IMG/VR virus record: IMGVR_UViG_3300045988_165036
Location: 32,001-96,000 of that record
From: a virus
Length of the DNA: 64,000 bases
Reading direction: 5' to 3' (one strand)
Under the pieces are notes generated by a model. It saw only the letters and a list, made by a program, of their open reading frames with translations, did not search any database and was not told where the DNA came from. Position 1 is the first letter of the stretch; the number at the start of each line of letters is the position of its first letter. Shown one piece after another: positions 1 to 64,000 of this stretch. Position numbers and translations under genes: made by a program.

Positions 1-335
1 CTGCGGTTGCTCGTGAGGCGGGTCTTGATCTCGACCAAACTGCAGCAGCGTTGACTACAATGATTGACGTGTCGCAGCAGGATGCGAGCAGTGTTGGTAA
101 CGCTTTCAGAACGATTCTTGCGAGATACGGGAATGTTAAAGCAACTGCGTTTACTTCTTTGGTTGGCGACTCTGATGATGTTGACGACACAAATAGTTCT
201 ATAAACGATACCGAAAAAGTACTCGGAGCGATTGGGATTAAAATCCGTTCGTCTTCGAGTGATATGCGTGACTTTGATGACGTTATGGATGAGCTCGCTG
301 ACAAGTGGGTAACTCTTACCGACGTCGAAAAGAAT
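1..335 (+). CDS. tail tape measure protein, exon 1 (5' partial, enters window from upstream)
   Basis: Frame is open from nt 3. The peptide ...AFRTILARYGN...DFDDVMDELADKWVTLTDVEKN is typical of a TP901-type tape measure core. The sensible frame breaks after AAT 333-335 and resumes at 638 and 2153. Confidence 0.8.
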
Positions 336-637
336 TTGAAACAAAGTTCCATTATGGAGCAATCCATAATTGCAAACCCATTGAATTGCTGGAACGCCCT
401 TAGAGTAGTATAAACTAAAACATAGCGATGAAATATACGCAAGTGTGAATGTGGAAAATTATACTGATTGGGTAATCAGCAGCTAAGCTCCGAATAGGAG
501 AAAGTTCAACGACTAAGTGGTGGCAAGCGCCATCCAGTGGTGGGCTCCACGAAAGTGGATGATGAGATAGTCTAATCTCATATGAAAGTATGAGGAACAA
601 AAGTTCGTATGATTTAGCGAATCATATAAATAAAATG
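336..637 (+). mobile_element. group I intron 1 (ORF-less) in tape measure gene
   Basis: 302 nt. P1 can be drawn with the splice-site U.G wobble (g332-a-a-U335 pairs G346-t-t-c349, extended by t336 t337/a344 a345). Hairpins attatgga-gcaa-tccataat (351-370) and ccac-gaaa-gtgg (547-558, GNRA loop). Core block aggagaaaGTTCAACGAC (496-513), then AGTCTA (569-574) followed by hairpin ctcata/tatgag. Terminal G637 directly precedes in-frame exon 2. Confidence 0.7.
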
Positions 638-661
638 GCCGTTTCAACGGCACTCGCGGGT
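638..661 (+). CDS. tape measure protein, 24-nt micro-exon 2 (AVSTALAG)
   Basis: GCC GTT TCA ACG GCA CTC GCG GGT supplies the AxxxALAG segment expected between ...LTDVEKN and VRQRNIFG... in tape measure proteins. It is bounded by G637 upstream and U661 downstream, as group I splice sites require. Confidence 0.65.
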
Positions 662-1038
662 AAATTTATGCCCGTGTGTGGGTTAAAATACACACAAAGA
701 ACACATTTAATTGCAGGTAAAACCTTAGAGCCTTTTACCACAATAATCAAGAAATTAGATTATGACGGTTTAAAAACAAAAGGATTGGTAGATCTGCAAC
801 GAAGCTCCTAAATGAATATTTCACAAGGAGAACGTTCAACGACCATCCCCCGATGAGGGGCGTATTAATTATGCTACAGGAGTACGGCGCAAATAAAGGC
901 GTGGGTGAAAATCCCTCAAATGGAAATGGTGTGACTCGGTATGAAAATACAGGGTTAAGAAATGGTCTATTCTTGCGCGAAAACGCAAGCTGAAATTTAA
1001 TATAATAATTAGTTATTGATTTAAAAGGGGATTAAAAG

Positions 1039-1224
1039 ATGAAAGAGTATTATAACGTTTCTCAATTAAGAGTTTGCCGATATCTTTACTCACTGGGATT
1101 TGAGAAAGAAAGTTGGTTCGACAAAAACGGAAAAGAACATTGGCGATTTGAAAAAACAGATGATTTGATGATTGCTATGGATTTTTACAAAAAAATGAGA
1201 GACAAAAATAAAGTAAATAATTAA
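1039..1224 (+). CDS. intron-encoded small protein, unknown function
   Basis: 61-aa ORF with SD aaaagggga upstream of the ATG. It lies inside intron 2. No recognisable motif. Confidence 0.45.
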   Translation: MKEYYNVSQLRVCRYLYSLGFEKESWFDKNGKEHWRFEKTDDLMIAMDFYKKMRDKNKVNN

Positions 1225-1243
1225 AATCTTGGAGGTTTTTCAT

Positions 1244-2017
1244 ATGAAAAAATGGACAGAAGAAGAAATTGAATGGTTAAAAGAGAATTTTCCACATAAA
1301 CAATTTAGCGAAATGGAACGATATCTTAACAGATCTTGTCAAGCTATTACAAAAATGGCGCATAGATTAAAAATCAAAAGAGATGAATTGGTTTATAAAA
1401 ATTTTACAAAGGAACAGGATGAATGGTTGAGAAAGTTCTATTATGATGCGAGTTGGGAAGATCTTTTACAGAAATTTTCAAATTTATCAAAAACGCAAAT
1501 TGAGGCCCGGGCAAAATATCTGAAAATTAAAAGAAAACCAACATTTTATAAGTTCTCTAAAGAAGAAGATGAAACATTAAAAAAGTATTTTGGGAAAATT
1601 TCAACAAAAGAAGTATCCTTGCTCCTTGATGGTAGGGATGAAAAGGCGATATATCATCGCGCAAGAAAATTGGGGCTGGAAGTATATAAAATATGGACAA
1701 AAGAAAAAGACGAGTTTCTTATCAACAATTATGATAAGCTAAGAATAAGGGATCTTATGAAAGCGCTTGGCTTAAATTCTAATACACCAATTTATAATCG
1801 TATGCGAGAACTTGGTCTGCAAAATTGTGGAATTGGAAGAATTTGGAATGATGGAGATGACAGATTTTTAATAGATAATTATAATTTACTAACAAATAAA
1901 GATATTGCTTCTATATTAAAAAGAACAGAAATTGCTATAAAGAGCCGAGCAAGTAATCTTGGTATCAAAAAAGAAATAAATATGGATTGGGAAACAATAC
2001 GCCAGAGCAGTTTATAG
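1244..2017 (+). CDS. intron-encoded protein with five tandem ~50-aa Myb/SANT-like helix-turn-helix repeats
   Basis: SD ggagg lies 8 nt before ATG 1244. Five repeats fit the pattern W/F-[TS]-x-E-[EQK]-D-x-x-L-...-A-x-x-LG[IL]K (KKWTEEEIEWL.., KNFTKEQDEWL.., YKFSKEEDETL.., KIWTKEKDEFL.., RIWNDGDDRFL..). No GIY-YIG, HNH, LAGLIDADG or His-Cys motif seen. Confidence 0.6.
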   Translation: MKKWTEEEIEWLKENFPHKQFSEMERYLNRSCQAITKMAHRLKIKRDELVYKNFTKEQDEWLRKFYYDASWEDLLQKFSNLSKTQIEARAKYLKIKRKPTFYKFSKEEDETLKKYFGKISTKEVSLLLDGRDEKAIYHRARKLGLEVYKIWTKEKDEFLINNYDKLRIRDLMKALGLNSNTPIYNRMRELGLQNCGIGRIWNDGDDRFLIDNYNLLTNKDIASILKRTEIAIKSRASNLGIKKEINMDWETIRQSSL

Positions 2018-2152
2018 AATTTGTTTCTAATTTTTTCCCAGAAAAATTGGAAACATTATTAAAATATATGAAAAAAACAATAAAAATAACTAATTAAAAA
2101 ATAAATTATATTAAATTTCGGGTCGGAGTTATGAACCGACTGAATTCAAAAG

Positions 2153-5100
2153 GTCAGACAGCGTAATATTTTCGGGATCTATATGGAAAATTACGACACA
2201 TACAAACAGGCAATTTCTGAAGCCGAAAAAGCCCAGGGAACCGCCGCTCGTAAAATGCAGGCGTATAATGAAAGTGTTGCGTATAGTATCAATCAGCTCT
2301 CTGCGGCATGGGAAGGATTTACGCAAAAACTTGAGGCAAGTCCGGCCGTCAAGGGTATTTATTGGATTTTGACGCAAGGAATAAAGAATCTTGATCACAT
2401 TTTGCAGTGGTTAATACCCATTATCGCAACATTTAATGCCGATAAAATCGTAAGTCTCGCTAAATTTTTGTTTCCTTTGGTGACGGCTATTCCGAAAGCG
2501 GTTGGAAATGGATTTAAAGATCGTCACGGTAATGAATTCTATGAAAATATGACTCAAAAGATGACCGCAGAAAATACCAATGCTATTGAAGAGTTAACCA
2601 ATGCGACAAAAGATAACACTGCGGCATTAAGAGGAAGAAAGTCGAAGAGCGGCGCTGGCGGAGTTGGTAAAGCAGATGAGGGGGCAACACCAAAGGGCCC
2701 CAAAACAAAACAAAAGCCATATCAAAAGTATACATCTGATGTAAGGTCTCGCATAGATAGTCTTAATTATCATATTTCTGAAGCGGAAAAACAAGGAAAT
2801 GTTTCGGACGTAGAAAAACTTAAGAAAATTAAGTCGGAAGAATTAAGAAAAATAGAAGGAAACAAACCGGAAATTATTTCTGCGTATAGAAAAGATACCA
2901 GGGATGCGACAGAATTAGCCCAAAAACAAATTAATGAAATTGACAAAAGAGTGCAAGATTCAAAGGCTAACGCCCTTATGAGAAAAGAAATTGCGGAAAA
3001 TGCCCATAAAAACGGGCAGGTACAATCGAAACTTAAAGAGAAGGACAGAAGGGCTGAAGCTTCGCAGATTCACGCGGCTGAAATGGAGGCTTCTGGAGAG
3101 CAGCAGAAGGAGCAGATATTTAAAGAAAGAAACGATAGGCTCAAAGAGATTAAAAAACGGACAAAAAAAGATTTACGAGAAGAAAATAAGAGATTAAAAC
3201 AACAGGAAGAGGAATATAATAGAGCCAATAGCACTGGGAGAGCTAAAACCAGAACAGACGTAAAAGAACTCGCCCCAGAAGAACGCGCAAATCTTGAGGC
3301 TCAAAAGAAACTGGAGCGTTCCGCTCGTCTAAAGACCGGTGTTGTTTCTGGCATTGGCGCCGGAGCCGTTCGCTTTGCAAACAAAGGATCAAGTTTCCTC
3401 GATGAGGCTATGGGTGTTTCTGGTGTCGAAGTTGACACCGGTGAAGCTCTTGCAATGGGCGTTGCTCAGGGTGCTCTAACTGGAGTTGCGACTGCGTTTA
3501 TGGGACCTGCCGGAGCAGTTCTTGCCTCAATTCTTGGAGACGTTTTGTCTTCTTTCTGGAAAAAAATTGCTCACGCAGACGAAATTGATCGTAAACAGCG
3601 TGTCGAAGATGCCAAAAAACAACTCGAAGCAATTAAAGGGATCGAAAGTTCAGTTACTGGTTTGATTGATTTAAACAAAAAAAATCAAGCGCTGTGGGAT
3701 TCTGATGAATGGAAACAATTCAACGAACAGGTTGAAACAATCAATGAAGCTCTTGAAAAATCAGAGCTCGGAGATAGAATAATCAACCTCGGCAACAGTA
3801 CACAAACCCTTTCTGAATATTTCGAAGAAGCGGCAAGAACCGGAAATAAAGATATGCTTTCTCGCGTCGAAGCGGAGAGAATTCGTTTTGAGGCTGAAAA
3901 GACATACGCTGCAGGAGAACAGGATCGTTATACCCTCCAAAAAGAGATTAACGAGAATCAAAAGAAGCTCGCAAAGCTTGATAACGACGAGATATCGAAA
4001 AGGAAAGAACTTAACGTAGCAATCAAAGCTGCGAGGTCAGAAATTAAAGACTATTCCGAAGCCCTGAAGAGGGGTTATATGCAAGCGTCGTTCTACTCTT
4101 CTGGCGTTGGAACAATGGAGTCTTATGACATTGGAAACGCAACGCTTGATAGAGTAATTATGCAAATCGCTCGAGAATGGGCAAAAGATAGTCCTGATAT
4201 TTTTGCTGGAAATCAGCTGACGAGCGATGCTCGTTTCGAAATTATTTCGTATCTGCGAGAACAGCCGGGCTATTCTTCTCTGTTTAAAAACGACACGAAG
4301 AATGTTGGAGATATGTTAACAGCAAGAGACGCAGTTGATGATTTGAGAAAATCTCTTAATATGTCTCAAAAACAATTGAAAGAGTTTGCCAATAGTAAAG
4401 ATCTTCTTAAAATTGGAAAGTCTTTCGGTTTAATTAAAGATGATATTATTGATATTAATCAATTGTCAGAAGCAGACAAATCTGCTGTTTATAAATTGAT
4501 CGATAAAATTAATCTTGTTGATGAAGACGGAATTACAACAATTGCACACGCAATGAATATGACCGTTGAAGAATTTGAAAGAGCAAATGCAGATGGAGCA
4601 TTTAACTGGCTAACAGCTGATGTTGCGATTGGTGGAATAGATAAGTTAAATGAAAAAATGCAGACATTTAACGATTTGTTATCTGCAGCATCCGAGGGTT
4701 CCCTTTTAACTTCTGAAAATCTAAACAAGATTGCAAATCAATTCCCAACATTGCTCCGTGGAGTTGACGAAGCTGGGAAATATACAAAAGATTTGAGCTC
4801 CGATAATATTCTTGATAATATAATCAGAATGATGACAGACGAAGATTCCTTACGAGAAATTTATTCTGGACTATTTTCTGGAAGCGTAGCAAAAGATTCT
4901 GAAATCTGGAATAATTTTATGACCCTTGGAAAAGGAAGCGAAATTGCTAATTCCAATCTTTCTGAAGAGATTAAAGAGCGTATTAAAAAAGCAGGCTCTT
5001 ATTCTGATATCGTCGATATTTTTGCAATGGATAAGATGAAAGAATATAATGACGCGTTTAAAGAGTATGTTACAAGTATGTATCCAATAACTGATTTACT

Positions 5101-6694
5101 TGATGCACAAGCAAAGATTTTGGAGGAATACGGAAAATATACTCTAGAGACAGAGATTTCTAATCTTGAGTCGGTTCGAGATTCTCTTGACGATGTTAAT
5201 AAACAGCGCGAGAAGGAACTTGAACTGATTAAAGCAAAAGAAGCTCTTGAAAATGCATCAAAAGAAAAGAAGCGCATATATCGTGCTGGAGTCGGATTTG
5301 TCTATACGACAGATCAAGAAGCTGTTAAATCTGCGCAGGGAAAAGTTGACGAACTAGAAAGACAACGTGACAAAGACAATATTCAATATCAGATTGATTC
5401 GTTGCAACAGCAGAAAGAAATTCTTGAAAATATTGAAAACAACAAGCAATTAGAGTCTCTCGTTGATACCGCAGAAAGGATTCTCGGTAGCGATGGTTCG
5501 AATAATGGCATTGCCGGAATTATTACTGCCGTTAATTCAATAACTAGTGATGAATTTATAAATAAAATCAAAGAACAGGTTAAGACCGGGATTACTGAAT
5601 CAATTCAAAAAACAAACGACGAATCAAAAGAATCGGCTTACAAGAGCTATAAAGAGGCACAGTCTAGCTTAGAAGATTTTCGCAAAGAAGAATATGTGAC
5701 GCCAGAGGGAGAAAAAACAGGGTATGCAAAAGGAGATATTTTGAATAATCCAAGATCCCCATATTATTCTTCTGTTTATGACGAATATAAGTCTAAAATA
5801 AATAGCGTGAATAAATATGCTGAAAATTACAATAAGTATGTACAAGATAATTCTAAAAAAATCAGCAAAGAAAAGGCTGATGAGTCTAAGCAAAAATTCG
5901 GGTTTTTTGCTCCTGCATCGGGGTTAAAAAGAGTTATGGGAGCAAAGTCGGGAAACGTATTTGTATTCGGAATAAGCCCGAGCGTTAATCCAAATTGGGC
6001 AAGTAACGATCAATACACAGCAGGGAATTCTTCTAATATTTATATATCTAAACAAACTGATGATGGCGGTTTTGGTGGATTTGAACAATCTCCGTGGAAG
6101 GGGACGGCAGAAGAGGCAATAAATAAAGTAAAAGGACCCGCCCTAATTGTAAACAATAAAGGTGGAAAAGACTATTTAATTTATAAAGATGTTAATGGGG
6201 AAATCCATAATACTGTTGTTAGATTAAATAATGGAGACGAGTCTTTAGATGGGGAGCTGAGTTATGATGCATTTTTTAATGGGAAAGTTTTTAGTGGATC
6301 TAATGGCTTAAAGGCATTAAGAAAAATGGCTGATAATTATAATCCATTTGCTTCTGGTACTCTTTCAGCCCCTGGTGGTCGCTCCCTGATCAACGAAAAC
6401 GGTCTTGAATCCATTATTACTCCTTCTGGAACAATCACTTCTCTTCCTGCTAAATCTGGCATTGTTCCTGCCGATCTTACTCGTAACTTGTGGGCTCTTG
6501 GTGAGGTTGCCCCTAACCTTATTGCTCGTCTTGGTGGCAACAGTCTCCAGACCAACAATTCTAATTCTTCTACTGACAATTCGATCAATATTCAGAATCT
6601 TGATGCTACGTTTAATACGCAAAGCGATTTCGACGGACGTCGATTCTTAACAGATCTTCGTAATCAGGTTATCTTGACTGCAAATAATCATTAA
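2153..6694 (+). CDS. tail tape measure protein, exon 3
   Basis: The frame upstream of ATG 2183 reads VRQRNIFGIY-MENYDTYKQAI..., continuing the tape measure core. A long coiled-coil K/E-rich body follows, and the C-terminus (SGTLSAPGGRSLINENGLESIITPSG) is typical of tape measures. Confidence 0.85.
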   Translation, partial: VRQRNIFGIYMENYDTYKQAISEAEKAQGTAARKMQAYNESVAYSINQLSAAWEGFTQKLEASPAVKGIYWILTQGIKNLDHILQWLIPIIATFNADKIVSLAKFLFPLVTAIPKAVGNGFKDRHGNEFYENMTQKMTAENTNAIEELTNATKDNTAALRGRKSKSGAGGVGKADEGATPKGPKTKQKPYQKYTSDVRSRIDSLNYHISEAEKQGNVSDVEKLKKIKSEELRKIEGNKPEIISAYRKDTRDATELAQKQINEIDKRVQDSKANALMRKEIAENAHKNGQVQSKLKEKDRRAEASQIHAAEMEASGEQQKEQIFKERNDRLKEIKKRTKKDLREENKRLKQQEEEYNRANSTGRAKTRTDVKELAPEERANLEAQKKLERSARLKTGVVSGIGAGAVRFANKGSSFLDEAMGVSGVEVDTGEALAMGVAQGALTGVATAFMGPAGAVLASILGDVLSSFWKKIAHADEIDRKQRVEDAKKQLEAIKGIESSVTGLIDLNKKNQALWDSDEWKQFNEQVETINEALEKSELGDRIINLGNSTQTLSEYFEEAARTGNKDMLSRVEAERIRFEAEKTYAAGEQDRYTLQKEINENQKKLAKLDNDEISKRKELNVAIKAARSEIKDYSEALKRGYMQASFYSSGVGTMESYDIGNATLDRVIMQIAREWAKDSPDIFAGNQLTSDARFEIISYLREQPGYSSLFKNDTKNVGDMLTARDAVDDLRKSLNMSQKQLKEFANSKDLLKIGKSFGLIKDDIIDINQLSEADKSAVYKLIDKINLVDEDGITTIAHAMNMTVEEFERANADGAFNWLTADVAIGGIDKLNEKMQTFNDLLSAASEGSLLTSENLNKIANQFPTLLRGVDEAGKYTKDLSSDNILDNIIRMMTDEDSLREIYSGLFSGSVAKDSEIWNNFMTLGKGSEIANSNLSEEIKERIKKAGSYSDIVDIFAMDKMKEYNDAFKEYVTSMYPITDLLDAQAKILEEYGKYTLETEISNLESVRDSLDDVNKQREKELELIKAKEALENASKEKKRIYRAGVGFVYTTDQEAVKSAQGKVDELERQRDKDNIQYQIDSLQQQKEILENIENNKQLESLVDTAERILGSDGSNNGIAGIITAVNSITSDEFINKIKEQVKTGITESIQKTNDESKESAYKSYKEAQSSLEDFRKEEYVTPEGEKTGYAKGDILNNPRSPYYSSVYDEYKSKINSVNKYAENYNKYVQDNSKKISKEKADESKQKFGFFAPASGLKRVMGAKSGNVFVFGISPSVNPNWASNDQYTAGNSSNIYISKQTDDGGFGGFEQSPWKGTAEEAINKVKGPALIVNNKGGKDYLIYKDVNGEIHNTVVRLNNGDESLDGELSYDAFFNGKVFSGSNGLKALRKMADNYNPFASGTLSAPGGRSLINENGLESIITPSGTITSLPAKSGIVPADLTRNLWALGEVAPNLIARLGGNSLQTNNSNSSTDNSINIQNLDATFNTQSDFDGRRFLTDLRNQVILTANNH

Positions 6695-6702
6695 AAACAA
6701 AA

Positions 6703-6736
6703 AGAGGGCTGCGGTGAGAGATTATCACAGCCCTCT
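6703..6736 (+). terminator. stem-loop after tape measure gene (weak terminator candidate)
   Basis: agagggctg (6703-6711) pairs with cagccctct (6728-6736). No T-run follows. Confidence 0.3.
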
Positions 6737-6752
6737 CTATGTTGGAGGATTT

Positions 6753-7379
6753 ATGAAATTTAACAAAAAATTAACAATTCTAATTTGGGTTCTTTCGTTC
6801 ACTTGGGCTCTTCCGACAACTCTTGTTGGGTGCGTCGTTGCGTTATATCTCCGATTTCGTGGAAATAAACTGAAAAGGTTCGGACCAATTTTTTACTTTC
6901 CGATCACAGAAGATTATGGGCTGAATCTTGGTCCTTTTATTCTTGCCCCTAAAAATACCGATTTTTACTTGAACGCGCACGAGCTTGGTCATCATCTTCA
7001 GGCGTGTTTCAGGTATGGACCTTTCACCGTTTTTGTTGTCGCAATTCCGAGCGTTATTCGTTTTTGGTTGAGAAAACAGAAAACATATGACGGAAAACTT
7101 TTATATGCTTGTCTGCTTGTAATCGCAATTTATATTGTGAGCGCAGCCCTTAGCTGGATCGGATATTTCACGAAAATTGTCGCACTTGCGTTTATCGGAT
7201 TATTTTTAACAATTTATGGAATTGCTATTCAGATTTGGTTGAATAGGTTCGAAGCCCCGCGTTATAAAGATGGGAACTATCCGTCGTATGATGACGCGTG
7301 GTTTGAGAGAGATGCGACTAAAAAGGGAAACGATTTTATGAGAAAGTATTTCAACGAAGAGGTGAAACGGTTTTGGTAA
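6753..7379 (+). CDS. polytopic membrane protein with HExxH motif
   Basis: SD ggagg before ATG 6753. Several hydrophobic segments. NAHELGHHLQ is a zincin-like HExxH motif. Confidence 0.55.
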   Translation: MKFNKKLTILIWVLSFTWALPTTLVGCVVALYLRFRGNKLKRFGPIFYFPITEDYGLNLGPFILAPKNTDFYLNAHELGHHLQACFRYGPFTVFVVAIPSVIRFWLRKQKTYDGKLLYACLLVIAIYIVSAALSWIGYFTKIVALAFIGLFLTIYGIAIQIWLNRFEAPRYKDGNYPSYDDAWFERDATKKGNDFMRKYFNEEVKRFW

Positions 7380-8035
7380 AATATAATTATGATTTGTCAA
7401 ATTATGATTATGTTTTAAGCTTCGACCTCGCAAAACAAAAGACTGGATGGGCACTTGTTAATATTAAATCAAACAGGGTCGAAATGTCCGGGATAATAAT
7501 TTTGAACGAAAAAGTAGATTCTGTTTGGCTTGATGTATACGATAAAATCGTAGTTGTTTTGGATGATGTTAAAAAACATTGTCAAAATTTGGATAAGAAG
7601 TTTTTCGTGTTGAAGGAGAAACTCCCAAATCAGGCCGGAAGATTTACGACAATTGCGTCTCTCCAAGGATTGGCGCAAGTCCACGCAATTTGGGAACTCG
7701 CTTGTAAAAAGTCGGAAGCAGAAGTTTATGATTTCGACGGCGTTCATTCTGTTAGTGTTAAGGCTTTCTTTAAGAGAAAATACGAGATTGAAAAACCTCA
7801 AAAGGAAGACATCGCGAAATTGGTTTGTAAAAATTATTGTTTTGACATCGGAGATAATCCATTAGATATTACTGATGCAATTGCTTGTGTTCAAACATTG
7901 ATTGAATATAAGTGGAATGAAGACATTAAAGATGAAATTAAAGAGCTCGAAAAAGAACAAAAAAATTATAAAACAAATAAAAAGAAAAATCAGATCGCCG
8001 AAAAAATTCAGCGGCTGGAAGTGTTGGAGGTTTAA
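7373..8035 (+). CDS. RuvC-like Holliday junction resolvase (putative)
   Basis: SFDLAKQKTGWALV (first acidic motif), LKEKLP, and DITDAIACV near the C-terminus resemble phage RuvC-type resolvases. The start (TTG 7373) is uncertain. Confidence 0.5.
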   Translation: MVKYNYDLSNYDYVLSFDLAKQKTGWALVNIKSNRVEMSGIIILNEKVDSVWLDVYDKIVVVLDDVKKHCQNLDKKFFVLKEKLPNQAGRFTTIASLQGLAQVHAIWELACKKSEAEVYDFDGVHSVSVKAFFKRKYEIEKPQKEDIAKLVCKNYCFDIGDNPLDITDAIACVQTLIEYKWNEDIKDEIKELEKEQKNYKTNKKKNQIAEKIQRLEVLEV

Positions 8036-8037
8036 AT

Positions 8038-8364
8038 ATGGAAAATATTGGTTTATATTTAGGTATTGGAGCTGTCGTTCTTGCCTTTCTTTCGTATCTT
8101 GTGCCGCAGATTATTAAGTTCTGTAAAATGTCTAAGGATGATAAAAAGAAGCTTTTATTAACATATCTTGCTGGACTTGTAACGATGGCAGAGGAAGAAA
8201 TTGGTTCGGGGCACGGAGCGGAGAAGCTAGAAAAGGTTGAAAATTATTTTAAGGCTCACGCCGGGGTTTTTTATAAAATTATTTTGCTAATTTTTGGGAA
8301 AGAAAATCTAAAAGATTTAATTGAACAAGCGCTTGCACTTGTTAAGAAAAATTTCGAAAAGTAA
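8038..8364 (+). CDS. holin-like protein (LL-H-type, putative)
   Basis: N-terminal TM helix LYLGIGAVVLAFLSYLVPQII, then TMAEEEIGSGHGAEKLEKV, which is reminiscent of LL-H family holins. SD ggagg present. Confidence 0.45.
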   Translation: MENIGLYLGIGAVVLAFLSYLVPQIIKFCKMSKDDKKKLLLTYLAGLVTMAEEEIGSGHGAEKLEKVENYFKAHAGVFYKIILLIFGKENLKDLIEQALALVKKNFEK

Positions 8365-8388
8365 TTTTTTATAAGGAGAGGCATTTGT

Positions 8389-9213
8389 ATGATTACACTT
8401 CAAAATTTTGTTAAAAACGCAAACGCATATACGCTTTTGCTGACAATGGGAGAATACGATACGGCAGATATGCTTCCTACAGCACAAAAACCGTTTTCTC
8501 CTGAGTTTTATCCGGTGTCGGTAGATTATGGTGTCCCTGCACCCGGTTCCGTTGCCATTAATTATTTCACACAGGAAAACTTTATGTTCGTCAACGGGAT
8601 GTGGGGAAAAGATAGCGTCCCCTCTGTTCTCGAACAACTTACGGTGACTGAAAACAACGTATATACTCCGGACGAAGGCGTAGATGGATATGATAAAGTT
8701 ACGGTTAATGTTCCACAATTAGATACTTCCGACGCGACTGCAGTTGCTGGGGACATTTTGACCGGTAAGACCGCATATGTAAAAGACAAGAAGGTGACTG
8801 GAACTCTCAGCACTCAAATGAAGACCGCGACCCCGAGTTCTGCTTCGCAGACGATTACCCCGGACGCCGGTAAGCTGTTAAGCAGCGTTGTTGTTGAAGC
8901 AGCTCCACTTGACGCTGCGAAGACCGTTGCGGCTAGTACTTCTGCCAAAACGGTATCGCCAAGCACAGGGAAACTTGGTATCAAATCGGTTATTATTGAA
9001 CCGACGCCGAGTTCGCCGAAAACTGTTACGCCGACGAAGTCTGTTCAAAATGTTACTCCTAATGAAGGAGAACTTCTTTCTGATGTCACAGTAAATGCAA
9101 TTCCAAATGAATATATTATTCCGACTGGAACACAGACGATTACCACAAATGGGACCGTCGATGTAACGAATCTGGCAAGTGTTGTGGTTAACGTTCCGAC
9201 GACTGCCGGATAA
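8389..9213 (+). CDS. structural protein with four degenerate ~25-aa repeats
   Basis: Repeats: VYTPDEGVDGYDKVTVNVP / QTITPDAGKLLSSVVVEAAP / KTVSPSTGKLGIKSVIIEPTP / QNVTPNEGELLSDVTVNAIP. SD aaggagagg present. Confidence 0.5.
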   Translation: MITLQNFVKNANAYTLLLTMGEYDTADMLPTAQKPFSPEFYPVSVDYGVPAPGSVAINYFTQENFMFVNGMWGKDSVPSVLEQLTVTENNVYTPDEGVDGYDKVTVNVPQLDTSDATAVAGDILTGKTAYVKDKKVTGTLSTQMKTATPSSASQTITPDAGKLLSSVVVEAAPLDAAKTVAASTSAKTVSPSTGKLGIKSVIIEPTPSSPKTVTPTKSVQNVTPNEGELLSDVTVNAIPNEYIIPTGTQTITTNGTVDVTNLASVVVNVPTTAG

Positions 9214-9231
9214 TAAAAGGAGAAAATAATT

Positions 9232-9483
9232 ATGGCTTGTAGAAATTGTGATCTGAAGAGAATTTATCGTCTTTTCGAAGAGAAAAAGCGTCGTGAAACC
9301 GAAGAAGCAGAAAAAAGAGCTCGTCGTGAGGCAGAAGATGTCGCAAAGCGTGCTCATAAAAAGAATACATATGTCCCGGTTGAAGCGGTCGTTGAACCGG
9401 TTGTCGAAACTGCAGAAGAAGTAAAAGCAGAAGATCCGGCTGTCGAAGAGTCTCGACCGGAAGATGATCTTGGTTTGATTTAA
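9232..9483 (+). CDS. hypothetical charged protein
   Basis: 83-aa ORF with good SD (aaaaggag). K/E/R-rich. Confidence 0.5.
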   Translation: MACRNCDLKRIYRLFEEKKRRETEEAEKRARREAEDVAKRAHKKNTYVPVEAVVEPVVETAEEVKAEDPAVEESRPEDDLGLI

Positions 9484-9492
9484 AAATGGGTG

Positions 9493-9529
9493 TGCGGGCG
9501 GGTCCGAGAGGAACCTCCGCCCGCCCGCA
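9493..9529 (+). terminator. GC-rich stem-loop (terminator candidate)
   Basis: tgcgggcggg (9493-9502) pairs perfectly with cccgcccgca (9520-9529). This is unusually GC-rich for the region. Only a weak T tract follows. Confidence 0.4.
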
Positions 9530-9563
9530 TACTTTCAAAATAATTAAAAAGGGGGTTTGAGAA

Positions 9564-12500
9564 ATGGCAATTTATAAACCAACAGACTGCAGTCCGTTTA
9601 ACGGAACGTTTGATTTATCGTCAGACTTGCCAATAGTTTTTGAATGCAAGATTGATACTTCTAATAGTCCTGTTACGGGGTATTCAATTGAAATATATAA
9701 CAGCAACAATGAAATAATTTTCCCCGGTGCCAATAGAACAACAGGCCCAATTAAAAGCAATGTAACATATTTAACAGATTTAAAAGAATATGTTGCGACT
9801 AATTTTTCGTCGCTGCTACCGAATTTAAAAAACATCAACTCCGGATTAAATGGAAGTTACCTTGAAATTCCGTTTTATGTTAAAGAAATCGATGCCAAGG
9901 TTGATTCAACAGTTTCTAGAAATCAAATGTCGGAAAATTCAATTCCGAATCTGGTTGAAGGTCAGACATATACGTGGAAAATCACACTGTACCAAGAAGT
10001 AAGAAAGGGAGATAGTGTAAGCGCGACAACAGATGATTCTATTTTTCCGCCGAATGCTGAAAAATATTATGATATGGTAGTTACAAGTGGAACGATAATC
10101 GGGCCTAATGAAAAAAGAATTCAAACCGCGCTAATCGATAGCGATGATAAGGTTGTTGACAATTTAGTTTTAATTGATAAGTTTGTTCAACCAATTAAAA
10201 TTGACAGGTTGAGTGGTTATGATCCAAGTAATCCTGTAACAAGTTGGAGCGGAACGATTCCAAAATCCTTTACGATGACGCGTTCATTGATTTCGGGTTA
10301 TGATTCAACATATGGATATATCTATCCGTCAACGGCAGAAGACAACGCGCTTGCCGAAGGTCAAATTGCCGAAGAAACAACAAACGGTTTTCAAATTTTT
10401 AAAAATGGCAACAACCCCGCTAATTTAACGGCAACTGATATGGTTGAATTTGTTTATAATGAAAAAAAAACAAAGGGAGAAATGGTTTGGAAATCAAATG
10501 TTGCAAAACCAGAACTTTCGTATTGGGAGCAAACATATTATCAAACCGCAGATCCAAATGGAACATACTATCCGCTTTCTGGTGATTATTATTCATATCC
10601 AATCTCTTCTGAAGAAAGAATTATATTTAATAATATTCAAGAATCAAAAGTAGAATTTGATAAAAAATATTATGGATCCCCATATAATGGAGTTTTCAAA
10701 CCTGATTTTTCATCAAAAAAGATAGAATTAAAATTTGAAGATTTGGATGGTAAAAGAATTATACCTGCTGGGCTTTATTTAATTAAAAAAAATCCGAGCT
10801 TAACAACTCTTTCCTGTAATATTTCTTTTAGTTCTTTTTGTCCAGACATAAATATTCAAGACAATTATATATATTCCGATATATTTATTAAACCCGGAAG
10901 TATTAGTTATATTGAAAACGATGTCGGAACAATTGTTGCATATGAAGATGGAGAGTGGACAGATGAGAAATGTAGATATATATCAATATCTTCTGATATC
11001 AAAGAGCCATATTCATATGAACTTATTCGTTTTTATAACTGGTTAAAAAACAACATAGAATCAGACATATGTTATCAAATCAAAACACAGTGGTTAAGAA
11101 CGCCAGACGCGACGACATGGGGCGCTCTTTCTAATAAAGTTGTTTACTGCCGTCAAGATGGTAAGAACTACGAAGTAAACACCAAAACACAGGCGGGAGA
11201 AACAAATAATACTCCGTTTAAATTTGTCGCAGAAAAGCCAGTTAGAATTTTCAATACGGTATCAAAACAGTCAAACACAGTTACTTTTAGTGAAGATTCC
11301 GAAGGTTTGCCGGGAACATATTTTGGAAATGTGAATGAAAAAATTTCTTCGCTTACTTCTGTTGTTCTTGCCAATGGTGTAGACATTACGAAGAATTGTC
11401 TATATTCCGTCGGAGATGGTGAAATCGTTATCAAAACGGGTGGGAAAATCAACCCGGATAATATTGCTGTAACATATGTTCCATACGCGCAAAGAGATTA
11501 TGCCGGAGTAATTTTCTACAACAAACAAACGAAATCCAATTCAGATACTGGAATTATTTATATCAGGCCTTCTATCAACATTAATAAAAATATGATCTTT
11601 AAAGAAATAACAACAACAGCTAAGCCAACTTGGTTTAATATCAATTATTTTAACAAAGATTATAATTATATTACTTACATTGGAAATCAGGGATTCAATC
11701 CAGAAATTGACAAAACTCGTTATCAGATTAAAAGTTTTTATAAAGATAGTGACTATAATCCGTTTTCAATTTACAAAAACCCGAAGATCGTATCGACAAT
11801 TTCTGAAAATGTAATTGACTCGGATAGAGGCATCAACGCAATAACAACTCGTAATTTTACAGTTACTTCGACTTATAGTCAAGATAACTATATTCAGTGG
11901 AAGAGTTACCAATGGATTTTATATGATTCTGCTAAAAGAACTGTTCTCGCGAAGACAGACGAACAATATGGCGGAGAAATAACTGCGACATTTTACGGGC
12001 TTGAATCACAACAATATTATATTTTGTCTCTTATTTTACAGACAAATACTGGTAAAATTATTGAAATCGATTATGTCATTTATTCTAATTTTACAGAAAC
12101 GGCAGAACAGAGAGATTTGGTTGATGCCGAATTTGATTGCGACACACTTGCAATGGAGGCGAGTCTGAAGTTTCTTGATGTTGTTTTGGCTCCCGACGCA
12201 GACCAATATTTGTCTGGGGCCGCTATCCCGATTAAAAATACGGCATATTATTATGATTTAAAGTCTGGTTTTTATAAAAAGGAAAACCAGGCCGTTGCTT
12301 CTGTTGATAACGGCGTTTTAACAATAACCGGGCAAAATTCGCTTGATTTTAGCAAATCTTTTGAAAATTACGCAATTAATTCAAGCACAAGAACCGGGTC
12401 AATTCAAATAGACGCGGATGAAATTGTAGTTGAGGGTTCTTTTGATTTTTCCAAAGATTATAATGGAGATATCTTTTCGGTTTCTCGTGGCGAAGAAGGA

Positions 12501-13361
12501 ACTGGCACTATTAAAGTCTCTATTCCAGAAGCAATTAAATCGATAGATTCAGATGGATTTGTCACTCTTTCAGACGATATTAACAAAGTTCAGATTGGAC
12601 CAAACTCCTATCTTAGAATAATTGATAAAACTGGAATAGTGTCAAAGTCAAAAGAATGGCAAAATTCCAGCGAATTCCATAACACATCGATTTGGCAGGT
12701 TGGCGGAATTGTTCCGAACGGGGACAGAATTAATGTTGCTAATTTTAAATATGCGGAAGTGGATAATGGAGATGGGACATATAACAAAGACACATATTTA
12801 AATATCGCCGGTCCGTTTAACACAAATTCGGATGAGGCGATACGAAATCCGATGGCAAAAAACGAACAGCCTTTCTCTTTTTATGATAATAAAAATATTA
12901 CTATGAAATGTAAAGATGGAGACCAAATAGTTGCCTTTCAAATCAATCAACCCGATAAACTTATCTGGGTTGATAACACGCCGGAAGGAAGTCCGAAAGA
13001 TGTTGTTATCAACGCAAATGGATCAGTCGTTACATCACAGCCAAGATCTGTTTTGTCAAAAGTGGCTCTTATATGGGACGACAACGCTGTTTGGAAAGAC
13101 GGAACATATTTGGAAAACGGAACCGGTCTTTCTGCTAAAATCGGGGAAGTACGAGTCAACGGGAATGTTGTCGAGATTGACGCAATCTCTGGAATAGAAA
13201 ACCCAACATATACGAATACTGATCTTGTTAAACAAGAAAAAGTTCAGGCATCAATCAAAGAGAGAGAGAATCTTTTGAAAACCAATCTTTCATTCAGAAT
13301 CTTTATTAATACAAATAATTTTACAATAGATCAGTTGAGAAGTGTTTGTTATGTCAATTAA
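9564..13361 (+). CDS. large tail/baseplate structural protein (1265 aa)
   Basis: Long ORF with SD aaaggggg. Lies in the tail module downstream of the tape measure. No catalytic motif recognised. Confidence 0.6.
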   Translation: MAIYKPTDCSPFNGTFDLSSDLPIVFECKIDTSNSPVTGYSIEIYNSNNEIIFPGANRTTGPIKSNVTYLTDLKEYVATNFSSLLPNLKNINSGLNGSYLEIPFYVKEIDAKVDSTVSRNQMSENSIPNLVEGQTYTWKITLYQEVRKGDSVSATTDDSIFPPNAEKYYDMVVTSGTIIGPNEKRIQTALIDSDDKVVDNLVLIDKFVQPIKIDRLSGYDPSNPVTSWSGTIPKSFTMTRSLISGYDSTYGYIYPSTAEDNALAEGQIAEETTNGFQIFKNGNNPANLTATDMVEFVYNEKKTKGEMVWKSNVAKPELSYWEQTYYQTADPNGTYYPLSGDYYSYPISSEERIIFNNIQESKVEFDKKYYGSPYNGVFKPDFSSKKIELKFEDLDGKRIIPAGLYLIKKNPSLTTLSCNISFSSFCPDINIQDNYIYSDIFIKPGSISYIENDVGTIVAYEDGEWTDEKCRYISISSDIKEPYSYELIRFYNWLKNNIESDICYQIKTQWLRTPDATTWGALSNKVVYCRQDGKNYEVNTKTQAGETNNTPFKFVAEKPVRIFNTVSKQSNTVTFSEDSEGLPGTYFGNVNEKISSLTSVVLANGVDITKNCLYSVGDGEIVIKTGGKINPDNIAVTYVPYAQRDYAGVIFYNKQTKSNSDTGIIYIRPSININKNMIFKEITTTAKPTWFNINYFNKDYNYITYIGNQGFNPEIDKTRYQIKSFYKDSDYNPFSIYKNPKIVSTISENVIDSDRGINAITTRNFTVTSTYSQDNYIQWKSYQWILYDSAKRTVLAKTDEQYGGEITATFYGLESQQYYILSLILQTNTGKIIEIDYVIYSNFTETAEQRDLVDAEFDCDTLAMEASLKFLDVVLAPDADQYLSGAAIPIKNTAYYYDLKSGFYKKENQAVASVDNGVLTITGQNSLDFSKSFENYAINSSTRTGSIQIDADEIVVEGSFDFSKDYNGDIFSVSRGEEGTGTIKVSIPEAIKSIDSDGFVTLSDDINKVQIGPNSYLRIIDKTGIVSKSKEWQNSSEFHNTSIWQVGGIVPNGDRINVANFKYAEVDNGDGTYNKDTYLNIAGPFNTNSDEAIRNPMAKNEQPFSFYDNKNITMKCKDGDQIVAFQINQPDKLIWVDNTPEGSPKDVVINANGSVVTSQPRSVLSKVALIWDDNAVWKDGTYLENGTGLSAKIGEVRVNGNVVEIDAISGIENPTYTNTDLVKQEKVQASIKERENLLKTNLSFRIFINTNNFTIDQLRSVCYVN

Positions 13362-13393
13362 TTATCAAAATACAAAGAAAGGAGCTCCGAATT

Positions 13394-14563
13394 TTGAAAT
13401 TAAAATTTTCGATTGGACCTGGGGATTCGTTAAATCCCGGAGTTCTTAATTCAGTTAGTACACAATATTTAAGCTCAAATTTTTTTTATTTATCTTCGTC
13501 CGAAAACGGAATTGCTCCAAGGGCGCAGGACGGAGCTCCAGAAAAAATCAACAACGCGAACATTCAGCAAGTTCTTGACGAAAACCTTCGTTCTGTTATC
13601 GGTCTTTTTAATTTTGAAGATATTAAAAAGGGCGAAGAAATAGTTGCGACTGCGGCAGCGGAAGGAGTTTCTAACGCCGACCAGTCGTTGTACGCGGTTT
13701 CTGTTTACAAGAAAGAAATTTGGTATGATAGAGAGACTGGAAAATCAATGGAGGAACCCGTTTGGACCCCCGTCGTATTAAATGAATCCTCTAATATTAT
13801 TCGAGACTTCAATATTGGAAATAATCGTTATTATAAATATGTTTTTCGACTTGTTGAAAACAAGACCGACGGAGGACTCGAATACCAGTCTGGAATTATT
13901 GTTCCGATTAAAACAAGTTGGCAGGGGTGGTCAATTACAGAACTTCACGAAACAGACGATCCGAAAGTCTTTACAGCCGCCCCAAAAGATGTTTGGAAAT
14001 TTAAGTATAATATTTCCAACGGAGCACAAACACAGAATGTCGCTAAAACACAGCAGGACACGCTGTCCCGATACCCGATTTTCAGTCACGGTGTGAAAAA
14101 TGCAGTTGGCGGAAGCGTTACCTGTTTGCTTGGTCGTGAAATGATTAACGCAGATTACACCAATAAAGAGTGGGTTTATGAACAAGCCCCGAATACATCA
14201 GAACCGAATTTTATCTGGAGAGAAAATAACGGGCCGTTCGAAAATCTCGGCGGTTATCGAGAGCGTCTTGGAAGGGTTCAAAACTTTTGCGGAACAAACC
14301 CCGATTATCTTTCCGCTTCAGTTCTTGGTTTCCGCAATTTAACATCTAACGAAGCAGTCGATATGCTCGACAAGTGGCGCGATGTTTGTTATTCCGGAAA
14401 TCCGAAACTGTTAAAAGATCAAAAGGGTCAAACTTTTATTATTCAAATTACCGATCCGAGCAATACTACGAACGAGGCTTGGGAGAAGATGCCAGAAGAA
14501 ATTTCGTTTAGCTGGATTGAGATTGCCGACGCAAAATACTGTCGTATCATTCAGACAGAATAA
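13394..14563 (+). CDS. tail/baseplate structural protein
   Basis: ORF 13346-14563. TTG 13394 has SD ggag 9 nt upstream. Function is inferred from position only. Confidence 0.55.
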   Translation: MKLKFSIGPGDSLNPGVLNSVSTQYLSSNFFYLSSSENGIAPRAQDGAPEKINNANIQQVLDENLRSVIGLFNFEDIKKGEEIVATAAAEGVSNADQSLYAVSVYKKEIWYDRETGKSMEEPVWTPVVLNESSNIIRDFNIGNNRYYKYVFRLVENKTDGGLEYQSGIIVPIKTSWQGWSITELHETDDPKVFTAAPKDVWKFKYNISNGAQTQNVAKTQQDTLSRYPIFSHGVKNAVGGSVTCLLGREMINADYTNKEWVYEQAPNTSEPNFIWRENNGPFENLGGYRERLGRVQNFCGTNPDYLSASVLGFRNLTSNEAVDMLDKWRDVCYSGNPKLLKDQKGQTFIIQITDPSNTTNEAWEKMPEEISFSWIEIADAKYCRIIQTE

Positions 14564-14565
14564 CA

Positions 14566-14887
14566 GAAAGGACTAGTTGTTAAGTAGTCTGTTTTATAGA
14601 CAAAAGCACAGACAGGTGGACAAGTGTATTATTACATTTCTTGTCTGTACTTGCTTGACAACAGGTTTCAAGCTTTAGTGAATGCTGTTTTACGAAAGTA
14701 ATCCTGCATGATGAACTACGTTGGGGAAAAGGTTAAAAACGCATCTTCGGATGTACTCGTCAGTCTGAAGCTCTGCGAGTGCCAATCAAGAAACTGTGCT
14801 AGTGTCCTGCATAGATAACAGAGAAACACATATACCCTCCCCGACATTGGCAAGACGAAAATTACTCCGAAAGGAAGGCATCCAGAG
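14566..14887 (+). ncRNA. candidate IscB omegaRNA (locus 1)
   Basis: ~320-nt non-coding, hairpin-rich stretch immediately 5' of iscB on the same strand. It shares ACTACGTT (14715-14722) and GGATGTACTCgtCAGTCTGAaGCtCTGCG (14749-14781), at similar spacing, with the region upstream of the second IscB (37870-37877, 37902-37935). Confidence 0.7.
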
Positions 14888-16135
14888 ATGGAAAACAAAA
14901 TTGAATACTGCTTTGTGGTTGATAAAAACAATCGGCCATTGGCGCCGACGAAAGTTAATAAAGGCTGGTATCTGGTTAGAAAAGGCAGGGCAAAAATAAA
15001 ATCCAGATATCCTATGGTAATACAGTTGGAAAAGGAAGTGGAACCTGATGAAGATGATGAAAGCCATATGGTCTGCGGTATTGATGACGGTTCTATGCAT
15101 GTAGGGCTTGCCATTGTTCAGAAATGTCCTACCAAAAATAAAGTGGTTTTTAAAGGGACGATGGAACAACGCCGGGACGTAAAACATTTAATAGATATCA
15201 GACGTGGATATAGGCGTTATCACCGTTATCATAAAAGATACAGGCAGACAAGATTTAATAACCGTTCATCTTCTAAACGAAGCAACAGGTTGGCGCCAAG
15301 TATCAGACAGAAGAAAGATGCTGTTTTAAGGGTATTGTATCGGCTTAATAAGTGGTGCAACATCCAGGAATACTTCCTTGAAGATGTCTGCATGGATGTC
15401 CGTGCAATGACAGATGGTTACAAACCCTATAGTTGGCAGTATCAGAAATCTAACCGTTTGGATGAAAACCTTAGAAAAGCCGCTATTCTGAGAGATAATT
15501 ATAAATGTCAGGAATGTGGGAAATCCGGCTGTGTGTTAGAAGTACATCATATCAGGGCAAGAAAATATGGCGGAGCAGATACCATTGGGAATCTGATCAC
15601 GTTATGTGGAAAGTGTCATGATAAAACAAAAGGCAGAGAGCGGGATTTTGAAAACAGATATTTTGATATGATCAAATCCCAGCCGAAAAAATTTGATTAT
15701 GCTATGCATGTTATGCAGGGAAAAACCTATCTGAGAGAAAAGATTTCTGAATTAGGAATATTGCATCTTACAAATGGCGGGGATACTGCTAATAAACGCA
15801 TTAACTGGAATATAGAAAAGTCCCATAGTAATGATGCGATATGCATTACAGATAGTATTCCTGATACGTGTGATGTGAAAGAATGGATTATTAAGCCAAT
15901 GAGAAGGAAGTCGAAAGCTAAAACGGATAATGTGTTAGGAATTAAGCATAGGGATTTAGTTTCTTATACATATAAAAATGGAGAAACTCATACAGGATAC
16001 GTCACTGCTTTATATCCAGAACGAGTAGCTTTGAATTTTCAATCAAAAACCAAACATTGTAAAAAAGTAAATGCGCGAAAATGCAAATTGCTTTGGAGGT
16101 TTAATAATATTTATTGGTTAGAACAACGCGTATAA
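14888..16135 (+). CDS. iscB: IscB RNA-guided nuclease (OMEGA system)
   Basis: 415 aa. PLMP-like N-terminus ([24 protein letters not shown]), RuvC-I ([15 protein letters not shown]), Arg-rich bridge helix ([22 protein letters not shown]), RuvC-II (FLEDV), HNH ([22 protein letters not shown]), RuvC-III (HSNDAICI), and a C-terminal TID-like segment. Confidence 0.9.
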
Positions 16136-16185
16136 TTTTACATATTCGTCTATATAAGCATATTTTGAGAAAGGGGGGCGGCATT

Positions 16186-17445
16186 ATGCCACAGATTTCT
16201 AACCAAATCAAAATGGGATCTGGCGAAAATTATAAGTATATCATTGACGGGAAGAATGCCGCCGTCGGCGATATTAAAAAGTATTTAAAAATTTCAGAGA
16301 TTAAAAAGATTATTGGAAGAAAAACAATTTACCCTCGATTCCGTATTTTTGTTTTGAATCCGGACGAAACAGTGAATTATCAGCTTCCAAACGAAGACAT
16401 TTTGTCCGGTGGTTCGTATAGTGAAAATTATCAAAACGGTTCTCGCCGGACGCTGTCTTTTTCATTAAACAATCAAGAAGGAAAATATACTCCGTCGATC
16501 AATAATTTGTGGGTAGATACGAAAGTTCGACTCGATGTTGGGTTGGAAGTTCCGGACGAAAATCTAATTATTTGGTTTCATAAAGGCGTTTTTGTGATTA
16601 CTTCTGCCGATCCATCAAAATCGACAGAAACCAAAACGGTGCCTATAAGTTGTGCTGACAAGTTCGAAATTTTGAATGGAAAACGCGGAACGGTTGGAAC
16701 GACGGTCGAGATTCCTCCAGGTATGCCAATCAGAGATGTTATTCAAGACATTTTGTGGTATGACAGCGGGACAGGCGATGTTCTCGACCCGATTCCGTTC
16801 TTTTATCATCCCGCGTTTGAGGGAAAAGTAACGCCGATTACGATAACACTGTCCGCCGGGTCGAATTATGGGAATTTGATTATGCAGATTGCGGATGTTC
16901 TGTCTGCAGAGGTCTTTTATGACTCCTACGGACAGTTAAATTTCGTTCCGGTTATTGATGTGATTTCTGACGGAGACAAACCAAACCTTTATGATTATTC
17001 AATTGAACATCTGCAAAATGAAAACTTTTCAATTGATTTAAACTCTTTTGTCAACTGTGTTTATGTTGTAGGGGCAAATATCAATGGACATATTTGCACG
17101 GCAGTTAAAAAGAACGAAGATCCGACTTCTCCGATTTCGGTTGGAAGAATCGGGCTTCGTGTCGCTGATGTGATTAATGACTCCAACATTACGACAGACC
17201 AATTGGCGGAAGAACGGGCAGAGTATGAATTGCGGAAAAAGATCATATCGGAAAGCACATTAAGCAGTTCTGTTATGTTTAATCCGCTTTTAAGTGTTAA
17301 TAATATAGTAACATATACAGATGAGGAAGATTTCGATATGAAACGAGAAAGATTTTTAATCCAGAGCATTTCCTTTAACTTGGGATACGACGGACTAATG
17401 TCATTGAACGTTTCGAATGTAAATAATCTTTCGTTTGTATATTAA
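16186..17445 (+). CDS. tail/baseplate protein
   Basis: ATG 16186 with SD aaagggggg. 419-aa ORF between IscB and the fibre gene. Function from context only. Confidence 0.55.
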   Translation: MPQISNQIKMGSGENYKYIIDGKNAAVGDIKKYLKISEIKKIIGRKTIYPRFRIFVLNPDETVNYQLPNEDILSGGSYSENYQNGSRRTLSFSLNNQEGKYTPSINNLWVDTKVRLDVGLEVPDENLIIWFHKGVFVITSADPSKSTETKTVPISCADKFEILNGKRGTVGTTVEIPPGMPIRDVIQDILWYDSGTGDVLDPIPFFYHPAFEGKVTPITITLSAGSNYGNLIMQIADVLSAEVFYDSYGQLNFVPVIDVISDGDKPNLYDYSIEHLQNENFSIDLNSFVNCVYVVGANINGHICTAVKKNEDPTSPISVGRIGLRVADVINDSNITTDQLAEERAEYELRKKIISESTLSSSVMFNPLLSVNNIVTYTDEEDFDMKRERFLIQSISFNLGYDGLMSLNVSNVNNLSFVY

Positions 17446-17460
17446 TAGAAAGGAGATAGT

Positions 17461-19665
17461 ATGGCAGAATTTAATTCGAGTACAGAATCCGGTTGCATTG
17501 CGGGCAATCTTCCGTTAAAGGTTATGCGCGTCGCGATGGAAAATAAGGGACTTCTTGAAAAAGCAGGATCCCTTTATTGTGGAACCGGGAAAGTAAATCC
17601 TGTAATAATTGAAAATGAAAGATATGACGTTCCTGTCACAATTGCTGTCGAACCCCCAGAAGGCGGAGTAAAAAGCAACACAACTTATGGAATCCAATTT
17701 ATGCTTGACGGAAATGAAAAAGTAGCTGGCGCAATTATGCGGCCATCGGGTTCTGCAGGAGGCTCTATAGGACCTACCGGTCCGCAGGGTCCTAAAGGGG
17801 AGCCCGGTCCGCAGGGTCCTAAAGGGGACAAGGGCGATCCAGGATTTGTGCCGACGGGCGGAAAGGTGCAAATCACTCATGTAACCTATAATAGCGATAC
17901 TGGGGCTATTTTTACAGGGATGCTAATTATGCCCGGAACGCCTAACGCAATAAGTATACCTTTTACAACAAACGTCCCTATTATATCCGGCAATAATGTA
18001 ACAATTAACGTGAATGAATCGGGCAATGCCTTAGTCATAACGGCAGAAGGAGGAACGGGGACTGATGGCAAATGGAACGATCAGGCTTATCGACTTCTTA
18101 AAACGGTGTTAGAAAACATTGCCTACACAGATGATCATACAGGACAAAATGCGGCAGAAAGCTTAATTGCAATATTGACAGCAGGGTCTCAAATCAACAG
18201 AATCACAGCGACTCTTAAAGAAAAAACAAGATATATAGGAGATGCTTTAACAGAAAATGATTTTACTGTGACAGGCTATTACGACAATGGAGATTCTGAA
18301 GTAATTACAAGTGGGTATACAGTGTCTCCCCAGACTATCACAGTTCTCAGTTTTAATGCGACAATCACTTACAATTCTCTTAAAACAACTGTTCCTGTAA
18401 CTGCACAGGAAAATCTAGCTCAGTCGTGGGTAATTGATAGCTATACACCAACTAAAACAGTGCTTTATGTTGACGACGATATCAAGACAAGTGGTTATTT
18501 TACCCACACAGTGACCTTTAACAATGGAAAAACACAGACATTGACTAGTTGGGACAATATTTCTGAAATCAATCCTAAAGTGTTTACAGACACGTCAACA
18601 ACAGTAACAGCAAAAATAGCTTATGCAGGACTATTCACCACTCAGGACTATACCATAACAGGAATTAAAGCAAAGCCTGTTGCAACGACACTAGAGGCAA
18701 CTTATACAGGGTCAACCAATGTCGGAACAGAGGTAACAGCTAGTAACTGGACGTATAAAGTAAAAGACCAGTATGGAAATGTTATCGATCCGGGTGGAAC
18801 TCTAGTACAGTCGCCCAATTTTGTTACTTTAATTGAAGGTGATAACACAATAGGCTTAACTCTCATGTTTAGTGGTGGACAAGTTTCCACACAGAAGGTA
18901 ATTGTTGGAGTTGCGGGCGCTCCCACACTTACAGGCTTAACAGCGACCTATACGGGTGGCGCAGTAGCAGCCGGCACAACTTTAGACCAACTAAACGAAG
19001 TCGTCAAAGCAACATACTCTGATGGCTCTACATCAACAGCTCTAACCAAAGGCACTGATTATACACTGTCCGGCGCACTAACTCCCGGTCAAACAAACAC
19101 CATCACAGTAACTGGCAAGGGCACATACGCAGGCTTTACAACCACCTTCTCGGTAACAGTGGAAGCAGCATCAACCTCTGTTACATACGCAAAAATGTAC
19201 ATTTACCCAGTTGATTATGATACAAGTTTAGGTGCGATGCAAAGTCCACACATACAAACAAACAGAGCTAATTCGGCTGGATGGAATATTGTTGGAAGCG
19301 GAACTACTACATCTCCAGCTGGTTTGCATGGCAATACTGGAAATGTTACTTTCGATCAGGCACTAACAGCAACTCCAAAAACTATCAAGATTACAAGAGT
19401 ATCTACAGAAGACCAGCCCACAGCCGCTAATGCCGGATACGATGGTGTATGGACTCTCAATGCAGATGCTACAACAGCTGATGGTCATTGTTACATTCTA
19501 TCAAATCATACAAAGAAATCTCTTGCTGTTGCTGCTGGTGACATTGAATGGATACGTGATGGTAACAATTATGCAGGTATTTCTAAATTCGTAACAAACT
19601 CCGCAGCTGTTCAGTATTTTGGAAAAACATGTCCTCATGGTGTGTTGTTAGAGGTGGAATGCTGA
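17461..19665 (+). CDS. tail fibre with collagen-like G-X-Y tract and Ig-like repeats
   Basis: GPTGPQGPKGEPGPQGPKGDKGDPG, followed by several ~70-aa repeats of the bacterial Ig-like type (..DFTVTGYYDNGDSEVITSGYTVSP.., ..VKATYSDGSTSTALTKGTDYTLSG..). Confidence 0.75.
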   Translation: MAEFNSSTESGCIAGNLPLKVMRVAMENKGLLEKAGSLYCGTGKVNPVIIENERYDVPVTIAVEPPEGGVKSNTTYGIQFMLDGNEKVAGAIMRPSGSAGGSIGPTGPQGPKGEPGPQGPKGDKGDPGFVPTGGKVQITHVTYNSDTGAIFTGMLIMPGTPNAISIPFTTNVPIISGNNVTINVNESGNALVITAEGGTGTDGKWNDQAYRLLKTVLENIAYTDDHTGQNAAESLIAILTAGSQINRITATLKEKTRYIGDALTENDFTVTGYYDNGDSEVITSGYTVSPQTITVLSFNATITYNSLKTTVPVTAQENLAQSWVIDSYTPTKTVLYVDDDIKTSGYFTHTVTFNNGKTQTLTSWDNISEINPKVFTDTSTTVTAKIAYAGLFTTQDYTITGIKAKPVATTLEATYTGSTNVGTEVTASNWTYKVKDQYGNVIDPGGTLVQSPNFVTLIEGDNTIGLTLMFSGGQVSTQKVIVGVAGAPTLTGLTATYTGGAVAAGTTLDQLNEVVKATYSDGSTSTALTKGTDYTLSGALTPGQTNTITVTGKGTYAGFTTTFSVTVEAASTSVTYAKMYIYPVDYDTSLGAMQSPHIQTNRANSAGWNIVGSGTTTSPAGLHGNTGNVTFDQALTATPKTIKITRVSTEDQPTAANAGYDGVWTLNADATTADGHCYILSNHTKKSLAVAAGDIEWIRDGNNYAGISKFVTNSAAVQYFGKTCPHGVLLEVEC
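17777..17828 (+). repeat. 27-bp-period tandem direct repeat inside collagen tract
   Basis: ccggtccgcagggtcctaaagggga occurs at 17777-17801 and identically at 17804-17828. Confidence 0.9.
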
Positions 19666-20816
19666 TGAGTACTTTACGTGGCAAATTTATAGTTTGTTCT
19701 GATTTACACAGCCGTTACACAAACGCTTATGGTAAAAAACACAGACTCATGGAACTGTACAGGGCTGAAAAGGCAAATGGTGTTGAAATACACACTTGCG
19801 GAGACTTTGCTGTAACTACAGGGGGGCTATTTAATAGCTCCTCTTGGCTTACATACTACAAAATATTTCTCGATGAATGGACTGATTTGGGTGGAATTAC
19901 AACAGCTGGAAATCATGACAGTGGAAATAATTTCGGCTCTGTAAATGTAACAGACAATGGAGTTGAGTATACTGCAATTGAGTACTGGAAGAAGAAAACA
20001 GGAGCTGATGACAATTTAATCATACAAAGACAATTCAATGATGGAAGGGATGTTTTGTTGTCGTTGTCTGAAAATACAGGCAAAGTCGATGGTTATAGTC
20101 AAGAAACAATAAATCGTGTTAAAAGTGTTATCACAAATAACCCGGACAAAAGAATATTCCTATTTATGCACTACCCGTGCTGGAAACAAGTTGATAATAC
20201 AACAGCTGTTTATACTATAACTACAGACGGTACAGTAACAGAGAAAACATTTCCTAAAAACTCTTTTGCAACACGTTATGGAACAGGACAAACAGGTAAT
20301 TGGGTAAATCCAACAGCTTACCCAGATCCCACAGAGTTTCTAACGTGGCTCTCCAATCAGCCCAATGTAATTATAATCAGCGGACACACACACAATGACT
20401 GGAGACTGCAAGAAGAGAAACTTACCTATACAGTAAATGGAACAACATACGTCGGTGGTGAGTTTCCAAATCTAAAATTCTACCACGTTCCAAATGGTGC
20501 TTACATGATCAACATTCCATCAATCAGATATCGCACAGAAGATGCTGTGTTTTCCATTTACAATGACAAAGTGGTAGTACAAGGCAGGGCTGGTGTATAT
20601 ACAAGCACAGGTAATTATGTAAGTGGCGAAGTCGATGAAATGAATGATAATGACACGTGGGAAATCAGAGATCTAGGTCCGGCTTATCAATACACTATAC
20701 CGCTATCAGAAGAAGCCAGTACAGGAATAACAGCTTACAATTACAATGGTCAGCAAATAACAACAGTCTATAACAAAGCAGGGCAATCTATAGCAGCAAT
20801 ATATCCATATCAATGA
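19665..20816 (+). CDS. calcineurin-like metallophosphoesterase
   Basis: Motifs VCSDLHS (DxH), GDF, AGNHD (GNHD), MHYP, SGHTHND (GHTH). ATG 19665 overlaps the stop of the fibre gene. Confidence 0.8.
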   Translation: MSTLRGKFIVCSDLHSRYTNAYGKKHRLMELYRAEKANGVEIHTCGDFAVTTGGLFNSSSWLTYYKIFLDEWTDLGGITTAGNHDSGNNFGSVNVTDNGVEYTAIEYWKKKTGADDNLIIQRQFNDGRDVLLSLSENTGKVDGYSQETINRVKSVITNNPDKRIFLFMHYPCWKQVDNTTAVYTITTDGTVTEKTFPKNSFATRYGTGQTGNWVNPTAYPDPTEFLTWLSNQPNVIIISGHTHNDWRLQEEKLTYTVNGTTYVGGEFPNLKFYHVPNGAYMINIPSIRYRTEDAVFSIYNDKVVVQGRAGVYTSTGNYVSGEVDEMNDNDTWEIRDLGPAYQYTIPLSEEASTGITAYNYNGQQITTVYNKAGQSIAAIYPYQ

Positions 20817-20896
20817 CATGCGCTCAAATTCACGATATAAAAAAATATTTCGTTATAATAAATATTTACAGATATTTCAACGGTTTTAAAAACTAC

Positions 20897-20925
20897 TTGA
20901 CAAACTAATAATTTTAGTGTATAAT
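20897..20925 (+). promoter_or_regulatory. sigma70/sigmaA-type promoter
   Basis: TTGACA 20897-20902, 17-bp spacer, TATAAT 20920-20925. Confidence 0.7.
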
Positions 20926-21047
20926 AGGGGTGGTTGGGCGGGAATAGATAATAATAATATATGATATATAGTATATATATCAATGATTATATAATTGCTA
21001 TATATATGCTATATCATATCTGTACCATTTGTTCAACCACCCCTATT
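20923..21047. repeat. long inverted repeat enclosing an AT-rich palindromic core
   Basis: aataggggtggttg (20923-20936) is the perfect reverse complement of caaccacccctatt (21034-21047). Inner arms atatgatata (20960-20969) pair with tatatcatat (21011-21020). (TA)n-rich centre. Confidence 0.75.
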
Positions 21048-21098
21048 CTCCCTATTTAGAAAATCAAATTAAAGAAAGGAGGGCTACTTGTAAATTAT

Positions 21099-21821
21099 AT
21101 GATTGACGCAAAAGATTTTTTAAACGTGACAAGAGATATAATTGAACAGCAAATCAGAGATCGTTCGACCGATGCTGTTTGTGAAATTGAAAGTATTAAT
21201 GAAGATGGGACGCTTAACGTTTTCGTGCTACCGGATAAACAAACAATACTCAAAAATATAATTAATGAATCTCGGTATAACTTCAGGCGTGGAGATAATG
21301 CACTGCTATATAAGATTCATAACCGGCTGTCAGATTCATTTGTCGTCGCAAAATTTCGCCCGAAGCAAGAAGACGCTGGAATTTCCGAAAAGTCAGTACA
21401 AAGCCTTATAGATAATGCCCTACAAAATTATCAAGGTGGTTCTGGAGGAGATTCTGGCGGGATTCAAGGCCCTCCTGGACCGCAAGGCATTCAGGGAGAT
21501 GTGGGTCCTACTGGACCTGCTGGAACGGTCCCGCATTTTTACAGACACGAAATCGAGAATATGAGTACCGGAACAATAGATGGGATACGCTTTTATCTTG
21601 ATATGACAACTCAAAATCCTACAGAACAGCAAATTCTTGATGCTATACCGAATGGACTTGTTGGACAATTTCTTGAAATTGGAACCGGATGGTTGCCTTG
21701 TTCTATTTATTATAATAGTAAAACAAATAAAATATCTTTTTGTTCTCCATCGTATCAAAATATAGATGACGAACCGTCTTTGTTTAATTTTGGAGTGAAA
21801 AAGACAACACAATTATTCTAA
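21099..21821 (+). CDS. collagen-like repeat protein (fibre-like)
   Basis: GGSGGDSGGIQGPPGPQGIQGDVGPTGPAG tract. 240-aa ORF. Confidence 0.6.
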   Translation: MIDAKDFLNVTRDIIEQQIRDRSTDAVCEIESINEDGTLNVFVLPDKQTILKNIINESRYNFRRGDNALLYKIHNRLSDSFVVAKFRPKQEDAGISEKSVQSLIDNALQNYQGGSGGDSGGIQGPPGPQGIQGDVGPTGPAGTVPHFYRHEIENMSTGTIDGIRFYLDMTTQNPTEQQILDAIPNGLVGQFLEIGTGWLPCSIYYNSKTNKISFCSPSYQNIDDEPSLFNFGVKKTTQLF

Positions 21822-21827
21822 AACCAC

Positions 21828-21856
21828 TTGACAAATTAATCGTTTTGTGGTATAAT
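21828..21856 (+). promoter_or_regulatory. sigma70/sigmaA-type promoter (TG-extended -10)
   Basis: TTGACA 21828-21833, 17-bp spacer, TGgTATAAT ending at 21856. Confidence 0.75.
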
Positions 21857-21907
21857 ATATATTGCCTGGGAATCGAAAATTTTCCCCGGCAGAAAGTAGA
21901 GGATTTT

Positions 21908-22378
21908 ATGAGAAAGTTCGAAGAAGTAAGAGATGAGTTTAAAGTGTTTCCTGATGTGGAAACGAAACTCCCGGAGAGAAGTGATTCGCGAAGCGCGGGA
22001 TACGATCTTCATTCAAAAGAAGATTATGTGCTTCAGCCGGGAGAATCGCACACGTTTTGGACAGATGTGTGTGCGACAATGTTTTTTGACAATGTAATGT
22101 TTATTTTTGCGAGATCTGGTCTTGGATGTAAGAAAGGCGTTGTGCCTAGAAACTGTGTTGGCGTAATAGATCCTAGTTATTATGGGAATTCTTCGACGGG
22201 TGGAAATTTGGCTGTTTGTTTGGAAAATAACGGAGATGAACCGCTTGAAGTGAAGATTGGCGACCGAATTGCGCAAATTGTGTACTGCCGCTATCTTGTA
22301 ACTGATGATGATCGCTTTCTCTCGCGGAAGGCCGATAAGGTTGAACGCACCGGTGGATTTGGAAGCACGGGGAGGTAA
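21908..22378 (+). CDS. dut: dUTP diphosphatase
   Basis: Motifs SAGYDL, GVIDPSYYG, RIAQIV, GGFGSTG. ATG 21908 preferred over the longest ORF start. Confidence 0.85.
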   Translation: MRKFEEVRDEFKVFPDVETKLPERSDSRSAGYDLHSKEDYVLQPGESHTFWTDVCATMFFDNVMFIFARSGLGCKKGVVPRNCVGVIDPSYYGNSSTGGNLAVCLENNGDEPLEVKIGDRIAQIVYCRYLVTDDDRFLSRKADKVERTGGFGSTGR

Positions 22379-22383
22379 TGGGA

Positions 22384-22590
22384 ATGAAAGTCGTATTTTA
22401 TACAATTGGGTGTCCAAAATGCCGCGTGCTTGAAAGTAAGCTGAAGGCAAAAAAAGTTGACTTTGAGGAATGCAGAGATATTGAAATTATGCAGGAGAAG
22501 GGGTTTGAGAATGCCCCGATGCTCGAAGTGGACGGAACTGCGATGAGTTTCGGAGACGCGGTAAAATGGATTAATAATTTGGAGGCATAA
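22384..22590 (+). CDS. glutaredoxin/NrdH-like redoxin
   Basis: VVFYTIGCPKCRVLESKL has a CxxC in a thioredoxin-fold context. Lies directly upstream of nrdD. Confidence 0.7.
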   Translation: MKVVFYTIGCPKCRVLESKLKAKKVDFEECRDIEIMQEKGFENAPMLEVDGTAMSFGDAVKWINNLEA

Positions 22591-22595
22591 TATAT

Positions 22596-24512
22596 ATGGA
22601 AATTAGCATTAATCTTGATAATGATTTTGAACTGGAATTAAAAAAGCTTGAGGCAAAATATGGGGAAGAGATTACAAAAATTAACGGATTTTCTTCTGAC
22701 CAATTGGACTATACGAGTTTTATAGACAATTTTGTCGATAGTGATAATGTTGCTAATGCAACGATCGATCCTAATGCTAATGCTAATTCAAAGGATGCTC
22801 GTGGGCTATTAGACGAAATGAACAAGCCACACTCTAAATTATTGAGTTTTAATAAAATTTATTATGAAATCAAAAAGAAATATGACAAAAAAGTTGCAAA
22901 CAAATGGTTAGAAGATGAGTTTTCTGGTGCTCTTTATATGCATGACGCCCCCTCCTCTTCGTTTTATTCATATTGTTACGCTTATGAGCTTCAAAATTTA
23001 GCAGAAAAAGGATTATACTTTTTGCCGAAAAGCAATACAGAACCTCCGAAGCATTTAACAACTTTTATGGCACATTTGCGCGAATTTATTGTATGGGTAT
23101 CTAATAGAACCGCTGGTGCTTGCGCCCTTCCGAGCTTTTTTGTATATACGTGGTATTTTTGGAATAAGGATGTTCAAGAAGGATATTATTTAAAAAATCC
23201 AGAATACTACAGAAAACAAATGTTTCAGCAATTTATTTTTGAGGTAAATCAAATTCATACTAGAATAATTCAGTCCGCATATACAAATTTAATTATTATG
23301 GACCGTAATTATTTGACTGAAATTTTTGGAGACCGTCAATTCCCCGATGGCTCTTATGTTATTGACCACATTGAGGATATTATTGAACATCAAAAAATTT
23401 ATATGCAAACGGAATCAGAGATTCGTCACGAAGTATTTCACACATTTCCTGTTTATACATATTCTCTTCTGTTTCAAAATGGGAAATTTGTAGATGAAGA
23501 GTTTGCGCGCTGGTGCAATAAACAAAATCTTGATTGGTATGATAGCAATTTTTATGTCGGAGATTCTGTTACAAATCTCGCGTCGTGCTGTCGGATGCTT
23601 AACGATTTGTCGAAGCAGAAACAGTTCCAGTCTAGTATTGGGGGAAGTCTTGTTGAAATAGGATCTGTAAAAGTTAGCACAATTAATTTAATGAGGGTTG
23701 CATTGGAGTCCGGAGGAGACAAAACAAAATTTATTAAAATTTTAAAAGACAGAACGAAATTAAATATGCTCGTCTTGGATCGGGTTAGATACATTATTAA
23801 AAGGAATATTGAAAAGGGGCTTCTTCCAAACTATTCATACAATGTTATCAACTTGGATAAACAAACAACCACAAACGGTCTTACAGCAATGTTTGAGGCA
23901 ATCAAGTATATGGGGATGACGCAAACAGACGATTTGGGATGCATCAGCTACACGGATGAGGGTGTTAAGTTTGCTTGCAAAATTATGGACACGGTTAATG
24001 AATTACAAGATTCTGCTGGTTATGATTATAATGTGTCGTTGGAAATTATTCCGGCTGAATCTGCGAATGTGAAACTGTGTAAAAAGGATAATATTATTTA
24101 CCATAGAAATGAAGAGTTTATTTATTCAAACCAATGGACAAGTTTGATGGCAAAATGCAGTATTAATGAAAGAATTAAACTTGCTTCAATTCTTGATAAA
24201 AAGGCCGGAGGTGGTCAAATTCTCCACATTTCTCTTGAGGGAGCAAGGCTTACTGAAGACGAGAGCTGGAAACTGCTTAATCATATTGCGAACAGTGGCG
24301 TAATTTATTTTGCTTTTAATCCAAAACTTTCTTTGTGTGAAAAACAACATACATTTTTTGGAGAAGTATGTCCAATTTGCGGAAGACCAAAAGTAGATGA
24401 AGCAAGTCGTATAGTTGGTTATCTAGTAGCAACGTCTTCATATTCCAAAGATCGTAAGAGCGAATACGAAAATAGAATGTGGTATAAGGTCGGAGAAGAC
24501 CAATATTTGTGA
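22596..24512 (+). CDS. nrdD: anaerobic ribonucleoside-triphosphate reductase (class III)
   Basis: 638 aa. C-terminal Zn-ribbon CEKQ..CPICG followed by glycyl-radical motif SRIVGYL. Adjacent nrdG. Confidence 0.9.
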   Translation: MEISINLDNDFELELKKLEAKYGEEITKINGFSSDQLDYTSFIDNFVDSDNVANATIDPNANANSKDARGLLDEMNKPHSKLLSFNKIYYEIKKKYDKKVANKWLEDEFSGALYMHDAPSSSFYSYCYAYELQNLAEKGLYFLPKSNTEPPKHLTTFMAHLREFIVWVSNRTAGACALPSFFVYTWYFWNKDVQEGYYLKNPEYYRKQMFQQFIFEVNQIHTRIIQSAYTNLIIMDRNYLTEIFGDRQFPDGSYVIDHIEDIIEHQKIYMQTESEIRHEVFHTFPVYTYSLLFQNGKFVDEEFARWCNKQNLDWYDSNFYVGDSVTNLASCCRMLNDLSKQKQFQSSIGGSLVEIGSVKVSTINLMRVALESGGDKTKFIKILKDRTKLNMLVLDRVRYIIKRNIEKGLLPNYSYNVINLDKQTTTNGLTAMFEAIKYMGMTQTDDLGCISYTDEGVKFACKIMDTVNELQDSAGYDYNVSLEIIPAESANVKLCKKDNIIYHRNEEFIYSNQWTSLMAKCSINERIKLASILDKKAGGGQILHISLEGARLTEDESWKLLNHIANSGVIYFAFNPKLSLCEKQHTFFGEVCPICGRPKVDEASRIVGYLVATSSYSKDRKSEYENRMWYKVGEDQYL

Positions 24513-24522
24513 GGTGTAAATT

Positions 24523-25481
24523 TTGAACTGTTTTAACATATCCAAAATGGAGAGGATTAAGTTAGACAAAAAAGAAGTAATAGATGCGATTTACGAATGC
24601 AAAAGTCAAAAGGAAATGGCAAAAAGACTTGGATGTGGCACAGATAAATTACGAAAATTTTTAAATGTTAGTGGTTTATATGAGCTGTTTTGCTCTGTTC
24701 GTAACGTGCCGTATAAACCACAAAAATTATTACCTTGCGTAATTTGTGGAGAAACAAGAAATACGAGTAGTCTTCGTGGATGTTTTTATTGTAAAAGACA
24801 TTATAATCAAATGTATCGATATGGAAAAATAGTGGAATCAACCATTTATGATAAAAATGAAATAATTATTGATGGGGTATTGCTAAAATAATTATTAAAG
24901 ATAAAAACCAAAATTATAAATGCGAATCTATTATTGATGCAGAAGATGTCGAAAAAATTAAAGATTATAAATGGTATGAAAGTTATGGGTATTGTGTTAC
25001 AAAAGGAGTAAATCCAGAAAATGGGGTAGATATTTCTAATATAATATTTAATGATTTTGAAAGCCATTTTGATCATCAAAACCACGACAGACTAGACAAC
25101 AGAAAGTCTAATTTAAGACCGGTTTCTGCACATCAAAACGCAATGAATATGGGCAAGAAATGTACTAACAATTCTGGGGTTACTGGTGTTCAAAGACAAA
25201 ATAAAAATAGCCCTCGTTGGACGGCTGTAATTACCTATAATTATAAACCCATTTGGCTTGGAGCGGACGAAGATTTCGACAAGGTCGTTTTGTATAGACT
25301 TTTAGGAGAGGTTAAGTATTTTAAGGAATATTCACCGAATTATAATGTAGAGCGCAATGCGGTTTGTTTAAAATATCGTTCGCAAAGTGATAATATGCTT
25401 CATTATATTGAAATTGATATGGATGGGAATGTTTTACAAAATACTACTTGTCTAGAGGTATTGGAAGATGAAAATAATTGA
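24523..25481 (+). CDS. HNH-AP2 homing endonuclease, frame broken by a -1 shift at GGGG 24874-24877
   Basis: The N-terminal ORF (24523-24891) ends ..NEIIIDGVLLK*. The -1 frame continues GIAKIIIKDKN...DHQNHDRLDNRKSNLR (HNH_3-type) and SGVTGVQRQNKNSPRWTAVITYNYKPIWLG (AP2-type) through to 25481. Confidence 0.75.
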
Positions 25482-25941
25482 TTTAATTGATGAAGATTTC
25501 ATAAATTATAAAAAACCGTCCTTGTTTTTAGCACTCCCTTTTTGCACATTTAAATGTGAAAAAGAATGTGGAATTCAGTGTTGCCAAAACAGTTCTCTTG
25601 CGAAACAGCCGATTATTGAAATTCCAACAGAAAAGCTCGTTCAACGGTATTTGGAGAATCCAATCTCCGAATCCGTTGTTATGGGTGGAATGGAGCCATT
25701 GGACTCTTTCGAAGATGTTATCGAATTCGTATCTGTTCTTAGAAGACATGCTGAAGATCCTATCATCCTCTACACCGGCTACTACAAATCGGAAATCGAA
25801 GACAAAATCGTACAACTCCAAAAATTTCCAAACATTATTGTTAAATTTGGACGGTTCAAACCAAATGAACCGCATCATATAGATCCAATTCTCGGCGTGG
25901 AATTGGCGTCAACAAATCAATACGCCGAAAAAATTTCATAG
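25468..25941 (+). CDS. nrdG: anaerobic RNR activating protein
   Basis: Cys cluster FCTFKCEKECGIQCCQN. Size and position next to nrdD fit. Confidence 0.75.
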   Translation: MKIIDLIDEDFINYKKPSLFLALPFCTFKCEKECGIQCCQNSSLAKQPIIEIPTEKLVQRYLENPISESVVMGGMEPLDSFEDVIEFVSVLRRHAEDPIILYTGYYKSEIEDKIVQLQKFPNIIVKFGRFKPNEPHHIDPILGVELASTNQYAEKIS

Positions 25942-25957
25942 TCGAGGAGATTAAATT

Positions 25958-26164
25958 ATGGTAATAGCGAAAGTTAATGATGATGAAGAACTCGTCACGG
26001 AAATTAGAGCAGCAATCAAGGATAACGACGGATACTGTTGCTGCGCTATCAAGCGCGTTCCTGAAGTAAAATGTCCCTGCACTAATTTCCGTCAGATGCT
26101 AAAAGAGGGGCGTGTTGGGGAGACTTGCCATTGCGGGCTTTACGAAATTGCGGAAGTGCGTTAA
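25958..26164 (+). CDS. ferredoxin-thioredoxin-reductase-catalytic-subunit-like Cys-rich protein
   Basis: 68 aa with CCC..CPC..CHC arrangement (GYCCCAIKRVPEVKCPCTNF...ETCHCGLY). Confidence 0.45.
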   Translation: MVIAKVNDDEELVTEIRAAIKDNDGYCCCAIKRVPEVKCPCTNFRQMLKEGRVGETCHCGLYEIAEVR

Positions 26165-26192
26165 AAATAATTAAGAAAAGGAGATATAAATT

Positions 26193-26822
26193 ATGCCAAA
26201 ATTTTTAACAATTCCGACATGGTATGATAAAAATGGACAATTGAATCAGATGCTGACGGGAGACGCGAGAAGTGCAGGCGTTGGCCCTAAGAACGTTTCG
26301 ATTGGGGAGACTTCTTCGGCTGGCGTAGCTAATGGCTCCGGTGGAAGTGTCGTTATTGGATATGGTGCGAGCGGAGAAAACGACGCTGTTGCTGTTGGGG
26401 CTCTTTCGTCTGCAAAGACGGGAAGCATTGCCATCGGCCGCTCAATAATCGCTTCCGATGGGGGGATTGGCATTGGAGGAGGCGCGTCTGCCGGTCAGAT
26501 ACAATTAGGAAACAAAAGTACGAAATACGATCTGACGGTTGGCGATGGGAATGGAACGGCCAAAATCGGAACTCTTGTTTTGGGAGATGAGGTGTTACCC
26601 AATAATATTTCATCAGCGGGTCTTTATTTATGTACGGCGAAGGTGACCGTTGGTGAGAACACTTCATGGGCTTCTGGTCTTATTTGGATTAATCACATGA
26701 TAGTGAACGCATATGCCGTCAATGGCTCTGTCTCTTTTAACTATAGCGGAAGTAACCATACAATAACCTGCGAAGGGGTAGGGGCTACGTTGGAAAAGTG
26801 TTTTAAAATCTTCCAAAAATAA
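26193..26822 (+). CDS. G/S/A-rich adhesin- or fibre-like protein
   Basis: Repetitive SxGxxAxAxG-type segments (SIGETSSAGVANGSGGSVVIGYGASGENDAVAVGALSSAKTGSIAIG). Good SD. Confidence 0.4.
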   Translation: MPKFLTIPTWYDKNGQLNQMLTGDARSAGVGPKNVSIGETSSAGVANGSGGSVVIGYGASGENDAVAVGALSSAKTGSIAIGRSIIASDGGIGIGGGASAGQIQLGNKSTKYDLTVGDGNGTAKIGTLVLGDEVLPNNISSAGLYLCTAKVTVGENTSWASGLIWINHMIVNAYAVNGSVSFNYSGSNHTITCEGVGATLEKCFKIFQK

Positions 26823-27007
26823 ATATACTAAATATTTATAAACAGACATTATGATATTTAGACCGTCATGTACTCGATTGGCGTGATAAGTCATTGCTTT
26901 GGTGCACATATTTTTTTAAAAAAGAAATGGAACAGAAATTCCAATCCCTTTATGGGTTGGGTGGTTCGCAAATAAAAAAATATATTCTAAAAGGAGAAAG
27001 ATTTGAA

Positions 27008-28240
27008 ATGAATAAGAAAAGGTTGAAGATTTCGGTTTATGCGATTATGAAGGATGAGGAGCAATTCTTTGAACGTTGGATCGAGTCAATGTGGGATAAT
27101 GGAGAGGGGGCAGATGAGATTTGTGTTCTTGATACCGGGTCGAAAGATGGTTGGAAAGAGGCATTATATGCTTCCGCTCGTAAATTCGAGATTCCGACAA
27201 ATAACCTGATTCTTGATCAAAAGAGATATTCTCCTTGGAGATTTGACACTCCTCGCAATGACAGTATGAAACTGATTTCGGACGATGCTGATATTTGTAT
27301 TTGCACGGATTTGGATGAGGTCCTGAAACCCGGTTGGGGAACGGAACTTCGACGGGTTGCGGAAGAGAATCTGACAGCGGGTCAGATTTATTACTATTAT
27401 GCTTGGAGCAGCGATGAAGTGACAGGAGATGCGAAACGGTATTTTTGGTATAACAAGTGTCACCGTCACCCGAAATTCGGAGTTGAATGGAAATACCCTG
27501 TTCACGAAACATTAACATATACAGATGAGTATAACGCAATGTTTCCGGACAGCGCGAGAATGACTGATAAGACAATCTGGCTGTGGCATTACCCGGATCA
27601 GACGAAGAGTCGCGGAAGTTATCTTGGGCTTCTTGAGCTTCGTGCGCAGGAGTCTCCGGATGATATGTATGGACTGTATTACCTCGCCCGCGAATATACT
27701 TTCCGTGAAATGTGGGATAAAGCAATTCAATGGGGTTCGTATCTGCTTGCTCGAATCAAGTCAACGGGAAACGATGATATGCTGATGGAGCCTGCGTTGT
27801 ATGTTCTGCTTGGAGAAAGTTACGATAAAATTGGCGCGAATGATGATTGTGAATTCTGTTATCGAGAATCAATCAAGTTGCACCCGACATACCGCGACGC
27901 ATATATTCGACTGGCACAGAAACTCGCATACTCCAACCATCCTGCGGAATGTTTCGAAGTTCTGAAGGAGATGGATGAAAAGTCCGCCAGGGTTCAGGAC
28001 TGGAGAAATCTGGACTATATGTGGAGAAATTGGAAGGTCGGTCAAATTAAGGCGGATGCATTGATGTGGATGGGCAGATACGCAGAAGCCGCTGTCGAGA
28101 TGAGATCGGCACTTTATGATATCCAATCAGATGATGATAGGCGCGAAGCACAGCAAGAAGGGTTTTACGGAGACCTGAAATTTTTGCAGGAAGAACTGAA
28201 AAAGCGTTTCCCTGATCTTGTAAAAACAGTTGAAATTTAG
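27008..28240 (+). CDS. glycosyltransferase-like N-domain plus TPR-like C-domain protein
   Basis: LKISVYAIMKDEEQFFERWIES...CVLDTGSKDG...CICTDLDE (GT2-like DxD context). Helical-repeat C-terminus. Confidence 0.6.
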   Translation: MNKKRLKISVYAIMKDEEQFFERWIESMWDNGEGADEICVLDTGSKDGWKEALYASARKFEIPTNNLILDQKRYSPWRFDTPRNDSMKLISDDADICICTDLDEVLKPGWGTELRRVAEENLTAGQIYYYYAWSSDEVTGDAKRYFWYNKCHRHPKFGVEWKYPVHETLTYTDEYNAMFPDSARMTDKTIWLWHYPDQTKSRGSYLGLLELRAQESPDDMYGLYYLAREYTFREMWDKAIQWGSYLLARIKSTGNDDMLMEPALYVLLGESYDKIGANDDCEFCYRESIKLHPTYRDAYIRLAQKLAYSNHPAECFEVLKEMDEKSARVQDWRNLDYMWRNWKVGQIKADALMWMGRYAEAAVEMRSALYDIQSDDDRREAQQEGFYGDLKFLQEELKKRFPDLVKTVEI

Positions 28241-28262
28241 GAAAATCAGGATGTAATATAAA

Positions 28263-28291
28263 AAAGAGGGGATTGTACCCCTCTTTTTTTT
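28263..28291 (+). terminator. rho-independent terminator
   Basis: aaagagggg-attgta-cccctcttt followed by a T8 run. Confidence 0.85.
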
Positions 28292-28346
28292 GTGCGTTTT
28301 AGCAAAATAAATAAAAGTGGGTTTTTATTTTTATTTTCAAAACCTC

Positions 28347-28375
28347 TTGACAAAAATGGGTTTTTGTGGTATACT
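28347..28375 (+). promoter_or_regulatory. sigma70/sigmaA-type promoter
   Basis: TTGACA 28347-28352, 17-bp spacer, TGgTATACT ending at 28375. Confidence 0.75.
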
Positions 28376-28429
28376 ATGCTCAAGGCAGAGACCTGCTAAC
28401 ATCATATTATTGTAAAGGAGTTAGAAAAA

Positions 28430-29026
28430 TTGAAGGCAATTTTACCTGAAAACAAGAACACCGGGTTCAGCCCAAATCGAAAGCATAGAAGAGATATGCT
28501 TCAAACGTTAAATCGAAAGGCGAAGCGTCCGCTGACCAAAGATGAGTTCGAGCAGTTTTTGATGGTTCAGAGACTCCGTCACGGAGATGTGCGAGATGAA
28601 GACATTCGCAAGATGGCAGATGGTGGCGTTGCACATTACGACAATCCAGATAAGTTTCCGAACGGAATTGAGGTCCGGCTGAATTATGCAGAGATTTCGC
28701 AAAGAAAGCGGGAGGACTTCCGAGAAGAGTATTGGCAGTGGATCGAAGAGCATAAAGATGGCGTGTTCCATCTTGATCGTGAGGAAAACGCAAGCTCGCT
28801 TGTTTGTCTCGCGGAAGATGAAAGATATCGCGAGATGGACGGAGAAAGGGTTCGGATTCCGAGATGGGAGTTTGACTTGTTTGCGGACCTGCTCGTAAAA
28901 AACGATGAGGGGGAATTCGTGTCTCCGTGGGACATTCCTGATAGCACAGAAGATTTTGTGTCGGCTGAGGAATTGACGAAGCAGCTTGATGACAACAAGG
29001 AGGAAGTTGGAAATGTCGATAATTGA
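28430..29026 (+). CDS. hypothetical protein
   Basis: 198-aa ORF. SD aaaggag before TTG 28430. Confidence 0.55.
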   Translation: MKAILPENKNTGFSPNRKHRRDMLQTLNRKAKRPLTKDEFEQFLMVQRLRHGDVRDEDIRKMADGGVAHYDNPDKFPNGIEVRLNYAEISQRKREDFREEYWQWIEEHKDGVFHLDREENASSLVCLAEDERYREMDGERVRIPRWEFDLFADLLVKNDEGEFVSPWDIPDSTEDFVSAEELTKQLDDNKEEVGNVDN

Positions 29027-29651
29027 GTATAATAAGATTGAAACTGTTTATCGCCGAGACGAAAAGACGAAAAAGCTCGTTATCGGAGAATTTACTAATC
29101 CAACGATTGAGTTTTGTAAAGATCTCCCATGGACTTTTACGGAGAAAGTTGACGGATCGAATGTGAGGATTTTTTGGGACGGACACACCGTAACGTTTGG
29201 CGGTCGTACAGATAAAGCACAGATGCCGACGGCTCTTATCAATCGGTTGAATGAGCTTTTTGGCGGCGAAGCAAACGCACAGTTGTTCGAGCAGAAGTTC
29301 GGTGAAACCGAAGTCATCCTTTTTGGAGAGGGATATGGTCCGAAGATTCAGAACGGCGGCGGTTATCGCAACGATGTCGATTTTATTATTTTCGATGCGA
29401 TGATTGCGGGTAATTATCAGCCCCGCTCGTCGGTCGAAGACATTGCGCAGTATTTCGGAATTGACATTGTTCCAATCGTTCTGGAAGGGACAATTGCAGA
29501 AGGAGTAGATTATGTGCTTCATAATCGTAAGAGTCTGATTGCAAAAAATGGTGCGCTGATTGAAGGTTTGGTCGGAAAACCGAAGATTGAGCTTCGAGAC
29601 AGAATCGGCAAGAGACTGATTTGCAAAATCAAATTCAAAGATTTTGAGTAA
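29013..29651 (+). CDS. RNA-ligase-family nucleotidyltransferase
   Basis: FTEKVDGSNVRIFWDG carries the KxDG adenylylation motif. ATG 29013 with SD ggagg. Confidence 0.65.
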   Translation: MSIIEYNKIETVYRRDEKTKKLVIGEFTNPTIEFCKDLPWTFTEKVDGSNVRIFWDGHTVTFGGRTDKAQMPTALINRLNELFGGEANAQLFEQKFGETEVILFGEGYGPKIQNGGGYRNDVDFIIFDAMIAGNYQPRSSVEDIAQYFGIDIVPIVLEGTIAEGVDYVLHNRKSLIAKNGALIEGLVGKPKIELRDRIGKRLICKIKFKDFE

Positions 29652-29669
29652 AAATTTTTTGAAAACCAC

Positions 29670-29698
29670 TTGACAAAAGATATTGAGTGTGTTATACT
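29670..29698 (+). promoter_or_regulatory. sigma70/sigmaA-type promoter
   Basis: TTGACA 29670-29675, 17-bp spacer, TATACT 29693-29698. Confidence 0.75.
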
Positions 29699-29764
29699 AT
29701 TATTGCAGTGGAGAAACCACGCAAAATAAACGAAAATTTTAATTAATGAAATGGAGTTTTAACA

Positions 29765-30883
29765 ATGGCAGCAACATTTGAATTCATAGGAAAACTGAAG
29801 AAAATCGAAAAAGAAACTGAGAAATTCAAAGCATTTGAAGAAAAGCATTATGATTCTGGTTGGACCAATCAGACTTTCAAGTTCAACGCAGTCAACGACA
29901 GCAACTCACACATTATGCAGGTTCGGGCCGGATTCTGGAGCAAGACAGACGGGTCTGTTGACGTAAGTAAGATGAAGATTTATACGCAGTCGAAGGCGGA
30001 GGGTGGTGCAAAGAGTCAGCAGATGGAAGTGGCGTTTGCAGACAGAGCAAATCCCGAGGTTCTTTCTCGCGTAGCATATTTCCGCAAATTCGGCATCAAC
30101 CTTAATGCGCCCGGGGAGGCGAAGGATTCTTCGAAAGACCTCGAGTTTGTTTTTGAGGGCGATTTTATGACCGCGCTCCGTAAGTTGATGGACAATCCGA
30201 AGTTTATGGAGCGTCGAGTAAAGATTAAGGGAACGATGAACATTCAGTATGGAGAAAGTACTGGCGTGTTTTACCGCACATTTGTTCCATCTCGTATCTG
30301 GTTTGCTTCTGATGACGAGAAAGATATGATGAGACTCTCTCTCGATTTGGTTTATGGTCCCGACGCAATTGACGATGGTGATGACGGCGTTCTTCGCGTA
30401 AACTGCCATCACAGATACTATGATATGAATTATCGCAAGGATGTTTGCAAAGGTCAGGTGACTTGTCCCATTCAGTTTGTCGTGAGGGATTCAAAGATTT
30501 TCGATCTTGTGCGTCGCAGATTTACTAATTTCCCTGATGAATGCACCTTTGCGAAAGCGGATGTGGTGCTCGACGTAATCAACAGAACAGAAATGGTGTC
30601 TATAACATATGATGACCTTTCTGACGAAGCAAAAGAGAATATTGATTTCGGTCTTTCTACTCTTGAAGATGAGATTCGTCTTGCGGGGGGGACGGTGTTT
30701 GGAGATCGTGTGACGGAGCTGCGCTTTGCAAGCTCGAGAAATATTCAGGGAACTGCGTATGAGGCGGAAGACCTGCTCCCCCCGAGGCACGATTATGCAG
30801 ACAAGACTGAGGATACGAAGAGCGATCTTTCGACGGATAAGAAGGCTGACGATGAAGACTTTGACCTCTTCGGGGATCTTTAA
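29765..30883 (+). CDS. putative ssDNA-binding protein
   Basis: 372 aa. Acidic C-terminal tip DDEDFDLFGDL resembles SSB tails. Lies upstream of a Sak4-like ATPase. Confidence 0.45.
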   Translation: MAATFEFIGKLKKIEKETEKFKAFEEKHYDSGWTNQTFKFNAVNDSNSHIMQVRAGFWSKTDGSVDVSKMKIYTQSKAEGGAKSQQMEVAFADRANPEVLSRVAYFRKFGINLNAPGEAKDSSKDLEFVFEGDFMTALRKLMDNPKFMERRVKIKGTMNIQYGESTGVFYRTFVPSRIWFASDDEKDMMRLSLDLVYGPDAIDDGDDGVLRVNCHHRYYDMNYRKDVCKGQVTCPIQFVVRDSKIFDLVRRRFTNFPDECTFAKADVVLDVINRTEMVSITYDDLSDEAKENIDFGLSTLEDEIRLAGGTVFGDRVTELRFASSRNIQGTAYEAEDLLPPRHDYADKTEDTKSDLSTDKKADDEDFDLFGDL

Positions 30884-30913
30884 TTTGGCGAGAAATAAGA
30901 GAGGGGAATAATT

Positions 30914-32110
30914 ATGGCAAGACGCGGAAGAATTTGTGAAATGAAAAGAAAGTTTGAAGATTATGATTATGTAATTCTTGGTGTAGGCGGCATTGGTAAG
31001 ACAACGCTCGCGCATGAAGTTGGCAAGAAGATTGCTGGAAGTGACGAAGGAACTTTTATTATTACCTGTGGCGCCGAAAACGAACCAATGCACATTAATG
31101 GGGCGTTTGGAGAGACTGATAAAACCTTTGAGGAACTGGTTGAATGCGTAAATTATCTTTGCGAACATAAAGATGAATATCCACACACTAAGTTTGTTGC
31201 AATTGATTCGCTCGATGAGCTTGTGAGAATTGCGTGCGATTATGTGGTTCGCGAATGGAACAGATTGTGTGAGAAGGCAGGTAAGCCGGAAGACAAGTGT
31301 AAGAGCGTGGCGCAGGCCTATAAGGGGTTCCAAAAGGGAGAGGATCGCGCCATAGATCTGATTATTAAGCAGATCGTAAAACTGAAGGATTCCGGATACC
31401 ATCTTCTTTACATTGGCCACACGAAGGTAAAGAGTTCCACTGATGTTATGCAAGATAACACCAAATTTGATCAGCTCACGTGTAGCGTTCAGCCGAAGTT
31501 CTATAATGCAATCAAAGATAAGGCAAACCTCGCTGTGATGTGTTATTTTGAGAACGAGATTGTTGGCGTTAAAGAAGAAAAGAACCCGTTCAATAAGAAG
31601 ATGGAAAAGAAGGGTACTCTCGTGAATAAAAAGAGAGTTATGCTTTTTACAGACGATTCTAATACTGTTGATACGAAGACTCATTTTGAGTATATTGTCA
31701 ACAAGGCAGATATGAGCGCCGACAATCTTATTGAGGCGGTCGAGGATGCGATTGCCGCAAAACTTGCCGCTCCTGTTGGGGCGCATAAGTCGCCTGAAAT
31801 GGTCGAAATGGCAATGTCTGCGTCCGAGTCTTCTTCCGATGAAGACCTCGACTCAACAGACGATGCCTCTGGCGTTGACGACCTCGACCCAGACACTTCC
31901 AACGTCGATCTCGATATGGACAATGCGGACACTGCTCCGACCATCGACAATCTTCGCGCGGAGATTCAGGGAAAGCTTCGTACAGCAAGCGCAGAGGTGA
32001 AGAAGAAGGCAAGAGAAATTCTGATTACCGAAGCGGCAGACCCGGAGAAGGTCAAGTTGGCGGATGCGACGGTTGAAACGCTGAACAAGATCCTTGCAAT
32101 TCTGGATTGA
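30914..32110 (+). CDS. Sak4-like P-loop ATPase (recombination)
   Basis: Walker A GVGGIGKTT, Walker B FVAIDSLDE, acidic S/D-rich C-terminal region. Confidence 0.6.
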   Translation: MARRGRICEMKRKFEDYDYVILGVGGIGKTTLAHEVGKKIAGSDEGTFIITCGAENEPMHINGAFGETDKTFEELVECVNYLCEHKDEYPHTKFVAIDSLDELVRIACDYVVREWNRLCEKAGKPEDKCKSVAQAYKGFQKGEDRAIDLIIKQIVKLKDSGYHLLYIGHTKVKSSTDVMQDNTKFDQLTCSVQPKFYNAIKDKANLAVMCYFENEIVGVKEEKNPFNKKMEKKGTLVNKKRVMLFTDDSNTVDTKTHFEYIVNKADMSADNLIEAVEDAIAAKLAAPVGAHKSPEMVEMAMSASESSSDEDLDSTDDASGVDDLDPDTSNVDLDMDNADTAPTIDNLRAEIQGKLRTASAEVKKKAREILITEAADPEKVKLADATVETLNKILAILD

Positions 32111-32121
32111 GGGGAATAACT

Positions 32122-32472
32122 GTGAAATTCATTATTTCGCGCACGAGCGAGTGGGGCGACTCCTCGCCGTGCGCAGAGGCGAAGAACGAGACAATCTGGG
32201 TTACGGAAAATAATAAGTGTTCAAGTTTTGAAGAATATGATAGATTGTATTCAAACAGAATACCTTGGCTATCTGTCGGCAAAAATCATAGGATTTCGTT
32301 AAATGGACACATTCAGAGAGATGTTGAACAAGCGGAATGGATAGTAGATATTAATTCGATGGAAGATTTGTCGGAACTGTCCAAAAAATATGGAGAGCTA
32401 ATAATAGGTACTCAGCTTTTTCCGGGGAAAATCGCTCCTTATATTGAGATTTACGATGATTATCGTGAATAA
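32122..32472 (+). CDS. hypothetical protein
   Basis: ORF with SD gagggga before GTG 32122. Confidence 0.5.
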   Translation: MKFIISRTSEWGDSSPCAEAKNETIWVTENNKCSSFEEYDRLYSNRIPWLSVGKNHRISLNGHIQRDVEQAEWIVDINSMEDLSELSKKYGELIIGTQLFPGKIAPYIEIYDDYRE

Positions 32473-32571
32473 AACCGCATTCAACCAATAAGACAGTAAA
32501 TAAGTGAGGGATCTGTTCAAGAACTTTATAGACGGAAGACACTCGACTCCGCTCTTTCTCCGTATAACGCA

Positions 32572-33270
32572 ATGCGTCTGTGTTGTGATAGCGAAGAGCA
32601 CCCCGAAACAGTCCCTGTTATTCTTGCACTCGATGTAACGGGGTCTATGGGTAAGGCGGCGGAAAAAATCGCTAAAAAGCTCAATGTTATTATGACGAAG
32701 CTTTTCGGGGAAGTAAAAGATATCGAGTTTATGACGATAGGAATTGGAGATCTCGCATATGATTCCTATCCGATTCAGGCAACGCAGTTTGAATCCGATA
32801 TTCGAATTGCGGAACAGCTTGGAAAGATTTATTTCGAATTTGGTGGTGGTACGAATCCGTATGAATCATATACCGCCGCGTGGTATTTCGGACTTCATAA
32901 CACGGAACTTGATTGTTGGAAGCGTAACAAGAAAGGTATTATCGTAACTATTGGCGACTAATTTATCAACCCGATTCTGCCGTATAGAAACCTAAATGCC
33001 ATTCTTGGAAGTTCGGAACAGTCTGATGTTGAAACAAAGGCTCTTTACGAAGAGGTAGCGAAGAAGTTTGATGTTTATCATATCGACATTTCGCACCGTA
33101 CCAGATATTCGGAAGACGAACTTCATAAGTCTTGGGCTATTCTTGGAGATCATTATATCAGATCTGATCTCAATAGCACAGTAGATAACATCATTGATGT
33201 GATTAAGCGTTCGGTTGATGGCATTAGCACTGGAAATGTTTCTGTCGGAGCGGACGGAATTAGTTGGTAA
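32572..33270 (+). CDS. von Willebrand factor A domain protein interrupted by one in-frame TAA (32959-32961)
   Basis: MIDAS context VILALDVTGSMG. After ..IIVTIGD-TAA the same frame stays open for 102 more codons (FINPILPYRNLNAILGS...VGADGISW*) with no start codon of its own. The 5' start is also uncertain. Confidence 0.6.
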
Positions 33271-33288
33271 AATATAGGAGATAATAAA

Positions 33289-34452
33289 ATGTTGGAAAGC
33301 GTTAAATTTGTAATCGGGTCCAATTTTGGAGACGAGGGAAAAGGTCTTGTAACAAATTATTTTTGCGAACAGGCTTTTGCTAATGAGAAGAAGTGTGTAA
33401 ACATTTTGACAAATGGCGGTTCTCAAAGAGCTCACACGGTTGAATTCCCCGATGGCAAAAGACACGTTTTCCAACATTTTGGTTCTGGAACATTTTCGGG
33501 AGCGATTACTTTTCTTTCTGGGTTTTTCATTGTTAATCCAATGACTTTCCGAACAGAGCATCAAACGCTTCTAAATATAGGAGAACATCCGGTCGTATTG
33601 TGTGATTATCATTGCCGATTTTCCACACCGTGGGATATGATGATTAATCAAATTGTCGAAGCAAGTCGCGGCGATAAAAAGCACGGTTCTTGTGGAATGG
33701 GAATTTGGGAGACGGTTGATCGGTACGGAACCAAAAATGGAATCACTATTGCCGACATCTACTATTTAAGCCGTGAATCAAGACGGTTGTATTTAAGCGG
33801 TCTTCGAGACAATTATTTCAAAAATAGATTGGAAAAATATGGGATGAAGAAAGTTCCCGATGAATGGTCGGAAATTTGGTATTCTCCAATTTTACTCGAA
33901 AATTTTCTAAACGATTTAGCCTATTTCTTTTTGAATGTTCAATTGGAATATTCGACGGCGATTAAGAAATTCGATACGGCAGTCTTTGAAAACGGACAGG
34001 GACTTTTGTTGAGCAATCCAATGTATGGAGATAACACAACTCCCTCCAACACTGGAGCAACATATGGAGCGTCAATTCTGTGGGAGCTCGGATTAGAAAA
34101 TGTAGACACCGAACTTTGCTATGTTTCTCGAACATATATGACACGCCACGGAGCCGGAGATTTTATTACGGAAAGCAAAAGTTCGACATTTGGTGGGCTT
34201 GTGGATAAAACTAATATTTCAAATCCATTTCAGGGGTCTTTGAGGTATGGAGATTTGAATACGAAGGGTTTGTTTGAGCGAGTGCGAGCAGACAGTGAAG
34301 AGGCTTCAAGAAAGTTGCATAATGTTAAAACGTCTGTTATCTTTACGCACACTAATGAATTGGGAATTGATTTGAATGGAATAAAATGTTCTGGAATTGA
34401 TACCATTTATGGCTCTGATTCTCCCTTTTCGGATTCAATTAAAATGATTTAA
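33289..34452 (+). CDS. divergent adenylosuccinate synthetase-like enzyme (PurA/PurZ family)
   Basis: N-terminal P-loop IGSNFGDEGKGLVTNYF, GGSQRAHTV in place of PurA GGHNAGHT, HGSCGMGIWET in place of GTTGRGIGP. 387 aa. Confidence 0.75.
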   Translation: MLESVKFVIGSNFGDEGKGLVTNYFCEQAFANEKKCVNILTNGGSQRAHTVEFPDGKRHVFQHFGSGTFSGAITFLSGFFIVNPMTFRTEHQTLLNIGEHPVVLCDYHCRFSTPWDMMINQIVEASRGDKKHGSCGMGIWETVDRYGTKNGITIADIYYLSRESRRLYLSGLRDNYFKNRLEKYGMKKVPDEWSEIWYSPILLENFLNDLAYFFLNVQLEYSTAIKKFDTAVFENGQGLLLSNPMYGDNTTPSNTGATYGASILWELGLENVDTELCYVSRTYMTRHGAGDFITESKSSTFGGLVDKTNISNPFQGSLRYGDLNTKGLFERVRADSEEASRKLHNVKTSVIFTHTNELGIDLNGIKCSGIDTIYGSDSPFSDSIKMI

Positions 34453-34460
34453 AAACTTTC

Positions 34461-34488
34461 AAAACCCTCTTGACAACGAGAGGGTTTT
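34461..34488 (+). terminator. terminator-like hairpin whose loop carries the -35 box
   Basis: aaaaccctct (34461-34470) pairs perfectly with agagggtttt (34479-34488). Loop is tgacaacg. 3' T-run present. Confidence 0.5.
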
Positions 34489-34498
34489 GTGTTATACT
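34470..34498 (+). promoter_or_regulatory. sigma70/sigmaA-type promoter
   Basis: TTGACA 34470-34475, 17-bp spacer, TATACT 34493-34498. Confidence 0.75.
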
Positions 34499-34528
34499 TA
34501 TGATAGAAACTGGAAGGAGAATTGATTT

Positions 34529-35071
34529 ATGTTGAATATTGGTTATTTGACTTCTGATACAACCGCTTGCGGGGATGAGATGTATACCCCGTTTTATGCA
34601 GTTGCGCCTCTTGTCAAGCACTTGAAGAATAGCGGGTATAAAACCATTTGGTGTCCGTTTGACGAGGAGTGGAGCGCGTATGTCAGAATGTTCAAAGAAG
34701 AGGGGTTTAACGTTATTCGGAGCTTGTTGTCTGATGGAAAAGACTTCTTTCAATATGAGCCCGACGAGCCGTATGATGTTATTATTAGTAATCCGCCGTT
34801 TTCAAAAAAAGACGAGGTTATTCGCCGACTTGATGAACTCGGAAAACCGTTCGCGATTCTCCTTCCGTTAAATAGTTTACAGGGGAAGTCACGATTTGAT
34901 GTTTTCAAAAATGGAATTCAACTTTTGAGTTTTGACCAACGTATCGGATTTCATACTCCAAAAAGTATGAAGACGCCCCTTGAGGGCAGCCCGTTTGCAT
35001 CTGCGTATTTTTGCCGAGATTTCTTGCCGAGATTTCTTGCCGAGAGACTTGATTGTAGAGCGGTTGGATAA
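34529..35071 (+). CDS. small NPPF-motif methyltransferase (putative N6-adenine type)
   Basis: VIISNPPFSKKDE carries the amino-methyltransferase motif IV. The 3' end is altered by a 13-bp tandem duplication. Confidence 0.5.
   Translation: MLNIGYLTSDTTACGDEMYTPFYAVAPLVKHLKNSGYKTIWCPFDEEWSAYVRMFKEEGFNVIRSLLSDGKDFFQYEPDEPYDVIISNPPFSKKDEVIRRLDELGKPFAILLPLNSLQGKSRFDVFKNGIQLLSFDQRIGFHTPKSMKTPLEGSPFASAYFCRDFLPRFLAERLDCRAVG
35012..35045 (+). repeat. 13-bp tandem duplication (2.6 copies)
   Basis: tgccgagatttct at 35012-35024 and 35025-35037, then partial copy tgccgaga at 35038-35045. Confidence 0.9.
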
Positions 35072-35107
35072 ATATGATAGACCTCTAATAGAGGATGGTG
35101 CGAGTGG

Positions 35108-35638
35108 ATGTTAATTGAGTGTTTTTGCGGTTGCCGGAACAAAATCGAGCAATCTTGCGCATATAAGGTTGTTCTCGGTGGAACTCGTAAAGTTTACTTT
35201 TTGAACGAACAACATTATCGCCGTTGGCAGGACAAAAATTCGGCAAAATCCAATAAGATTGATGAAAAAGAATTCGCTCCGATTTACGATGCTGTGCTCG
35301 ATATTTGCGGAGGAAAATTTACCGGACGAACCATCGTTTGGAAGGAATACTTGACTTGGAAAGAAGCCGTCGATGGGAATGGCAACAAAGTCAAGTGGTA
35401 TTTGACAGAGAATAAACGCTCGCTGTCGGAGACATTGAAGAAAAAGTATTTTGAGAGCGACTTCGGTATGATTAAATATTTGAGTGCAATTGTTAAAAGC
35501 AATGTGGCGCAGTATCGGTCGAATGAGTATATGAGTTTGCCGCTGAAAGAATCTGAATCACAGGTGAAAGAAAATACGGCGGTAATCCCGAATAGTAAAC
35601 GAAGAAAGTCGTTGGCAGAATTGGAGGACGAAGCGTAA
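35108..35638 (+). CDS. hypothetical protein
   Basis: 176-aa ORF upstream of the helicase gene. Confidence 0.55.
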   Translation: MLIECFCGCRNKIEQSCAYKVVLGGTRKVYFLNEQHYRRWQDKNSAKSNKIDEKEFAPIYDAVLDICGGKFTGRTIVWKEYLTWKEAVDGNGNKVKWYLTENKRSLSETLKKKYFESDFGMIKYLSAIVKSNVAQYRSNEYMSLPLKESESQVKENTAVIPNSKRRKSLAELEDEA

Positions 35639-35640
35639 AC

Positions 35641-37248
35641 ATGTGTCAGATGGAACAGTTTGTAACAGGTGTTGTTGATCAGTATCCGCAGGAGCTTCTT
35701 GAAAATAGATTAACAATTGAAGGAAATTTAATTGCGTGCCTTTACGCAGATATTACGCTGTATGACGATATAAAATCCACGGTTTCTTCGGAAACATTTC
35801 TCTCTCGGCACGGAAGACTTCTTTTTGGAGTTGTTAAATATCTTCGCGAAAAGCACTTTAATGTAATCGATGAGGTGACAGTTCTTTCCAATTGTCCGGA
35901 AGAGGTCCTTGATCGTCTGCAGAGTATCGGTGGTTGGAAGACAATTCAGAAACTTGCTTCCACCGTTGATCTGAAGAACTGGGATGCGATTCTGGACGAG
36001 TTCAACAAAAGCAACATTATTCTGAAACTTCACAAGAATGGATTTAATCTTCTCGAAGAAGTAACGCTTGACAATGGGAAGAAGATTAAACCACTGAAAC
36101 TGTTTGAGAAGTTTAGCGCCAACAACGTTACTGAATGGTATGAAGAGAGGATTGCTAATATTTCAATTAACAATAGCGCTTCTTCGATGAAGATTATTAG
36201 TGACGGAGCTGCTTTGTTTGGGGATGAGTTTCTTGAAAGTTTGAAAGAAGACGGAGATGATGGGGTATCTCTTAGTGAGGCTGGATTGAATTTTGAAGAA
36301 AAAGAAATACCGATGTTTCCATTTTTGTCAAGACAGACATCTGGACTTCATCGTGGGACAACGAGTGCGCTCGCCTCTCACTCCGGATGCGGTAAAACAA
36401 ACCTTATGATGAACATTGTCTTTACTCTTCTTCAAAAGGGGCTTCGTGGCGTTTTTATTAGTAACGAAATGTCAGAAAGAGAACTAAAAATAATTATGAT
36501 GATGATTATTTTGGTTCAATATAGAAATTATTGGAAGATTACGAAGAAAAAGCTTCGTAATAACGATTTGACAGAGGAAGACAAAGACGAAGTTCGAGCT
36601 GCTTCGAAATGGTGGGATAATGGACCAGGAAAAAACTTAAAAATTGTCACAATGAGCGACGCCGATTCCTCTTTGACACATGATATTATTAAAAAAGAGG
36701 CTCTTCGCAATGGAATTGATTTTTATGTCGTGGACACTTTCAAGATGACACTCGAAGAGGGTGGAAACTCTGCGTTCTGGATTGATTTGATTAAAGATTC
36801 TCGAGATATGGATTCTCTCGCGAAAAAATACAATCTTATCGGTCTTTATACCATTCAGCTTGTTGCGAACAGTATTGGAAACCTGTTCCTTAATGCGTCG
36901 GCACTTTCCGGTTCGAAAGCTATAAAAGAGGTTGTCAGTTTGTTGTTTTTCCTTAGAAAATGTGAGGCAGAAGAGCTCGAAGCAGGCGGCCCATATGATT
37001 TCAGACCGTTTAGGTCGAAACAACAATCCGATGGATCGTGGAAAGATGAACCATACGATCTGGATGAAAAAGAGCGCAGAGAGGTTTATCGCGTTTTATC
37101 AGTTGACAAAAATCGATACGGAGCGGATGCTGGAGATAACGGAGTTGCGTTCTTGTATAAATATCGTGGGGATTTTTGTAAATGGGGAGAAACTTGTAAG
37201 GTTAGACCTGTTCATAAACGAATTGGACAGGATACAAACGCAAGATAA
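35641..37248 (+). CDS. DnaB-like replicative helicase
   Basis: Walker A SHSGCGKTNLMMN, Walker B FYVVDTF, RecA-like C-domain. Confidence 0.8.
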   Translation: MCQMEQFVTGVVDQYPQELLENRLTIEGNLIACLYADITLYDDIKSTVSSETFLSRHGRLLFGVVKYLREKHFNVIDEVTVLSNCPEEVLDRLQSIGGWKTIQKLASTVDLKNWDAILDEFNKSNIILKLHKNGFNLLEEVTLDNGKKIKPLKLFEKFSANNVTEWYEERIANISINNSASSMKIISDGAALFGDEFLESLKEDGDDGVSLSEAGLNFEEKEIPMFPFLSRQTSGLHRGTTSALASHSGCGKTNLMMNIVFTLLQKGLRGVFISNEMSERELKIIMMMIILVQYRNYWKITKKKLRNNDLTEEDKDEVRAASKWWDNGPGKNLKIVTMSDADSSLTHDIIKKEALRNGIDFYVVDTFKMTLEEGGNSAFWIDLIKDSRDMDSLAKKYNLIGLYTIQLVANSIGNLFLNASALSGSKAIKEVVSLLFFLRKCEAEELEAGGPYDFRPFRSKQQSDGSWKDEPYDLDEKERREVYRVLSVDKNRYGADAGDNGVAFLYKYRGDFCKWGETCKVRPVHKRIGQDTNAR

Positions 37249-37271
37249 AAAATGAGTAAGGAGAAAATAAA

Positions 37272-37757
37272 ATGATTATTATTGGATTTCCCGGGATTGG
37301 TAAAAGTAGCGTAACTCGCGCATATGAGGGCGACGCCAACACAACTGGTTATATCGACCTTGAAAGCAGTAATTTTGTTAAGGACGACAACTGGGTGAAG
37401 GAATACTGCGACCTTGCTCTTGACCTTGATTTACAGGGATATAATGTTTTTGTTTCGTCTCACAAGAATGTGCGAGAATATTTAGTAGAGAAACAAGACA
37501 TTTTTCCGTACATTATGGTGATATTCCCGTCGAAAGAAATACGTACCGAGTGGCTGAACAGGCTCGAATCTCGTTATATGAAGTGCAAAACTGATAAAAA
37601 CGAAAGAGCTCTAAGCTATATGCGCAACAATTTCGATGATGCCGTAGATGAAATGGAGCACGATGCGATTGTTCATAAGGTTCTGATCACCAAAGAAAAT
37701 ATGAATGATTTGAAGAAGGCGATGGTGGATTATTGGAATAAGTGGTATTCTGAATAA
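37272..37757 (+). CDS. P-loop (nucleotide/nucleoside) kinase-like protein
   Basis: MIIIGFPGIGKSSV Walker A. 161 aa. Confidence 0.55.
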   Translation: MIIIGFPGIGKSSVTRAYEGDANTTGYIDLESSNFVKDDNWVKEYCDLALDLDLQGYNVFVSSHKNVREYLVEKQDIFPYIMVIFPSKEIRTEWLNRLESRYMKCKTDKNERALSYMRNNFDDAVDEMEHDAIVHKVLITKENMNDLKKAMVDYWNKWYSE

Positions 37758-37759
37758 TT

Positions 37760-38038
37760 AAAAAAATAATTTTATTTGGAGGATATTGTGGTCAACCGCC
37801 CAGTTTCCTAAATGAGATGTGGGCTTGAGTAATCGAGCCCACTGATTGATCAGACTAAGTGTTTCGAGCACTACGTTATCAAAGAATATATAGGCACCGT
37901 TGGATGTACTCTCCAGTCTGACGCACTGCGGTATGTGATTAAACAGTTCTGATGGGTAGGAACAGTGTTGCATACGAAAACCTTTGAATAACATTGTCGT
38001 GGAGTAACTACTCTAACATACAGGAGGTTATAGAAACA
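37760..38038 (+). ncRNA. candidate IscB omegaRNA (locus 2)
   Basis: ~280-nt non-coding stretch 5' of the second iscB. Shares ACTACGTT (37870-37877) and GGATGTACTCtcCAGTCTGAcGCaCTGCG (37902-37930) with locus 1. Hairpin gtgggcttgagtaatcgagcccac. Confidence 0.65.
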
Positions 38039-39286
38039 TTGGTGTATGTGTTAAACAAACAAAGTAATCCCTTGATGCCTTGTAAAGAAGCAAAAGCAAG
38101 AAAATTGCTAAAACAAAATAAAGCTATTATAGTAAAATATGAGCCATTTACAATTCAATTGACTTTTGAGTGTGAAAATCAAACGCAAGAAATTTCTCTC
38201 GGAGTTGATGCTGGAAGTAAACACATTGGCATTTCTGCAACAACAGAGAAACAAGTTTTGTATGAAGCAGACGTTGAATTAAGAAACGATATCGTAGATA
38301 AACTCTCTTCTCGTAGAGAAGCAAGAAGAACGAGAAGAAACAGATTGAGATATCGTCCCACAAGATTCAACAATCGAGTTCATTCAAAACACAAAGGTTG
38401 GCTTGCTCCAAGCATCGAGCAGAAAATCAATTCGCATATTCAGGCAATCAAAAGACTTCATCAAATTCTTCCGATTTCAAAAATTATTGTGGAAACGGCG
38501 CAGTTTGATATTCAAAAAATTCAGAATCCAGATATTGAAGGAGAACAATATCAACAAGGTGATCAAATGGGGTTTTGGAATGTACGTGAATATGTGCTTT
38601 TCAGAGATGATCACAAGTGTCAGTATTGTAAAGGAAAATCTAAAGACAATCGATTAAATGTTCATCATATTGAGGGTCGTAAGACGGGCGGAAACGCTCC
38701 GAATAATTTAATTACGTTGTGCGAAACCTGCCATAATGATTATCATCAAGGGAAAATTCAGCTAAATATTAAGCGCGGAAAGAGCTTTCGAGATGCGACA
38801 TTTATGGGCATTATGAGAAAGACATTGTTGTTGAGATTAAGGGAAATATATCCGAATGTTCAAGAAACTTTTGGTTATATTACGAAGAACACCAGAATTG
38901 AAAATAGTCTTCCGAAAGAACATTATATAGACGCAAGATGTATTAGTGGAAATCCTTTAGCAAAACCGTTAGGATATTATCTTTATTAAAAATGTGTTAG
39001 AAGACAAAATCGTAAAATGACGAAAGATAATTTTATCAGAGGTGGAGTTAAAAAAAGTAATCAGTTAGTTGGCGATGTCTTCGGATTTGGGTTATTTGAT
39101 ACGGTTGAATATCAAAAGAAGAAGTATTTTGTGTTTGGTAAACGAAAATCTGGATTTCTGGACATTAGAACACTTGATGGAGAAAAAGCTAACAACGGCT
39201 CTATAAGCTACAAAAAACTAAAATTAATTCAAAAGAATAATAATATATTAACAGAAAGGAGTTTGTCAATTCCTACGCAACCATAA
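38039..39286 (+). CDS. iscB: IscB RNA-guided nuclease with one in-frame TAA (38987-38989)
   Basis: PLMP (QSNPLMPCKEAKARKLL), RuvC-I (GVDAGSKHIGISA), bridge helix (RREARRTRRNRLRYRPTRFNNR), RuvC-II (IIVETAQ), HNH (CQYCKG..VHHIEG..NLITLCETCHND), RuvC-III (HYIDARCI). After ..GYYLY-TAA the same frame continues KCVRRQNRKMTKD... (TID-like) to 39286. Confidence 0.85.
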
Positions 39287-39316
39287 AGGGATTGCTGTTT
39301 CTTTGGCAATAGTATT

Positions 39317-39481
39317 ATGAACGAGGCGGTCAAAGTTGGGTTTTATCCAAAAGATTTGTTTATACTTTTAGCGAAGAACCGGCTTGTGGCAGATTGGCAA
39401 ATTCAGAATCAAAAGAACGCAAGAAAGTTTCATAGTTATTTTTGGGTCTTCGAAAAGTCTGACAAAAAAATAGAATATTAA
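39317..39481 (+). CDS. small hypothetical ORF (54 aa)
   Basis: ATG 39317 to TAA 39481. No motif and no strong SD. Confidence 0.3.
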   Translation: MNEAVKVGFYPKDLFILLAKNRLVADWQIQNQKNARKFHSYFWVFEKSDKKIEY

Positions 39482-39488
39482 TTTTTGC

Positions 39489-39515
39489 AAAACCTCTTGA
39501 CAAACAGGAGGTTTT
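39489..39515 (+). terminator. terminator-like hairpin whose loop carries the -35 box
   Basis: aaaacctc (39489-39496) pairs with gaggtttt (39508-39515). The loop contains TTGACA. Confidence 0.45.
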
Positions 39516-39525
39516 GCGCTATAAT
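39497..39525 (+). promoter_or_regulatory. sigma70/sigmaA-type promoter
   Basis: TTGACA 39497-39502, 17-bp spacer, TATAAT 39520-39525. Confidence 0.75.
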
Positions 39526-39613
39526 AATAGTAGAAATGAAAGATTGGCTTTATTTACAAAGGATTTTTGAAAAGGAGAGAAAAAAATGACTATTGTTGAC
39601 TTTTATAAGAAAG

Positions 39614-40801
39614 GTGAAAGCGATTATAAAAACAATTCGAGTAATGTTGCTTCCAAACAACAAACAGCAAACTAAATTATTTCAATATGCCAATACTGCT
39701 CGTTTTGCTTATAACTGGGCAATAGGAAGAGAACAAGAAAATTATAAGAATGGTGGAAAATTTATATCTGATGGAGACTTACGAAAAGAGTTTACACAAT
39801 TAAAGAAAACTTCTGAATATGCGTGGCTAAACAATGTTTCTAACAATGTAACAAAGCAAGCAATTAAAGATGCTTGTGAGGCGTACAAAAATTTCTTTAA
39901 GGGAATTACAAAGTCCCCACGATTTAAGAGTAAGAAATATTCAATGCCGAAATTCTACCAAGATAATGTAAGAATTCAGTTTACAGACACACATGTAAAG
40001 ATTGAGGGTTTTGCTACGTCTAAGAAAAAGAATAAGCAAAGACTTAACTGGATAAGACTTGCCGAACGCGGAAGAACACCTATTGGAAATACAAAGTATA
40101 TGAATCCACGCATTAAATATGATGGACTTAATTGGTATATCACAGTTGGAATTGAATACGAAAATTCTACCGCTCCTCCAACCAACGAAGGTGTTGGAAT
40201 CGATTTAGGCATTAAAGATTTGGCAATATGTTCTGACAAGAACAAGTATCAGAATATAAACAAAACCCAAAGAGTTAAGAAGTTAGAAAAAAGAAAGCGC
40301 AGGCTACAACGTTCCATATCAAGAAAATATGAGAATAATAAGAAAGGAGAGCGTTACTGCAAAACAAGCAATATTATAAAAAGTGAAAAAGAACTTTTAA
40401 AATTGAATCACAGACTAACGAATATTCGTCAGAACTACCTACATCAAACAACATCTGAAATTGTAAAACGAAAACCAAGTTTTATCTGTATGGAAGATTT
40501 GAATGTGAGTGGAATGATGAAGAATAAACATTTGTCTAAAGCAGTTCAGCAACAAGGGTTTTATGAATTTAGGAGACAGATTGAATATAAGTCTGAGTGG
40601 AATAACATTCCAGTAATTATAGCAGATAGATTCTTCCCGAGTTCTAAGTTATGTAGTTGTTGTGGAAATATCAAAAAGGATTTGAAACTTAGCGACCGCA
40701 TTTACAAGTGTGAATGTGGAAATATCATAGATAGAGATTATCAAGCAAGTCTAAATCTGAAAAGACATGGAGAAATGTTATTAGAACAATCTGCATTATA
40801 A
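39614..40801 (+). CDS. tnpB: TnpB RNA-guided nuclease (IS200/IS605 OrfB family)
   Basis: RuvC triad contexts GIDLGIKD / CMEDLN / IDRDYQASLN. Zn-ribbon CSCCG..CECG. N-terminus IRVMLLPNNKQQTKLFQ. GTG 39614 chosen as start (the longest ORF starts at TTG 39593). Confidence 0.9.
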   Translation: MKAIIKTIRVMLLPNNKQQTKLFQYANTARFAYNWAIGREQENYKNGGKFISDGDLRKEFTQLKKTSEYAWLNNVSNNVTKQAIKDACEAYKNFFKGITKSPRFKSKKYSMPKFYQDNVRIQFTDTHVKIEGFATSKKKNKQRLNWIRLAERGRTPIGNTKYMNPRIKYDGLNWYITVGIEYENSTAPPTNEGVGIDLGIKDLAICSDKNKYQNINKTQRVKKLEKRKRRLQRSISRKYENNKKGERYCKTSNIIKSEKELLKLNHRLTNIRQNYLHQTTSEIVKRKPSFICMEDLNVSGMMKNKHLSKAVQQQGFYEFRRQIEYKSEWNNIPVIIADRFFPSSKLCSCCGNIKKDLKLSDRIYKCECGNIIDRDYQASLNLKRHGEMLLEQSAL

Positions 40802-40975
40802 CACTTTCAAGTTAATGCAGATATGTACTGGCACGTTAGTCAGGAATTTACGCCTATAGAGTGTACAAGAACTTGTGAGTAGTATATCAGAAATGATTAC
40901 AAAAGCATATACGATGAAATAGGAATGAAACATAAAAGTTTATAACTTTTTATAAGTTTTCAGTAACGGAAGCCA
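40700..40975 (+). ncRNA. candidate TnpB omegaRNA/reRNA (locus 1); boundaries approximate
   Basis: By the known architecture, the omegaRNA overlaps the tnpB 3' end and the right end of the element. Perfect 10-bp hairpin atctgcatta/taatgcagat spans the stop codon. A ~175-nt non-coding tail runs up to the primase start. Confidence 0.45.
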
Positions 40976-40977
40976 CG

Positions 40978-41988
40978 ATGCTCACAGATGTTAAACAAAT
41001 GTTAATAGAAAACCCAGAGCACATCGTGGAATTGCTCGAAAGGTTTGAGTTCTGCCACATCCATCTCAAACGAACAGAAATTCGGTTTGCCCGTAACGAA
41101 GAAGGTGGTCAGAACATCTCAATTCGGCTCGAAGATAATCCTTCAATTTATGTTAAAGATTTCGTAACAAATGAGAACGGCGACATTATCGCGTATATAA
41201 TGAAAAGTCGTTCGGTGAAGTTTGTCGAAGTCTTGTCGGAAATCAAGAGCGTTCTCGGGCTTGGAGACGATTGGGAGCCCCCAAAGCGCGATATGTTGTT
41301 CGGTGGATTTTATGACCGAATTGGAGAGGATAGACATATTGAGATTACGACGTATCCCGAATCGATTATGGACCAATATGTCGATAAGGGAAATCGGCGC
41401 TGGCTCGATGATAACATTTCACTTGCGGTTCAGCACGAGTTCGGGGTCAGATTTGACCCGATAGAAGACCTGATTGTGTTTCCGTGGAGGTCGCCCGTCG
41501 GAGGAGAGATTATCGCAGTAAAAGCTCGCGTTAATCACCCGTTGGAAGATGGTCAACAGAAATATTGGTATGTTTACAAGGGCGCCGTCAGTAATTCTCT
41601 TTATGGTATTATGGAGAATTATAGCGGACTGTTTGGAAACGAAATTTGTGTTGTTGAAAGCGAAAAAGCCGTCCAGCAACTGGCGACAATGGGATATCGA
41701 AACACAGTGGCTCTTGGGTCGAGCAATTTGTCAGAGGAGCAGGCTCGGCTAATTATGACGCTTTCTCCGACTTCCGTTGTGTTCTTGTTGGACGAAGGAC
41801 TGGAAAAGGAACACACGATGAAAAATGTGGAAACATTGCGTCAGTATTGCGTATTAAGAGATTTGCCGATTCGTTGGTGGAATTGGACGAAAAGCTCGGT
41901 TGTTGATGGGAGCGGGAAGAATAGTCCGACCGATTTGGGGAAAGAGAGGTTTGACAAGGTTATGAGAGAGGAGCTAGAAGTGATTTAA
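40978..41988 (+). CDS. TOPRIM-domain DNA primase
   Basis: VVESEKAVQQLATMGY (TOPRIM Glu) and VVFLLDEGLE (DxD-like). Lies upstream of the polymerase. Confidence 0.6.
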   Translation: MLTDVKQMLIENPEHIVELLERFEFCHIHLKRTEIRFARNEEGGQNISIRLEDNPSIYVKDFVTNENGDIIAYIMKSRSVKFVEVLSEIKSVLGLGDDWEPPKRDMLFGGFYDRIGEDRHIEITTYPESIMDQYVDKGNRRWLDDNISLAVQHEFGVRFDPIEDLIVFPWRSPVGGEIIAVKARVNHPLEDGQQKYWYVYKGAVSNSLYGIMENYSGLFGNEICVVESEKAVQQLATMGYRNTVALGSSNLSEEQARLIMTLSPTSVVFLLDEGLEKEHTMKNVETLRQYCVLRDLPIRWWNWTKSSVVDGSGKNSPTDLGKERFDKVMREELEVI

Positions 41989-42947
41989 TGGGCGCATTTA
42001 AAGATATAACTGGACAGCAATTCGGAGACTTCATCATCGACTCTTTTGACCCGACAAAAGGTAAGTATAAATATTATTGGAATTGTCATTGTGTAAAATG
42101 TGGTTATAAAAAATCAGTAGAAGGAAGCAGTATTAGAGCCGGAAATAGTACAAGATGTATTTGTGATAAGTCTTTTGGACGAAGAGAAAGTCTCGGATAC
42201 GAAAAAGATATATCTGGAAAAGTTTATGGTGGTTTAACTGTTTTGGGCTATTGCGACACGAAAAGCACACGTTCAAGATGGCTGTGTAAATGCAATTGTG
42301 GGAACGAGGAAGTTTTTAGTATTTCACAATTAAAAAGAAGAAAAAATCTGATGTGTTCCCAATGTGTGGAAAAATATAAAGATATAAGAAATGTGATTTC
42401 AGAAGAAAATTTAGACTCTAATGGGATTCCAATAAATATTGTTCAATCTACTCAAAGAAAACAAAACAAATATGAAATTCAAAACGATGAGACTATTATC
42501 AACGATAAAATTATTGTAGATAGTAAGTTTATGGATTGTTTGAAATCATTCGATAGATACATTAGTATAGACAGCCGTGGATATGCATATTTTTCATATT
42601 GTGGTCAAGATGTATATTTACACAGACTTTTGACAAACACCTCATTATTTTTCGATACGAATGGCAAAGACATAGAAATAATCGATCATATAAACAGAAA
42701 TAGATGCGATAACAGAATTGAAAATTTAAGAACGATTAAAAAATCTGAAAACTCCATCAATTGTTCAGTATATTCAAATAATAAAAGTGGGTATAAAGGT
42801 ATTTCTTGGCTTGAAAGATTACAAAAATGGCAAGTGAACATTCAATACAGAAAGATAAATTATTATGTTGGCGTGTTTGAAAATATTGATGATGCAATTT
42901 TAGCAAGAAAACGAGCAGAAATGGATTTATTTGGAAAGGTGAATTAA
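41988..42947 (+). CDS. HNH-AP2 homing endonuclease (free-standing)
   Basis: IDHINRNRCDNRIENLR (HNH_3-type) and SGYKGISWLERLQKWQVNIQYRKINYYVGVF (AP2-type). N-terminal Cys-rich repeats. Confidence 0.8.
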   Translation: MGAFKDITGQQFGDFIIDSFDPTKGKYKYYWNCHCVKCGYKKSVEGSSIRAGNSTRCICDKSFGRRESLGYEKDISGKVYGGLTVLGYCDTKSTRSRWLCKCNCGNEEVFSISQLKRRKNLMCSQCVEKYKDIRNVISEENLDSNGIPINIVQSTQRKQNKYEIQNDETIINDKIIVDSKFMDCLKSFDRYISIDSRGYAYFSYCGQDVYLHRLLTNTSLFFDTNGKDIEIIDHINRNRCDNRIENLRTIKKSENSINCSVYSNNKSGYKGISWLERLQKWQVNIQYRKINYYVGVFENIDDAILARKRAEMDLFGKVN

Positions 42948-42949
42948 AA

Positions 42950-45900
42950 ATGCAAAATCTTCATCGGCATACTTCGTATTCAAATGTTTGTATTGCAGAT
43001 TCTGCGGCAACAAATGAACAATATGCCAAAAGAGCGGTAGAATTGGGTCACAAAGTAATTAGTAGCGTCGAGCACGGGTGGCAGGGATATTATTATCAAT
43101 GTTATGAACTTGCTCAAAAATATAATCTCAAATTTGTTTTTGGAGCAGAGGCATATTGGGTAAAAGACAGGAAAAAAGAATATGAAGAAATTGATCCATT
43201 GACAGGAGAACCGTTAAAAAATAAAGACGGAACAATAAAGGCGCATAAAGATAACTCTAATTGTCATATATTACTTCTTGCAAAAACAGAAATCGGAAGA
43301 CGCGCCATCAACAAAATTCTTTCAGAGGCAAACGAAACGGGGTATTATTTTAGACCCCGTGTCGATCTCGAACTTCTTCTTTCCCTCCCTCCTGACGATG
43401 TGGTCGTAACAACTGCTTGTGTGGCATATTGGAAATATGAAGATATCGAAGATATTACTCTTCGGTTGTGGAAACATTTTGGAAAAAACTTTTATCTGGA
43501 GATCCAAGCGCATAAAACAGAACAACAGAGAGAAATCTCCCGTAGAATTCTTTCCTTGTCGCGAAGATATGGAATTGAAATGATTGTTGGTCTTGACAGT
43601 CATTACATTTATCCGGAACAGGCACAGGAGAGAGAATATATTCTTGAAGCAAAAGACGTCCATTATAAAGACGAAGAGGGGTGGTATATGGACTATCCCG
43701 ACGACGAAGAGGTTATGAGACGTTTTATGGAGCAAGGAGTTTTTACAAGGGAACAGGTTCAAAGAGCGATGGATAACACGGACATCTCTCTAACGTTTGA
43801 TGATTATGCAAAAGACAATCCTGTTTTCAGCAAAGATATTAAACTTCCTACTCTTTATCCGAATCTTTCACAAGAAGAAAGAAACAAAAAATATAGTGTT
43901 CTGATTAGTAAGCTTTTTAGAGAGTATGCAGAGAAACATCACATTACGGGAGAAGAGTATAAGAGATATCTTGAAGGAATCAAAATGGAAGTTCAGACGG
44001 TTAAAGATACCGGAATGGCCGATTACTTCCTTCTCGACTATGAAATCGTCAAAAGAGCGATTGAAAAAGGGGGCGTTTTGACAGACAGTGGAAGAGGATG
44101 TTTTACGTCTGACGCAATGGCTTTAACGATGGGCGGAATCAAACATATTAACGAAGTTAAAGTTGGAGATTTTGTAATAGATCAAAACGGAAATCCGCAA
44201 AAAGTTGTTAACACAATGGAATATGATTGCGATGAGGAAATAGTTCAACTTCTTTATGCATATGGACCAAATACTCATAATCCATTGATTTGCACAAAAG
44301 ATCACAAGATCTTGATTCATAGAAACGGGCAAAATTCTTGGATTGAAGCCGGGAAAATTCAGCAAGGAGACTATGTTTGTTCTCCGAAAATTCATTTCGA
44401 AAATCGAGCACCTGAATATATTGATTTAAATGATTATAATGTTTTTGGGTATGATTTTGACGACGAATACATTTACGAATATCGTCCAGCTGCAAATGGT
44501 GTTGTTGAATTTAACTCCATTGATGTTTCTAAACACATTGGATGTTCCAAGCCGTGGGTTTTGCAAGTCGTTAAAAATCCTAATCGCACGAAGTTTAAGC
44601 ATCCCGAATATGTGGACAGATTATTGAAATATACCGGATTTAGTTCTCTTCAAGAATATAGGGATTATTTAAAAAACTCTCATGTTATCAAGATTAAGAG
44701 ATTTATAAAAAACGACGAGCTGTTCAACACGTGGATTGGTATGATGTATGGCGATGGATGGGTTCGCGGCGCGAAAGAATCTACAGAGGTTGGAATGGCG
44801 TTTTCTACCTATGGACACAAACAGTCTTACAACAGAGAGATTTGTATTAAAATGATCGAACGTTTTGGTGCTCCGTATAATTGTGCCATCCATAAAACAA
44901 AACAATTGGAACAAATTATTATGAAGAGCCGCATCGTTAATGAATTTTGTAAAAATTTTCTATTCACAAGTAAGAAGGGAAAGGCAAAAATCTTTAATCA
45001 AGATTTATTTTATCAATCCGAAAATAACTTAAGCGCGCTATTAAACGGTTTAACGATTACTGATGGGAGCATGGGAAAAGAAAAAAGAAGAGACAGCTTT
45101 GACAACACGTCTCAAAGCATTGTTGGAGCATATAAAATTTTAGTGTCGGCAGTCTCTCCTTGCCCCACAAGTCTGCTTGTCAGAAACGCATACGAAGATA
45201 GTAGAGGATATCATTCTCAGACTGGTTATAAAATAAGAGTTATGAAAGATACGGACACTCATGTGCTTTCGGCGTATAGAACTCTTTCTGACAACAACTA
45301 TGTTTATCTTCCTGTTTCTCAAATTAAGGCAATTGAGAAAAGCAAACGAAAAGTATATGACATTACCGTTGAAAATTCCCACAGTTATGTATTAGATAGC
45401 ATAGTTGTTCATAATTCATCAGTTGGATATTTCACAAACACTCTTCTTGGTTTTTCAAAAGTCGATAGATTTCAAAGTCCGATAACTCTTTATCCTGAAC
45501 GATTTATTAGTAAAACAAGAATTCTAGAAACCCATTCTCTTCCAGATATTGATATGAACTGGGGAACCCCCGAAATTGCAGAAGAAGCACAGAAAGAAAT
45601 TCTTGGAGACGACCACGCAATTCCAATGATCGCCTTCGGAACCTGTAAAAAGAAGTCGGCGTTTAAATTGTTCGCTCGTTCTCAAAATATGGATTTCGAA
45701 CTGGCAAACACCATCTCTTCGCAAATTGCAGATTATGAAGAAGCAGTTAAAAACGCAGAAGATGATGATAAAGATCAGATTGATATTTATGATTTTGTAG
45801 ATAAAAAATATTCCAACTATATTGAACAGAGCAAAAAGTATTGGGGCATTATTATGGATAAGAAGAAAGCTCCTTGTGCCTTTCTTCTTTATCAAGGCAA

Positions 45901-47554
45901 TATCCGAGAAGAAATTGGTCTGATTAAATGTAAGTCGGAATCAACAGGAAAAGAATTTTTAACAGCCGTTGTAGACGGAGCGATTGCAGAAAATTATAAA
46001 TTTCTAAAAAACGATATTCTTTGTGTAAGTATTGTTCTTTTGGTTGATAAGATTTATCGTAGAATTGGAATTCCGCACAAAACGGTTGAAGAACTGAAAG
46101 ATTTCGTTAAAAACGATCCAAAAACTTGGGACATTTATAAAAACGGATATACTCTTGGGGTTAATCAGTGTGAGCAAGTAAGTTCTGCAAAGAAAATGAT
46201 GCGCTTTCAAGCAAAAAACATTTCAGAACTTTCGGCGTGGATTGCCGCAATTCGCCCTGCTTTCAAGTCGATGTACTCCAAGTTTGAATCGAGGGAATCT
46301 TTTAGTTATGGAATTCCTGCCTTTGACAAACTCCTACAGACAGAAGAACTTCCGCAGTCGTGGATTTTGTATCAGGAGCAGTCGATGTCTGTTCTTTCGT
46401 ATGCAGGATTTCCGATGGATGAATGTTATGGAATCATAAAGGCAATTGCTAAAAAACACCCCGAAAAGGTTCGTCCGTTGAAGGATAGATTTATCGAAGG
46501 ATTCAAAAAGAGGATTGTTACAGAGGAAGGAATTGAAGAAACTCAAGCGCAGGAAATGAGCGAACGGGTTTGGCAAATCATCAACGACTCTTGCGGGTAC
46601 GGTTTCAATTCTGCTCACGCATATTGTATGGCAATCGATAGTCTTTCTTGCGCAATGTTGAAAGCGAATTATCCATACGAATTTTATGAGGTGCTTTTAC
46701 AGTTCCATTCAGATAGAGGAGAAAAAGATAAGGTTGGCGCTCTAAAAGCGGAAATGAAAAAGGCTTTTGGAATTCAAGAAGGTCCATATCGATTTGGAGA
46801 AGATAACCGAAAGTTTAATGCAATTCCGGAAAGAGGAATTATTCAACCGTCTCTCTTGTCAATTAAGGGATTGAGTCAGGATTTGGCAAACGACCTTTAT
46901 GAACTTTCTAAAACAAAACGATTCGATAATTTTATAGACCTGTTGAGAGAATTCGATCATATGAAATCAATGAATGTTGCGAAGTTGGATACATTGATTA
47001 AACTCAATTATTTCTCGCAATTCGCACCTATTGGAAAACTTCTGAACATTGTCGAGCTCTATAATAAGTTCGGAACCAGCAAAACACTCAAAGAATCTGA
47101 CGTTTTGTCTCTTCCAACGCCTATTCAAGAAGTTATTGCAAAATATACCGTTAAACCGAAAACACAGTATAAAATCACAGATAGCGACGGAATGCTCCGG
47201 GAACTCGCGGGGTTGGTTGGAGAACGCCCGATTACGATGATGATGCGGCTGGAATGGGAGCAACAGTATTTGGGTTATTGCGCTTCTACCGACCCATCGC
47301 AACAGGGAAGTTGGTTAGTTCTGGACGCCGATACTAAATATTCTCCGAAGTTGACAATTTTTTCTATTTGGAGTGGAGAACAGCGTGTTGTTAAAGTCTC
47401 GAAGCGCGACTTCCAATCCAATCCTCTCACCAAAGGTGATACAATTCGTCTGACTATCGAACAACGTCCGAAGGCGAAGCTCGTAGATGGACAGTGGGTT
47501 AAGGACGAAAACGTTAAAGAAGATTGGCTAAAATATTATTCAATTGTAAAGTAA
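42950..47554 (+). CDS. dnaE: DNA polymerase III alpha (DnaE-type) precursor containing an intein
   Basis: PHP domain (NLHRHTSYSN...SSVEHGW). Pol III core SGRG/SSVGYFTNTLLGFSKVD is split by the intein. 1534-aa ORF. Confidence 0.9.
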   Translation: MQNLHRHTSYSNVCIADSAATNEQYAKRAVELGHKVISSVEHGWQGYYYQCYELAQKYNLKFVFGAEAYWVKDRKKEYEEIDPLTGEPLKNKDGTIKAHKDNSNCHILLLAKTEIGRRAINKILSEANETGYYFRPRVDLELLLSLPPDDVVVTTACVAYWKYEDIEDITLRLWKHFGKNFYLEIQAHKTEQQREISRRILSLSRRYGIEMIVGLDSHYIYPEQAQEREYILEAKDVHYKDEEGWYMDYPDDEEVMRRFMEQGVFTREQVQRAMDNTDISLTFDDYAKDNPVFSKDIKLPTLYPNLSQEERNKKYSVLISKLFREYAEKHHITGEEYKRYLEGIKMEVQTVKDTGMADYFLLDYEIVKRAIEKGGVLTDSGRGCFTSDAMALTMGGIKHINEVKVGDFVIDQNGNPQKVVNTMEYDCDEEIVQLLYAYGPNTHNPLICTKDHKILIHRNGQNSWIEAGKIQQGDYVCSPKIHFENRAPEYIDLNDYNVFGYDFDDEYIYEYRPAANGVVEFNSIDVSKHIGCSKPWVLQVVKNPNRTKFKHPEYVDRLLKYTGFSSLQEYRDYLKNSHVIKIKRFIKNDELFNTWIGMMYGDGWVRGAKESTEVGMAFSTYGHKQSYNREICIKMIERFGAPYNCAIHKTKQLEQIIMKSRIVNEFCKNFLFTSKKGKAKIFNQDLFYQSENNLSALLNGLTITDGSMGKEKRRDSFDNTSQSIVGAYKILVSAVSPCPTSLLVRNAYEDSRGYHSQTGYKIRVMKDTDTHVLSAYRTLSDNNYVYLPVSQIKAIEKSKRKVYDITVENSHSYVLDSIVVHNSSVGYFTNTLLGFSKVDRFQSPITLYPERFISKTRILETHSLPDIDMNWGTPEIAEEAQKEILGDDHAIPMIAFGTCKKKSAFKLFARSQNMDFELANTISSQIADYEEAVKNAEDDDKDQIDIYDFVDKKYSNYIEQSKKYWGIIMDKKKAPCAFLLYQGNIREEIGLIKCKSESTGKEFLTAVVDGAIAENYKFLKNDILCVSIVLLVDKIYRRIGIPHKTVEELKDFVKNDPKTWDIYKNGYTLGVNQCEQVSSAKKMMRFQAKNISELSAWIAAIRPAFKSMYSKFESRESFSYGIPAFDKLLQTEELPQSWILYQEQSMSVLSYAGFPMDECYGIIKAIAKKHPEKVRPLKDRFIEGFKKRIVTEEGIEETQAQEMSERVWQIINDSCGYGFNSAHAYCMAIDSLSCAMLKANYPYEFYEVLLQFHSDRGEKDKVGALKAEMKKAFGIQEGPYRFGEDNRKFNAIPERGIIQPSLLSIKGLSQDLANDLYELSKTKRFDNFIDLLREFDHMKSMNVAKLDTLIKLNYFSQFAPIGKLLNIVELYNKFGTSKTLKESDVLSLPTPIQEVIAKYTVKPKTQYKITDSDGMLRELAGLVGERPITMMMRLEWEQQYLGYCASTDPSQQGSWLVLDADTKYSPKLTIFSIWSGEQRVVKVSKRDFQSNPLTKGDTIRLTIEQRPKAKLVDGQWVKDENVKEDWLKYYSIVK
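44099..45415 (+). mobile_element. intein with LAGLIDADG homing endonuclease domain (439 aa)
   Basis: Starts with Cys right after SGRG (CFTSDAMALTMGG). Block B TKDHKIL. LAGLIDADG motifs WIGMMYGDGW and LLNGLTITDGS. Ends VVHN, followed by Ser +1. Confidence 0.85.
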
Positions 47555-47710
47555 AGGAGAAAAGTTTATGAATGATTCACTAAAGTGGAATAGGAGGGCG
47601 AGCAATGGAGCAGGTACATTAACGCGGACACTTTTCAAAAGTTTCTCGAAGACAAAATTGAAGAAGCAAAACTTGACGAGGAGAACAGTTGCGGGGATGT
47701 ATGCTACGAT

Positions 47711-47932
47711 ATGGCAGTCGAGGCAATAGAGTGTGCCTTTAGAGAGATATTGTCGGAATTAAAAAACGAGCCAACCGCCGACGTAGAAGAAATTAAACAC
47801 GCTAAATGGGAAATGATCGGCAATTATAAGGTCGAATGTACAAATTGTCATCACATTAGAGACATCAAAACACAATGCGGTTGGAATTTCTGCCCAGCTT
47901 GCGGCGCGAAGATGATGGAGGAAGAAAAATGA
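47711..47932 (+). CDS. small Zn-ribbon protein (HAKW...CxxC...CPACGAKM family)
   Basis: 73-aa ORF. A better start (SD aggaggg plus ATG 47605) lies upstream in the -1 frame relative to this ORF; see findings. Confidence 0.55.
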   Translation: MAVEAIECAFREILSELKNEPTADVEEIKHAKWEMIGNYKVECTNCHHIRDIKTQCGWNFCPACGAKMMEEEK

Positions 47933-48210
47933 CAAACAAAGAAGCGATAAAATGTATTGAGAAACACAATGAACACCACAGCAAAAGCGAGCCATTCGCA
48001 GTCTATATAACGGAGGCATTAGCAATGGGGGTTGAAGCTCTCGAAAAACAGATTCCGAAAAAACCAAAACCAGACAAGGAATACCTTCTTGACAGAGTAT
48101 GCCCCAGATGCGGTTGTTATCTTGGAAATGTGCAATTTGTACCGAATAATTATCTTTATTGTCAACGGTGCGGTCAAGCGTTAGATTTGAGTGAAGAAAA
48201 TGAGAAATAA
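47929..48210 (+). CDS. small Zn-ribbon protein
   Basis: CPRCG...CQRCG. ATG overlaps the upstream stop. Confidence 0.55.
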   Translation: MTNKEAIKCIEKHNEHHSKSEPFAVYITEALAMGVEALEKQIPKKPKPDKEYLLDRVCPRCGCYLGNVQFVPNNYLYCQRCGQALDLSEENEK

Positions 48211-48520
48211 ATCAAGAAAACGCATAATGCACGAATTACGAATTGAAAACGAAAGACTTAAAGCCTCACTGCGGGGGTGCCGTGAAGAGCTATTCGGATA
48301 TAAGCAAATGTATGATATACGAGAAATTAGCGGTGCCGTCCTTGTGCCGAATTATGTGAGCGACGAAGAAAGGCAACAATATTTCAACCGATTCAAAATG
48401 GAAATGTCTCACAAAATTTGCGACTATGCTGATAGCAAAATACGCATCACACGGATTGGCGAAGAGCCTTTCTTGGATTGCGTTAGATATGAAGCCAATG
48501 TCAAACTGGCGCTATTTTGA
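48200..48520 (+). CDS. hypothetical protein
   Basis: ORF 48191-48520. The first in-frame ATG is at 48200. Confidence 0.5.
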   Translation: MRNKSRKRIMHELRIENERLKASLRGCREELFGYKQMYDIREISGAVLVPNYVSDEERQQYFNRFKMEMSHKICDYADSKIRITRIGEEPFLDCVRYEANVKLALF

Positions 48521-48532
48521 TGGCGGGATAAA

Positions 48533-48844
48533 ATGTCTAATTATATTGATAGAGACCTTGCAATTGAAATGATAACAAATGATGCGCCCGACCTTGTTTA
48601 TTATAACAAAAAAGATGCAGTAGATTGCCTTAAATGCGTTCCGCTTGCAGATGTGGAAGAAGTGCGACATGCTAAGTGGATTTATAAAGGTCATCACGAG
48701 ATGATGGGTCACGCATTTCAATGTTCTGCGTGTGAGCGATAGATGTTTACTAATTCTCCAAACCACGTTGTCGAAGAATACCCCTATTGTCATTGTGGTG
48801 CGAAGATGGAAGACATCCAAGGATTTGGAGAAAACTATGATTGA
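48533..48844 (+). CDS. Zn-ribbon paralog of 47711-47932, split by an in-frame TAG (48740-48742)
   Basis: ..ADVEEVRHAKW..QCSACER-TAG-MFTNSPNHVVEEYPYCHCGAKMED.. parallels ..ADVEEIKHAKW..CTNCHH...FCPACGAKMME.. in the paralog. Confidence 0.5.
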
Positions 48845-49067
48845 TGAAGTAAGAGCTAAGAAAATTGTTGATGAGCTTGATAAGAGCTATCCAATGTTGG
48901 ACTATCAAAAAGAATTGATGATAAATATACTAGTTAATGAACGCCCCGACTATTCCTCTTATATTTTAAAGATGCAAAAACTTAATTTGTTATATCTACA
49001 ATATGTAAATAATATATTGTGTAAATCATTATTATTTAACAGAAAAGGAGACAAACGAAATGGATAA
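48837..49067 (+). CDS. hypothetical protein
   Basis: ATG 48837 with SD ggagaa. Confidence 0.5.
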   Translation: MIDEVRAKKIVDELDKSYPMLDYQKELMINILVNERPDYSSYILKMQKLNLLYLQYVNNILCKSLLFNRKGDKRNG

Positions 49068-49329
49068 TCAGAAATTTGTAGAACTTGCAAAAAAGGCTGT
49101 TGCAGATTATTTTAACAGCCACAAAGAAATTACCGACGAAGGTCGGCTAACGCCAGACGACGTCTATGTCGTATGGTTGTGTAAAACACTTCAAAACAAC
49201 AAGGCTCTTTTGAGCACAAATGTTTGGGATGGCATGTATTACGAAGCAACATATAACGGTGATAAAAACGAAATGTATTTGGATGCCTACAAAAAATGGG
49301 ACAACAAGTGTATTAAAAACGAAGAGTAA
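49060..49329 (+). CDS. hypothetical protein
   Basis: 89-aa ORF. SD aaaaggag. Confidence 0.6.
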   Translation: MDNQKFVELAKKAVADYFNSHKEITDEGRLTPDDVYVVWLCKTLQNNKALLSTNVWDGMYYEATYNGDKNEMYLDAYKKWDNKCIKNEE

Positions 49330-49371
49330 ATAAAACTATAATTTCATTAGCAAGAAAGGAGAACAATTAAG

Positions 49372-49599
49372 ATGGATGTGCATTTTCCATGCAGTTTCGG
49401 GGATACGGTTTACTATATTTCCGAAGTTGACAATACGACAATAAAAGAAGCCGTCGTTAGAGGGTTCCGCTTTTATCAATATTATACATTATATGATGTG
49501 TATGATAAAGAAGAAAATCGCTATTTTGTACTTGAATCCGATGAAATATATTTTACGAAAGAAGAAGCAGAAGAGGCTCTCGAAGAAGGAGAACAATAA
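49372..49599 (+). CDS. hypothetical protein
   Basis: 75-aa ORF. SD gaaaggag. Its 3' end is duplicated as a remnant at 53536-53637. Confidence 0.6.
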   Translation: MDVHFPCSFGDTVYYISEVDNTTIKEAVVRGFRFYQYYTLYDVYDKEENRYFVLESDEIYFTKEEAEEALEEGEQ

Positions 49600-49601
49600 T
49601 T

Positions 49602-49853
49602 ATGGAATACAAAAAGACAAAACTCCCATTTGTATTGGGAAGAAAATACAATAATCTTCTAAAAGATTATGAAGATGTGGTTTATAAGCTTGAAACTTTG
49701 TTGCTTACAGTAACCGGGAAGCTTTCAAAATCTACCTACCCGATCGATGTGATGCTGTCTGAATCAATTCGACACACAGAAGAGTTGGTCGACGAGGCAG
49801 TTGAAAGAGTTCTGAAAGAAAGTTTGGAGGTCGATGATGGCGACACAAACTAA
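49602..49853 (+). CDS. hypothetical protein
   Basis: 83-aa ORF. SD ggagaa. Confidence 0.55.
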   Translation: MEYKKTKLPFVLGRKYNNLLKDYEDVVYKLETLLLTVTGKLSKSTYPIDVMLSESIRHTEELVDEAVERVLKESLEVDDGDTN

Positions 49854-50877
49854 AAAATCATACCAGCAGCCAAAATTCTCATATTCTCGAACGGAAGTAT
49901 ATGAGAATTGTCCCTACCGATATTATCTTCAATATGTGAAAGGGCATTATATTCCGGTAACAAGTCTTGCAATTTCATACGGACAAATTGTCCACAAAAT
50001 AAATCAGCTCCAAACCGAGATGCTTCTCGCCGGGAAACCCATCGACTATCCGATGCTGAAAGATTATTTCCAAAATGTGAACATTCCAAAGAAAAGTCCG
50101 AAAGACAAGGATGGAGATATTTTCGGAGTAAACATTCTTCGACGGATGTTCCCCGACGATTGGGAGGCTCTCGACAAAACAGGAAGAACATTCGAAGAGA
50201 AGGCACAAGCGTTTTTGGAAAGAGGGATTTATCGGCAAGAAGAGTATCTTGCAGAACATCCGGAACTCAAACTTTTTGCCGCAGAAATGCCGTTTGAATA
50301 TTACTTCGACAAAGTTCTTTTCACGGGTTCAATTGACCGCGTTCTTCGATGCCGCGATGACCCGAAGCACTTTGTAATCCACGACCTAAAGACAAGTGCG
50401 GAAGCATATGACGAGAAGAAGCTGGCAAGTCCCCGACAGATGTGGGTTTATGTCGGGGCGCTAAAGGAGCGGTTTGGGGATGACATTCAAGTTGATTGTG
50501 AATACGAATTCCCGGTAGCGGAAGAAACGCGGAGGGCTGGAACTAAGGGTTGGGAGAAGCGTTGCGGAACGAAGATGCGAAAAATACTGGATAATATTTT
50601 CAACGAAAACTGGACGGCGCACCCGTCTCCGCTGTGCTTCTACTGCGCGTTTTGTAATAACAATCCGAATCAACCGGCAGGAGCGGTGAATCTTTGCCCG
50701 TATTATAGTCTCTGGACTCCACAGGATAGATCGTTTGCTGTTCGGCTCCCGTGGCAAGGAATTGAGATGGATGAAATTCAGCACAAAAAACTTGAACAGC
50801 TCGAAGCGCTGGATAACGAGTTCGCCGACAAAATTGAAGAAGAAGCGGCGGAACTGGATGATGATTGGGACCTCTAA
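49834..50877 (+). CDS. PD-(D/E)XK nuclease, Cas4/RecB-like with Cys cluster
   Basis: GSIDRVL...VIHDLKTS nuclease motifs. N-terminal Cys (ENCPYRYY) plus C-terminal CFYCAFC...CPYY, as in Cas4-type Fe-S nucleases. Confidence 0.75.
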   Translation: MMATQTKKSYQQPKFSYSRTEVYENCPYRYYLQYVKGHYIPVTSLAISYGQIVHKINQLQTEMLLAGKPIDYPMLKDYFQNVNIPKKSPKDKDGDIFGVNILRRMFPDDWEALDKTGRTFEEKAQAFLERGIYRQEEYLAEHPELKLFAAEMPFEYYFDKVLFTGSIDRVLRCRDDPKHFVIHDLKTSAEAYDEKKLASPRQMWVYVGALKERFGDDIQVDCEYEFPVAEETRRAGTKGWEKRCGTKMRKILDNIFNENWTAHPSPLCFYCAFCNNNPNQPAGAVNLCPYYSLWTPQDRSFAVRLPWQGIEMDEIQHKKLEQLEALDNEFADKIEEEAAELDDDWDL

Positions 50878-50910
50878 AAAAAATAATTTAAAGAAATTTT
50901 TGAAAACCTC

Positions 50911-50939
50911 TTGACTTTTCTTATAAAGTGTAGTATAAT
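50911..50939 (+). promoter_or_regulatory. sigma70/sigmaA-type promoter
   Basis: TTGACT 50911-50916, 17-bp spacer, TATAAT 50934-50939. Confidence 0.7.
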
Positions 50940-50972
50940 ATAGTCAAGAAAAAAAGAGAGAGGTAAAGTAAA

Positions 50973-51497
50973 ATGGCTGAGGTAATTTTTTGCAAGTGTG
51001 GACACATCCATGTTGTATCGGATGAGCAGATCGATAAGGCAATTGCAAACAACAAAGACCATTTGCTTATTTGTGCTGCCTGTGGGGCAACCTATGCAAT
51101 TGGAGCTGATTATATGGGTTCTGAGGAAGGATACTACATGCATAGATATAATCTCAATGAAGGAGAAATAATGTCTCCTGATAACATCAAGGAACGTTTC
51201 AGTGAAGTTGTTTATTCCAAGGGCTATGCGGTTCCCATGATGAACGGTTGCTTGGCGAATTATTATTTCGACGGAAGATTTTCTGACACAAGTGCACTCA
51301 CGACAATCGAAATTAAGCATCGGATGTTTCAGGACCAGATTTCGTTTGAGGAAGCATTTAAACGAATTAACAAGGACAGATGTACTGTTAACATGAAACT
51401 GTTTATTTGCTGGACTCCTGATTCTGTGCTTAAGTGGTTGTGTTCGTATCATATCAAGGGATTCAACTGGTGTGGCACTGAATACGACGAGAAGTAA
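50973..51497 (+). CDS. Cys-containing hypothetical protein (tandem paralog A)
   Basis: VIFCKCGHIHVVSDEQ...LLICAACGATY...IKGFNWCGTEYDEK. Confidence 0.6.
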   Translation: MAEVIFCKCGHIHVVSDEQIDKAIANNKDHLLICAACGATYAIGADYMGSEEGYYMHRYNLNEGEIMSPDNIKERFSEVVYSKGYAVPMMNGCLANYYFDGRFSDTSALTTIEIKHRMFQDQISFEEAFKRINKDRCTVNMKLFICWTPDSVLKWLCSYHIKGFNWCGTEYDEK

Positions 51498-51527
51498 ACT
51501 TTAAAAAAGAGAAAGAGGTAAGATAAA

Positions 51528-52007
51528 ATGTTTCAAGATGATGTTCTTTTCTGCGGCTGCGGCCACATTCATGTTGTATCTGGAAAGGATTATTCCGATG
51601 CTGTCGAAGCAGGCAAAGAGAATCTCCTGATCTGTGGTAACTGCGGGGCGATGTACATTCATGGTGCAGAGGAGGTCGAGGGCGGCTATTCTCTGTATCG
51701 ACACGAACTCCCTCAGAATCTCATGACAAGCGAAAACAACTACTCCACAGACCTCACTGATTACCTGAAGAGATTTTATAAGGTGAACTATTCGGTGTGT
51801 TATGGTGTTCCGATGACCACTGGTTATTTCGCGGATACGCTTTTCTGTGGAAGCTTTCTCGACAATACGCACGATGATAATAACCAGCGGGTCGATATGA
51901 CGAGGTTTCTTCAAATAACTCCCGACCACGTTCTCAAGATGGTAAGTCAATACTACATCAGAGCCTTCAACTGGTCGAATACGAAATACGAACGGAAGAC
52001 AGTATAA
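51528..52007 (+). CDS. Cys-containing hypothetical protein (tandem paralog B)
   Basis: VLFCGCGHIHVVSGKD...LLICGNCGAMY...IRAFNWSNTKYERK. Collinear with 50973-51497. Confidence 0.6.
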   Translation: MFQDDVLFCGCGHIHVVSGKDYSDAVEAGKENLLICGNCGAMYIHGAEEVEGGYSLYRHELPQNLMTSENNYSTDLTDYLKRFYKVNYSVCYGVPMTTGYFADTLFCGSFLDNTHDDNNQRVDMTRFLQITPDHVLKMVSQYYIRAFNWSNTKYERKTV

Positions 52008-52066
52008 GAAATACTAAAAATTAGAGTTTGTGGAAAACCTCTTCAAAACCACGGAGAGGAAATATT

Positions 52067-52444
52067 ATGCTTACCACTTACAAAACTGCTGAACAGAAAT
52101 ATCTTTTCGAAGCCTACGCGAACGAAGAAGGATTCATCACTCAAGAAACCGTCGACAAGCTCTCCGATATGCTTTCCGATGATGTCTATGTTCGTCCGGA
52201 AGGAGGATGTGACTACAAGACGAAGGCGACCAATGCAGAAAAGAAGTTCCTTGCGCAGCTTCTCGGAGCTGGACTCTTGGCAATCAGAGACGGAGGCGAA
52301 TTCTATTCGGTTGCGAATGCTCTTGAATATATGTTCGTGCGTTGGAACTCCGACAGCAAGGGAAGACATCTGAACAGTTATTTGACTTTCTACTGTCCTC
52401 TCGCAAGACTGTGCGGAAGAGGGGAGAAAGAAAATGAAAAATAA
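52067..52444 (+). CDS. hypothetical protein
   Basis: ATG 52067 with SD ggagagga. Confidence 0.55.
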   Translation: MLTTYKTAEQKYLFEAYANEEGFITQETVDKLSDMLSDDVYVRPEGGCDYKTKATNAEKKFLAQLLGAGLLAIRDGGEFYSVANALEYMFVRWNSDSKGRHLNSYLTFYCPLARLCGRGEKENEK

Positions 52445-52730
52445 AGGATTGAAGAGGGTAAGCAGGAGGCGTCTTAAGCAGATATATCCTAATAAGAAGC
52501 TTTCCATAGGACTTTCCTATTATGTCGGAATGACGACCGAACTGGAGTATGTATTGATCGCCAAGATGAATTTCTTCGGAGGATTGATTACTATTCTTGG
52601 AGCTCCTGTTTTTATTCTGATTGAAGGAGTAGCGTCTTATAAGGAGACCCTTTTGTCTGACATTCATCGTGAGGAGTCCTGTACTATCCTCCAGGAAAAT
52701 TACGAAAGATTGTTGAATAAAAGACTCTGA
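52434..52730 (+). CDS. hypothetical membrane protein
   Basis: 98-aa ORF with hydrophobic segment FFGGLITILGAPVFILIEGV. Confidence 0.5.
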   Translation: MKNKGLKRVSRRRLKQIYPNKKLSIGLSYYVGMTTELEYVLIAKMNFFGGLITILGAPVFILIEGVASYKETLLSDIHREESCTILQENYERLLNKRL

Positions 52731-52848
52731 GTTGAGACAGACTGAGTTCTTTTTGATGAGAAGAGGCGGAGGATGCTTCTCCTTCAAACAAAAATATTTT
52801 TTCAAAAGAAAGTTTTATTAAGAAAGAACAAGGAGGAACAACCTCACA

Positions 52849-53145
52849 ATGACGAATATTTACGAGGCGTGCGACGGCAGACAATTTACCGACTATAAAA
52901 CCGCTACAGACTACGAAACTTTATTACAAACTTTTGTGCTTTTCACCGATGATGGAGATATTACCTTCGGTCTTGGTGCTGCGATGTATCTTTTTTGCCC
53001 TACGGTTGATAGTATTAACAACTTTAATCATTGCTATAAAGATAGACTGTCTCGTCTCATCGATGATAGAGTACCGGGGCTATATATTAAACAAGAGGGA
53101 TGTTTTATGGATCCGATTTTTGTAAAGATGTCTTCGAATGAATAA
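52849..53145 (+). CDS. hypothetical protein
   Basis: 98-aa ORF. SD aaggagg. Confidence 0.55.
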   Translation: MTNIYEACDGRQFTDYKTATDYETLLQTFVLFTDDGDITFGLGAAMYLFCPTVDSINNFNHCYKDRLSRLIDDRVPGLYIKQEGCFMDPIFVKMSSNE

Positions 53146-53202
53146 GTTGTTTTAGTTCGGCACAGTCTATTAAACATTAAAAATTAGAAAAGGAGAAGTT
53201 TT

Positions 53203-53346
53203 ATGAAAATTGTTTTGATTTGCTTAGCATCGCTAATTCTTGTTACGGTTTTGCTTTTTTTAATAGCCTGCTGTATGGTATCGGGAAGGTGCTCGAAGCA
53301 GGAAGAACTAAGGAATAGGATGACCGAGTATGAGGAGACTTTTTAA
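53203..53346 (+). CDS. small membrane peptide (47 aa)
   Basis: SD aaaggag. MKIVLICLASLILVTVLLFLIACC hydrophobic N-terminus. Confidence 0.45.
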   Translation: MKIVLICLASLILVTVLLFLIACCMVSGRCSKQEELRNRMTEYEETF

Positions 53347-53535
53347 TTATTTCTTAGAGTGGTATTATAGAGAATGCTATGCTTGCAGATATAGGCATCG
53401 ATGGGATGCGTGTTACGAATGCAAGTGTCGAGGAAAACATTCGCTGTGGCGACGAAAATAGCTTCCTTTGAAGGATATAGATCATAAAAAAGAAAGGAAG
53501 ATGGTTTTTATTATGAACAGAAATAATAAAATTTT

Positions 53536-53637
53536 TCAGAATATGATGTGTATAATAAAGAAGAAGATGACTACTTTGTATTGGAATCAGACAACATATA
53601 TTTTACGAGGGAAGAAGCGAAAGGAGAATTAAAATGA
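53536..53637 (+). pseudogene. start-less 3' remnant paralogous to gene 49372-49599
   Basis: Translates ..EYDVYNKEEDDYFVLESDNIYFTREEAKGELK*, versus ..LYDVYDKEENRYFVLESDEIYFTKEEAEEAL.. in the intact gene. TAA stops lie immediately upstream and there is no start codon. Confidence 0.6.
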
Positions 53638-53882
53638 ACGAAGCCTATCTTGTCGTGAAAGGGAGGAAAGAAATGAGTAAATGTGATTGCTATCAATTTG
53701 AAACCAAAAGACGCTATTTATCAAACATTGACAAAATAACTTACACATTGGCCACTGAAAGGCTTGCGCCCGAATATATTGATGAAGAAGTTGGTGTTTG
53801 TTATGGCACTAAAGAAAAAGATGTTTGTAATTGCGGTGGAGATTGGAGAGTATTGGGGAACAGATCCGATTTATTATGTTGA
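53634..53882 (+). CDS. Cys-rich hypothetical protein
   Basis: 82-aa ORF. SD aaaggag. Confidence 0.5.
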   Translation: MNEAYLVVKGRKEMSKCDCYQFETKRRYLSNIDKITYTLATERLAPEYIDEEVGVCYGTKEKDVCNCGGDWRVLGNRSDLLC

Positions 53883-53965
53883 CTCTAAAAACAAGGAAGA
53901 AGACGGAGCGGCGAAATTGTGTTGTAAAATTCTGGAAGCAATTCGGGTGTCACGGGGAGGAATCG

Positions 53966-54277
53966 ATGGAGAAAATTCTTGAAAACACGCCAGAAACACA
54001 CGAATATCTCGAATCGCTTCCAAAGATTTATATGATCGCCTGTTGGGCGGGATATGGTGTTCGAGAATTTCCATTCGCTGGAAAGTATACGATAGATGGT
54101 ATTCCGTTTGTGTGGATATATGACGACTGTAACGGGACTTGCGATTGTTATTTCGTGCGCAAATTAACTCACACAACAACCGGCTGGATTTATGCTTGGA
54201 CGACAAGCAAGAGTCGCGCTGAAGAGATTGCGAGGGCATTAAATGAGGTTGCAGGGGAAGGTTGGAGGAATCAATGA
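53966..54277 (+). CDS. hypothetical protein
   Basis: ATG 53966 with SD ggggagg. Lies within the longer ORF 53831-54277. Confidence 0.55.
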   Translation: MEKILENTPETHEYLESLPKIYMIACWAGYGVREFPFAGKYTIDGIPFVWIYDDCNGTCDCYFVRKLTHTTTGWIYAWTTSKSRAEEIARALNEVAGEGWRNQ

Positions 54278-54378
54278 TGTCAATTATCTTGTCTTCAATT
54301 GCTATCGTTTCATCTGTCGTTTCACTTTTCATTGTGCTTTCGATAGATCGAGATAACGAGAATTAAATTATTTTTTCA

Positions 54379-54405
54379 AAAAGCCCTTGACAACTGAGGG
54401 CTTTT
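54379..54405 (+). terminator. terminator-like hairpin whose loop carries the -35 box
   Basis: aaaagccct (54379-54387) pairs perfectly with agggctttt (54397-54405). Confidence 0.45.
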
Positions 54406-54415
54406 GTGGTATACT
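54387..54415 (+). promoter_or_regulatory. sigma70/sigmaA-type promoter
   Basis: TTGACA 54387-54392, 17-bp spacer, TGgTATACT ending at 54415. Confidence 0.75.
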
Positions 54416-54444
54416 GTTTCCAGAAAGAAAAAGGAGTAAGTACA

Positions 54445-54621
54445 ATGTGTAAAAATATCTCAACAAACAACATTCTTTACAAAAATTTAGATGTTTCTAC
54501 TCCTATCACAACAGAAGTGATTTTACCAAAAGATATGGTGATTTTTATACCAGAAGATTCGTTTGCAAAGGAAAGGGGATTAAAGTGTCAACAAGTAGAA
54601 TTATCGTCGAGGGGTTTGTAA
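54445..54621 (+). CDS. small hypothetical ORF overlapping the helicase start
   Basis: ATG 54445 with SD aaaggag. 58 aa. Confidence 0.35.
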   Translation: MCKNISTNNILYKNLDVSTPITTEVILPKDMVIFIPEDSFAKERGLKCQQVELSSRGL

Positions 54622-56924
54622 ATAAGCAAATCTTTCCTCGGACAAAAGTAAAAAGTGGCGATTTCGCCATATTTACGTTTTCACCGGAAAGTGTAATCGG
54701 CGAAATCGACAAGCGGGCTAAAAATCCAAAATATAGAACCGACGATATAACATTTAAGGGTCGTGTCCCCGAACTCGATGGCGGAACAAGATATAAAATA
54801 ACCGCAGACCTCAAGCAGGACGCAAAATATGGCTGGCAGTATGATATCGTCAGCATTAACTCCGTTGTTAAACTCGACACAGAGGCAGATGTTAGAAAGT
54901 TTCTCGGTTATGTTTTTACGGAAAATCAAATCAACGCACTATACGAAGCATATCCGAACCCCGTTGAGATTCTGGAGCGCGGAGATATCGAGGCGCTGTG
55001 TAAAATCAAGGGAATCAAAGAGGCAAAAGCAGAAAAGCTTTTAAGTAAGTATAATGCCTCCAAAGATAGTAGTAAGGCATATATGACACTGTCGGAGTTT
55101 GGGCTGTCAAAGGCAACCATAAACCGTTTGGTTGAACATTATGGCTCCGCAGATATTCTCGCCGAAAAAGTAAAAAATAACCCATACGCACTGATTGGAG
55201 AGGGCGTTCGAATCGGCTGGTCGAAGGCGGACGGTATGGCGTTGCGAAAAGGAATCCCAACAAATTCTCAGTTTCGAATTAACGCATATGCGCTGTATTA
55301 TTTGAGAAACCTTGCGGAGCTTGACGGTCACACGTGGGTTCCGTTAGAAGCTCTTGGTTCCGGCATTAAAGGATTGTCCACAGATATCTCCACCGAAATG
55401 GTAAAAAGAGAACTTCAAGGAATGGTCGAAAACAAAACGCTGTTTTACGACAGGGAGACAAAGCGAATCGGACTTATGAAATATCGAAAGCTCGAAGAGA
55501 TGATTTGTCGCGAGCTTTTGAGACTTCAGGACGCAGAGTGTCGCAAAATGGAGTTCGTTGAAGAGACAATCGCGGAGTGCGAGGAAACCGTTGGTTTCCA
55601 ATATACCGAAGAACAGAAAGATGCGATACGAAATTTAGTGAATAAAAACGTCATTTTAATGACGGCTCTCGGAGGTAGTGGCAAGACAACGTTGATGTAT
55701 CCAGTCTCTCGGATCTTCAGAAGGAATGGATTAGGTTTCGAAATCTGCGCTCTCTCTGGGAAAGCATCGCTAAACCTTCATGAGATCACGAAAGAAGATG
55801 GTAAAACAATTCATCGCCTTCTTGGATGGAATCCAAAGTTCGGTGGACCGACCTTCACAAAGAAAAATCCTCTAAAAACCGATGTCGTTATTTTGGACGA
55901 AGTTTCAATGGTCGGTGGAGAGTTGTTTTATTCGTTAATTTCTGCGATTCCCGATGGCGGTCGTCTGATTATGCTGGGAGACCCCGGGCAGTTGGAGTCA
56001 ATTGGTTTGTGTAACCTGATTTCAGATATTCAAAACTCTAGGAAGATAACAAACGTAAAACTGACAAAGATATTTCGTCAGGCGCAGCGCTCAGGGATAA
56101 TCACGGACTCTCACAAGGTTTATAATCAAGTTCCAATTATCCCGCAGAAGTTCCACGGAGAAGAAATCCACGGAGAGCTAAAAGATCTAAAAATCATAAC
56201 AAAGTCTTCTTCTGAAGAATGCCTCGAAACAATCAAAAGAGAGTTTAAGCGACTTTACTTCGACGAGAATATTCCGATCGAAGACATTTTGATTCTTTCC
56301 GCAAAGCGTTCAATGGGAGATTTGTCTGGACTGTCAATCAACCACGAAATTCAGAGTATGATTCAATTCGAGGACGAAAACCCGCTAAAAATCACATATT
56401 CTGATGAAATCAAATATGATGTATTGTATCACGTTGGTGATAGAGTGATTGTGATGAAAAACAATTATGAGGCAAAAACACCAGAAGGAAATACAATAGA
56501 AATTTTTAATGGAAACATCGGTACAGTAATTGCTAAAGATAATTTCCGCCGACAACTCGTTGTTCGTCTCACTCAAGGAGATGTCATCATTGAGGGAGAT
56601 ATGTTGCTTGAACTTCAACTCGGATATGCAATTTCTTGCCACCGAGCGCAAGGTTCCGGTTTTCCATACGTCATTGTGGCGTGCGACCCCGTGGCGTATC
56701 AACTTCTCACAAAGCAATGGTTGTATACGGCACTGTCGAGAGCAAAGAAGTATTGTGTTCTTGTTGGGACAGACAAATCAATCAATCAGTGTATTAAAAC
56801 AGACAGGGTGACAAGAAAATCAACGTGGCTTGCAGAGTTGCTGATGTTCCCCGAAAGAATTTGTTGTATTCGGATGACGGATTCAACGCAAGACGAAAGA
56901 ATTCAAATAGATATGGAGGATTAA
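54585..56924 (+). CDS. RecD-like SF1 helicase
   Basis: ALGGSGKTT (Walker A), VILDEVSMV, GDPGQLESIG, SCHRAQGSGFPYVIV. Confidence 0.85.
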   Translation: MSTSRIIVEGFVNKQIFPRTKVKSGDFAIFTFSPESVIGEIDKRAKNPKYRTDDITFKGRVPELDGGTRYKITADLKQDAKYGWQYDIVSINSVVKLDTEADVRKFLGYVFTENQINALYEAYPNPVEILERGDIEALCKIKGIKEAKAEKLLSKYNASKDSSKAYMTLSEFGLSKATINRLVEHYGSADILAEKVKNNPYALIGEGVRIGWSKADGMALRKGIPTNSQFRINAYALYYLRNLAELDGHTWVPLEALGSGIKGLSTDISTEMVKRELQGMVENKTLFYDRETKRIGLMKYRKLEEMICRELLRLQDAECRKMEFVEETIAECEETVGFQYTEEQKDAIRNLVNKNVILMTALGGSGKTTLMYPVSRIFRRNGLGFEICALSGKASLNLHEITKEDGKTIHRLLGWNPKFGGPTFTKKNPLKTDVVILDEVSMVGGELFYSLISAIPDGGRLIMLGDPGQLESIGLCNLISDIQNSRKITNVKLTKIFRQAQRSGIITDSHKVYNQVPIIPQKFHGEEIHGELKDLKIITKSSSEECLETIKREFKRLYFDENIPIEDILILSAKRSMGDLSGLSINHEIQSMIQFEDENPLKITYSDEIKYDVLYHVGDRVIVMKNNYEAKTPEGNTIEIFNGNIGTVIAKDNFRRQLVVRLTQGDVIIEGDMLLELQLGYAISCHRAQGSGFPYVIVACDPVAYQLLTKQWLYTALSRAKKYCVLVGTDKSINQCIKTDRVTRKSTWLAELLMFPERICCIRMTDSTQDERIQIDMED

Positions 56925-56958
56925 TCGATGCTAATAATTTATATGGAGCGCAAGAGCA

Positions 56959-56978
56959 CCCGTGGCTTTAGTCGTGGG
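56959..56978 (+). repeat. left-end subterminal imperfect palindrome of TnpB element 2
   Basis: The reverse complement of cccgtggctttagtcgtggg (cccacgactaaagccacggg) resembles the right-end motif ctcacgactaaagtcgcgag (58231-58250). Confidence 0.4.
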
Positions 56979-57043
56979 ATGAATTGCGCTTAGAATGTTA
57001 TAAATTAAACAATATATTAAAAATCAAAAAGGAGGTGAAGGGC

Positions 57044-58159
57044 GTGGAAAAGGCTTATAAATACCGCATATACCCAAACGAACGGCAAAAAGAAATAATT
57101 GCAAAAACATTTGGTTGTTGCCGATTTGTATATAACAAATATCTTGCAGAAAAGATTGAATTATATAAAACCGAAAAGAAAAACATAACATATGTTAAAT
57201 GTGCAAAAGCAATGTCTGAATTGAAAAACGAGCTTGAATGGCTTACGGAAGTCGATTCCACGGCTCTTCAATCCTCGTTAAAAGACTTAGATAACGCTTA
57301 TAAAAAATTTTTCAAAGAACATGCGGGTTATCCAAAATTCAAAAGCAAGAAAGATAATCATAAGTCTTACAAATCTAAATACACAAATGGTAATATAGAA
57401 TATCTGAACAACCACATTAAACTACCGAAACTTGGTTTGGTAAAAACGAGAAACAAGTTAATACCGCAAGGAAGGATAGTTAATGCAACAATATCACAAG
57501 AACCAACTGGAAAGTATTTTGTATCGTTGTGTTGTGTGGGCGTGAATATTCAGCCATTACCAACCACAAACAATTTGGTCGGTATAGATTTGGGGATTAA
57601 AGAATTCTGTATAACCAGTGATGGTGAGCTTGTGAACAACCCGAAATATCTTAAACAATCTCTTGACAAGCTTGCGAAAGTGCAGAGAGAACTATCTCGA
57701 AAAACAAAAGGTGGCTCTAACCGCAATAAAGCAAGAATAAAAGTTGCGAGATTGTACGAGAAGGTTTCTAATCAACGAAGAGACTTTTTGCAAAAACTTT
57801 CAACGCAAATAATAAAAGAAAATGACATGATTTGTCTCGAAGATTTGCAAGTTAAGAATATGGTTAAAAACCATAAACTTGCACGAGCAATCAACGATGT
57901 TTCTTGGTCGGAGTTTGTAAGAGAATTAGAATATAAAGCTCGTTGGTATGGAAGGACGGTAATTAAAGTCAGCAAATTCTTTCCGAGTTCACAGACTTGC
58001 AGTATTTGCGGTTGTAAAAATGCAGAAACAAAAAGTCTTAAGGTTAGAGAGTGGGATTGCCCCGTTTGTCACGCACACCATGACAGAGATGTAAATGCGG
58101 CGATAAATATTTTAAACGAAGGATTAAATGTTTGGCGGAATGAGAAAAATATGTTATAA
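57044..58159 (+). CDS. tnpB: TnpB RNA-guided nuclease (IS200/IS605 OrfB family)
   Basis: N-terminus [17 protein letters not shown]. RuvC triad contexts GIDLGIKE / CLEDLQ / [10 protein letters not shown]. Zn-ribbon CSICG..CPVC. SD aaaggagg 7 nt before GTG 57044. Confidence 0.9.
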
Positions 58160-58259
58160 TACAAACAACCGTTGGGACAACGGGGATAGCTTGGTAAATA
58201 TTTCGACAGTGGTCGGAAATTCCCAAGAATCTCACGACTAAAGTCGCGAGAGGTTCAAC
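58050..58259 (+). ncRNA. candidate TnpB omegaRNA/reRNA (locus 2); 5' boundary approximate
   Basis: Overlaps the tnpB 3' end. Hairpins ccgttgggacaacgg and ctcacgac-taaa-gtcgcgag (58231-58250), ending in gaggttcaac (58250-58259), a plausible scaffold terminus. Confidence 0.5.
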
Positions 58260-58359
58260 AGATTCACGAAATGTCTTACGGATACGAAGACTATCGTGAT
58301 ACCATCGTGAAATCATAGAAAGCTGTGATTGCTTCGAAGCGGAAGAAGACGGCGAATCT

Positions 58360-58710
58360 TTGATTGTGTTTTGTAAAAACGCGGTATATTCATACGACGA
58401 AAGCGTTCATTATGAGATAGAAGAAGTTGATGTTGATGATGAGATGGAGGGCGGAAGAATGAAAGATCAAAAACACATTCCCGGCAAGCCGATGTATTCC
58501 GTTGGAGATCGGGTTTCTTTTCAAATGACCATTGATGAAAATATTGAAATCTTCGACGGAACTATCGAAATTGTCGATAGATTTGGCGCGTGGGATATTG
58601 ACTACCCCAGCGAACCCTCATACGACATTTTGGTTTGTAACTGGCGTGGAAGCGGAGAGATAATGCTCGTCAAACATATTAGAGAATCGGTAATCACGAA
58701 AAAATATTAA
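58360..58710 (+). CDS. hypothetical protein (start uncertain)
   Basis: ORF from TTG 58360. The strongest SD (ggaggg) precedes ATG 58459. The frame is open from 58300. Confidence 0.5.
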   Translation: MIVFCKNAVYSYDESVHYEIEEVDVDDEMEGGRMKDQKHIPGKPMYSVGDRVSFQMTIDENIEIFDGTIEIVDRFGAWDIDYPSEPSYDILVCNWRGSGEIMLVKHIRESVITKKY

Positions 58711-58729
58711 ATTATTTTCCATAAACCTC

Positions 58730-58758
58730 TTGACAACCAAGGTGTCTTGTGATATAAT
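58730..58758 (+). promoter_or_regulatory. sigma70/sigmaA-type promoter
   Basis: TTGACA 58730-58735, 17-bp spacer, TATAAT 58753-58758. Confidence 0.75.
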
Positions 58759-58786
58759 AATAGTGGAAACGAAAGGAGGAAATAAA

Positions 58787-59110
58787 ATGGTTTGTGAAAT
58801 TTGTGGGAAAAATTTTGAGCACAAAATGTATTATAGAGAATATTCTAATTGTTGTTCTGGAAGATGTTTTACAAGAAAATTTTGGAACAATATTATGGAG
58901 GAAAAAGACGAACACGTTATTGTAGACGGAACTTGTTATGTGATTGCCAATACTCCGACCAACGGATTTTGTGGATTCGGTGGTTGTCGGTTTAAAATTA
59001 AAATGTTTGATACTGGAGAAGTTATAGAAACCAATAATCTTTGGTGTCAAGGAAAAATTCCAGAAGAATATCGTGACCAGTTCCCCGATACAGCTCAATT
59101 CATCGTATAA
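58787..59110 (+). CDS. Cys-rich hypothetical protein
   Basis: ATG 58787 with SD aaaggagg. MVCEICGKNFEH...CCSGRC. Confidence 0.6.
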   Translation: MVCEICGKNFEHKMYYREYSNCCSGRCFTRKFWNNIMEEKDEHVIVDGTCYVIANTPTNGFCGFGGCRFKIKMFDTGEVIETNNLWCQGKIPEEYRDQFPDTAQFIV

Positions 59111-59128
59111 AATTAGAGGAAAATTTTT

Positions 59129-59412
59129 ATGAAAAAAGAATTATTAGAATTGTTGTTTCAGTCCTGCTTGTTATATCACTTTTCGTTTTCTGCGGATGTG
59201 CTTCTTGTGAAAGAAGCTTTAAAAGCTGCAATGCGGATATTTCCGGCGGTTTGCATCGTACGGTAAATGTTTATTCGTTAGATGGTAAACTATTGGCGAC
59301 ATACGATGGCAAAATTGATATCGACGATAATACAAACGGTTCTGTTATGTTCGATCTTGACGGGAAGCGTTATGTTTATTATCATGCAATTGTAGAAGTT
59401 ATAGAGAAATAG
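59129..59412 (+). CDS. putative lipoprotein, frame broken at A6 run 59132-59137
   Basis: ATG 59129 is followed by six A. With seven A it would read MKKRIIRIVVSVLLVISLFVFCGCASCERS... (signal peptide plus lipobox-like FCGC) through to TAG 59412. As written, that frame has no start codon. Confidence 0.5.
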
Positions 59413-59448
59413 TTTGAAAGTTATCAACAAACAAAAGGTGAAAACAAA

Positions 59449-59817
59449 ATGATTACCAAAGAACAAATTGAAAAGATTATCGAGGAGAGATATTCTGATT
59501 ATCCAAAGCTTCTTGAAACAACAATTCAAAAGATGGATACGAAATTTAAAACAAGAGCGGCTCTTTACGGTGAAAGAAAGATTGAATATACTATCAACAA
59601 TCCAGGCCCGGTCGTAGACCGTCTTTGCGGAGACCTCGCAAATTATTATACTATGCTTGGGTTTTTCGGAGGTATTGATGTGAACGAAGCCGGAAATATC
59701 GTTGTTACACTGTCCATAGATCCTCCTGCAGAATCGGTTTCAACAGGTTCCGCAGATGCACCTCTGGTGCCAGCTGATACAGACGCTCCCGCAGAAATCC
59801 TGGAAGAAAATAAGTAA
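59449..59817 (+). CDS. hypothetical protein
   Basis: 122-aa ORF. SD aaaggtg. Confidence 0.6.
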   Translation: MITKEQIEKIIEERYSDYPKLLETTIQKMDTKFKTRAALYGERKIEYTINNPGPVVDRLCGDLANYYTMLGFFGGIDVNEAGNIVVTLSIDPPAESVSTGSADAPLVPADTDAPAEILEENK

Positions 59818-59844
59818 AGCCATAAAGAAATTTACTAAAACCCC

Positions 59845-59873
59845 TTGACAACCAAGGTGTCTTGTGATATAAT
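59845..59873 (+). promoter_or_regulatory. sigma70/sigmaA-type promoter
   Basis: TTGACA 59845-59850, 17-bp spacer, TATAAT 59868-59873. 34 nt identical to the promoter at 58729-58762. Confidence 0.75.
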
Positions 59874-59920
59874 AATATCAGAAGGAAGAGTCCTTCAAAA
59901 TATTTTTGAGAGGAAAAATT

Positions 59921-60133
59921 ATGAGAAAGTTCTTTCAGAAGGTTTCCAAATTTACAAAGAGGTTTTGTCTGCCGATTTCGACAATTGCTATCGCAATCGT
60001 TGGTGGAATTTGCGGCTTCTTCTTCGACTCCGCTCTATTCGGGATTAATCCTGTATTTGCGGCATCGACCGAAGCGCTTCTTCTGGCAATGATTTACGTT
60101 GCACTGGAGACAAAAGGACAGAAACTCAATTAA
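59921..60133 (+). CDS. small membrane protein
   Basis: ATG 59921 with SD gagagga. TM segment LPISTIAIAIVGGICGFFF. Confidence 0.55.
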   Translation: MRKFFQKVSKFTKRFCLPISTIAIAIVGGICGFFFDSALFGINPVFAASTEALLLAMIYVALETKGQKLN

Positions 60134-60153
60134 TCTTAAAGGAAGGTGACTTA

Positions 60154-60792
60154 TTGTTGGAAAATTTAGGTATTGTTATTCCCAAAAATGTGGAGAATCT
60201 TCAGCTCCCCGACCCCGATCTTCTTCATCAGTATGAAGATGAGGAAGCGAGAAGAATTTATCTTGAGGGGACAATTGGTACTGAAGACGATCCAATGAAC
60301 GACAACTCGATTGGAATTGTTAAAAGAATTCTACGGTATAATCGAGAGGATGGGGGACTTTCTATTGAGGAAAGAAAGCCGATTATGCTTTATATCGACA
60401 GTCCCGGAGGTGATGTAACAGGCGCCCTCGTGTTGTGTCACATCATTATGATGTCGAAAACACCGATTTATACTGTAAATATGTGTGCGTGTTTCAGTGC
60501 TTCGGGAGTCATTCTTGCCTGTGGGCACAAGAGATATGCGCTAAAGGGCTCATCTGTTCTGATTCACAGTGGTTCAACATACCTTGGCGGAACACGTGAA
60601 CAGGCAGACTCGGCAAAGAAGTTCGTTGATAAATCAGATAAGAAGTTCAATGACATTCTCTTCAAAAAGACAAAGATTGACCAGAAGACCTATCGCTCGA
60701 AAGCTCCGAAAGATTGGTTTCTCGATGATGAGGAATGTCTGAAGTACGGCGTTATTGACGAAATCGTCGAAGACATTGATTCAATTCTCTAA
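60154..60792 (+). CDS. clpP: ClpP-family serine protease
   Basis: LYIDSPGGDV, CFSASGVILACG, VLIHSGS contexts typical of the ClpP fold. Confidence 0.7.
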   Translation: MLENLGIVIPKNVENLQLPDPDLLHQYEDEEARRIYLEGTIGTEDDPMNDNSIGIVKRILRYNREDGGLSIEERKPIMLYIDSPGGDVTGALVLCHIIMMSKTPIYTVNMCACFSASGVILACGHKRYALKGSSVLIHSGSTYLGGTREQADSAKKFVDKSDKKFNDILFKKTKIDQKTYRSKAPKDWFLDDEECLKYGVIDEIVEDIDSIL

Positions 60793-60839
60793 TCTTTTAT
60801 TCAAAATAACCAAAAAATAACCCTAAACCGCAAGGTTGA

Positions 60840-60880
60840 GGAGGACAGACTTTTCAAACAATCTGCTCGTCCTCCGTTTT
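60840..60880 (+). terminator. stem-loop with short T-run (terminator candidate)
   Basis: ggaggac (60840-60846) pairs with gtcctcc (60869-60875), followed by gtttt. Confidence 0.4.
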
Positions 60881-60893
60881 GGAAAGGATCTAT

Positions 60894-62324
60894 ATGAGCA
60901 AAAAGTCTAAAAGTAAAATTAACATAAAATTCTGCGGCGGAAACTCTTGGGATGTAACCGGTTCAATGATATATATCGAAACCCCAAATCGGAAAATTCT
61001 TCTGGAATGTGGCTTATGGCAATCGACCGGAAGCACTCTCGAGAATTGGAAAATTAATTCGAGAAGGTTTGATTTTAAGCCAAATAAACTTGATTATGTG
61101 TTTTCCTGTGATAGACACGTAGATCACACCGGACTAATCCCACAACTGTACGCCTCTGGGGCAACCTGCCCGATTATCGCTCCTCGCGGTTCTAAACCAA
61201 TCGCAGAAATCTTGATGAGAGATAGCGCAAGGATTATCGCAGGAGATGCCGCTTCGCTTTCAGATAAGCTTGGACGAGAGTATGTTCCATTCTATCTTGA
61301 TTCCGATGTTGACACGGCACTCGGATATTGGACGGAGTATCATGATGAAATCGTTACGCTGGACGAATTCGTAAAATTCAGATTTGTTCCATCCGGACAC
61401 ATTCCGTTTGCAAGACAGCTTGAATTGTGGATTACGGAAGGAAATGTGACAAAGAAAATCGTCTATACTTCCGACCTCGGAAATATTCATTTGCCAAAAC
61501 CTTATACGGAACCGTTCAAGTCAGTTTTTGGACAAAGAGCAGACATTGTTATTGCCGAATCGACATATGCGCACGAAGAAAAAATCGCCAATAAAAAGAT
61601 GCGCAAAAAAGACCTTGAAAAACTTCGGATGGTTGTTGAGCAGACCTGTGTAGAACAACAAAGGAGGATTCTGATTCCGAGTTTTGCACTGGCAAGGACC
61701 CAGGAAATCTTAACTGTTTTATACGACCTGTTTTCAAAAAAAGATTTCGACATTCCGGTGTATATCGACTCTCCGATGGGGCAGAACATTAGCCGTGCAT
61801 ACTGTGATGTTCTAGAAGGGGAAGCTGCAGAAGAGTGGCGAGAGGTTCTTGCTTGGAAAAATATTCATTTTGTTGGAGATTATATCGAAAGCAGGGAACT
61901 TCGCGATTCCGGGAAACCATGTATTGTAATTGCTTCTTCCGGGTTTATGGTCGCCGGACGCTCCGTTGCTTGGTGTGCAAGCCTTCTTCCGAATACGGAC
62001 GACAGAATCGTTACGATTGGTTATGCTCCTCCGGGTTCAATGGCATATACGATCAAGCAAGGTGAGCAGAAAACGATTTCAATCTCCGGAAAGAGATACA
62101 CAAACCGTTGTCAAATTACAAATCTTGGAAGTTTTTCCTCACACATTCAAAGAGACAGTATTGTTAAAGAATATGGGAAGATAAACGCCGAAAAGTTGTT
62201 TCTTGTTCACGGAGATATGGAGGGAAGAGTCTCGATAAAACCAGAGATTGAAAAGGAACTCTCAAATAACAACCTGTCAACAAAGGTTGTTATTGTGCAA
62301 AAAAATATGATTGTAAGCATATAG
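60894..62324 (+). CDS. metallo-beta-lactamase fold, beta-CASP-type hydrolase (RNase J/CPSF-like)
   Basis: CDRHVDHTG (degenerate HxHxDH), PSGHIPFA, ESTYA, LVHGD motifs. ATG 60894 preferred. Confidence 0.7.
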   Translation: MSKKSKSKINIKFCGGNSWDVTGSMIYIETPNRKILLECGLWQSTGSTLENWKINSRRFDFKPNKLDYVFSCDRHVDHTGLIPQLYASGATCPIIAPRGSKPIAEILMRDSARIIAGDAASLSDKLGREYVPFYLDSDVDTALGYWTEYHDEIVTLDEFVKFRFVPSGHIPFARQLELWITEGNVTKKIVYTSDLGNIHLPKPYTEPFKSVFGQRADIVIAESTYAHEEKIANKKMRKKDLEKLRMVVEQTCVEQQRRILIPSFALARTQEILTVLYDLFSKKDFDIPVYIDSPMGQNISRAYCDVLEGEAAEEWREVLAWKNIHFVGDYIESRELRDSGKPCIVIASSGFMVAGRSVAWCASLLPNTDDRIVTIGYAPPGSMAYTIKQGEQKTISISGKRYTNRCQITNLGSFSSHIQRDSIVKEYGKINAEKLFLVHGDMEGRVSIKPEIEKELSNNNLSTKVVIVQKNMIVSI

Positions 62325-62331
62325 GTTATTT

Positions 62332-62739
62332 TTGTATGGAATTGAGGTGATGTTTTTGAATGTTCTCGCAACAAAGGTAAAATTGACCAACCATGCACGG
62401 CAACGCATTTATGAGCGGTTTGGAAACCTCTCCGATCGCGAGATTTCAGACCTTGTAAGAAATGCAAGACTAAAAGGGCACACGATAGCAACGATGGATC
62501 AAGACCATTACGAATATGGGCTATACAAGCGTATCTTTCGGCGCGAGAGTGGGTCTCGTATGGTCCGATTATACAAGGACGCATACTTCGTTTTTGTTAG
62601 CGGTAACAAGACTGCTGGGTGTAAACTGTTGGTGACGGTGATTTTGTATGATCTGGACTGGCGAGATAAAAGAGAAGCCTCTTTCCGGAAAGGAGAAGAA
62701 AGGGTTGAGAAAGATGACGATGACAAATCTAACCAATAA
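62332..62739 (+). CDS. hypothetical protein (start uncertain)
   Basis: ORF from TTG 62332. In-frame ATG at 62350. Confidence 0.5.
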   Translation: MYGIEVMFLNVLATKVKLTNHARQRIYERFGNLSDREISDLVRNARLKGHTIATMDQDHYEYGLYKRIFRRESGSRMVRLYKDAYFVFVSGNKTAGCKLLVTVILYDLDWRDKREASFRKGEERVEKDDDDKSNQ

Positions 62740-63109
62740 CCCTCAATCGGTATTGCCGGACAAAGTAATTCTGGACGTACCAACTTTGAAAACCGGAGAG
62801 GAATATTGGTATATTATGACCAATGATTTCGAGAGTTGTGTCATCGGTTACGGAAAGCTGGTCAATCAAATCAATCGTATTAAGAGTCTGATTACGACAA
62901 GAAGCGCCTACGATTCGCAATTTGAAAAAATCTTAGTTTTTGAAAACCAGTTCGAAAAAGTATACGTATATTCTATAAGTAGAGTATTTTCAGAACTCGA
63001 AACTTTAGTAAAAACTGTTCGTGGAACATATCGAACCATTAGTTTTTCTGTTTCTGCGGTCGTTAAAGTACAAGAGATGGGAACGGATATAGTTAGACTT
63101 TTCAATTAA
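62714..63109 (+). CDS. hypothetical protein
   Basis: ATG 62714 within ORF 62648-63109. Confidence 0.5.
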   Translation: MTMTNLTNNPQSVLPDKVILDVPTLKTGEEYWYIMTNDFESCVIGYGKLVNQINRIKSLITTRSAYDSQFEKILVFENQFEKVYVYSISRVFSELETLVKTVRGTYRTISFSVSAVVKVQEMGTDIVRLFN

Positions 63110-63180
63110 AACTACGTCAATGGAGAGGAAATTGCAAATTCATCCGCAATCCTAAAATTAAATATTGATTAAAAAACTAA

Positions 63181-63209
63181 AAAAGATCCGATTTTTCAGA
63201 TCTTTTTTT
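63181..63209 (+). terminator. rho-independent terminator
   Basis: aaaagatc (63181-63188) pairs with gatctttt (63199-63206). T-run follows. Confidence 0.7.
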
Positions 63210-63217
63210 AAAAGGGC

Positions 63218-63246
63218 TTGACAAACGAATGGAAATATAGTATAAT
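63218..63246 (+). promoter_or_regulatory. sigma70/sigmaA-type promoter
   Basis: TTGACA 63218-63223, 17-bp spacer, TATAAT 63241-63246. Confidence 0.75.
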
Positions 63247-63275
63247 AGGATCAGAAAAGGAAGGGGCTGAAAACT

Positions 63276-64000
63276 ATGATTACCAAAACTTATATGATTC
63301 CAGAAGAGAATGTCGAAAATTTGGAGAAGAAGTTCAACGCTGCGGCTCGCAAGATTCGCAAGATCAATCCTGAACTCGAACCAACAATGGCAAAAAGCAA
63401 TCATACAATTATTCTCATACGCAAAATTGAGTTTCATACTTGCGACTGCCGCTCCGAGACGGCTGTTAAAGAAGTTCCTTATGAAGCCCGCAGAATTGAG
63501 CTGAAAATCCCGGACGAGGCTGTCTTTGTAGAAAACAATTGGGCGTTCGGCGGTTCCGTAGAACCCAGTGGAGTGGAGGGGAAAAACTTCGTTAATGTTA
63601 ATTTATCTGGCAAGAATCTAGGATTTGTTGTTCCGTCAAAATATTTCACATCCGATTCTTGCACTTGCGACTACTGCAAGACAAACCGCAAGCGCAATAA
63701 AACCTATCTCGTTGTCAATCAGGAAACAGGTGAGTGGAAACAGCTCGGCAAAGAGTGTTTGAAGCTCTTCGTAACCGGAATCGATGTCGACGCAATCGCG
63801 ACCTTCGAGTCTTTCATCAAAGAAGCGGAAGATATGACGAATCCGTCTGATGGGTTCTTTTATGAAAGAAGGTTCAGATTTGTGAAGGTTACAGATGCTC
63901 TTGCTTTCGCGTGTGCGGTTTACCGCGAAAGAGGCTATCTTGCGACGAGAGATTTCGATGGTAATTCCAACGATCTTTGTAACAAGAATATTGTTCAAAG
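63276..64000 (+). CDS. hypothetical protein, 3' partial (runs off window)
   Basis: ATG 63276 with SD aaggaagggg. My own translation (MITKTYMIPEENVENLEKKF...CTCDYCKTNRKRNKTYLVVNQETGEWKQLGKECL...) has no stop to the window end. It is not in the supplied ORF track because it lacks a stop. Confidence 0.6.
   Translation, partial: MITKTYMIPEENVENLEKKFNAAARKIRKINPELEPTMAKSNHTIILIRKIEFHTCDCRSETAVKEVPYEARRIELKIPDEAVFVENNWAFGGSVEPSGVEGKNFVNVNLSGKNLGFVVPSKYFTSDSCTCDYCKTNRKRNKTYLVVNQETGEWKQLGKECLKLFVTGIDVDAIATFESFIKEAEDMTNPSDGFFYERRFRFVKVTDALAFACAVYRERGYLATRDFDGNSNDLCNKNIVQ

Follow-up and report, generated by a model that had tools for sequence, protein, structure and literature searches.

The 64-kb stretch of viral DNA analysed here (hereafter the window) carries a second gene for IscB, an RNA-guided nuclease and small relative of Cas9, and the reading frame of this gene is broken by a single TAA and then continues in the same phase. 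This raises the question of whether the interruption is a sequencing error, a recent nonsense mutation, the junction of a split IscB or a stop codon that is read through, the four explanations offered in the original prediction. On the evidence set out below, we consider it likely that the IscB allele was inactivated or truncated recently and has become fixed in a single lineage of human-gut phages. The features on which the argument draws are the following:

37774..37790, plus strand: guide position of the omegaRNA, 5' flank of the scaffold (putative extent)
37791..38011, plus strand: omegaRNA scaffold, Rfam HEARO RF02033, complete (cmscan, 128.6 bits)
38023..38028, plus strand: Shine-Dalgarno sequence AGGAGG of iscB (sequence; duplex energy)
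38039..38986, plus strand: IscB codons 1-316, with PLMP, RuvC-I, bridge helix, RuvC-II, HNH and RuvC-III (Pfam, phmmer)
38987..38989, plus strand: premature stop TAA at codon 317, ancestral Gln, CAA (homologues and same-site copies)
38990..39286, plus strand: IscB codons 318-415 and natural stop, with the basic motif KCVRRQNRK, a TAM-interacting-like beta-barrel and a C-terminal tail (same frame, homologues, AlphaFold2)
39017..39286, plus strand: 89-aa ORF of the gene callers, its ATG being Met326 of the intact protein (gene calls)
39287..39321, plus strand: 3' untranslated end of the IscB element, right end approximate (comparison with copies L002 and L003)

An omegaRNA and a complete catalytic core

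The upstream neighbour of the locus is a gene for a 161-aa P-loop protein that ends in a TAA at 37755-37757. A non-coding leader of ~280 nt had been predicted directly behind this stop, and the interval between it and the iscB start indeed measures 281 nt (37758-38038) and holds the omegaRNA. Against a gathering score of 83, the full HEARO model (positions 1-211 of 211) matches 37791-38011 with 128.6 bits (E 2.6e-26, cmscan). HEARO is today recognised as the omegaRNA family of IscB, and the cognate RNA is encoded immediately upstream of iscB on the same strand. This RNA is nearly identical to the copies found in relatives and shows zero changes unique to the window. In IscB systems the guide is located 5' of the omegaRNA scaffold (Altae-Tran 2021; Kato 2022, PMC9640706), and in copies situated in unrelated contexts (L002 and L003) similarity to the window begins at ~37789-37791. 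Sister phages that share the insertion site have ~830 bp of additional DNA upstream of the omegaRNA, so that the sequence at the guide position differs in the window lineage. At the other end, similarity to the copies in unrelated contexts stops at ...TTATGAA (~39321), and the sister phages alone remain similar to 39547; both ends of the element are approximations from this comparison with copies in other contexts.

No TnpA-like ORF was found within 37272-40978, and the locus displays neither of the features that identify an IS200/IS605-type mobile element, namely a TnpA Y1 transposase or defined hairpin ends. Elements that consist of iscB only and are non-autonomous are common, and the locus is an OMEGA element composed of an omegaRNA and iscB, without a nearby tnpA. 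It is carried by a group of human-gut phages of ~95-150 kb at one conserved site, between the 161-aa P-loop gene and a primase gene. A megablast search of 37272-39600 against GenBank phages returned zero matches.

The iscB frame opens with a TTG at 38039 or a GTG at 38042, downstream of the AGGAGG at 38023-38028, the predicted duplex of which with the anti-Shine-Dalgarno sequence (-11.0 kcal/mol) is stronger than the median over 25 of the window's gene starts (-8.1). The frame, which begins VYVLNKQSNPLMP..., spans 415 codons (38039-39286) with the TAA at 38987-38989 (codon 317) as its sole interruption. Past this codon it proceeds unshifted into KCVRRQNRK, at the coordinates originally predicted, and a further 98 codons lead to a TAA at 39284-39286.

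Within the first 316 residues, Pfam recognises the RRXRR (E 2.8e-66, residues 2-174) and HNH (E 2.8e-09, residues 194-237) families, and phmmer aligns codons 1-316 with the OgeuIscB structures 7utn and 7xht (E ~1e-45) from PLMP through RuvC-III. The N-terminal PLMP motif occurs as NPLMP at residues 10-14, aligned with the PLMP region of OgeuIscB. The split RuvC domain and the Arg-rich bridge helix are represented by GVDAG (D57), RRTRRNRLRYR, VETAQFD (E152) and HYIDA (H295/D298), and these motifs align with those of OgeuIscB and are invariant in an alignment of 36 sequences (A2). Inserted between RuvC-II and RuvC-III is an HNH domain with a conserved CxxC...HH...CxxC pattern, the residues of which (C194, C197, H209-H210, C228 and C231) likewise form invariant columns of A2. 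All catalytic motifs are therefore present, as had been claimed, and all of them lie upstream of the stop. The description of the protein as a second, divergent IscB is also borne out by an identity of 33% with the other IscB of the window (IscB 1) over the first ~320 residues. IscB 1 itself (14888-16135) is intact and is accompanied by a weak HEARO match at 14619-14865.

The coding region behind the stop

When codon 317 is read through, the resulting 415-aa sequence has thousands of protein matches, the best 120 of which range from 399 to 436 aa in length, align co-linearly and share 76-94% identity with it. Full-length proteins of 415 aa are matched over 100% of their length with identities of up to 93-94% (E 1e-260). 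By our own estimate, a random stretch of 98 open codons would be expected with a chance of ~0.001 at this base composition, and the open frame beyond the stop is not a product of chance. Codons 318-415, which are co-linear with full-length homologues, now receive little or no translation.

The most conserved motif of this segment begins right behind the stop, as KCVRRQNRK in the window and as KxVRxxNRQxHK in distant relatives. The original prediction had placed the stop between RuvC-III and the TID. The first of these boundaries stands, since residue 308 aligns with OgeuIscB residue 352 and the stop consequently corresponds to approximately OgeuIscB residue 361, just past RuvC-III; the second has to be refined, in that a basic, WED-like linker is located behind the stop in addition to the TI/TID barrel. 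As a result, the C-terminal WED/P1D and TAM-interacting beta-barrel that other IscB proteins hold in one polypeptide with the core are here separated from it, the coding sequence of the barrel following the TAA at 38987-38989. The further proposal that the stop aligns with a particular 12-residue segment of IscB 1 is plausible, and the correspondence is a loose one because the C-termini of the two IscB proteins are too divergent for BLASTP alignment.

For the 98 residues encoded behind the stop, AlphaFold2 predicts a small SH3-like beta-barrel (pLDDT 82, and >90 at residues 31-80). The best matches of this model in a Foldseek search of the PDB are IsrB (8dmb), HfmIscB (9k2z) and OrufIscB (9nvu), all weak (E 0.014-0.07) and interspersed with generic SH3, Tudor and KOW barrels. 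A profile of the C-terminal part gave no match at E <= 1 among PDB sequences, and nothing was retrieved with the 98 residues from Pfam or PHROGs. A full-length AlphaFold2 model (P0001, 36 sequences) reached a pLDDT of 54.9 and was too poor for use. The description of the C-terminus as TID-like follows from its position in the protein together with the weak fold match; position and fold are in agreement with the prediction, and sequence profiles (PDB, Pfam and PHROGs) lend it no support.

In OgeuIscB, the WED/P1D and TI/TID regions bind the nexus and linker of the omegaRNA (R373, H374, R376, N488 and N489), H380, K381 and E460-R462 read the TAM, and the substitution Y469A abolishes cleavage (PMC9640706). 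Removal of the TID from the same protein turns a dsDNA enzyme into a binder of single-stranded targets only (bioRxiv 10.64898/2026.03.03.709405). By analogy with OgeuIscB, to which the present protein is only distantly related in its C-terminal part, the truncated 316-aa protein should no longer be capable of locating and cleaving targets in duplex DNA, and the allele would presumably have lost its function.

Ancestry, reproducibility and age of the stop codon

Comparison with homologous loci in related phages, one of the checks that had been suggested, recovered an intact Gln codon in all and a stop in none. Codon 317 is CAA or CAG in 30/30 related public loci (9 IMG/VR stretches and 21 metagenome contigs, located with a degenerate pattern in which codon 317 was left free). 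The flanking motif could be placed in 106 close homologues, 104 of which have Gln at residue 317, and this residue is nearly invariant in alignment A2. The closest comparison is offered by four sister phages, L085 (IMGVR_UViG_3300045988_158589), L096, L103 and L111 (Logan SRR31227296_385), in which the IscB block (window 37788-39547) occupies the corresponding site, flanked by the 161-aa gene and the primase gene. All four have CAA at codon 317; the first, second and third are counted among the 30 scanned loci, and L111 is a fourth same-site copy. Like the window, the sister copies (proteins P0001, P0128 and others) comprise 415 codons without indels and are preceded by the same omegaRNA, with a DNA identity to the window of 91-94% over the 1,248-nt frame and of 93-95% over the block. 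They differ from it in having CAA at codon 317 and Gly at residue 9, in the additional upstream DNA mentioned above, and in having other DNA where the window has a TnpB element downstream. Given that relatives, including the same-site copies, have CAA or CAG at this position, the stop is accounted for by a single C>T transition, and TAA lies one transition from the ancestral CAA in a vertically inherited locus.

The stop is a real allele and no isolated mistake. Precisely this 316-aa product is encoded on 30 public contigs (20-134 kb, Logan and ENA), which may stem from one person or from many, and the exact 89-aa downstream ORF is likewise found on 30 contigs in these collections. A MEGAHIT contig from SRR2236714 (PRJNA217052, according to published papers a Fiji community cohort) is 100% identical to the window in their overlap, and a SPAdes contig of 134,110 bp (ERZ2663838 NODE_1) is 100% identical to it over 11.8 kb. 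The protein collection contains no intact protein closer to the stop allele than 93-94% identity, and the lineage having this sequence always has the stop. The T at 38987 differs from relatives by one base only, as would be expected if it had arisen in sequencing or assembly or if the assembler had picked a minority variant; against this, two assemblers agree base for base, the truncated product and the 89-aa ORF recur on the 30 contigs, and no intact protein comes closer than the identity just given, all of which makes an artefact very unlikely. A mixture of CAA and TAA may occur within samples. With the phage seen in 30 assemblies, the mutation can at least carry no strong cost for it.

In comparison with 8 distinct full-length relatives, two codons are unique to the window, Q317* and G9S. 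Codons 318-415 contain no window-specific change, with 4 nt differences from L103 and 7 from L001. A loss of conservation downstream of the stop, which had been named as an observation that would point to a decaying pseudogene, was looked for, and this part proved to be undecayed. The absence of window-specific changes after the stop suggests that the mutation is recent. Residue 9, directly before the PLMP motif, is Gly in 83/84 homologues, the sole exception being the window allele (Ser). The two lineage-specific changes, both at conserved positions, give a hint of relaxed constraint, two being too few for a dN/dS statement on relaxed selection.

Of the four explanations that had been offered, a recent nonsense mutation is the only one supported, by the CAA or CAG codons of relatives and by the undecayed downstream part. 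The allele has the properties of a recent (unitary) pseudogene formed by nonsense, in that CAA has become TAA relative to intact same-site copies in an otherwise intact and reproducible sequence. We propose that a C>T transition in the sampled lineage converted Gln317 from CAA to TAA, as a consequence of which translation from the strong ribosome-binding site at 38023 would end after RuvC-III. The resulting 316-aa protein would keep the PLMP, RuvC, bridge-helix and HNH regions and would lack the conserved basic segment and the TAM-interacting beta-barrel. The element would be a pseudogene of very recent origin or, at most, an allele with impaired function, and its downstream codons would look intact because there has been too little time for decay. 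Counting against a pseudogene is the intact state of the omegaRNA and of all catalytic motifs.

Related sequences in metagenomes include abundant C-terminal-only fragments, a deletion product that joins PLMP to the C-terminus, and frame-broken copies of IscB relatives. A phmmer search with the 98 residues against 1.84 billion representative proteins returned many short matches, the lengths and offsets of which form a continuum. The two short C-terminal-only relatives that we examined are located on low-coverage contigs of 694 and 788 bp, one of them with a broken IscB upstream and the other with unrelated upstream sequence. We considered a natural family of stand-alone C-terminal proteins and rejected it, in view of the continuum of lengths and offsets and of the finding that both examined cases are fragments or decayed copies. 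The decayed or fragmentary nature of the short relatives suggests that decay is the usual fate in this IscB family. A literature search for IscB pseudogenes in phages yielded nothing relevant.

Alternative readings and relation to known systems

A functional split IscB, in which the 316-aa core and an 89-aa protein made by re-initiation at ATG 39017 are active together on the omegaRNA, could draw on the position of the break at an inter-domain linker just behind RuvC-III, on an in-frame ATG 28 nt past the stop from which gene callers report the 89-aa ORF, and on the full conservation of the downstream part. The start codon on which this arrangement depends is, however, without a Shine-Dalgarno sequence (-1.5 kcal/mol, where real starts have a median of -8.1 and the ATGs of the window as a whole one of -2.2) and is the ordinary Met326 that is present in intact relatives. 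The 89-aa product would furthermore be devoid of KCVRRQNRK, with which the most conserved motif of the region begins; zero relatives are broken at this point; and the short C-terminal relatives in metagenomes are a length continuum, the two examined being remnants on contigs of <1 kb. With nothing positive in its favour and a start codon lacking a Shine-Dalgarno sequence, we regard a split IscB as highly improbable.

Similarly improbable is low-level or programmed readthrough of the TAA, by which some full-length IscB would be made and the stop would serve as an expression throttle, the TAA being decoded by a near-cognate tRNA-Gln(UUG) or by a suppressor tRNA from another part of the phage genome or from the host. 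It is generally known that tRNA-Gln can read UAA as a near-cognate codon, and of the bacterial stop codons UAA gives the most efficient termination; background reading by tRNA-Gln(UUG) would restore the wild-type residue and should be rare. The downstream frame is intact, and a related phage (L084, the contig of which carries a relative of this IscB) encodes a tRNA-Gln(UUG). Set against these points, TAA is the main stop codon of the window, where it ends 31/41 long plus-strand ORFs as well as the present gene at 39284. The 64-kb window contains no tRNA, and 25 related loci contain no suppressor tRNA, the only tRNAs in them being Gln(UUG), Pro, Thr, Ser and Trp tRNAs in two relatives. The stop occurs in 0/30 loci and 0/106 homologues, and because it is conserved in no relative it is not a programmed signal. 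This IscB is also the only long same-frame pair of ORFs in the window that is parted by one stop and matches a known single protein. Taken together, the normal role of TAA as a terminator, the failure to find a suppressor tRNA, the lack of a Shine-Dalgarno sequence at ATG 39017 and the absence of the stop from relatives leave recoding, programmed readthrough and a designed split unsupported.

A further alternative assigns a use to the truncated protein itself. A TI-less 316-aa protein with its omegaRNA might act as a TAM-independent binder or cutter of ssDNA or RNA, or the omegaRNA might be used in trans by an intact IscB, whether from another copy or from a co-infecting phage. This is made conceivable by R-IscB, an engineered OgeuIscB without its TID that stays folded and binds and acts on ssRNA and ssDNA (bioRxiv 10.64898/2026.03.03.709405), by the intact omegaRNA, and by the persistence of the allele in a phage lineage seen 30 times. 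R-IscB nevertheless retains the P1D/WED, a domain in contact with the omegaRNA and with the first base pair, while in the 316-aa protein everything after RuvC-III is gone, including the basic motif. The stop is moreover confined to one near-clonal lineage, and the G9S change at an invariant residue is suggestive of relaxation over a new function. We accordingly give a useful truncated protein a very small chance. The same low expectation attaches to the combined proposition that a TI-less core loads the omegaRNA and acts TAM-free on ssDNA or RNA, as a natural counterpart of R-IscB, or that the two halves reassemble as a natural split IscB. Genome-wide recoding of TAA was rejected, TAA being the dominant terminator in the window.

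With the recently inactivated or truncated allele as the preferred reading, the locus can be placed among known systems. It resembles the OgeuIscB-type IscB-omegaRNA OMEGA systems (PDB 7utn/7xht) in the HEARO omegaRNA directly upstream, in the order of its domains and in the conservation of its catalytic residues. It differs from OgeuIscB in the nonsense codon at 317, owing to which the product is missing the C-terminal third of the functional architecture, in a length of 415 aa versus 496 with a C-terminal part that has no detectable sequence similarity, and in being phage-borne with no TnpA nearby. All of the hallmarks of these systems that we examined are present except for an uninterrupted C-terminus, and the element would once have worked in the manner of OgeuIscB, in a more compact form. 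The engineered R-IscB (bioRxiv 10.64898/2026.03.03.709405) is a likeness of another kind, being an IscB without the TAM-interacting domain; in contrast to that construct, which keeps its P1D/WED, the truncation described here is natural, extends to the segment between RuvC-III and the barrel, and is putatively inactivating. The locus is a defective member of the known IscB-omegaRNA kind, an ordinary disabled gene and no new coding trick.

For annotation, this means that the region is to be described as an omegaRNA followed by an iscB pseudogene with a nonsense mutation at codon 317, in place of the two hypothetical genes (316 and 89 aa) that currently appear in public gene calls. The significance beyond annotation is small. 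Were the 316-aa protein active on single-stranded targets, it would constitute a natural precedent for the engineered TID-less IscB, and nothing points in that direction. As a disabled gene, the allele represents a clean and datable case of the onset of OMEGA nuclease decay in phage genomes, and together with the intact same-site copies of the sister phages it forms a natural allele pair for the role of the region behind RuvC-III in a compact IscB of 415 aa.

Codon changes and guide position at the IscB 2 locus

In addition to the in-frame TAA, IscB 2 carries a second single-codon change, G9S (GGY>AGT; codon 9, window 38063-38065), which lies directly before the PLMP motif and is unique to the window lineage, glycine occupying residue 9 in 83 of 84 homologues. 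A sister copy at the same site (L103/L101) features a CAA>TAA change at codon 414 that shortens the protein by two residues; this represents a second Gln-to-ochre change within this gene family, and is probably harmless.

Comparison of window 37758-37790 with the equivalent intervals of the sister phages L111 (8911-9755) and L085 (5517-6338) revealed that ~830 bp, which in the sisters separate the 161-aa gene from the omegaRNA and encode three small ORFs, are absent from the window, together with all three of these ORFs. Since this segment is missing and its junction, marked by GTG(G) microhomology, directly abuts the omegaRNA scaffold at its 5' end, the guide position holds a sequence different from that of the relatives. 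There, the first of the three small ORFs takes its ribosome-binding site and its start from the sequence found at the window's guide position.

Relatives of the IscB 2 C-terminus were identified in a metagenome protein of 130 aa (P0158) and two further loci (L113 and L114). These take one of two forms, either a PLMP domain fused to the C-terminus through internal deletion of RuvC/HNH, or C-terminal remnants located beside unrelated or frame-broken sequence, and look like snapshots of IscB decay.

The IscB 1 and TnpB loci

Features of the two loci (window coordinates)
14888-16135: IscB 1 ORF, intact, 415 aa, with RRXRR and HNH
39497-39525: promoter-like site, perfect TTGACA-17-TATAAT consensus, just upstream of the TnpB stretch
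39593-40801: TnpB ORF (Pfam HTH_OrfB_IS605, OrfB_IS605, Cas12f1-like_TNB)
40853-40925: RAGATH-18 RNA, after the TnpB ORF, 69.4 bits

Upstream of IscB 1, the HEARO match (14619-14865) is weak, at 34.4 bits and below the gathering score; the omegaRNA of this locus is thus divergent. On its downstream side, the IscB 2 element is directly adjoined by the TnpB gene (stretch 39548-40960), a slot filled in sister phages by 1-3 kb of unrelated DNA. TnpB nucleases guided by RAGATH-18 have been reported previously (PMC11061315).

Selfish elements in the replication module, and a PurZ-like gene

Features of the selfish elements, the polymerase gene and the PurZ-like gene (window coordinates)
326-594: group I intron match, 84.6 bits
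652-989: group I intron match, 48.5 bits, just below the gathering score of 50
33289-34452: PurZ-like ORF, 387 aa (PHROG 1211 '2-aminooxy adenylosuccinate synthetase', E 1.2e-47; Pfam Adenylsucc_synt)
41988-42947: HNH_3 endonuclease ORF, upstream of DNA polymerase III alpha
within 41988-47554, after the HNH_3 ORF: DNA polymerase III alpha, 1534 aa, with an intein (Pfam Intein_splicing, precomputed annotation)

Selfish elements crowd the replication module of the window: the HNH_3 ORF, the intein, the two introns (arranged in tandem), both IscBs and TnpB. The L111 counterpart of DNA polymerase III alpha is 1095 aa long and is found without the HNH_3 ORF. Given its PurZ-like gene, the window phage possibly synthesizes 2-aminoadenine (Z) DNA. 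If it does, this would be relevant to the way in which nucleases, among them the IscB and TnpB that it encodes, perceive the phage genome.

What the first reader, a model, noticed from the sequence alone, without database searches (positions are those of the whole stretch)
39489..40977. TnpB element wedged between a phage consensus promoter and the primase gene, adjacent to IscB 2
TnpB 1 (intact RuvC D/E/D contexts and Zn-ribbon) lies directly downstream of one of the phage's own consensus promoters (39497-39525). Its ~175-nt non-coding tail ends 2 nt before the primase start. The element therefore seems to have inserted between promoter and primase, and is now co-transcribed with an essential replication gene. 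Together with IscB 2 it forms a 3.2-kb OMEGA island between the kinase-like and primase genes.
Basis: partly seen in the sequence, partly recalled or inferred. Interest (0 to 1): 0.65.

Follow-up and report, generated by a model that had tools for sequence, protein, structure and literature searches.

The report
Transposase-less TnpB cassette before phage primase
A gut phage carries a stripped-down copy of a known RNA-guided nuclease element (IS607-type TnpB with its guide RNA) at the ribosome-binding site of its primase gene; it is a new example of a known system, probably spreading between related phages by cutting their empty sites.

Summary
A TnpB gene with intact catalytic motifs, a perfect phage promoter at 39497-39525 and a structured non-coding tail are all present.

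The element belongs to the published IS607 TnpB family guided by RAGATH-18-derived reRNA (Ren et al. 2024, PDB 8IAZ). The cassette (39592-40969) has lost its tnpA recombinase gene and the outer left end, so it cannot transpose.

Its right end stops at ...CAGTAACGG (40969), inside the primase Shine-Dalgarno. The predicted 20-nt guide (40970-40989) covers the primase spacer, ATG and first codons.

Related phages show the history:
- Five carry empty sites (AGAAAGG|AAACCACGATG...). One matches guide positions 1-16 perfectly.
- One relative (L009) has the same cassette with a 165-aa gene between promoter and tnpB, and no IscB 2.

So the element inserted at the primase RBS. Its position next to the promoter, and IscB 2, came from separate events.

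Across the family, insertions sit at the Shine-Dalgarno/spacer boundary. dN/dS of about 0.08 argues that TnpB was maintained. However, its canonical ATG is ATT here.

The most likely function is RNA-guided homing or exclusion between co-infecting phages; this is not shown. It is a new member of a known kind, of moderate interest.

The parts
39497..39525 (+). Phage sigma-70-type promoter (TTGACA-N17-TATAAT). It predates the cassette and is not part of it. It is the only strong promoter that can drive tnpB, the reRNA and the primase.
   Evidence: 12/12 consensus match. It is homologous to the promoter in L009 and in the empty-site relative L004. Window 39480-39562 aligns to L009 3982-4064 at 75/83.
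39574..39675 (+). GGAGAG ribosome-binding site (39574-39579) and a 29-aa ORF (ATG 39586 to TAA 39673-39675). The ORF runs in the frame of the lost tnpA C-terminus and overlaps the 5' end of tnpB. It is probably a by-product.
   Evidence: Read from the sequence. Alignment with CB457P1 and MT838565 shows that the tnpA 3' tail ...EEGENDDKNNSSNVTSKQQTAN* corresponds to this frame. The gene caller lists a 29-aa product on the identical contig L090.
39592..39609 (+). Remnant of the inner left end (ATTGTTGACTTTTATAAG). The outer left end, with its GTTATAAA repeats and the ..TAACTGTT.. terminus, is missing.
   Evidence: Relatives that keep the left end carry ..GG|TATATAAC(T/A)GTT..TTATAAAAAGTTATAAA..ATTGTTGACTTTTATA... 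In the window and L009 the sequence upstream of ATTGTTGAC is unrelated to this.
39623..40801 (+). tnpB, an RNA-guided RuvC nuclease. The canonical start codon is ATT here, where L009 and CB457P1 have ATG. Alternative in-frame starts are TTG 39593, GTG 39614 and ATG 39644.
   Evidence: Pfam domains. PHROG 506 at 4.9e-110. 8IAZ_A at E 7.6e-84 with D/E/D conserved. 98% DNA identity to L009 with dN/dS about 0.08. The start codon difference is codon 11 of the TTG-started ORF.
40781..40969 (+). reRNA (omegaRNA) scaffold. It starts about 20 nt before the tnpB stop codon, contains the RAGATH-18 motif (40853-40925) and ends in ...UUUUCAGUAACGG. This end is also the transposon right end, which finishes in GG.
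   Evidence: Rfam RF03064 at 69.4 bits. The 187-nt scaffold length is taken from Ren et al. 2024. Conservation stops exactly at AACGG in 48 copies. 20 of 38 predicted pairs show compensatory changes across 28 distinct copies. Single-sequence fold z-score is -2.4.
40970..40989 (+). Predicted 20-nt guide, AAGCCACGATGCTCACAGAT. It covers the primase spacer, the ATG (40978-40980) and codons 2-4. The register could shift by up to 2 nt if the scaffold ends at ...AAC.
   Evidence: It follows the conserved right end directly. It is unique in the window. Empty sites in relatives read AGAAAGG|AA(A/G)CCACGATGCTCAC.... The 20-nt optimal guide length is from Ren et al..
40978..41988 (+). DNA primase gene. 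It is the target and flank of the element, and its translation initiation region is now formed partly by the element's terminal GG.
   Evidence: PHROG 47 'DNA primase' at 1.5e-18. Weak Pfam Toprim_4 hit. 84-97% identical homologues in L004-L009.
37776..39479 (+). Neighbouring but separate IscB 2 element. It comprises the HEARO omegaRNA (37791-38011) and iscB (37994-39286), which is interrupted by an in-frame TAA at 38987-38989.
   Evidence: Rfam HEARO at 128.6 bits. Pfam RRXRR and HNH. The stop codon appears, and the gene is called as 316 + 89 aa on L090. The segment is absent from L009.

Best explanation
Window 39592-40969 is a transposase-less, left-end-truncated derivative of an IS607-family insertion sequence. 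It belongs to the subfamily whose TnpB is guided by a RAGATH-18-containing reRNA, the ISFba1 type.

Shown:
- The ancestral element landed at the GG of the primase Shine-Dalgarno sequence (AGAAAGG|AAnCCACG-ATG), in the same orientation as the primase. This is what the family does in general: its left flanks end in purine-rich ..RRRGG, and a start codon usually follows the right end within 4-11 nt.
- tnpA and the outer left end are gone, so the cassette can no longer be moved by a serine recombinase.
- In this phage the 165-aa gene that separates promoter and cassette in the sister phage L009 is also missing. The phage promoter at 39497 now sits about 100 nt upstream of tnpB.

Inferred:
- One transcript carries the 29-aa leftover ORF, tnpB, the reRNA scaffold and the primase.
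- TnpB binds the scaffold. The 20 nt that follow, which are the primase initiation region, act as the guide.
- The RNP cuts related phage genomes that have the uninterrupted site, meaning purine-rich ..GG followed by a matching primase 5' end. By analogy with ISFba1, the cut would fall about 16-22 nt in, within primase codons 3-5.
- During co-infection the break is either lethal to the competitor or repaired from the TnpB-bearing genome, which copies the cassette. This is RNA-guided homing of the kind seen with free-standing homing endonuclease genes.
- The element's own locus is spared because AACGG, with C at -3, replaces the purine-rich motif.
- The ATG-to-ATT change probably keeps TnpB output low.
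For: Family identity:
- Pfam domains.
- 8IAZ_A at E 7.6e-84 with the RuvC D/E/D conserved.
- RAGATH-18 at 69.4 bits.
- Ren et al. 2024 showed experimentally that such TnpB-reRNA pairs are RNA-guided dsDNA nucleases. They use a 187-nt scaffold, a 20-nt guide and TAM AGGAG or GAGGG.

Boundaries:
- 48 copies share the right end and diverge exactly after AACGG.
- About half of 43 relatives carry an IS607-type TnpA upstream. The rest have none, or only fragments of it in L017, L020 and L056, as in the window.
- The window keeps only an 18-nt inner left-end piece.

Insertion history:
- Empty sites occur in L004, L005, L006 and L008 and in L096.
- L009 has the same cassette plus the 165-aa gene and no IscB 2.

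Site preference:
- 14 of 14 distinct left flanks end in purine-rich ..GG.
- 18 of 28 distinct right flanks have an open ATG within 14 nt, against 14.6% for random window 40-mers.

Maintenance:
- dN/dS is about 0.08 between the window and L009 tnpB.
- The reRNA shows covariation.
- The identical arrangement lies on a 134-kb gut metagenome contig (L090). The identical primase occurs on at least 25 contigs whose neighbouring genes are mostly the same.

Natural target:
- L096 has AGAAAGG followed by a sequence matching guide positions 1-16.

Transcription:
- There is a single strong promoter and no + strand terminator up to 43200.
Against: - No expression, processing or cleavage data could be obtained.
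- The canonical tnpB ATG is ATT in this phage. Translation may be weak, or may start elsewhere and lose part of the first beta-strand.
- The TAM-side sequence at the primase site (AGAAAGG) is not the published AGGAG or GAGGG. ISFba1 tolerates no TAM substitutions.
- The TAM-contact region N121/N122 is not alignable here because of a 7-aa insertion.
- Four of the five known empty sites differ from the guide at positions 1-3. ISFba1 is mismatch-sensitive.
- The neighbouring IscB 2 is broken, so OMEGA elements do decay in this genome.
Confidence: 0.6

Rival explanations
1. Inert relic. The cassette is a dead remnant of an IS607 copy that is simply carried along in the replication operon. TnpB is no longer made in useful amounts, and nothing is cut.
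For: - The start codon is ATT where relatives have ATG.
- tnpA and the outer left end are lost.
- The adjacent IscB 2 has a premature stop.
- Ren et al. report that many IS607 loci carry degraded genes.
Against: - The 393-codon ORF is otherwise open, with all catalytic and zinc-binding residues present.
- There are 27 synonymous against 9 non-synonymous codon differences to L009, giving dN/dS of about 0.08.
- The reRNA scaffold is conserved and covarying.
- In-frame TTG, GTG and ATG starts exist nearby, and AUU can initiate at low efficiency (established knowledge).
- The arrangement is found unchanged on many metagenome contigs.
Confidence: 0.25
2. Domesticated regulator of the primase. The guide is the primase ribosome-binding spacer and start codon. 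TnpB binding and processing of the shared transcript would then control how much primase mRNA is translated. DNA cutting would be secondary or absent.
For: - The guide spans positions -8 to +12 of the primase start.
- tnpB, the reRNA and the primase share one promoter, with no terminator between them.
- TnpB is known to process its own mRNA into omegaRNA. I saw only the title and abstract of Nety et al. 2023 (PMC10278001, listed).
- The family as a whole sits on translation initiation regions.
Against: - The RuvC triad is intact, unlike the nuclease-dead TldR regulators.
- Empty-site relatives express the primase without any such element, so no regulatory need is evident.
- The position at the RBS is explained more simply by the G-rich target and TAM preference of IS607.
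Confidence: 0.1
3. Still-mobile transposon. The cassette is mobilised in trans by a TnpA supplied by another IS607 copy in the host or in a co-infecting phage.
For: - Full-length relatives with intact TnpA are common in similar phage contigs.
- The right end is perfectly conserved.
Against: - The outer left end, which holds the repeated GTTATAAA motifs and the terminal ..TAACTGTT next to GG, is absent. It is replaced by unrelated sequence in both the window and L009.
- No second copy of the right end or of the cassette is found in the window.
Confidence: 0.05

Closest known systems
IS607 TnpB with RAGATH-18-derived reRNA (ISFba1 TnpB, PDB 8IAZ; Ren et al., Cell Res 2024, PMC11061315)
   Same: - Same protein architecture, with an E 7.6e-84 match and about half of the aligned positions identical by eye.
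- RuvC D/E/D and the zinc ribbon are present.
- A RAGATH-18 motif sits inside a roughly 190-nt scaffold that overlaps the 3' end of tnpB, and the guide lies directly 3' of it.
- The setting is human-gut Firmicutes.
- The target side is G-rich.
   Different: - It lies in a phage genome, whereas the paper describes the family from bacterial strains and their defence islands.
- tnpA is absent and the left end is truncated.
- The native TAM-side sequence is AGAAAGG rather than AGGAG or GAGGG.
- The region aligned to TAM-contact residues N121/N122 carries a 7-aa insertion.
- The start codon is ATT.
- Expression is from a phage promoter.
Full-length IS607-type element in Enterocloster phage CB457P1 (OP172753.1) and in many IMG/VR phage contigs
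   Same: - 78.6% DNA identity across tnpB and the reRNA.
- Identical right end.
- Insertion at a purine-rich ..GG site next to a start codon.
   Different: - Those copies keep the serine-recombinase tnpA and a complete left end, which holds a likely tnpA promoter (TTGACT...TAGAAT, my reading of the left-end sequences).
- They sit at other genes.
IS200/IS605 TnpB (ISDra2; Karvelis et al. 2021) and its homing role (Meers et al. 2023)
   Same: - The guide is read from the flank beyond the right end.
- The nuclease cuts the empty site and so favours retention or spread of the element.
   Different: - That family uses a Y1/HUH TnpA, single-stranded 'peel and paste' transposition, AT-rich TAMs such as TTGAT, and subterminal hairpins.
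- None of these is seen here.
Free-standing homing endonuclease genes of T-even phages (SegF, SegB, Mob; intronless homing and marker exclusion)
   Same: - A nuclease gene sits between conserved replication genes.
- It is present in some related phages and absent in others.
- It is co-transcribed with its neighbours.
- It is predicted to cut the allele that lacks it during co-infection.
   Different: Target recognition here would be by a guide RNA plus a short motif rather than by the protein. The +/- element junction itself separates self from non-self.

Membership tests
IS607-family TnpB / RAGATH-18 reRNA system | TnpB protein with HTH_OrfB, OrfB_IS605 (RuvC) and zinc-ribbon TNB domains and an intact D/E/D triad | tested here: met
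   Pfam hits. Alignment to 8IAZ_A with GIDLG, MEDLN and DRD conserved.
IS607-family TnpB / RAGATH-18 reRNA system | RAGATH-18 motif in a conserved structured RNA directly downstream of, and overlapping, the 3' end of tnpB | tested here: met
   RF03064 at 69.4 bits against a gathering score of 44.9, at 40853-40925. 20 of 38 pairs show compensatory changes in 28 copies.
IS607-family TnpB / RAGATH-18 reRNA system | Serine-recombinase TnpA (MerR-like HTH plus resolvase domain) encoded upstream of tnpB | tested here: not met
   Absent from the window. Only the last few codons' worth of the tnpA tail frame survives. It is present in about half of the relatives. The window copy is therefore a derivative, not a complete IS607.
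IS607-family TnpB / RAGATH-18 reRNA system | Element terminates in GG, with no terminal inverted repeats and no target-site duplication | tested here: met
   The right end ...CAGTAACGG is invariant in 48 copies. Left flanks also end in GG. The review PMC13565253 states that most IS607 members end in GG.
IS607-family TnpB / RAGATH-18 reRNA system | Complete left end with repeated TnpA-binding motifs | tested here: not met
   Only ATTGTTGACTTTTATAAG remains. The GTTATAAA repeats and the terminus seen in L010, L022, L027, L038, L054 and L001 are missing.
IS607-family TnpB / RAGATH-18 reRNA system | TAM 5'-AGGAG or 5'-GAGGG next to the target | tested here: inconclusive
   Empty sites read AGAAAGG. 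The motif is purine-rich and ends in GG, like three other native sites of this subfamily (L017, L022, L054). It is not the published motif. The register is uncertain by 1-2 nt.
IS607-family TnpB / RAGATH-18 reRNA system | reRNA-guided double-strand DNA cleavage | not testable with these tools
   Needs biochemistry or an interference assay.
IS200/IS605 TnpB elements (ISDra2 type) | Y1/HUH TnpA, subterminal hairpins and an AT-rich TAM (such as TTGAT) at the left flank | tested here: not met
   Relatives carry a serine recombinase instead. Flanks are G-rich.
Free-standing phage homing endonuclease genes (functional analogy) | Presence/absence polymorphism between otherwise collinear related phages, with the nuclease's target in the allele that lacks it | tested here: met
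   The window and L009 carry the cassette. L004, L005, L006, L008 and L096 do not, at the same junction. L096 matches guide positions 1-16.
Free-standing phage homing endonuclease genes (functional analogy) | Biased inheritance or gene conversion in co-infection | not testable with these tools
   Needs phage crosses.

The most novel reading that the evidence does not exclude
This subfamily of IS607/RAGATH-18 elements may be a dedicated 'ribosome-binding-site homing' element. Its target and TAM motif would be the Shine-Dalgarno sequence itself. It always lands co-oriented at the Shine-Dalgarno/spacer boundary and so borrows the host operon's transcription. Its terminal ..ACGG would rebuild a weak Shine-Dalgarno for the downstream gene. 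Its guide would always be that gene's translation initiation region.

In phages, transposase-less copies such as this one would then act as RNA-guided free-standing homing endonucleases that decide which phage wins a co-infection. By holding the primase initiation region inside the RNP, they might also throttle an essential replication gene.

The papers I could search do not make the Shine-Dalgarno connection. Ren et al. 2024 and the IStron preprint contain no mention of 'ribosome' or 'Shine'. None of the listed papers in the three-term search held TnpB, AGGAG and Shine-Dalgarno together.
Probability: 0.35. Interest if true: 0.65.

Novelty: new member of a known kind. Interest (0 to 1): 0.4.

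Why it matters
It gives a concrete natural case of how an RNA-guided transposon nuclease lives inside a lytic-type phage replication module. The nuclease gene and guide RNA survive without the transposase, under purifying selection, at the start of an essential gene. Sister phages show the empty site, the fuller cassette arrangement (L009) and a second, unrelated TnpB at the same primase start.

This makes the 'OMEGA nuclease as homing endonuclease between co-infecting phages' idea directly testable, with a defined guide, a defined target and a defined self site.

The family-wide preference for Shine-Dalgarno sites would explain the published AGGAG TAM in biological terms. It would also matter for predicting where these elements land and what they do to downstream gene expression.

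The molecular system itself is already characterised, so this is an extension rather than a discovery of a new kind.

Tried and rejected
- **Near-identity search of 37000-42000 against the phage collection.** It found only the TnpB part, in CB457P1 and two fecal scaffolds. The phage backbone is not among deposited phages.
- **'Escape' idea.** I considered that all empty sites carry seed mismatches (A instead of G at guide position 3). It looked consistent in IMG/VR. L096, an empty site with G at position 3 and a perfect 1-16 match, weakened it. Five of the six metagenome pattern hits were chance matches with no flanking homology.
- **Hairpin as a transposon end.** I considered that the hairpin-like inverted repeat over the -35 (39489-39516) was an IS200/605-type left end. 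I rejected this because the same block is present in relatives without the cassette and at other promoters in the window.
- **A full left end hidden upstream.** I rejected this because the 35 nt upstream of ATTGTTGAC in L009 matches nothing in the other loci.
- **An internal promoter for tnpB from the left-end remnant (TTGACT).** No acceptable -10 follows it. The best nearby match is 9/12.
- **Python access to loci.** The Python sandbox received only alignments, so loci had to be pulled through DNA alignment. One such call (36) produced a very large output and added only the consensus left-end and tnpA sequence.
- **Structure prediction and large protein searches.** I did not run them, because the sequence match to a solved structure was already decisive.
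Full report
**1. What is there**

The window is a phage genome of the human-gut Firmicutes type. Only the TnpB part has near matches among deposited phages: Enterocloster phage CB457P1 at 78.6% and two fecal scaffolds. An identical 11-kb stretch lies on a 134-kb gut metagenome contig.

The ORF 39593-40801 carries the three Pfam domains of TnpB. It matches the cryo-EM chain 8IAZ_A at E 7.6e-84, with the RuvC aspartate, glutamate and aspartate contexts and the CxxC...CxC zinc ribbon conserved.

TTGACA-N17-TATAAT at 39497-39525 is a perfect match. It is one of six perfect matches on the + strand and none on the - strand. It is the only perfect one between 37200 and 43200.

The 176-nt tail after the stop codon contains an Rfam RAGATH-18 match of 69.4 bits against a gathering score of 44.9. 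Upstream lies IscB 2 with its HEARO omegaRNA at 128.6 bits.

**2. Which family**

RAGATH-18-derived reRNAs are the guide RNAs of a published group of IS607-family TnpB nucleases (Ren et al. 2024, PMC11061315). The published properties are:
- a 187-nt scaffold and a 20-nt guide;
- TAM 5'-AGGAG or 5'-GAGGG;
- an average protein length of about 390 aa;
- 97.8% of strains in Firmicutes, mostly from the human gut.

The window's protein, RNA motif and layout fit this family.

In CB457P1 and MT838565 the DNA upstream of tnpB encodes the C-terminus of a serine-recombinase TnpA that overlaps tnpB. In the window this gene is missing.

**3. Boundaries**

A search with the TnpB protein recovered 80 loci in IMG/VR phage contigs. 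Of the 89 loci then held, 48 contain the exact 19-mer TATAAGTTTTCAGTAACGG. In all 48, conservation stops exactly after ...AACGG and the flanks are unrelated. The right end in the window is therefore 40969, which is 8 nt before the primase ATG.

On the left, relatives that keep a left end show this layout:
- flank ..RRRGG | TATATAAC(T/A)GTT .. TTATAAAAAGTTATAAA .. ATTGTTGACTTTTATAAG .. tnpA.

The window and its sister L009 keep only ATTGTTGACTTTTATAAG (39592-39609). This piece is fused to the last codons of the tnpA frame. The sequence further upstream is unrelated.

About half of 43 relatives have a complete TnpA. The rest have none, or only fragments of it in L017, L020 and L056. This agrees with the degradation reported by Ren et al..

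The cassette is 39592-40969. With no tnpA and no outer left end, it should not be transposable.

**4. History of the locus**

Six related phages were found through the primase, and one more through a DNA pattern.

- **L004** has the same promoter, followed by a 165-aa gene, three small ORFs and then ...CCAAGAAAGG|AAACCACGATGCTCACAGAT.
- **L005, L006, L008 and L096** also have uninterrupted junctions.
- **L009** has the same cassette at the same right junction (GG|AAGCCACGATG). It keeps the 165-aa gene between promoter and cassette, has the proper ATG start, and lacks IscB 2.

Window 39480-39562 aligns with L009 3982-4064, and window 39581-39677 aligns with L009 4604-4700. The window therefore lacks the 539 nt that hold the 165-aa gene. 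Window 37776-39479 (IscB 2) is an extra insertion.

The element inserted at the primase ribosome-binding site. The promoter came to lie next to it later, and IscB 2 arrived independently.

A further relative, L007, carries a different TnpB of 369 aa. Its 3' tail replaces the first few primase codons. The primase start has therefore been hit at least twice.

**5. A family-wide rule**

All 14 distinct left flanks end in a purine-rich run ending in GG:
- GGAGG in five;
- AAAGG in three;
- AGAGG in two;
- GAGGG, AAGGG, GAAGG and GGGGG once each.

Of 28 distinct right flanks, 18 have an open ATG within 14 nt, mostly 4-11 nt. The figure for random 40-mers of the window is 14.6%.

Joining left and right flanks rebuilds ordinary Shine-Dalgarno, spacer and ATG arrangements. 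An example is CTGGAGG|TAATATTATG in L038. These elements therefore land at the Shine-Dalgarno/spacer boundary, co-oriented with the downstream gene, and their terminal GG keeps part of the Shine-Dalgarno.

This fits two published points: the G-rich TAM, and the statement that IS607 ends in GG and inserts after G-rich sequence.

The papers I could search do not connect this to ribosome-binding sites. I cannot exclude that it is noted elsewhere.

**6. Is it maintained?**

- Between the window and L009, tnpB differs at 36 codons. Of these, 27 are synonymous and 9 are not, giving dN/dS of about 0.08.
- The scaffold shows compensatory changes at 20 of 38 predicted pairs across 28 distinct copies.
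- The window RNA folds better than shuffles, with a z-score of -2.4.
- The identical primase lies on at least 25 metagenome contigs whose neighbouring genes are mostly the same.

Against activity in this particular phage, the family's start ATG is ATT (39623-39625). In-frame TTG 39593, GTG 39614 and ATG 39644 exist, and the gene caller chose the last of these. A well-placed GGAGAG plus ATG at 39586 opens a 29-aa ORF in the old tnpA frame, which overlaps the tnpB start.

**7. Predicted guide and target**

The guide is AAGCCACGATGCTCACAGAT (40970-40989). It covers the spacer, the ATG and codons 2-4 of the primase, and it is unique in the window.

| Empty site | Match to the guide |
|---|---|
| L096 | Positions 1-16 match; mismatches at 17 and 20 |
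| L004 | One mismatch, at position 3 |
| L006 | Two mismatches |
| L005 | Differs within the first three positions |
| L008 | Differs within the first three positions |

The motif 5' of the target is AGAAAGG. At the element's own locus the corresponding sequence is GTAACGG. Position -3 is a purine in all 14 native left flanks and C in all 48 right ends. I infer that this is how self is spared.

The register is uncertain by up to 2 nt, because Ren et al. number the last scaffold base as C(-1).

**8. Mechanism and rivals**

The best-supported reading is a transposase-less RNA-guided homing or exclusion cassette, expressed from the phage replication-operon promoter. It would cut uninterrupted primase sites in co-infecting relatives. 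My confidence is 0.6 that it is active in this way.

The rivals are:
- an inert relic (0.25);
- a regulator of primase translation or processing (0.1);
- an element still mobilised in trans (0.05).

None of the functional steps (transcription, processing, translation, cleavage) could be tested here.

**9. Verdict**

The finding is real and well delimited. The molecular system is already known, so this is a new member of a known kind in an informative setting. It is wrong on how the promoter came to be adjacent and on the element's family. It also missed the loss of tnpA and the left end, the ATT start codon and the broken IscB 2.

Noticed in passing
window 37776-39479: IscB 2 has a single in-frame TAA at 38987-38989. 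The stop separates the RuvC/HNH part (331 aa) from what I take to be the C-terminal target-interaction part (no Pfam match), so the protein is probably inactive. Its HEARO omegaRNA (37791-38011) is intact. The whole element is absent from the sister phage L009, where the site reads ...ATAATTTTAT|AAATTA|AATTTTCGC.
   Followed up: partly
L007 4787-6010: A related phage carries a different TnpB (369 aa, starting [18 protein letters not shown]). Its 3' tail runs into the primase and replaces the first few primase codons with new sequence and a possible GTG start. This is a second, independent OMEGA insertion at the primase start.
   Followed up: partly
L010-L061 (IMG/VR loci), right-end and left-end flanks: This IS607/RAGATH-18 subfamily inserts at the Shine-Dalgarno/spacer boundary of genes, co-oriented with them. 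14 of 14 left flanks end in purine-rich ..GG. 18 of 28 right flanks have an ATG within 14 nt. I did not find this stated in the searchable literature.
   Followed up: yes
window 39623-39625: The canonical tnpB start codon ATG (as in L009 and CB457P1) is ATT in this phage. A strong RBS plus ATG at 39586 opens a 29-aa ORF in the former tnpA frame, across the tnpB start.
   Followed up: partly
window 39462-39542; also 58696-58775, 28326-28376, 34457-34509, 59837-59883: The phage's promoter blocks are a repeated module. An inverted repeat (AAAACCTCTTG..CAGGAGGTTTT) overlaps the -35 element. It could be a terminator-promoter unit or an operator.
   Followed up: no
window 40688-40732 (tnpB codons 366-379): Synonymous differences between the window and L009 tnpB are bunched in a short patch over the zinc-ribbon region (13 of 36 differing codons). 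This suggests a recombination tract rather than even divergence.
   Followed up: no
window 326-594; 14888-16135; 41988-42947; 42950-47554; 56984-58159: The genome is crowded with other mobile or selfish elements:
- a group I intron (Rfam, 84.6 bits);
- IscB 1;
- a free-standing HNH endonuclease gene right after the primase, which L004 and L009 replace with a 265-aa ORF;
- an intein in the DNA polymerase III alpha gene;
- a second, 31%-identical TnpB.
   Followed up: no
L089 about 1-1500 (upstream of its IS607 tnpA): Another phage contig appears to have an IscB gene (PLMP-type N-terminus ...GKPLMPCNPLKARKLLKQNKAKII...) within 3 kb upstream of an IS607 TnpA-TnpB pair. IscB next to IS607 may therefore recur.
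   Followed up: no
L010 2915-3000: In this tnpA-less copy the left-end remnant is followed directly by a right-end-like ...AAGTTTTCAGTAACGG before tnpB. It looks like a miniature left-end/right-end junction placed ahead of the nuclease gene.
   Followed up: no
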